A stretch of 25,267 nt of DNA. Origin: a virus. Its lineage: Duplodnaviria > Caudoviricetes. The notes under the pieces were generated by a model. It had not been told where the DNA came from, did no database searches, and worked only from the letters and a program-made list of their open reading frames with translations. This document shows, one piece after another, positions 1 through 25,267 of this stretch. How positions within the stretch are numbered: position 1 is the stretch's first letter; each line of letters begins with the position of its first letter. The stretch covers positions 1 to 25,267 of IMG/VR virus record IMGVR_UViG_3300032218_001124; one strand, 5' to 3'. The position numbers were made by a program, and so were the translations under genes.

Positions 1-417
1 AGTGTCTGCATCCCACTTCTCTTTTACTGGTTGTTGCCCTGCTGGCACTTGCCCAGTAGAGCCTGCTTGAGCAGGCTGATTCTGTTGTTGCTGTTGCTGC
101 TGTGGCTGTTGCGGCTGATTTGGTGGTGTTACTACAGTGATCTTCTTATCTTTAGCTAATTGATCAATCATGGGTCCAAATGTCTTTAGAACATTTGGAT
201 CATTAGTGGATAATATAGCAGGCTGTGTGCTTCCTGGTCCGCCACCTGGCTTTTCTGATGCAATAGGAACTTTATTAAGTACTGTTTCAAAGAAATCTTT
301 GAAAGTCTTTGGTTTAGCGTTTCTAACTTCAACAGATGTCGAATCTTCTGTTAGTTTCTTTTTAGCTTTAGGAGCTGTGCCTTGTAGCTTAGTTAATTTA
401 TCGAGAATGTCTTTCAT
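1..417 (-). CDS. Hypothetical protein, runs off the left edge (MKDILDKLTKLQ..., Q/P-rich segment); possible head/internal protein
   Basis: Manual translation: ATG at 417, open for 139 codons to base 1, starting 3 nt after the stop of 421..1047. Missing from the ORF track because no stop lies in the window. Confidence 0.8.
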   Translation of the reverse strand, partial: MKDILDKLTKLQGTAPKAKKKLTEDSTSVEVRNAKPKTFKDFFETVLNKVPIASEKPGGGPGSTQPAILSTNDPNVLKTFGPMIDQLAKDKKITVVTPPNQPQQPQQQQQQQNQPAQAGSTGQVPAGQQPVKEKWDADT

Positions 418-420
418 GTG

Positions 421-1047
421 TTACCCCCTACGAGAACCTGTCTCTGGTTTAGCAGGCAACTTTATCTTGCTCATGGGACTTGTTTGCCCTTTATTATCTA
501 CATAAGATTCTGGTTTAAATGGATCAAATGATGATGGTGTCTTCTTGCCTGCAAAAGGTATGTCTATCTTATCGCCAGTTGACTGGTCTTTTATACTTTC
601 AAGATAGCTACTACCATATGCTTTAGCCGCTTCTTTTGCACCAGGCTGTTCGCCTAGTTTTTCAGTGTCTAACAATGGACTGTCTTCTGCTTCGTTAGCA
701 TAACCTTCCATCTCAGAGTTGATACTGTCATCGAAATTAGTACCTATCACTCTTACCATATTAACATTATATCCAAGCAATTGAGCGATCTGTTGAATCA
801 TTGGCTCATTTGCAGGATAACGAAATTCTGCTTTGATTATATGTACAGGTTCATTCTTGATTCCTGGAAATCCATAAGGATCTTTCTGGATGGGTGTTGA
901 AACAGCATCCGAGATTTTTACAGGATCAAACTTCTTCAAGTTATACTTGAACATATCCAAAAACTTGTTGTCTACCTGTCCGGCTATTTTTATCGTATAG
1001 TTGTAAGTATGAACACTTTCTACAATAAATTGTTTCAATGAACGCAT
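421..1047 (-). CDS. Phage hypothetical protein, probably virion-associated
   Basis: 208-aa ORF with AAGGA SD and upstream TAAATA; N-terminus MRSLKQFIVES resembles T4 capsid-targeting leaders. Confidence 0.7.
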   Translation of the reverse strand: MRSLKQFIVESVHTYNYTIKIAGQVDNKFLDMFKYNLKKFDPVKISDAVSTPIQKDPYGFPGIKNEPVHIIKAEFRYPANEPMIQQIAQLLGYNVNMVRVIGTNFDDSINSEMEGYANEAEDSPLLDTEKLGEQPGAKEAAKAYGSSYLESIKDQSTGDKIDIPFAGKKTPSSFDPFKPESYVDNKGQTSPMSKIKLPAKPETGSRRG

Positions 1048-1072
1048 TGTGGATCCTTGCTATTATATAAGT

Positions 1073-1078
1073 TATTTA
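1073..1078 (-). promoter_or_regulatory. T4-late-type promoter box TAAATA
   Basis: GATAAATA 25 nt upstream of ATG 1047. Confidence 0.7.
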
Positions 1079-1087
1079 TCTAAAATC

Positions 1088-1561
1088 CTAATTTTTAGCA
1101 GCAAGTATTTTTAGCAGTTCGTTTCGGTCTAGTGATTGACCCTCACCTACCGGTAAACTATCGATTTCTTCTGTCTTCTGTGCAGTCTTAGCATCAAGAG
1201 CAGCTTTCTTTAATTGAAGATCAATCATCTTTAGTTTTTTATTGATCTTAGCTGTCTTGGCTGTTATAGCATGTCCTAGCATACTACTCGCACTATTAAA
1301 AATCTCACTGCTAAACCTAGCCTCGACTTGCATACCTAGATCCATCAAATCCTTGTAGCTTGATGTTGCCATCTCGGCTAATGCATCCATCTCATTGTCT
1401 GCTGCATCAAGACCTTTAACTGTAGGTAATGCACTCTCGATCTTTCCTAGACTAGTCAGTGCGTTCTCAGTTATTTCTTGAGTACGATCAGGCAACGGAA
1501 TCGTCAGATCATTTGGTTCTGTCTGTGATAATTCAAAAAGTTCTTCTAGTTTTTTTGTCAT
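1088..1561 (-). CDS. Helical phage protein; candidate terminase small subunit (gp16-like)
   Basis: 157 aa, helical-looking core (YKDLMDLGMQVEARFSSEIFNSASSML) and C-terminal RNELLK; size and layout recall T4 gp16. Function is inference. Confidence 0.45.
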   Translation of the reverse strand: MTKKLEELFELSQTEPNDLTIPLPDRTQEITENALTSLGKIESALPTVKGLDAADNEMDALAEMATSSYKDLMDLGMQVEARFSSEIFNSASSMLGHAITAKTAKINKKLKMIDLQLKKAALDAKTAQKTEEIDSLPVGEGQSLDRNELLKILAAKN

Positions 1562-1566
1562 GCAAT

Positions 1567-1580
1567 TATTTAGTTATTTA
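1567..1580 (-). promoter_or_regulatory. Tandem late boxes TAAATA (1575-1580, 1567-1572); proximal one 5 nt from ATG
   Basis: Minus strand TAAATAACTAAATA-ATTGC-ATG. Confidence 0.75.
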
Positions 1581-2008
1581 CGCCCATTATAAAAGATATC
1601 ATCTTCTGTTATCACACGGAAAGTCAATCCTTGCTGGCTACAATAAGCTCTAGCTGCTGCCCATTTTGCATGATTTACTGCTACTATCGCTCTATCTCTT
1701 GCACTTGCCTTGCGGCTCTCTATCAGACTTTGTTTCTTTGGTTTTATCTCTACTACTTCTGCTACTTTCTGTCCATTCTTATTTTGATAGATTATAAAAA
1801 AATCAGGTATGTATTGAGTAGGTTTACCTGTGAGTGGATTTCTATATGGAACTGCTATTGCTTCGCTAGCCCATTGTAATACACTATCATTATTGTCACA
1901 GAACTGCATGAACACTAGTTCCCACCCAGACCTATATCTAGGTTTATGTTTACCTACATATTTCTGAGGATTCCTAGGTTCAAATATTCCCTGAGCAAAC
2001 CTAGTCAT
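1574..2008 (-). CDS. gp4: Head completion nuclease, T4 gp4-like (TnsA-type fold)
   Basis: YRSGWE..FM.FCD....V.QWASE, YIPDF, VEIKP, N.AKW.AA, F.VITE motifs. Confidence 0.9.
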   Translation of the reverse strand: MTRFAQGIFEPRNPQKYVGKHKPRYRSGWELVFMQFCDNNDSVLQWASEAIAVPYRNPLTGKPTQYIPDFFIIYQNKNGQKVAEVVEIKPKKQSLIESRKASARDRAIVAVNHAKWAAARAYCSQQGLTFRVITEDDIFYNGRK

Positions 2009-2010
2009 CT

Positions 2011-2364
2011 CTATAACAAGACGTTTCTTTGTATTGCTTGATTAGGATTGGGTATTATACCTACTCCGTACAATGATTCTTTGCTCTTAAAAGTATTAAG
2101 ATAATATGTTATTATAGCTGTCTGCTGTAATTTAGTCTTGCCTTTGATCTGTTCTAATAAACTTACTGCATTATATCCTGACTGCTGCGCTATTCTAAAT
2201 AGAAAAGCAGTGAAATTACCTGCGATCTTAGTATTATTAGATATCCCTTTAAAGTAACTGTAAACGATATCGAATTCTGAAGCATTTACAACTAGCTTAT
2301 AGTTATAAAAACTGTCAAAAATAAGAATTGTTTTATCTGCTTTGTTTTGAGTTATCTGAGCCAT
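2011..2364 (-). CDS. Hypothetical late protein
   Basis: 117-aa ORF tiling with neighbours, own late box. Confidence 0.7.
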   Translation of the reverse strand: MAQITQNKADKTILIFDSFYNYKLVVNASEFDIVYSYFKGISNNTKIAGNFTAFLFRIAQQSGYNAVSLLEQIKGKTKLQQTAIITYYLNTFKSKESLYGVGIIPNPNQAIQRNVLL

Positions 2365-2369
2365 ATCAA

Positions 2370-2377
2370 TATTTATA
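2370..2377 (-). promoter_or_regulatory. Full T4 late consensus TATAAATA, 5 nt from ATG
   Basis: TATAAATA-TTGAT-ATG on minus strand. Confidence 0.8.
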
Positions 2378-2391
2378 CCGATAGCGTAATA

Positions 2392-3639
2392 CTAATCATT
2401 TATAGGAACGGGAAGAAATATAGGGTCAGTAGGACCAGCTCCCGAGACTTGCCGTCCTGTATAAATTGTTTCATCTGTATTTTGATCTATCAAATCTTGC
2501 AGAACACTAGCGCCCACGATCAATCCACCTGCTAATCCTGCAAACCCAGGACTAGACTGCGCTATAGGGACATTAAACATAGCGTTTCTCGCTGTCGGAG
2601 TGTTACCTAAGGTTGTTCTAAGCATTCCGTTTAACATTTCTCCAGTAATATCTGGATTTCTTTGTACTTGTTTAAATGAGTTATATGCTGATAATCCGCC
2701 TGCTACAGCTCCTATTAGATTACCGTTTTGTAATGCTTCTATAGCTCCACCAGCTGCATCTAATAATCCACCTTGACCTAGTATAGTACCTCTACCTTGA
2801 CCTGCTATTGGACTTGGTAAAGTATCATAGTGAGATGGATTTCCAAATCCCTTAACTATATTACCTGGTGACCTGCCGTCTAATGCTCCGTAGTCATAGA
2901 CAACAGTCTCATAATCTATTGTCATTCTATTACTCATCACACCTTGACCTTCGCTATAACTATATTGATCATGTCCAAAACTAGTTATGACTGGATTGAT
3001 AAGTGAGTATGCTGTAAAATTATGCTGATTAAGACCAAAGATAGTTATCTTTTTGAAGAAGGGCTGTTTTTTTCCAGGACCTGTACTATAACCGCCTTCA
3101 CCACCAGAATAACCATAACCCATATCATTAGATAATGATTGGTTATATAGATTTCTCATATTATAATTATTGATACTAGAGACTTGCCCCGGACCACCAA
3201 CTTGAGACCCTATAGAATTAGCGTCACCATAGTTATATTTGTAATATGCTTCCCATATTTTAGTTGACATATTACCACCATCATCATGGAATGTTATTTC
3301 GATGGGATCATATTTTATCTTAGTTTGTATGATTCTTTTTCTATTATATTGATTCATCTGTGAAGTGTTAAAACTATAATTAGGTAGTTTTATTTCTTTA
3401 ACAATCAATCCTAGATTATTTTCTACGCCTATCTCAAAATTGAAATCAAAATATACATGAAAGAGAAATTTTAATTTAGGAGCATTCTCGTAGCTATTTG
3501 TACGAAATACTTTTGCTGCGTGATTGTAATCACGAAGGATGGTGCCGGAGAAGAGTGAACTTACTCCGGCTACCGTTCCCAAAACATCATTTAATGTGTT
3601 CTGATTAAAACCTTGCCCTGGCTGCGGAAAAAGAGCCAT
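2392..3639 (-). CDS. Tail-tube-fold protein (gp19/gp54-like baseplate-tube junction) with Gly-rich C-terminus
   Basis: LP.....NQYNRKR...IKYDPIEITFHDD and ...MTIDYE tube-fold pattern; directly downstream of tail tube. Confidence 0.55.
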   Translation of the reverse strand: MALFPQPGQGFNQNTLNDVLGTVAGVSSLFSGTILRDYNHAAKVFRTNSYENAPKLKFLFHVYFDFNFEIGVENNLGLIVKEIKLPNYSFNTSQMNQYNRKRIIQTKIKYDPIEITFHDDGGNMSTKIWEAYYKYNYGDANSIGSQVGGPGQVSSINNYNMRNLYNQSLSNDMGYGYSGGEGGYSTGPGKKQPFFKKITIFGLNQHNFTAYSLINPVITSFGHDQYSYSEGQGVMSNRMTIDYETVVYDYGALDGRSPGNIVKGFGNPSHYDTLPSPIAGQGRGTILGQGGLLDAAGGAIEALQNGNLIGAVAGGLSAYNSFKQVQRNPDITGEMLNGMLRTTLGNTPTARNAMFNVPIAQSSPGFAGLAGGLIVGASVLQDLIDQNTDETIYTGRQVSGAGPTDPIFLPVPIND

Positions 3640-3655
3640 GTATCAGACCTTAATC

Positions 3656-4294
3656 TTAACGACCTATACCAGATACTGAACCTGTAAATCCATCAGCTTG
3701 TCTTGGGGTAGGTGAACCAACACCAGTACCAAGAGGAGCTTGAATTGCATTGTCAAAGCGAATTGTCAATGAGATTGTTACTACATCGTTAGTACCGTAG
3801 TTTAATGTGTTATAGTTTGCAGTCTGCACGAAACAACCATATAGTTCCCATGTCTCAAGAACTAATGGAGTTGCAGTGCCATTGCCACCGTCTAAGATTT
3901 CTAAGTTTGTCTGGAACTTATAGTCTTGACCTGTAGCTGCACTTGCCATCTCTACGAAGTCAAGTTGTTTCTGAATCTGCTGACCTACTGCCTTTGCTAC
4001 GCTTCCGCTAGCATCGTCACGTATGTTGCAAGTCATAGACTGCCACTGATGTTTACCAGCAAGATATAATGTTGAATTATATACAGGAAGAGTAATTTCC
4101 TGAAACTGCACGTTTGGACGTGAGCAGTCTACTACCTGCTTAGTAAGTGAAAGTCCAGCTGTTGGCCCCAAACCAAAGTTCAAGAAATTTATACGATATC
4201 TGAACTGTAGTTTTGGCATCAACAAGCCCTGATTGCCGCCACCGTTATCAGTTGGGACCGTCATGTTGAACAATGATTGTGAGGCTGTTGCCAT
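3656..4294 (-). CDS. gp19: Tail tube protein, gp19-like
   Basis: RP.V.F.EI, YLAGK..W, WELYGCF, L.Y...DVVTISLTIRFD; follows sheath; AGGAG SD. Confidence 0.85.
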   Translation of the reverse strand: MATASQSLFNMTVPTDNGGGNQGLLMPKLQFRYRINFLNFGLGPTAGLSLTKQVVDCSRPNVQFQEITLPVYNSTLYLAGKHQWQSMTCNIRDDASGSVAKAVGQQIQKQLDFVEMASAATGQDYKFQTNLEILDGGNGTATPLVLETWELYGCFVQTANYNTLNYGTNDVVTISLTIRFDNAIQAPLGTGVGSPTPRQADGFTGSVSGIGR

Positions 4295-4315
4295 TTTATA
4301 TTCTCCTAATAACTT

Positions 4316-4321
4316 TATTTA
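4316..4321 (-). promoter_or_regulatory. Late box TAAATA for tail tube
   Basis: GATAAATA-AAGTT-ATTAGGAGAATATAAA-ATG. Confidence 0.75.
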
Positions 4322-4329
4322 TCATTAAT

Positions 4330-4356
4330 TTGCGTCCCGCGTTATGCGGGACGCAA
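4330..4356. terminator. 11-bp GC-rich hairpin after sheath stop (terminator or 3' stabiliser)
   Basis: TTGCGTCCCGC-N5-GCGGGACGCAA; no U-tract on the coding strand. Confidence 0.55.
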
Positions 4357-4363
4357 TGTTTTA

Positions 4364-7300
4364 TTACTTGTTACCGATTGCGCCTGTATTCAATACACGA
4401 ATTGGAATGTAGATGAATTCAGCAGCTTTCACTGGTTCGATTGCAACGTCTACCCAGAGTTCGTTTCTATCGATACGAGCAGGGGTATTGTTTGATTCAT
4501 CGCAGACTACCAAGAAGTCATAAATGCCTCTCTTTGCTACGAGATCAACGAACAATGTCTGTACTACACCTGCGATTGCATCACGGGTGATCTTATCGTT
4601 TGGTTCGAAAACGAATGGTCTTGCTGCGATAGTAAGTTGCTTGCGGATGTATGCGATAAGTCTTGCAACGTTGATACGATCAAGTGCTGACTGACTTGCA
4701 TAGCTACCTTTATTACCATAATTGAGCAAACCGTTTCCTGTAAAATACACCATTGGGTTGATGTAGTTGATGTACAGAGTATCACGTAGACCTATGTTAG
4801 TCTTGATAGTCTGGAATTCACCAGTCATCGCATCGATATAACCAATATTTGTAGCATTGTCGATGATACCGCGACGTGTACCTGCTGGAGCAAACCAAGG
4901 ATAAGCTACAGTGTCGTTACGTAGTATAGTACGGATCATCATATGACTTGAAGGAACCGCTACTAGATTGCCACTTAGATCACTTGCGATACCTGATGGA
5001 TAGAAAAGACCCATATAAGTATCACGTGTCACAAGTCCATCTTCACCTGAAGAAGTAGCACCTGCAGCATTAGTTGCCCATGCTTGAATTGCTGTACCAC
5101 TTGCCGCTAAGCGGAATGGTGTATCACCAACGATAAATGCTGTATCACCTCTATCATTATTGAGCGTAACCATGTTAGGCTGCAATTCAGTGTAACCAGG
5201 ACATGCGATCAAGTTGAAATCGTTGTCTTCATCACGTATACCGCTGCTAGTATCCATTGCAACACGCAATGCTTTTACTACCATAGCACGTTGAGCCTTA
5301 CGACCCATATATGCTGCACCATTTGCCTGCAAGCCAGATTCTGTTACCCATGTGTCAGCGTTTGATGGAATGCTTTGACCTGGGAAGCTCAAACTATTGA
5401 AATAATTTCTACGATACGCTTTTACATTATATCCTGAACGACGACTGTTAAACAATAACATGCCAACTGGATATAGTGTATAGCTAGGAGCATCAAGATC
5501 AAGGTTGTTGCTTGAAAGTAGGCTCTTGATGGATGAGATAGGATCATCGTAAGCATTGATAGCATTCTGATTTGTTGACCAGCGAGCATCAGCAAATAGT
5601 ACACCTGTGCTGCTTGTCTGATCTGAGTTATCTAATGTGACCCACATATCAACACCGTCCACCTGTTGCCAACGATTGATCATTGGATAGTTCTCAAGAT
5701 CACTAGTGTCGATCCAGATGTCACCGTAATGTAGTGCAGTCACACCATCGCTCTGTGTAGTTGGCTCGCTTGCGCTGATGATTGGTCCGTTGACATCAGT
5801 GCGATTTGTTCCTGTTTGAGGAAAACCATTTCTATCATAGCTTGAATTCCTGTAGCCTTTCCATCCTGTAGATGTTCTGATCATGATATCTACTTGGTCT
5901 ACTACAGAATAGAACCAATTTGTCATGTCAGCTGGTCTTGCTGTTGGAGCACCAAGTCCTGCAGTCATGTCAAATTCTACCCAGTTTGAAAGTTGTACAG
6001 AATAAGCATTAGCAGGTACACCGCTTTCAAATTCTACGTAAGTCACCGCAGTAGTTACGCCATCGATACCTGCAACTTTCACGACTAAATCGTTAGCTGG
6101 TGTTGTTCCACCTAATCTTGCACCTGATATAGTTATAGTTTCACCTACTGCATAGTTACTGCCTGCATTAGAGAATGAGTTCTGTGTTACACTGTATGTT
6201 CCGTTTTGAACAAAAACATATGGAACGAATCCAGTACCACTACCTGATGTAGATGTTTGAGCAGGAGTATAAGAGAAGTATAATTCAAAACCTTCTTTTA
6301 CTCCACCTGTAGTACCTATGATAAATCCAGCATCTGTCATGAGTCCATTACTGTATCCAGTAGCACTACTAAAATCATTGACTAATATAGTACCACCGGC
6401 TGTGTGTGTTAGCTGTAGTTCGCCTGTATCAAGTACAGTGCATTTAGTGAATGGTATTGCTGCTGCACCCCATGCTTGTGCAAAGTCATCTGCTGTAGCA
6501 TTATCTGATACAGTTAGATAATAGTTTGAACTCAAAAAACTAGATCCAGGTATCGATACCTGTACAGTAGCCGTGTATGGTCCATTTGTTAATGATGGAG
6601 CTGAAGAAGCAGTTATGATAGTAGCTCCAGTAGTCAGTCTTTTCCAATAATATATCGGAGAAATACTGCTGCGTCCTTCGTTATCATAGTAATATTGTGC
6701 ATAAACAGTATCTGCTGGTATAGCACTGCCACCTGTTGCATCTAGATCGGATATAGCAGTCCAATCAGCGCTGGAATAAGAAACATTTAAACTATTCCAG
6801 TTCGCTGTTACTGAATTATATTGATTAACGTAGCTAGTAAGTCCGTTACCTGCTTCACCGATTTTGATCCATACACTTCCGCTTGGACGTGGAGAGGTTT
6901 GTCCAGATTGCCATAGTGGTTGTTCCGCAGAAGTACCATACTGAAGCAATGGTTGACGATAAATTCCTGCTGTCAATCCAAGCTGAGCTAATGCGTCAGG
7001 GGATCCTGTACCCAGAGTTATATAAGCTGATGAATCATGATTAGATGTTATAGGTGCATATATTGTCAATTTTCCATTTACTACTGATGCATTGACATAT
7101 GTTCCAGGGAGACTATTGATATCCTGAGCAACGATACTTACTACATTATTCGGAGCTCCTTGAACTGTGACAGTCTGTACCTTGCCATTACCTACTTGTA
7201 TTGTAAATGTATTTCCTGTTGTTAGTGTTGGGTTTGCTGTGGTTGCCTGCACTGCAGGTACAGAGTTTAACCATCCTGCTGAACCAAGACGCTGCCATAC

Positions 7301-7939
7301 ACCATTCTGATCTTTCTTGAAAAACATTCCTGAATTACTTGACAAAGGATAAGCATAGGTTGGAATAGCAATAACCGCATAATCACCTACATTTCCTAAA
7401 CTGTTTAATGGGAAACGTCCTCCTGTAATCTGCACCGGATTTGTAATCACGATAGGAGTCTGTAAGTTGAAAATTCCCTTTACTTGATCGAATTCATAGA
7501 TACCCCATGTAGAGATACTAGTGTCTAACCACCATGAACCATCAGCTGGAGCACCTGTTGGGCGTCCTGTCTTTCCTACTAGACTTGCTAGATCGATATC
7601 TGCTCTTACGGCATATACTCTATTAGTAACACCTAGTGCAGAGTAAGCTGCAAGCAATCCATATTCGTTGAGTTCATATCCTTGGATAGGAGTACCATTT
7701 GTAGTTGTATAGAAGAATGGATTACCAAAAGTTGTAACAAGATCACGTTGACTTGTAATCTGATACATTTTCCCTGCATTTGCAGCAGTAGTACCAGTTG
7801 CTACTCCTGTAGAAGTAGGATCAGCTTTGTTTTGCGCTGTTGCAAAAACAATAAGCGGAGTTGAAGCTGTTGGTGCTGGCAAGTATTGACTCTGATCAAC
7901 TACTGTGACTGATACACCCGGTGAAGTTAATTGCGGCAT
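4364..7939 (-). CDS. gp18: Contractile tail sheath protein, gp18-like, with large insertion
   Basis: N-terminal SPGVSVTVVD, FGNP; C-terminal PWFAPAG..RG, INP, RINV.RL, FEPND, V.CDESNNTP..IDRNEL, EFIYI. Confidence 0.95.
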   Translation of the reverse strand: MPQLTSPGVSVTVVDQSQYLPAPTASTPLIVFATAQNKADPTSTGVATGTTAANAGKMYQITSQRDLVTTFGNPFFYTTTNGTPIQGYELNEYGLLAAYSALGVTNRVYAVRADIDLASLVGKTGRPTGAPADGSWWLDTSISTWGIYEFDQVKGIFNLQTPIVITNPVQITGGRFPLNSLGNVGDYAVIAIPTYAYPLSSNSGMFFKKDQNGVWQRLGSAGWLNSVPAVQATTANPTLTTGNTFTIQVGNGKVQTVTVQGAPNNVVSIVAQDINSLPGTYVNASVVNGKLTIYAPITSNHDSSAYITLGTGSPDALAQLGLTAGIYRQPLLQYGTSAEQPLWQSGQTSPRPSGSVWIKIGEAGNGLTSYVNQYNSVTANWNSLNVSYSSADWTAISDLDATGGSAIPADTVYAQYYYDNEGRSSISPIYYWKRLTTGATIITASSAPSLTNGPYTATVQVSIPGSSFLSSNYYLTVSDNATADDFAQAWGAAAIPFTKCTVLDTGELQLTHTAGGTILVNDFSSATGYSNGLMTDAGFIIGTTGGVKEGFELYFSYTPAQTSTSGSGTGFVPYVFVQNGTYSVTQNSFSNAGSNYAVGETITISGARLGGTTPANDLVVKVAGIDGVTTAVTYVEFESGVPANAYSVQLSNWVEFDMTAGLGAPTARPADMTNWFYSVVDQVDIMIRTSTGWKGYRNSSYDRNGFPQTGTNRTDVNGPIISASEPTTQSDGVTALHYGDIWIDTSDLENYPMINRWQQVDGVDMWVTLDNSDQTSSTGVLFADARWSTNQNAINAYDDPISSIKSLLSSNNLDLDAPSYTLYPVGMLLFNSRRSGYNVKAYRRNYFNSLSFPGQSIPSNADTWVTESGLQANGAAYMGRKAQRAMVVKALRVAMDTSSGIRDEDNDFNLIACPGYTELQPNMVTLNNDRGDTAFIVGDTPFRLAASGTAIQAWATNAAGATSSGEDGLVTRDTYMGLFYPSGIASDLSGNLVAVPSSHMMIRTILRNDTVAYPWFAPAGTRRGIIDNATNIGYIDAMTGEFQTIKTNIGLRDTLYINYINPMVYFTGNGLLNYGNKGSYASQSALDRINVARLIAYIRKQLTIAARPFVFEPNDKITRDAIAGVVQTLFVDLVAKRGIYDFLVVCDESNNTPARIDRNELWVDVAIEPVKAAEFIYIPIRVLNTGAIGNK

Positions 7940-8010
7940 AATTTTTTCCTTTTTGTATGATTTTGAGGTTTACCACCTGTCTTAACACTATGCTAAGAGT
8001 TTCTAATGAT

Positions 8011-8016
8011 TATTTA
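8011..8016 (-). promoter_or_regulatory. Late box TAAATA for sheath (about 66-nt leader)
   Basis: GCTAAATA upstream of a hairpin-containing leader and AAGGA SD. Confidence 0.7.
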
Positions 8017-8065
8017 GCATAAACAACAAAAAAGTGTCTATAACCGAACCTTCAAAGGTTTTTTC

Positions 8066-8071
8066 TAAATA
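8066..8071 (+). promoter_or_regulatory. Late box TAAATA, 5 nt from ATG 8077
   Basis: TAAATA-GTATC-ATG; divergent from the sheath promoter. Confidence 0.75.
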
Positions 8072-8076
8072 GTATC

Positions 8077-8424
8077 ATGAAAAGACCAATATGTAATCAA
8101 TGCAATAAAAATCACTGTGCAGTTAACTATGTTAAACAGGGAGTTAGGCACTATAGGAGTATATGCGATGATTGTGGTAAGAAAAAATCCAAAAAGAAAC
8201 CCAGGTTCTTTGCCTGGGAAAAAGCAGGGTATAAGAAAAAACCCGCATGTGATCTATGCGGGTTTAAAGCAGTGTATCCTTCTCAATTATCTGTCTTTCA
8301 TATAGACGGTAACTTGAATAACACTGAGTTTATCAATCTAAGAACCATATGCCTCAACTGCATAGAGGTAGTGAAAAAGAAAGATGTTACTTGGAAACGA
8401 GGAGATTTAGTGGTTGATTATTAA
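8077..8424 (+). CDS. Zinc-binding HNH-like protein (possibly degenerate nuclease)
   Basis: Four CxxC pairs; HIDGNLNN...NLRTICLNC HNH-type motif. Confidence 0.75.
   Translation: MKRPICNQCNKNHCAVNYVKQGVRHYRSICDDCGKKKSKKKPRFFAWEKAGYKKKPACDLCGFKAVYPSQLSVFHIDGNLNNTEFINLRTICLNCIEVVKKKDVTWKRGDLVVDY
8191..8218 (-). terminator. Intrinsic terminator antisense within the HNH-like gene
   Basis: CCCAGG-CAAAGAA-CCTGGG-TTTCTTTTT. Confidence 0.6.
8233..8265 (-). terminator. Intrinsic terminator antisense within the HNH-like gene
   Basis: (AAA)CCCGCAT-AGATCAC-ATGCGGG-TTTTTTCTT, about 140 nt past the dNMP kinase stop. Confidence 0.7.
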
Positions 8425-9039
8425 CTCTATCTGTCTATGTAATTCATCTATAGTGCCGTTGTTATCAAGGTAAAAATCATATTTCAACCCTACACTGCTA
8501 TATTCACTGGCATGTATATTGAATTCGTTTTCAAGTTGAGTCTTATAAAGATCCCTTAGATTTGCATTTTCTGTCTGATTAAACTGTTTTGCTAGAAACA
8601 ACCAATCTGGGTCTGATCCTCTGTGAGTCCTTAATACTATTCCGCCACTTTCTCTGATAGCATTGATCTCGTTGATGAAGCGGCAGTCAGTAATAACTAC
8701 GTTATCTTTTAAATTACGTATTTTATTTTCTACGCTTGCTACCCAGATGTCTTGGTGAAAACCCCTACGTAATACTTCTGTGCCCCAATGTTGTAATACC
8801 CATCGAGGTGTTATTTCCATACCTAAACGTTTTGACCACCATTCATCTTTTTGTTCACGCCAATCTCTACTAGCTTTAGTAGAGCCTTCGAGTAACTCTC
8901 TATCCCATCCAAACACGGCTGAGACAGAATCTTTCAGAGTACTTGCGAAACTCATACGCCTATAACCATGGAAACGACAGAGATAATCAGCAGCAGTGTC
9001 TTTACCAGACCCTATAAGGCCTGTAATTCCTATTATCAT
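8407..9039 (-). CDS. Deoxynucleoside monophosphate kinase (T4 gp1-like)
   Basis: P-loop GLIGSGKDT, SFA..LK, TPR.VLQ.WGTE, ITDCRF.NE, H.SE, NNGTI. Confidence 0.9.
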   Translation of the reverse strand: MIIGITGLIGSGKDTAADYLCRFHGYRRMSFASTLKDSVSAVFGWDRELLEGSTKASRDWREQKDEWWSKRLGMEITPRWVLQHWGTEVLRRGFHQDIWVASVENKIRNLKDNVVITDCRFINEINAIRESGGIVLRTHRGSDPDWLFLAKQFNQTENANLRDLYKTQLENEFNIHASEYSSVGLKYDFYLDNNGTIDELHRQIELIINH

Positions 9040-9560
9040 TATTCCTCCTGATCATCAGAAGATTCATCTTCTTCGAGAAATTCCATATGCGATTCATGCT
9101 GGTATTCTAGATTTGCAAATTCAAAGATATCTTCAGGAATCTCTCGCAATTGATCTATATCATCAAGATAGTCAGAATAATCATAGTGATCCTCATCACC
9201 ATCTTCATACTTTCCACAAAAGCACATGCCTTCTTCACTGTATAGTGCAGATACGACATACCCTTGTTCTTCGATGAATTGATAAAAAGAGATAGGAGGA
9301 CTCCATGCTGTATCGAAATTAATCGTCAGCGATTCATCTCTGATGAATTCATGGCTGCTGATATTGGCATCCCATTTAGTCCCCCAGTTATCAACATTCC
9401 AGCTGTACCAATTATCTTCTTCACTATCAGGTCGCGGATGCAATATTTGAAAAAATTTAATATCCTCATACTCTTGATTGTCCAATGTATCACCAAGTTC
9501 ATTGATTTTTTGAACATCTGTGTGATTGAGCGTGAGTGAATTATAACACCAATTTGGCAT
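9039..9560 (-). CDS. YubB ferredoxin-like / DUF1281-family protein
   Basis: MPNWC.N, WY.WN..NWGTKWD, FDTAWSPP motifs; AAGGAG SD; acidic C-terminus. Confidence 0.8.
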   Translation of the reverse strand: MPNWCYNSLTLNHTDVQKINELGDTLDNQEYEDIKFFQILHPRPDSEEDNWYSWNVDNWGTKWDANISSHEFIRDESLTINFDTAWSPPISFYQFIEEQGYVVSALYSEEGMCFCGKYEDGDEDHYDYSDYLDDIDQLREIPEDIFEFANLEYQHESHMEFLEEDESSDDQEE

Positions 9561-9587
9561 GATTTTCTCCTTTAGAATATATTATAA

Positions 9588-9616
9588 ATAATAACACCAA
9601 AGAAGTATCGTGTCAA
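9588..9616 (-). promoter_or_regulatory. Sigma70-type (early) promoter
   Basis: TTGACA-17 nt-TATTAT with extended -10 TG. Confidence 0.8.
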
Positions 9617-9624
9617 CTACTATT

Positions 9625-10410
9625 TTAACCTTGTATCCAGGTCAATGGTTGTGACCAATCTTGATATTTTCTAAGATCGTCTAACAGAGCGTCTTGTTCA
9701 GCTTTTGCTTCGGCTTTCAAGGCAGCACCATTTAATGATGTGCCACCACCTGGACCCGCAATTGTTCCGAACTTCTCACGTGCTTCACCTAAGATAGCTT
9801 TCAGTTCTGCTAGGATGAAATCTCCTATCCATACACCTGTCGAAGGATCTTGTAATAGTTCTGATTCGGGACGCTGTATATCTGCCCAGATAAGTATGCG
9901 TTCACCGCTGCCCTTGAAATCTCTGGTTAGTCTTAACTGTTTTGTAACTGGATTAAAAGTATAAGTTAGATAACCACCGAACATACGAGCAGCTAATTCG
10001 ACATATCCTGCATAGAAGTCGTATGTTGCCATACCACCTGTGTAGTTGTAGTTCAACAAATATGTATTAAGGATAGCACTTGAGAAAGGATCAAATGCGC
10101 TAGAACCTGGACCAGTCTCTAAACCAACTGTCCTTCTGAAAACTGCACGAACATTCATAAAATCTGTAGGAAGTGTATAGGTATCTACATTTTTTTCTAC
10201 AGTCATCAATGTATATGATTCTTTTGTAGCGTTCTGGGCTCGCTGACGGTAGATCCTTATAGCATAGATATATGCCGCTTCATAATGAGCAGGATCAAGT
10301 TCTAGATCCACGATATCTCCGCCTAGACGAAGGCGAAGATTCTCGAACAAGTTTTGTTTTATTTCTTCAAGTGAGAAATTATTGGGTATGTTTAATACAT
10401 TATCAGGCAT
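9625..10410 (-). CDS. gp13: Neck protein / head-tail adaptor, gp13-like
   Basis: LRLG..IVDLEL N-terminus; G..R.KF..I.GPGG..SLNG..LK.EA C-terminus. Confidence 0.8.
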   Translation of the reverse strand: MPDNVLNIPNNFSLEEIKQNLFENLRLRLGGDIVDLELDPAHYEAAYIYAIRIYRQRAQNATKESYTLMTVEKNVDTYTLPTDFMNVRAVFRRTVGLETGPGSSAFDPFSSAILNTYLLNYNYTGGMATYDFYAGYVELAARMFGGYLTYTFNPVTKQLRLTRDFKGSGERILIWADIQRPESELLQDPSTGVWIGDFILAELKAILGEAREKFGTIAGPGGGTSLNGAALKAEAKAEQDALLDDLRKYQDWSQPLTWIQG

Positions 10411-10453
10411 ATTGTTTCCTCGTTATTATTATTTATCAGGAAACAATATGCCT
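10405..10453 (-). promoter_or_regulatory. 16-bp hairpin covering SD and AUG of the gp13-like gene, with late box TAAATA (10430-10435) in the loop
   Basis: AGGCATATTGTTTCCT-N17-AGGAAACAATATGCCT, perfect inverted repeat. Confidence 0.85.
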
Positions 10454-10460
10454 TGATATA

Positions 10461-10871
10461 CTAGAGATCGCCTTCCTTGCGATTCTCACTGTAATGTGCA
10501 TCAAACTTCCCACCTGGATATCGTGCTTCCAGCTTACGAACGTTTTCAGCAATCACTTCATTGGGATCATATCCTAATGCACGACAAGCGTTAGTCCAAT
10601 ACCATATGATATCACCTAGCTCACGCATCATGTGGAATCTATTCTCTTCAGTAAGAGGTTTGCCTTGGAATAACATCTTCTTGATGATCTCATTAAACTC
10701 GCCAGTCTCGCTAGCAAGTCCAATACCAGAAGTCAAGAGAAGTGACACATTTACCCCTTGTTCCCCGTCTAGATTTCGCATTTGGATTTCTAATGCTTCT
10801 AGCTTGTTTGAGCTATCGCTGGTCACGGCGCTGACAAATTCTGTATAGCGATTAAGATCGATATTACTCAT
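10461..10871 (-). CDS. mazG: MazG-like NTP pyrophosphohydrolase
   Basis: GLASETGEF.EIIKK, ELGDIIWY, N..KL..RYP. Confidence 0.9.
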   Translation of the reverse strand: MSNIDLNRYTEFVSAVTSDSSNKLEALEIQMRNLDGEQGVNVSLLLTSGIGLASETGEFNEIIKKMLFQGKPLTEENRFHMMRELGDIIWYWTNACRALGYDPNEVIAENVRKLEARYPGGKFDAHYSENRKEGDL

Positions 10872-11043
10872 TGATGATTCCCATTACCCAGTTTTCTACT
10901 ACTTCTTCTGCATACCTGATGTTATGATCGGATACATCGATTGTCCGAACAAAACGACTATCTTCATATAAATCTACGACATAACCTTTATGGTTCTGCT
11001 TTATTACTGCATTCCTGTTTTCGTGATATTTGTATTCTTTCAT
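10864..11043 (-). CDS. 59-aa hypothetical protein not in the ORF track (MKEYKYHENRN...YAEEVVENWVMGIINE)
   Basis: Manual translation; fills the gap, starts 1 nt after the upstream stop, overlaps the mazG start by 8 nt. Confidence 0.8.
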   Translation of the reverse strand: MKEYKYHENRNAVIKQNHKGYVVDLYEDSRFVRTIDVSDHNIRYAEEVVENWVMGIINE

Positions 11044-11044
11044 T

Positions 11045-12250
11045 TCACCATGCCTTCAAAATAATCATGTCTTCATTGAAGCGACCATTGGGTACAGACT
11101 GAACTGCTTTGATTGCTTCAAAAAATTTACGTGCTGTTGGCTTGCTACCAGTCATTGCTTTGATCTGTTCTGCTGGTTTGCGAAGCGTCTTTACTCCGCT
11201 CTGCTTCTTATCAAAGCCCAATATTGCATTACCCTTGATCAACAACACCTTGCTATAATCATCGGCAACGTAATGATGCATCTTACGCTTACGGGTATCA
11301 TAGACCCAAGCTTCGCTTGCTTCATGCAATTTTACAGGATGCAAGCCTACGAGGTCAAGCTTGATAGTAGGATCTTTGAAACTCTTACAATGCTTGAGCT
11401 TAGATACGATCTTCTCTACTGGGACAGGCTTGCGCTTGCGAGGGGCCTTTGTTGCCTTCTTGATACTGACATATCCGTTAAGCTGTGCGATGACAGCTTC
11501 TGTGAATTTTATCAGATTCTTCATCTGAGTCTTACTGTAATGAGAGTATCCCTCATTAAGCTGTTCACAAGTTCCAGCTTGGGCTTCTTTGTATTCTGCA
11601 AGTACCCCTTCGAGGCGCTTTAGATAAGGTGCGACATGCTGGGGCAAGACATTGCGTGTCTGAAACTCGGCCAATACCTTTTTGTCTATGTCAACACTCT
11701 TGCATCCAGCCTTGACGAAATCATCAAAAAATCCTTCAACTTCACCCGCAGCCTCGTCTGCCCGCTCACGCATCACTTCTTGGATATTGACACGGTTATT
11801 CTTCTTCAACGCATCTGCTTCTTCGGAAGCAAGAGAACTCTTACCAGAAGTCACAAGCTTGTCGATTGCTTGCTGAACATATTCGATGTTGCGCGGGGTC
11901 AATTCAAGTCCGCGCATCGCACAACGTGCGACCCAACCTGCGGTAGTGATCATCTGATGATCAGGGGCGCGGCGAATTAGTTTGATAGTTTCTTTATCTG
12001 TCTTTTTTGTTTCAAGATAACTGATGAGGAATTCCTTAGCCTCTTTATGAGTATAAAAATGGCTGTACCAGTTATAAGCACCCATCAAAATGAACTCTCG
12101 GCGGTCAGGATCAGGTTGACCCTGACTGAAGCTAGGTTCGGGCCCATAATATTTCAAGTCAGAGTCTCTAGGCACCAGATCCTTGACGAGGGTATTACCG
12201 CTATTGGGCACAACCATACCCCTAGGAATTGCTTTTTTACGGGCCGCCAT
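11045..12250 (-). CDS. Basic phage hypothetical protein, probably early
   Basis: 401-aa ORF, GGAG SD, own sigma70-type promoter. Confidence 0.8.
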   Translation of the reverse strand: MAARKKAIPRGMVVPNSGNTLVKDLVPRDSDLKYYGPEPSFSQGQPDPDRREFILMGAYNWYSHFYTHKEAKEFLISYLETKKTDKETIKLIRRAPDHQMITTAGWVARCAMRGLELTPRNIEYVQQAIDKLVTSGKSSLASEEADALKKNNRVNIQEVMRERADEAAGEVEGFFDDFVKAGCKSVDIDKKVLAEFQTRNVLPQHVAPYLKRLEGVLAEYKEAQAGTCEQLNEGYSHYSKTQMKNLIKFTEAVIAQLNGYVSIKKATKAPRKRKPVPVEKIVSKLKHCKSFKDPTIKLDLVGLHPVKLHEASEAWVYDTRKRKMHHYVADDYSKVLLIKGNAILGFDKKQSGVKTLRKPAEQIKAMTGSKPTARKFFEAIKAVQSVPNGRFNEDMIILKAW

Positions 12251-12281
12251 TTGTCACTCCAAATCTTGACTTTATGTATAT

Positions 12282-12310
12282 ATTCTACACTGGAAAAAAT
12301 GATTTGTCAA
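12282..12310 (-). promoter_or_regulatory. Sigma70-type (early) promoter
   Basis: TTGACA-17 nt-TAGAAT. Confidence 0.8.
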
Positions 12311-12345
12311 GCCTTATTTTTGGCTTTATAACCCATTGATTTGTA

Positions 12346-12450
12346 TCAATAAAAATGCATCTCTATGAAGATAGCACAGGCCATCATTGATATTAGAAAT
12401 GCAAAATAAAAAAGTGTGAGGGCATCTAATACCCTATCATATTTACCCAT
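12346..12450 (-). CDS. 34-aa single-pass membrane protein not in the ORF track
   Basis: MGKYDRVLDALTLFYFAFLISMMACAIFIEMHFY; SD AGGTGAT; promoter directly upstream. Confidence 0.65.
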   Translation of the reverse strand: MGKYDRVLDALTLFYFAFLISMMACAIFIEMHFY

Positions 12451-12478
12451 TAATCACCTAAATATATGTTGTTGTTAG

Positions 12479-12507
12479 AATTTATCATAAATCTGCCCTC
12501 ATGTCAA
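12479..12507 (-). promoter_or_regulatory. Sigma70-type (early) promoter
   Basis: TTGACA-17 nt-TAAATT with extended -10 TG. Confidence 0.65.
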
Positions 12508-12517
12508 TCTTTTTCGA

Positions 12518-12523
12518 TAAATA
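12518..12523 (+). promoter_or_regulatory. Late box TAAATA, 5 nt from ATG 12529
   Basis: GATAAATA-ACTAT-ATG. Confidence 0.75.
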
Positions 12524-12528
12524 ACTAT

Positions 12529-14277
12529 ATGCCTAGATTATCGTTATATCGTCCAAATAAAGAAAACGACTACAGATTTATGGACAGAACCATCTCTGAA
12601 CAACTCAGTGTGGGAGGGACTGATCTTTACATACACAAGTATTTGGGTATAGCTGATCAAGGTCCTTCTACAGATTACACTCAACCACAGTATACTACTC
12701 CTGATCCTACACAGATACAGGATCTACTGTTTTTAGAGAACAGAGACAGGAAATATGATACTAGCATCTATCGATTACGTGGTCATTATAATGTTCAGAA
12801 TCTAGACTTCGATCTAAGCCAGTTTGGATTATTCCTGAACAATGATATCATATTCATAACTGTTCACTATAACGATATGATCGATATCATAGGTCGTAAA
12901 TTGATGGCTGGTGATGTCCTAGAATTACCTCATCTAGTAGATTATAATCCATTAAAAGAAAGCATACCTATCGCATTGAAAAGATATATGCAGATAACAG
13001 ATGCAAATTATGCAAGCGAAGGGTTTAGTCAGACTTGGTACCCACATCTATGGCGCATAAAGTGTGAGAAGTTAGTCAATACACAAGAATTCAAAGATAT
13101 ATTACAAGCTCCTGTAAATCAAGATAATTATCTAGGTGATTTTAATCCTAACAAAACATATCCTGCAGGATATACTATCACATATGGTGGCAAAGTATAT
13201 AAATCTCTGATAGATGTACCAGCTGGAATAACACCACCAAACGCAACATATTGGGGTGTAGTAGAAAACGGAAGCATAGCAGATATAATCTCTACATATA
13301 ATAAAAACCTTTCTATCAATGATGCTGCATTGAATGAAGCCGAGAGAATTGTTCCTAAATCAGGATATGATACTAGTAAGTTCTATGTCATGCCTACATA
13401 TGGAAAATATCAAGCTAATGGTAAATTGGCGCTTACTCAAGAAAATAAACCTGCACCTCCTATCAATATAAATGTAAACCCAAACAACACTCCGGGTAAT
13501 ACGAACTTATCTGGTACTGTCATGATGGTCAGAAACCCAAGATTCAGAAATAATGCAGCAGGGTTAAGAATATCTAAAAAAGTACTAGAAAATATATGGG
13601 ACATAACAGCAGATACTGTAGCCGAGACGTTTAATAAATTCACGTATACTACTCTTAATATATTGGAATTAGATCCTGTCAAGATGGATACAGGGTCTGG
13701 ACCTGTTGAAAAAACAAGAATACTACAGATAGAATCTCTAGGTGAAGCTACTAGTCCATATGGTACCGCAGATAACACATATGCTACTGCGGATCAAGAC
13801 CCAACACAGCCTAATTTCACTGGCGACGTAACTATAAACATGGACTTTAGAGCAGACTGTATTCCTGGATTCCAGTTTATTGCTAGAAGCACACCTAAAT
13901 CATTTGGTTATAGTGCAGGCTATGGATCAGGAGACGGTATTCCACCGAACGGCATACCTCTCAATGAAAACGGAGCATACGGAGCTAGCGGTGCTGGCAT
14001 TACTTTCCCGCCTAATCCCCAAGTTGGAGATTATTTCTTAAGAATAGATTATCTACCACAGATATTATATCGCTGGGATGGAGTTAGATGGGTACGCATC
14101 AGCACTAATGTACGCACTGAGACTGGATTCGCTGACACAACTAACCAATCACAGCTTAATAGCTTTATTAATGACCCCAATACTATCTATCTAAATAATG
14201 AAGGTAAGCGTGTATCTGAATTACAACCATTATCACAGATATTAACTTTAAAACCAGATTCATTGCCACCAGAATAA
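12529..14277 (+). CDS. gp14: Enlarged neck / head-closure protein, gp14-like (start revised from 12466)
   Basis: LSQFGL...D.I.I..H, GDVLELP, W.IKCE pattern; upstream of gp15-like gene; MPRLSLYR start fits TAAATA-N5-ATG. Confidence 0.65.
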   Translation: MPRLSLYRPNKENDYRFMDRTISEQLSVGGTDLYIHKYLGIADQGPSTDYTQPQYTTPDPTQIQDLLFLENRDRKYDTSIYRLRGHYNVQNLDFDLSQFGLFLNNDIIFITVHYNDMIDIIGRKLMAGDVLELPHLVDYNPLKESIPIALKRYMQITDANYASEGFSQTWYPHLWRIKCEKLVNTQEFKDILQAPVNQDNYLGDFNPNKTYPAGYTITYGGKVYKSLIDVPAGITPPNATYWGVVENGSIADIISTYNKNLSINDAALNEAERIVPKSGYDTSKFYVMPTYGKYQANGKLALTQENKPAPPININVNPNNTPGNTNLSGTVMMVRNPRFRNNAAGLRISKKVLENIWDITADTVAETFNKFTYTTLNILELDPVKMDTGSGPVEKTRILQIESLGEATSPYGTADNTYATADQDPTQPNFTGDVTINMDFRADCIPGFQFIARSTPKSFGYSAGYGSGDGIPPNGIPLNENGAYGASGAGITFPPNPQVGDYFLRIDYLPQILYRWDGVRWVRISTNVRTETGFADTTNQSQLNSFINDPNTIYLNNEGKRVSELQPLSQILTLKPDSLPPE

Positions 14278-14286
14278 TAGGATATT

Positions 14287-15663
14287 ATGGAACACTTTTT
14301 TTATGATAATCAGGTAAGAAGATTCCTGATTCAGTTTGCAAAGATTTTTTCAACTTGGTATGTTACCAATGGTAGAGATCCTAATGGCAATGAGATCCTT
14401 GTTCGTGTTCCTATCATGTACGGAGATGCTAGTAGACAGGCTGCTACGATCATATCTAATAACTCAGCTAGTAGTTTGCCTACTGCGCCCATGATCACAT
14501 ACTATATAAGTGGGTTAGAGTACGATCAAAGAAGAACACAGAATCCAACTTTCGTCGAAAAGATAAACGTTTCACAAAGAGCCTATAATCAAGACACGCA
14601 AACATATGAACAAGTTCAAGGACAAGCATTCACAGTAGAGAGATTGATGCCTGTACCTTATACATTGCGTGTTACTGTAGATTTCTGGACAACAAATTAT
14701 CAACAAAAACTTCAATTGATAGAGCAATTAGGTACCTTATTTAATCCTGGTCTAGAGATACAAAGCACCGATAATTTTATTGATTGGACTTCATTGAGTG
14801 TAGTATATCAAGATGGTTTGACTTTCAGCGGACGTACCATACCAGTAGGTACTAATAATCCTATTGACATCATGACATGGAAGTTCTACATGCCCGTATG
14901 GTTAAGCACTGCAACTAAACTAAAAAAGATGGGCGTCATTCAAAAGATCATCGCAAGTATATACAAAGGTCATGCATTAGAAGACATTCAGAACGAAGAT
15001 TTGTTGTTAGGAACAAGACAAAAAATAAGCCCATATGGTTATAAAGTATTATTGTTAGGTAATAAGTTACAATTACTGCCTGCTAATGAACCATTCGTCC
15101 CAACTAACAATGATCTATCTATTCCTTCAAATCCAAATACTAATTTATATTGGTCAGCATTGTTAAACGTGTATGGAAAAGTTAAACCTGGTATAAGTCA
15201 GATATGGTTACAAAATCAATATATCGAAAATGATATCGTAGGGACTATCGTTCCCGACCCAAACGATGATAGGTTCTTGATTTACAATATTGACCCTGAT
15301 ACTTTGCCACAAAATACATTAGCTCCGGTCAATAGTATCATAAATCCACAGTTGACTGGTCCGAATGCTGGTCTACCAGGACCTATGCCAGGTGTAAGAT
15401 ATTTGATAGTCGATAATATAGGTCACGAGGGAGCTCCAACAGAAGCCTGGGGCAATCTAATTGCAAACGCAAATGATATCATTGAATATGATGTAGATCA
15501 AAGCAAATGGATAGTAAGCTTTGATAGCAAAAATGCCACGACTGTTCAATTTGTCACAAATTTAACAACTACTATGCAATATAGATATGCACCAAATGAA
15601 GAAGTTTGGATGAAATCATATGAAGGTTGGTATAATGAAGGTGACTACAGCATTGTCATCTAA
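14287..15663 (+). CDS. gp15: Tail terminator / sheath stabiliser, gp15-like, with C-terminal extension
   Basis: FFYD..VRRF...F..IFS, VPIMYG, YD..R, PVPY.L, Q.IEQ...F.P motifs; AGGA SD. Confidence 0.8.
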   Translation: MEHFFYDNQVRRFLIQFAKIFSTWYVTNGRDPNGNEILVRVPIMYGDASRQAATIISNNSASSLPTAPMITYYISGLEYDQRRTQNPTFVEKINVSQRAYNQDTQTYEQVQGQAFTVERLMPVPYTLRVTVDFWTTNYQQKLQLIEQLGTLFNPGLEIQSTDNFIDWTSLSVVYQDGLTFSGRTIPVGTNNPIDIMTWKFYMPVWLSTATKLKKMGVIQKIIASIYKGHALEDIQNEDLLLGTRQKISPYGYKVLLLGNKLQLLPANEPFVPTNNDLSIPSNPNTNLYWSALLNVYGKVKPGISQIWLQNQYIENDIVGTIVPDPNDDRFLIYNIDPDTLPQNTLAPVNSIINPQLTGPNAGLPGPMPGVRYLIVDNIGHEGAPTEAWGNLIANANDIIEYDVDQSKWIVSFDSKNATTVQFVTNLTTTMQYRYAPNEEVWMKSYEGWYNEGDYSIVI

Positions 15664-16069
15664 CATATTGAATCAAGCTGCTGGTGTTTTCTTTTATGCT
15701 AAGAATACATCTAGATATCTTTATCTATTACGCAATGACGATAAAAATAACACTTGGAGCATCCCTGGCGGAAAGATAGAAAAAGACGAGACTCTACTGG
15801 ATGGTATCGCTAGAGAGTGCGTCGAAGAATTAGGTTTTTTCAATAATGATTGGAAATTGATACCTATACAAAAATTCGTGAACAAGAGTTTTGTATATCA
15901 TACTTTTTTCTGTCAGATATCAGATGAATTCATCCCTGATTTAAATTTCGAACATATAGGATATGCTTGGGTAAATGAAGGATATTATCCTAAACCATTG
16001 CATCCCGGATTATTTTCTACGGTTAATATAGATATAGTGACAGATAAACTTAAGCAACTTGAAAAATAA
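15620..16069 (+). CDS. NUDIX hydrolase (true start may be the in-frame TTG at 15653)
   Basis: Nudix box G-KIEKD-E-TLLDGIA-RECVEELG; EH.GYAW, PLHPG. Confidence 0.9.
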   Translation: MKVGIMKVTTALSSNILNQAAGVFFYAKNTSRYLYLLRNDDKNNTWSIPGGKIEKDETLLDGIARECVEELGFFNNDWKLIPIQKFVNKSFVYHTFFCQISDEFIPDLNFEHIGYAWVNEGYYPKPLHPGLFSTVNIDIVTDKLKQLEK

Positions 16070-16090
16070 AAAAGGCACTAAGCTTTTTTT
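16068..16090. terminator. Weak terminator-like hairpin between convergent genes
   Basis: A6-GGC-ACTAA-GC-T7; very short GC stem. Confidence 0.3.
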
Positions 16091-16439
16091 AATGCATCGT
16101 GATTATTTTTTCTATGTAATGAAATCCAAAAGCGCCTGCTAGTGTTGCTGCTCCCATGAGCATCCAGCGCCATTTTTCTAGACTTGATATCTTTTCTTCT
16201 ACTGTTGCATGTTGTTTTTTATTTTCGTCTTTAAAAGTATTCAATGATTTTGAAAATTCTTCTTTAGAGCTATTGATAGAACCTCTTATCTCGGTCATAT
16301 GCGAGTCTAAAGAAGAATGCAAATCCTTCAGGCCAGTCTTCAAATCTTCAACTTTAGCGTTGAGGTTTGAATACTGGACCTGAAGGACAGCTATCTCTGT
16401 CTCAGTGTCGCGGAGTTTTTGTGCTGCGCTCTGAGCCAT
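16089..16439 (-). CDS. Coiled-coil protein with C-terminal transmembrane segment (holin/XhlA-like layout)
   Basis: Heptad-like N-terminus then LEKWRWMLMGAATLAGAFGF; AAGGA SD. Confidence 0.55.
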   Translation of the reverse strand: MAQSAAQKLRDTETEIAVLQVQYSNLNAKVEDLKTGLKDLHSSLDSHMTEIRGSINSSKEEFSKSLNTFKDENKKQHATVEEKISSLEKWRWMLMGAATLAGAFGFHYIEKIITMH

Positions 16440-16449
16440 GATCTATTCC

Positions 16450-17715
16450 TTATGCGTTGCCGATTGTTACAATCGGATAAGGTTGAGCATTTGCAGTATT
16501 CGCATCGGCTGCGGCAGCAGAATTGAATGTTGCATAAGCAGGACTTGCGTTCTGTAGAACGATGTTACCTGTAGCTATAGGACCCGAAGTCGAAGTGAAC
16601 AACTCAGCAGTATGATCGCTCAACGATTGAACCTTAACAGTAGATGAATTTGCATAAGTTGCAGTGATAGTCATCGTGTTTTGTGTCAATGCAGTATTAG
16701 CAAGGTTAGCGGTATAAACTGCACCGACGATGGCAGTTGTAGTACCCTTAACCAGATACTTTTGCTTACCTTTCTGACGAACAATATACCCTGCTTCTGG
16801 TAAAGCAGTTTCGAATGGATCCCCATAACCATCTGCTCCGCTAGCATTGTTTGCTGATACTGCGCTCAATACGACACGGTTTTGAACAGCATTAGCAGTA
16901 ACGCTAGAATTTGCACTCAATGTCTTTACTGCACCACCTGGTGTAGTTGAAACAGTGAAAGCTGCTGCGTTAGCAATAGTCTTTACGAAATATGTTGTTC
17001 CGGCGACTAGAGTACCGAATGAAGTATCGACAGTTACTGGGGCGCCGGCTGTTAATGTCTGTGCATTTCCTGATGTACCGATAACGCCGTTTGCAGCACA
17101 ATTTGCAATAGCAACAGTTAAGTTACCCTTAGTTGAAGTAGTTGTACCTAATAGATGTGATGAAGTGCCGCCCCATAGAGCATATACGTGAGTACCAGTT
17201 GCGATGTTTGCAAAGTCAGTGCCTAGACCGACTACGATATTGCTTGATGTTGAAGCAAATACAGTACCTGTGCCAGAAACACCAAATGCTACATTACATA
17301 GTACTTGTGAACCATACTGTGCAGTATTACCACCTACTACTGAGTAAGTGTTTGAGTTATTTGCTGGCCACTGAGGACCATTTGGATTATTGAAATACAT
17401 ATCGACTGGAGCAACAGTAGTAGAAACACTTCCTGATGCTGTTGATAATGACTTTGATGTAAATGTTGGATTAGCATTCAATGGTGTTGTAGATACAGTG
17501 AATGTGCTGTTATTACCTGCGTTTACCACAGAAAGAATCCAATACATTGTACCAGAAGTAAGACCACCGATGCTTGATGCAGTGACGAATGGCATTCCAG
17601 CAATAATACCAAGATTGGTAAAATTTGCTGAAGTAGTTACTATATTAGTAGTTGTGGTTGTGTTTGTGATTGTGATCACTGCTTGTGATTTAGCAATCTT
17701 AAGTGGACGTCCCAT
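16450..17715 (-). CDS. Virion structural protein, T/A/S/N/G-rich
   Basis: 421 aa, beta-rich composition, internal repeat G.L..GT.Y....FTVSTTP, AAGGAG SD, late box. Confidence 0.7.
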   Translation of the reverse strand: MGRPLKIAKSQAVITITNTTTTTNIVTTSANFTNLGIIAGMPFVTASSIGGLTSGTMYWILSVVNAGNNSTFTVSTTPLNANPTFTSKSLSTASGSVSTTVAPVDMYFNNPNGPQWPANNSNTYSVVGGNTAQYGSQVLCNVAFGVSGTGTVFASTSSNIVVGLGTDFANIATGTHVYALWGGTSSHLLGTTTSTKGNLTVAIANCAANGVIGTSGNAQTLTAGAPVTVDTSFGTLVAGTTYFVKTIANAAAFTVSTTPGGAVKTLSANSSVTANAVQNRVVLSAVSANNASGADGYGDPFETALPEAGYIVRQKGKQKYLVKGTTTAIVGAVYTANLANTALTQNTMTITATYANSSTVKVQSLSDHTAELFTSTSGPIATGNIVLQNASPAYATFNSAAAADANTANAQPYPIVTIGNA

Positions 17716-17728
17716 TTGTTTCTCCTTA

Positions 17729-17790
17729 TAGAATCAGCGGGTTCTAGCCGCTACGCAGTGGGTAACTGCGTAAGTTCTCCCCATGAGAAC
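17729..17790 (-). ncRNA. Candidate structured 5' leader RNA (three adjacent hairpins)
   Basis: GTTCTC/GAGAAC, TACGCAGT/ACTGCGTA, AGCGG/CCGCT between late box and SD. Confidence 0.6.
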
Positions 17791-17798
17791 GTGTAATG

Positions 17799-17804
17799 TA
17801 TTTA
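17799..17804 (-). promoter_or_regulatory. Late box TAAATA
   Basis: GATAAATA upstream of the structured leader. Confidence 0.75.
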
Positions 17805-17824
17805 TCTTTATTGCATAAAAATGG

Positions 17825-20800
17825 TTAGATGTAGGTTGCGCCTATAGTATACCACTGAGTGCTTGATGTCGCATAATATTGTATACTTGCGTTATTCGCA
17901 TGAGAATATGGGTCGTTTGTTGATAGATTATTGATAGAAGCATTTATTCCAGGGTATATATTAACTGTATTTGCACTTGTATTATTAACAATAAGTACCA
18001 TACCTGCTACAGCAACCGGTAAAATGACACTGTTTGCACCATTGCTCACTGTTGAAATAACATTTATTTCTTTTGTCAACTGAGTAGCTACACCTTGATT
18101 TGTCCCATTAGCAGATATATTTGTACCTATAGAACGTATATGATATCCAGATACCGTTACATTGCTAGCAGTGACATTTCCTGTAAATGTACCTGATGCT
18201 GCACTCATATTACCTGTTATGTTAGCATTGCTACTCACATTAAGATTATTTAAATTTGTGTTATTGTTTACAGTAAGACTGTTAACGATTAAAGCTTGTG
18301 ATAGATTTAAGTTACCAGCTATATTTGCATTTCCGGTAATAACTACTGTTGAACCAAATGTAGAAAGATTAGCTATAGATAGATTATTTCCTGATATATT
18401 ACCATTAGTAGAAAGATTTCCACCTATGATATTTCCGGTGACAGTTAAATCTCTTCCTACGGTGGCATTATTTGATACTGTTAGGTTAGACGTAGATATA
18501 TTATCGGGTATAATAACATTACCACTAGTAGTAACTGTATTAGCAGTTATGTTGTTTGCTGTTAAGTTTCCTGCTAATATAAGTCCATCAGATGTTATCA
18601 CGACGACATTGGATGTGCCATTCACCGATACTGTTGCATTACCATTAGTTGAGGGAATAGTTACATTGCTTGTGCCACTACGAATCGTAGCAAGAGTCTG
18701 TACTGGCAGATTGGTTATCTGAGAACCATCTCCTAATAGATATGTACCAGTAACATTTCCAGTAGCAGCAATATTTCCAGTAGCAGCAATATTTCCAGAT
18801 GTACTGATGTTTCCGTCTACGCTGGCATCTTGTGATATTGAGATATTTGAACCAGTTATATTTCCTAGAGCATATATATTACCAGTAACGTTAGTATTAC
18901 CGCCTATAGTAATCGAACTAGTTAGATTGATATTACCAGCAACGTTAGCATTACCACCGATAACAGCATCGTTAGTTAAGGATAATCCTCCACCTGATGT
19001 TATATTACCAGATAGAATTAAGTCGGCGCCAGTGATATTTGCTGCACTTAGGTTACCACTTATATTAGTATAACCAGTTATATTAGCACCGGTTGATGTG
19101 ATTAATAATATGCTATTGCTTCTAGCAGTTATAGTTATATTTCCATTAGCAGTAATAGCTATATTACTATTACCGTTTTGTAAAAGACCGCTATTAATTG
19201 TTGTTATGTTTCCAGTAGTCAATATACCAGTAGTTGTAGTTATGTTACCAGAAGTAATATTGCCAGTTACTGATAATATACCACTAGTTGATATGTTACC
19301 TGCATTCACATTGCCGGTTATATTTGCATTATTGGTTACTATAACATTATTACCCACTGTAACGTTAGCTAGAGTGGTAACTGTGTTAGATGAGAAATCA
19401 CCATTAGCAGTATTAAACGAAAAAGATGAATTGGTATATGTTATATAATTTCCATTAGCTGCCGTAGAAACTAATTCAGGATAATATACTCCAGTTGTAG
19501 CTACAGTAACATTATCGTATAAACTTACATTAGATTTTGCTACAAAAAGATTAGGTACTAGCGTAGTTGAACGTATTACTAATGGTGCAGTACCTGGCGC
19601 TATAGTACTGATCAATTGACCAGTCACGTTAGCATTTCCAGCTGTTATATTAGCAGTGAAAACACCACTTGTTGAACCTATGTTACCTACGTTTGCGTTG
19701 CCTACGACATTCAATATCTGTGTTGATAGATTTCCTGTGCTAGCATCTATTGTTATATTAGCAGGAACACCTATCTGATAGTTGGCGCTAGTATTAGCAC
19801 TTACCATCAATGGATAATATGTACCCGTAGTCTTAGCAACTACATTGCTATAATCACTTACGTTAGCATAGCTCACATTGAGATTAGGAACTCTAGTAGT
19901 ACTGGTGACTTGAATAGGGCTAGTACCAGTACTTACGTTAGATATTAGTCTTGCTGCTACAACTGTGCTAGATGCATTTAAGTTTCCTACATTAGCATTT
20001 CCGTTTAACGTCACTATGCTGCTAGCATAATCAAAAACAAAATCAGAGCTTCCCTCGAATTGTCCGCTAGATCCACAATATTGGATCATAGTATTGCTAC
20101 CGCCTGCATTTCCTACAAAACTAGTAGCACCTGATGTAGCAACTGCTTGTCCACCTACTTCATATATATTGATACCAGTCAACGTAGCTGTTTGTAATAC
20201 TACCACATTACTCACGTTACTATCAGGACTAGTTCCTAATAGTAAATGCGTACTGTCAGGTGGCGAACCTAGAACATAATATACACCGTTAGCTGATAAC
20301 CCAGTTCCAGTCAACTGGCTTAGATTTCCTGAAAATGCTATTTGAGTATTTGCTGTGAAACTCGTAGTACTACTTACAGTTAGCTTGTTAGTTGATACTG
20401 TTGTTGCAGTAACGCTTGTTCTTGGATAAGTTGTGTATCCACTAGTGTCTACTGATCCGGTTAGATTTGCATTACTATATATACTGAAACTATTACTAGA
20501 TAATACATTAGCATAATATGCATTACCATTAAGCTGTGTCATTCCCGGACAGCCGGTGATTGTTACTTGCGCACCTTTGCTTAGGTAGTGATTGGTTGCT
20601 GTATAGATTATACCGGGATTAGCTTTTGTTGCATATTCTATGTTTGCTACTATAGCTGATTTAGGGGTCCAGTTTAGATTACCTGCACCGTCAGTAGCTA
20701 ATACCCAACCGGTAGAACCACCGTCTATCTTAAGATTACCTATATCCCCTAATGTTAATAACCCGCCTGCTCCTCTACCTGAGTTAACCCAGTTACTTCC

Positions 20801-21052
20801 ATCATAGGATAATATCTGTCCTTGCGCTAAGCTAGTTGCAGTTATTTGAAGATTACCAACAGCACCATCTAGTTGACTAAAACTAATATTAGAGTAAGAA
20901 GTTAATACTTCTACATTTTCATTTGGACTGGTTTTTCCAATGAACAACCTTTTTTGATCGCTTGCCCACCCGAACTCTGCGTCATCTAGTTGAGGGAGGT
21001 CTACTAGATTTCCTGAACGATGTTGTATTTTGGAAATTTGAACTATTGCCAT
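17825..21052 (-). CDS. Tail fibre / long virion appendage protein
   Basis: N-terminal IQHRSG...LPQL..AEFGWASD..RLFIG (Mtd-N-like anchor), then many ~6-residue GNI/ANI/GNL repeats. Confidence 0.75.
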   Translation of the reverse strand: MAIVQISKIQHRSGNLVDLPQLDDAEFGWASDQKRLFIGKTSPNENVEVLTSYSNISFSQLDGAVGNLQITATSLAQGQILSYDGSNWVNSGRGAGGLLTLGDIGNLKIDGGSTGWVLATDGAGNLNWTPKSAIVANIEYATKANPGIIYTATNHYLSKGAQVTITGCPGMTQLNGNAYYANVLSSNSFSIYSNANLTGSVDTSGYTTYPRTSVTATTVSTNKLTVSSTTSFTANTQIAFSGNLSQLTGTGLSANGVYYVLGSPPDSTHLLLGTSPDSNVSNVVVLQTATLTGINIYEVGGQAVATSGATSFVGNAGGSNTMIQYCGSSGQFEGSSDFVFDYASSIVTLNGNANVGNLNASSTVVAARLISNVSTGTSPIQVTSTTRVPNLNVSYANVSDYSNVVAKTTGTYYPLMVSANTSANYQIGVPANITIDASTGNLSTQILNVVGNANVGNIGSTSGVFTANITAGNANVTGQLISTIAPGTAPLVIRSTTLVPNLFVAKSNVSLYDNVTVATTGVYYPELVSTAANGNYITYTNSSFSFNTANGDFSSNTVTTLANVTVGNNVIVTNNANITGNVNAGNISTSGILSVTGNITSGNITTTTGILTTGNITTINSGLLQNGNSNIAITANGNITITARSNSILLITSTGANITGYTNISGNLSAANITGADLILSGNITSGGGLSLTNDAVIGGNANVAGNINLTSSITIGGNTNVTGNIYALGNITGSNISISQDASVDGNISTSGNIAATGNIAATGNVTGTYLLGDGSQITNLPVQTLATIRSGTSNVTIPSTNGNATVSVNGTSNVVVITSDGLILAGNLTANNITANTVTTSGNVIIPDNISTSNLTVSNNATVGRDLTVTGNIIGGNLSTNGNISGNNLSIANLSTFGSTVVITGNANIAGNLNLSQALIVNSLTVNNNTNLNNLNVSSNANITGNMSAASGTFTGNVTASNVTVSGYHIRSIGTNISANGTNQGVATQLTKEINVISTVSNGANSVILPVAVAGMVLIVNNTSANTVNIYPGINASINNLSTNDPYSHANNASIQYYATSSTQWYTIGATYI
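18755..18798. repeat. Exact 18-bp tandem repeat (about 2.4 copies), in frame (GNIAAT)
   Basis: ATTTCCAGTAGCAGCAAT x2 + ATTTCCAG. Confidence 0.9.
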
Positions 21053-21092
21053 AAGTGTAATCTTTACCTAGTTAGTTGATTACACTTATTTA
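21051..21092 (-). promoter_or_regulatory. 12-bp hairpin covering the fibre start region, overlapping late box TAAATA (21087-21092)
   Basis: ATAAGTGTAATC-N15-GATTACACTTAT(G), perfect inverted repeat. Confidence 0.75.
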
Positions 21093-21100
21093 TGCTTTTA

Positions 21101-21787
21101 TTAAAGGAACTTTGTGTAGTATTCCTCTACTCTAGCCCACCAACGATCCGAATATTGATCAAACTCATTACCTTCTATGATGAATTCTTGATACTCATTG
21201 TCAGCACTGCACATAAAAATGATACCTTTGCGTATCTTGGTACCGTATACTTCATTGTGTGCATTTGCATATGCTGCTAACTGCATGAAATAATCATCGA
21301 TCCATTCACGTTTCTTAGGCTTGTTTGTTTGTTTATAATCCATGATACATTCTACGTTATCATGTATTCCTGATAGGTCTGTAGTTCCTGCATATATCTC
21401 AGGAAAGTATAGACTTACTTCGGTACCCCAGAATTCTTGACATTTACTTAACCCATTAGCAATAATAGTCTTAGCCATCATATGACTCTGCTTGCCATAA
21501 GGATTGCTTCCAGGTTCTCCTATGACATCGGTCTTTATATGATTCTCAAGCCACTTATGCATACGTGTACCACGACCTGCTGCTTCGGTAGTTATAGCTT
21601 GTGCCTGCTTCTCACCCACACGTCTGCGCCAATCGTGTAATGCTTTTTTTGATTCCGCAGTCTTAGTGGCATCTAATATCGTAGTCACGCTAGGTAATTT
21701 ATTACCATCAGGTGCTACGTATTTGCGACCTTCAGTCGTTGTTTCTCTTTTAAGTTCTTTGTAAGGGAATTTGTTTGTTATAGCCAT
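21101..21787 (-). CDS. PD-(D/E)XK exonuclease (RecB/MGME1-like)
   Basis: PSVTTIL, RGT.MH, E..L, YAGTTD, IMDYK, QLAAY motifs. Confidence 0.9.
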   Translation of the reverse strand: MAITNKFPYKELKRETTTEGRKYVAPDGNKLPSVTTILDATKTAESKKALHDWRRRVGEKQAQAITTEAAGRGTRMHKWLENHIKTDVIGEPGSNPYGKQSHMMAKTIIANGLSKCQEFWGTEVSLYFPEIYAGTTDLSGIHDNVECIMDYKQTNKPKKREWIDDYFMQLAAYANAHNEVYGTKIRKGIIFMCSADNEYQEFIIEGNEFDQYSDRWWARVEEYYTKFL

Positions 21788-21792
21788 ATACT

Positions 21793-21820
21793 ATAATATC
21801 AAAATGCTGATAAAAAGCAA
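21793..21820 (-). promoter_or_regulatory. Probable sigma70-type promoter for the exonuclease
   Basis: TTGCTT-16 nt-TATTAT with extended -10 TG, 5 nt before ATG, no SD. Confidence 0.55.
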
Positions 21821-21829
21821 GTATAATGG

Positions 21830-22162
21830 TTATTTTTTGAGAGCACGTTTTGCCATGTTAGCAACTACTTTTTTGTTATCAGTGCTATCTGGTTTCTCTG
21901 TTTTTTTCTCTTCCTGACCCTTGAAGATGACATTCTTGCCTTGGATATTTTTAATCACAGCCTTCAATGGTTTTACTTGGATCATCTGATATAGATCGTT
22001 CTTATCAAGTATGACATCGTACTTCTGGAAATAAGCTAAAAGCTTATCTACGGTAAAATCGTCTCCGATTTTACCTTCTTCTCGTGCTTGCTGTAGTTGA
22101 TTTGTTAGCGCAACGATCTTAGATACGAGTGCGCGGTCCGTGTCGAACTCGTATAATCTCAT
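21830..22162 (-). CDS. Hypothetical protein (MRLYEF...)
   Basis: 110-aa ORF 4 nt downstream of 22167..22850. Confidence 0.75.
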   Translation of the reverse strand: MRLYEFDTDRALVSKIVALTNQLQQAREEGKIGDDFTVDKLLAYFQKYDVILDKNDLYQMIQVKPLKAVIKNIQGKNVIFKGQEEKKTEKPDSTDNKKVVANMAKRALKK

Positions 22163-22166
22163 GCTG

Positions 22167-22850
22167 TTATCTCTTTTCGCGGCCTACGTTTCCGCCCAAT
22201 GCTTCTTCATCTGGTGGAGGAGGAAGTTCTTCTTCTGGCTCTTCGGCTGGCATCTCAGTAGAAGACAATTCAGCGGACATATCAGCGCCTTGCTCCATGT
22301 CAGGAGCTGCGAAAGCGTCAGCACCACCTTGACCAGTGAGTGAACCAACTGCACCCTTTAAGGCTGACTGTGCCTCTTGTAATGCAGAATTCAATGCCTG
22401 TAATGCACCACCTGCAGCTTCACTGAAGGATGTGCTTTCATTTACACCGATCTCGCTCTCTATACTGTCTACAAGAGCAGGAAGCTCTTTAACCATCATA
22501 TCATTTACTTCTTCATACCACTTCTGCACACTGTCAACCATATCTTGAGCAGCAAGAATAACTTGGCTCTTCTCGACTTCTTCATTCTCTACAACGATCT
22601 TTGGCTCAGGAGCATAACGTAGATGATCTGTCAATGCTTGTTCCAAGAATAACATCTTCAAATATGTAGGATTGCTTTCGCTATTATGAAAGTCTTTGTG
22701 CAGTCGTGTTTCTTTCACGAGGGTAGAGACCTTTCTGAGCATAGAAATAGTCTGGCTTCTATTAAGACCTTTAGTCTCAAAATCTAAAGAAAAATTTTCT
22801 TTCAAAGCCTTTATAGCTGTATGTCTAGGGTCAAGATCGTTAAGTTTCAT
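22167..22850 (-). CDS. Helical protein with acidic/Pro-rich tail; possible prohead core or scaffold
   Basis: 227 aa, late box, AGGA SD, EEPEEELPPPPDEE tail; function is inference. Confidence 0.55.
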   Translation of the reverse strand: MKLNDLDPRHTAIKALKENFSLDFETKGLNRSQTISMLRKVSTLVKETRLHKDFHNSESNPTYLKMLFLEQALTDHLRYAPEPKIVVENEEVEKSQVILAAQDMVDSVQKWYEEVNDMMVKELPALVDSIESEIGVNESTSFSEAAGGALQALNSALQEAQSALKGAVGSLTGQGGADAFAAPDMEQGADMSAELSSTEMPAEEPEEELPPPPDEEALGGNVGREKR

Positions 22851-22874
22851 AATTAGATTTCCTATATTGTATTG

Positions 22875-22880
22875 TATTTA
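22875..22880 (-). promoter_or_regulatory. Late box TAAATA
   Basis: GATAAATA 24 nt upstream of ATG 22850. Confidence 0.7.
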
Positions 22881-22889
22881 TCTTAAACT

Positions 22890-23369
22890 TCAAAATTTGG
22901 AAGCTTGTTTTTGGTTGAATTTTCTATTCTGTATATACCTACTGGATACAACATAACCCTGTATCTCACTTAGTATAATTTTTTTCCTTATATTATCTTC
23001 TTGTATCTTTATCTCGTGGATAAGTTTATCGTCTCTATAACTTTTATTTCTCAGCATATTTCTATGTACTTTTAAATCGAATTTTATACTACTGAGACTT
23101 ATATCCAACTGTGCTATTCTTTCTGCTTCTCTATGTTTTCGTTCATGATGTAATACTGTATAAGCTACCGCAGTCTTTAGGTCTTCAAAGTCTGCATTAG
23201 CATTATTTCCGCGCACACTGAAATACCCATTATCAGATTTAGCAATGGTATATTTACCAAAAAGATATGTTGATTGATCGTGCTGGACGATCATTAGGTC
23301 TTTTATATCAGACCTCAATTCTTGTTCAAGAAATCTATCAAGCTTTTTACTTATATGTTGCTGTTTCAT
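22890..23369 (-). CDS. Hypothetical protein
   Basis: 159-aa ORF, ATGA overlap with the upstream gene, GAGGT SD. Confidence 0.75.
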   Translation of the reverse strand: MKQQHISKKLDRFLEQELRSDIKDLMIVQHDQSTYLFGKYTIAKSDNGYFSVRGNNANADFEDLKTAVAYTVLHHERKHREAERIAQLDISLSSIKFDLKVHRNMLRNKSYRDDKLIHEIKIQEDNIRKKIILSEIQGYVVSSRYIQNRKFNQKQASKF

Positions 23370-23809
23370 GCTACCTCGAAGTAAATGTTTTTAAGCTCAT
23401 GTGAAATATCTAGAAAATTAGACGTATGCACCGTTTGTTCTGGGCAGATGATCATAGGCACATTCTCACAATCCTTATATAATGCTCCAAACTCAACTAT
23501 ACCGTTCTCAAAAACTCTAGCGTGTTGTACTTCAAATTCAAAAATCCAACAATAGTTTTCAGTTTCATCCATCTTATAAAGAAAACCAAATTTGTTAAAA
23601 ATTTCTTCGTTCATCAATATCTTATAGGGATATTTAATTATTTCTGGTTGCGACCTCATGGATATAACCTGCAATAATGTATCAAAATTGCATTGTGTGT
23701 TACGTCTATTTAACCAATCAGAAGCGTCTTCTTGGTTTGGTTTAGATCGATTCAATACACCAGTCTGTGTGATATCGAACAACGTGTGACAAATTATTCT
23801 ATAAGACAT
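23366..23809 (-). CDS. Hypothetical protein
   Basis: 147-aa ORF with TAAATA-N5-ATG start. Confidence 0.75.
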   Translation of the reverse strand: MSYRIICHTLFDITQTGVLNRSKPNQEDASDWLNRRNTQCNFDTLLQVISMRSQPEIIKYPYKILMNEEIFNKFGFLYKMDETENYCWIFEFEVQHARVFENGIVEFGALYKDCENVPMIICPEQTVHTSNFLDISHELKNIYFEVA

Positions 23810-23814
23810 AGATG

Positions 23815-23820
23815 TATTTA
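23815..23820 (-). promoter_or_regulatory. Late box TAAATA, 5 nt from ATG 23809
   Basis: TAAATA-CATCT-ATG. Confidence 0.75.
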
Positions 23821-23824
23821 AACC

Positions 23825-23856
23825 AATAAAAAACCCGGGGAATAAATCCCCGGGTT
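23825..23856 (-). terminator. Intrinsic terminator after 23877..24251
   Basis: AACCCGGGGA-TTTAT-TCCCCGGG-TTTTTTATT. Confidence 0.85.
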
Positions 23857-23876
23857 AATATTAGATATACTAACTA

Positions 23877-24251
23877 TTAAGCGCCAGCGATGAATGTTGC
23901 TGTTGCAGTAGTAGTTGTACCTGTAACACCTGCTGCTGTTAGAGCAGTATCGATTGCACTTGTACCCCATGCGCCGTATGGATATACAGCTACAGCTAGT
24001 GTGTCGTTCGATGTATCAGTGTACTGATACATGTAAACAGTTGCTAACTGCTGAAGTGTGTCGATGATTGTCTTAGCCTGTGCGCCTGTGAAAGCACCAG
24101 TTGCAGTAACTGTGAAGAAGTCTAGCTTTGGACCTGCTAGATTAACTACTACTGCTGAAGTAAGAGCATTTAAAGCGCCAGTTGTGTAAGCTGCGCTGTC
24201 TACGTGAAATACTGGCTGAAGATCACTATGTGTTTTTGTAAACTGAGTCAT
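23877..24251 (-). CDS. Small Thr/Ala-rich virion protein, monocistronic
   Basis: 124 aa, own late box, AAGGA SD, double TAA stop, terminator. Confidence 0.7.
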   Translation of the reverse strand: MTQFTKTHSDLQPVFHVDSAAYTTGALNALTSAVVVNLAGPKLDFFTVTATGAFTGAQAKTIIDTLQQLATVYMYQYTDTSNDTLAVAVYPYGAWGTSAIDTALTAAGVTGTTTTATATFIAGA

Positions 24252-24293
24252 TTTATGTTCCTTTTATGAATTAGAGCTTGAAGCTCATACATT

Positions 24294-24299
24294 TATTTA
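24294..24299 (-). promoter_or_regulatory. Late box TAAATA
   Basis: ATAAATA-AATGT-ATGAGCTTCAAGCTC... Confidence 0.75.
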
Positions 24300-24331
24300 T
24301 GCCAGGTAACAAAAAACGCGGTTTTGGGTGT

Positions 24332-25267
24332 TTACTTATTGAAGTGTGCGCCACCGAACTGCTGACGATTGACTAATTTTATCAAGCCTGCTGAAGTGGG
24401 AACAACGAATCCTTCGCCGCCCGGTTGGCCATTGATGGTCTGATTGAAGCCTTTTACTTGTTTCTCTAGCTGTCCTGCTAGATTCTGCTTTAGATTATAT
24501 ACGCTGTTCCATACATTAGTAAGAGCCTTGAGACCTTCTTGATTCTCTTTTATATATGAAGTTAATAGCATGTATTGTTTACCGCTTACTTTCTTCTCAA
24601 GCCAGGGTAAAAGATCATCCTTAGTCTGTCCAGTGATCTTATGATTGAAATAAGTCTGTATGGCTGAACGTGCTACACTAGCCATACCGTTTAAAAACTT
24701 CTCAGCTATTGGACCTTGCTTTGTGACTGCGTTTCTAGCATCACTGACTAGTTTAGCTGGATTTGTCAATTTGAAACTAAGTCCTGCTTTTGGAGCTAAG
24801 ATCGCTACATTACCGCGATTTACTAATCCGGTCTTACCGTCCCAAGGTTTACCGTCACGTTGATGGACAACTATGACAGCTACTCTACCTTTGATCAGCT
24901 TTCCTATCTCACTATCAGGACTTATATCATATGTCACTGTAGTAGGCTTGAATTGATACATACCATTGACCGTCTGTAGGGGGCCGCCATCGCTGACATC
25001 CATCAAGTCACCTTTATAGACAGCTTTATCAGTTACGGATTCTTGTAGACCTTTCCAGATAACTGCTAATTTCTTGTATAGATCGGGTCTTGCTGTCTTA
25101 GATTTTTTTACTTCTGTATCATATCGTTCCCAGTCTTTAGGGCTATAAGCATAAAAACCTTCTGGCATATACTTATCATTGATGAAGAACTTGCCTTCTG
25201 GACTAGTACCGAAAAATAATGCTATACCACCATCCCACTTGATGCTTATCTGCTCTGAATTAGTGAT
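24332..25267 (-). CDS. Ligase-fold nucleotidyltransferase-like protein (DUF6267-like); start lies beyond the right edge
   Basis: Frame stays open 33 codons upstream of 25168 (ITNSEQISIKWDGGIALFFG...); KWDG, YKGDLM, EGFVV, KLVNR motifs. Confidence 0.65.
   Translation of the reverse strand: MTNSEQISIKWDGGIALFFGTSPEGKFFINDKYMPEGFYAYSPKDWERYDTEVKKSKTARPDLYKKLAVIWKGLQESVTDKAVYKGDLMDVSDGGPLQTVNGMYQFKPTTVTYDISPDSEIGKLIKGRVAVIVVHQRDGKPWDGKTGLVNRGNVAILAPKAGLSFKLTNPAKLVSDARNAVTKQGPIAEKFLNGMASVARSAIQTYFNHKITGQTKDDLLPWLEKKVSGKQYMLLTSYIKENQEGLKALTNVWNSVYNLKQNLAGQLEKQVKGFNQTINGQPGGEGFVVPTSAGLIKLVNRQQFGGAHFNK

Follow-up and report, generated by a model that had tools for sequence, protein, structure and literature searches.

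Among the convergent gene overlaps of Escherichia coli, Rho-independent terminators have been predicted in 23 of 116 genes, an arrangement that the accessible part of the report calls dual coding (PMC2174442). In six cultured Pseudomonas phages, 9% of 268 termination sites are antisense to genes according to the available portion of an ONT-cappable-seq study (PMC10914365). The accessible sections on phages PA5oct and CBB describe TTGAC/TATAAT promoters and many predicted intrinsic terminators (PMC7318152, PMC5259590), and in CBB an ATAAATA motif before structural genes is predicted to be late (PMC5259590). Intrinsic termination in a convergent overlap is a known, ordinary mechanism.

Here we analyse a hairpin, H1, on the antisense strand of a gene for an HNH-like protein in a virus record of 25,267 bases (completeness 7% by CheckV), the whole of which we call the window. 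A first-pass annotation had proposed that H1 and a neighbouring hairpin, H2, are intrinsic terminators overprinted on this gene, which stop an early transcript before the sheath gene. Like the E. coli overlap terminators, H1 lies inside the coding sequence of the convergent partner; those are single-genome predictions for which no covariation or amino-acid analysis was found in the accessible text, whereas H1 can be followed through 209 homologs (PMC2174442). The antisense sites of the Pseudomonas phages, in the portion of that study available, are measured RNA ends, while H1 is described by comparison only and belongs to an uncultured group (PMC10914365). What appears to be new here is the family-wide, amino-acid-changing compensation together with a shift of register. 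In a literature search confined to main texts and reaching few subscription journals, we found no precedent for amino-acid-changing compensation in a terminator and no report of a phage family in which an antisense stem limits the choice of amino acids; the available portions of three further articles contain nothing on the H1 locus (PMC9723584, 10.64898/2026.02.18.706586, PMC13714241).

Methods

Four scans supplied the homologous loci (80 of 164, 120, 80 of 99, and 72 loci); the 120-locus scan used a pattern that ignored the variable bases of the stem, for which about 2,100 matching stretches were estimated. From the first 200 loci and the window, 4 without codons 25-95 were set aside and the remainder was reduced to 156 at 95% nucleotide identity. 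The later 152 loci included 1 without the anchor motif, 2 short ones and 53 new ones (the fresh sample), and the total is 209 non-redundant rows, window included.

Loci were classed by the left-arm bases facing the invariant bases, which gave 74 in register A, 45 in register B, where the stem is shifted by one base relative to register A, and 90 in neither; the classes were drawn up after the first alignment was seen, yet using left-arm bases only. The covariation scan compared every two columns up to 45 nt apart across the genes for the HNH-like protein, the kinase and the sheath. A FastTree tree was built from 170 of the 209 rows with the hairpin columns left out. For the synonymous null, amino acids were held fixed and codons redrawn. 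All promoter assignments are motif matches.

Results

The window encodes a tail tube, a sheath, a head-tail adaptor, MazG and a sheath-stabiliser. The C-terminal part of the sheath is 51% identical to its counterparts in the Pseudomonas jumbo phages PA5oct and Paride, 49% to that of Atu_ph07 and 45% to that of CBB, and related contigs reach 359 kb, so that the source phage is most likely an uncultured jumbo myophage. In PA5oct and Atu_ph07, unlike here, the annotation shows neither an HNH-like nor a kinase gene next to the sheath. The HNH-like ORF has the sheath gene divergent on one side and the deoxynucleoside monophosphate (dNMP) kinase gene convergent on the other (Table 1), and the gene order is conserved among homologous loci. 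The overlap of the kinase gene with the 3' end of the HNH-like gene, already pointed out in the first-pass annotation, amounts to 18 nt in the window and recurs in 180 of the 186 loci in which the kinase end was located. The DUF1281_C-domain gene was not found next to the HNH-like gene in the 80 (of 164) first-scan loci. No DNA was found for relatives above 78% protein identity; P0001 (98%) is known as protein only.

Table 1 Features of the locus, numbered from the first letter of the window
Feature	Position	Strand	Basis or remark
Tail sheath gene	4364..7939	-	PHROG 10581, E 1.3e-207
TAAATA motif, predicted late promoter of sheath	8011..8016	-	Downstream of H1 and H2
TAAATA motif, predicted late promoter of HNH-like gene	8066..8071	+	Faces the kinase transcript
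HNH-like protein gene, 115 aa	8077..8424	+	ORF; carries the overprint
H2, 6-bp stem (8218-8200) and UUUCUUUUU (8199-8191)	8191..8218	-	Scan, fold, recoding
H1 U tract UUUUUUCUU (U6CUU)	8233..8241	-	Reverse of Lys53-Lys55 codons AAG AAA AAA
H1 stem-loop, likely terminator hairpin	8239..8265	-	10 bp, 7-nt loop; fold and covariation
dNMP kinase gene	8407..9039	-	PHROG 139, E 1.8e-50; last gene before H1
DUF1281_C-domain gene	9039..9560	-	Between adaptor and kinase
Sigma-70-like promoter TTGACA-17-TATTAT	9588..9616	-	Motif match; predicted source of the H1-reaching transcript
TAAATA of adaptor gene	10435-10430	-	Motif match

Two further hairpins lie near the sheath gene. Between the sheath and tube genes (4330-4356) there is a strong hairpin of 11-12 bp (-21.9 kcal/mol), which lacks a good U run on the strand of the sheath gene and whose core, CCCGCAT..GCGGG, is similar to that of H1. 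In the sheath 5' UTR (7965-7978, minus strand) a small hairpin, AGGT-GGTAA-ACCT, stands just 5' of the ribosome-binding site; its type is matched in 108 of 161 loci, with variants GAGGGTAACAACCCT and GAGGCTTACGGCCT that look compensatory, and it is possibly an element of translational control or stability.

The HNH-like protein has eight invariant cysteines among 57 aligned proteins. It matches its PHROG profile weakly (E 2e-4), scores 14.6 bits in Pfam, under the cut-off of 21.4, and has no Foldseek match at E 0.001, the top rows being mostly His-Me proteins. With HNH (His-Me finger) endonucleases (PHROG 10822 / PF01844) and their catalytically altered kin, for example DotN/IcmJ, it has the spacing CxxC..HIDG..N..NL..C..C in common. 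His75, which we take to be the general base, is present in 176 of 209 rows. Positions 74 and 96, presumably the usual metal ligands, are Phe or Tyr in 200 of 209 rows and mostly Val, Ile or Gln with His in 1 of 209, respectively, and the general-base His and two metal ligands expected of an active HNH endonuclease are not jointly kept. Because the HNH matches are weak and the usual ligand positions are replaced, the protein is probably an inactive HNH-fold, putative zinc-binding protein. It is widespread (799 matches), has no close match among cultured phages and, in contrast to a mobile endonuclease, keeps a fixed place beside the sheath; a non-catalytic DNA-binding or structural late protein is a candidate role.

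Both hairpins and their U runs lie where the first-pass annotation had placed them, and the minus-strand sequences agree. From 8265 to 8239 on the minus strand H1 reads AAACCCGCAT-AGATCAC-ATGCGGGTTT, with core arms CCCGCAU/AUGCGGG at 8262-8256 and 8248-8242. It covers the codons for P56-A57-C58-D59-L60-C61-G62-F63, so that one stem does span the CDLC codons (C58 to C61), and the U tracts are indeed the reverse of Lys codons, Lys53-55 for H1 and Lys39-41 for H2. The fold of H1 (-13.9 kcal/mol, z -4.3) is equalled by none of 200 shuffles, and under synonymous recoding of the window the terminator rule is satisfied with p 0.016. A lone match in a terminator scan means little, since positions 1-20000 hold 17 terminator-like sites against 10.6 +/- 3.6 in shuffles. 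In a 60-locus subsample, the 37 stem-class loci are about 8.7 kcal/mol more stable than the synonymous null, and the H1 site is the sole strong stability peak across codons 25-93. In Rfam no family exceeds its gathering threshold, and the one match is at chance level (E 0.72, 17.1 vs 49.5 bits).

The H1 terminator rule is passed by 114 of the 209 homologs, 18 of them among the 53 loci of the fresh sample. Among the first 156 loci, 96 pass where synonymous recoding predicts 8.0. One arm of the stem is formed by the nearly invariant Cys61-Gly62-Phe63 and the other by Lys55 and residues 56-57. As the stem borrows the invariant codons 61-63 for one arm and the Lys run for its U tract, residues 56-57 must supply the matching arm.

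Matched changes between the two arms follow this layout. In register A, the first base of codon 56 and the third base of Gly62 form a Watson-Crick pair in 67 of 74 loci (24.5 expected), as CG in 30, GC in 24, AT in 9 and TA in 4; the codon combinations are CCC/GGG, GCC/GGC, ACC/GGT and TCC/GGA, that is, Pro, Ala, Thr and Ser at residue 56. The first base of codon 57 and the third base of Cys61 pair in 65 of 74 loci (39.9 expected), as Thr with TGT or Ala with TGC. In register B, where residues 56-57 are Pro-His or Pro-Gln, the third base of codon 56 and the silent base of Cys61 are paired in 42 of 45 loci (24.0 expected). Compensatory changes in syntenic homologs, which the first-pass annotation had named as a check, are in each of these cases found above expectation. 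The 90 stem-less loci show 21 Watson-Crick pairs between Gly62 base 3 and residue 56, against 21.1 expected. The H1-positive loci use 10 dipeptides at positions 56-57, the H1-negative loci 47.

A blind scan of column pairs by class ranks the H1 pairs 1 and 3 of 43,172 in register A and 4 of 32,280 in register B, and at chance in the stem-less class; with the classes pooled and kinship uncorrected, they rank only 28 and 160 of 52,278, under lineage-driven pairs. RNAalifold, given 162 nt, predicts the H1 helix alone in both register classes, and none of 500 shuffles reaches the H1 pairing or covariation score. Six of the ten register-A pairs are without free variation. In the fresh sample the link between codon 56 base 1 and the Gly62 silent base holds in 8 of 9 loci (3.1 expected), the remaining H1 pairs being too few for testing.

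Descent was taken into account by means of the tree. Independent pairs on it changed in the expected direction in 5.0 of 5, 2.0 of 2, 2.7 of 6, 6.2 of 7 and 2.5 of 5 comparisons and in the opposite direction in 0, the remainder showing no difference; only one of the five tests, the fourth (0.031), has p <0.05 alone. Of 11 comparisons in the stem-less control, 3.5 went the same way and 2.0 the opposite way. By parsimony, 16 of the 17 changes of the Gly62 silent base fall on branches common to changes of codon 56 base 1, compared with 3/7, 7/15 and 11/31 for unpaired silent-site controls. On this comparative evidence H1 is under selection for base pairing.

Strand preference was assessed from tolerated mismatches. 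Across four covarying columns there are 22 minus-strand and 2 plus-strand G-U wobbles against an expectation of 46:29 (p 0.001, for rows that are not independent and with a fifth, margin-driven column left out). Of the register-A loci, 58 of 65 have an uninterrupted U6 adjoining the stem, and of the stem-less loci 22 of 56, these being equally the counts of AAA AAA codons for Lys54-55; among register-B loci, C often interrupts the U run. On the plus strand, none of the 95 register-A/B loci passes the terminator rule at the H1 site, and a search for a reciprocal plus-strand terminator within the kinase gene, with 3 matches in 142 loci, led us to reject that candidate. At the level of sequence, H1 combines the features of an intrinsic terminator, namely a stable GC-rich stem, a U tract, compensatory pairing (seen in the 119 loci of registers A and B and missing from the other 90) and a place on the transcribed strand, the last judged from the wobble bias and from an upstream promoter that is a motif match only. 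We consider H1 to be the likely intrinsic terminator of the dNMP kinase transcript, with an RNA 3' end predicted near 8235-8233.

An attenuator or antisense peptide was also considered and rejected. In 66 of 74 register-A loci a minus-strand ATG lies within the stem, but the ORFs that begin there range from 8 to 69 aa and share no length. The predicted 3' UTR contains ATG ORFs of at least 15 aa in 45 of 209 loci, at scattered positions, no more than 2 of 209 have minus frames open over 80 codons, and RNAalifold shows no competing helix.

H2 behaves differently from H1. Its minus strand reads CCCAGG-CAAAGAA-CCTGGG, followed by the U run, with a fold of -11.1 kcal/mol (z -0.6) that is matched by 49 of 200 shuffles; under synonymous recoding of the window the rule gives p 0.029. 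Among the homologs 12 of 209 pass: 10 of the 156 (1.55 expected), four of which form one clade, nearest the window on the tree and with a different inner stem, and 2 weak cases among the 53 fresh loci. The inner pairs do not covary significantly (best 12 of 27 vs 8.1, p 0.053), and the Pro42 codon is CCC in only 27 of the 78 loci where pairing is possible. We therefore reject H2 as a family trait, given 12 passes in 209 and no significant covariation. The proposal of two overprinted terminators is likely to hold for H1, which is kept by matched changes; H2 is present here without being conserved and compensatory changes for it were not borne out. That H2 may serve as a working backup terminator in this phage is a tentative reading against which we lean.

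The H1 rule is failed by 95 of the 209 homologs. On the tree, presence of H1 requires at least 28 changes and re-registering 7, and the median terminal branch is 0.135 for stem-less rows and 0.075 for others. Among stem-less loci, another minus-strand terminator match was found in 4 of 54, while the sigma-70-like site is retained in 24 of 32; neither a Rho proxy (C-over-G skew) nor GC content differs by H1 status. Intergenic room was rejected as a cause of loss: of the 6 loci whose gap measures at least 40 nt, 5 lack H1 (p 0.087), and none of these 6 gaps holds a terminator. Since stem-less loci keep the sigma-70-like site and have almost no replacement terminator, either H1 would be favoured but dispensable, or factor-dependent termination would take its place. 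Separately, five loci (L025, L032, L061, L084, L265) carry an insert of 626-775 nt that separates the stop of the HNH-like gene from the end of the kinase gene, with no terminator in the insert; 4 of the 5 fail the H1 rule.

The sigma-70-like site in the window precedes the DUF1281 gene. Across loci such a site (>=9 of 12) lies at most 72 nt from the kinase start in 72 of 101 cases, against 30 of 802 control windows. TAAATA, which resembles the ATAAATA of CBB in the accessible part of its description (PMC5259590), is present in all 113 intergenic regions on the strand of the sheath gene and in 107 of the 113 on that of the HNH-like gene; window-wide it is not enriched (24 vs 37.7 expected), and 13 of the 24 sites, judged by eye and one per gene, precede a gene start on the same strand by at most 90 nt. 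The stretch separating the two divergent TAAATA motifs contains a palindrome, AACCTTCAAAGGTT (8047-8060), whose type is matched in 130 of 161 intergenic regions, most often as ACCTTCGAAGGT, independently of H1 status; it is possibly an operator or a shared promoter element. In one clade (L005, L012, L017, L058, L062 and relatives) only a few bases separate the sigma-70-like -10 box from the kinase ATG downstream of it and a ribosome-binding site is lacking, which suggests a leaderless kinase mRNA there.

These elements point to a scheme in which host RNA polymerase would initiate at the sigma-70-like site, transcribe the DUF1281 and kinase genes, continue for about 170 nt antisense to the HNH-like gene from codon 115 to codon 53, and be released at the predicted 3' end. 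Termination there would shield the sheath and tube genes, for which a late promoter of their own is predicted, and would leave the HNH-like gene free of antisense transcription across its start and promoter; the sheath would be the first structural gene entered by any read-through beyond H1. By coordinates, the kinase and HNH-like transcripts are predicted to overlap by 170 nt; in an excludon, an overlapping transcript of this sort would lower the expression of the gene opposite. The earlier proposal that an early transcript is stopped before the sheath fits this promoter layout, against which stand the 95 homologs without H1. Because no minus-strand terminator was found in the window scan between the adaptor gene and H1, the transcript is likely but not exclusively early: transcripts from the adaptor TAAATA may also end at H1.

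Discussion

A reader may accept that the minus strand folds here and still ask whether H1 releases polymerase. It could instead be a pause, a 3'-end protecting structure or a processing site that defines the antisense RNA relative to the HNH-like mRNA: covariation and wobbles speak to structure and strand rather than to polymerase release, the hairpin is set about 140 nt beyond the kinase stop, and the U run is present in every homolog because Lys53-55 is conserved. The excess of an unbroken U6 beside the stem in register A is needed by a terminator and not by a stability stem, and we regard this reading as improbable. Considerably less probable still is a DNA palindrome bound by protein, as an operator or cruciform. 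Most of the variable cells are strictly Watson-Crick and the stem of the window folds slightly better on the plus strand, as such a site would allow; all four pair types at one position and two registers occur, so that pairing is kept and sequence is not, and the tolerated mismatches are almost only minus-strand G-U.

The usual layout of a -1 frameshift signal has a spacer between the run and the stem. A ribosome pause or frameshift signal in the HNH-like mRNA would find an A-rich run directly 5' of the stem, and a run of nine A is avoided in 209 of 209 loci (Lys53-55 is never coded AAA AAA AAA, which is consistent with avoidance of slippage). Here, however, the A run is followed by the stem without any spacer, the wobbles disrupt pairing on the plus strand, and no plus-strand terminator was found at the site; we give this reading hardly any credence. 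The same faint credence is left for the idea that the two hairpins arise as side effects of codon bias and of a conserved protein motif, KKKP..CxxCGF. It draws on the invariant pairs of register A and is adequate for most of H2, where CCCA/TGGG comes from Pro-Arg/Lys and Trp-Glu codons. For H1 we reject it on the recoding null with amino acids fixed, on covariation and on the class-wise scan, in which Gly62 base 3 tracks residue 56 in stem-bearing loci only. An intrinsic terminator of the kinase transcript remains our preferred reading of H1.

We also considered that H1 sets the length of the antisense overlap, with the 170-nt 3' UTR of the early kinase mRNA silencing the late HNH-like gene until the late switch and lineages toggling the stem; we hold this to be rather unlikely. 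If it were true, lineages would gain, lose and re-register the stem through amino-acid substitutions beside a putative zinc knuckle, and protein evolution at positions 56-57 would read out selection on antisense RNA.

This locus offers a natural case in which an RNA signal on the opposite strand would decide the amino acids to be found in a protein. At position 56, Pro, Ala, Thr or Ser follows the silent base of Gly62, at position 57 Thr or Ala follows that of Cys61, and Pro-His or Pro-Gln marks a one-base shift of the stem. Such overprinted sites would mislead analyses of protein coevolution and selection. Because matched lineages with and without the stem are available, the cost of a terminator in protein freedom becomes testable, as does the way in which a large uncultured phage group insulates its early from its late genes.
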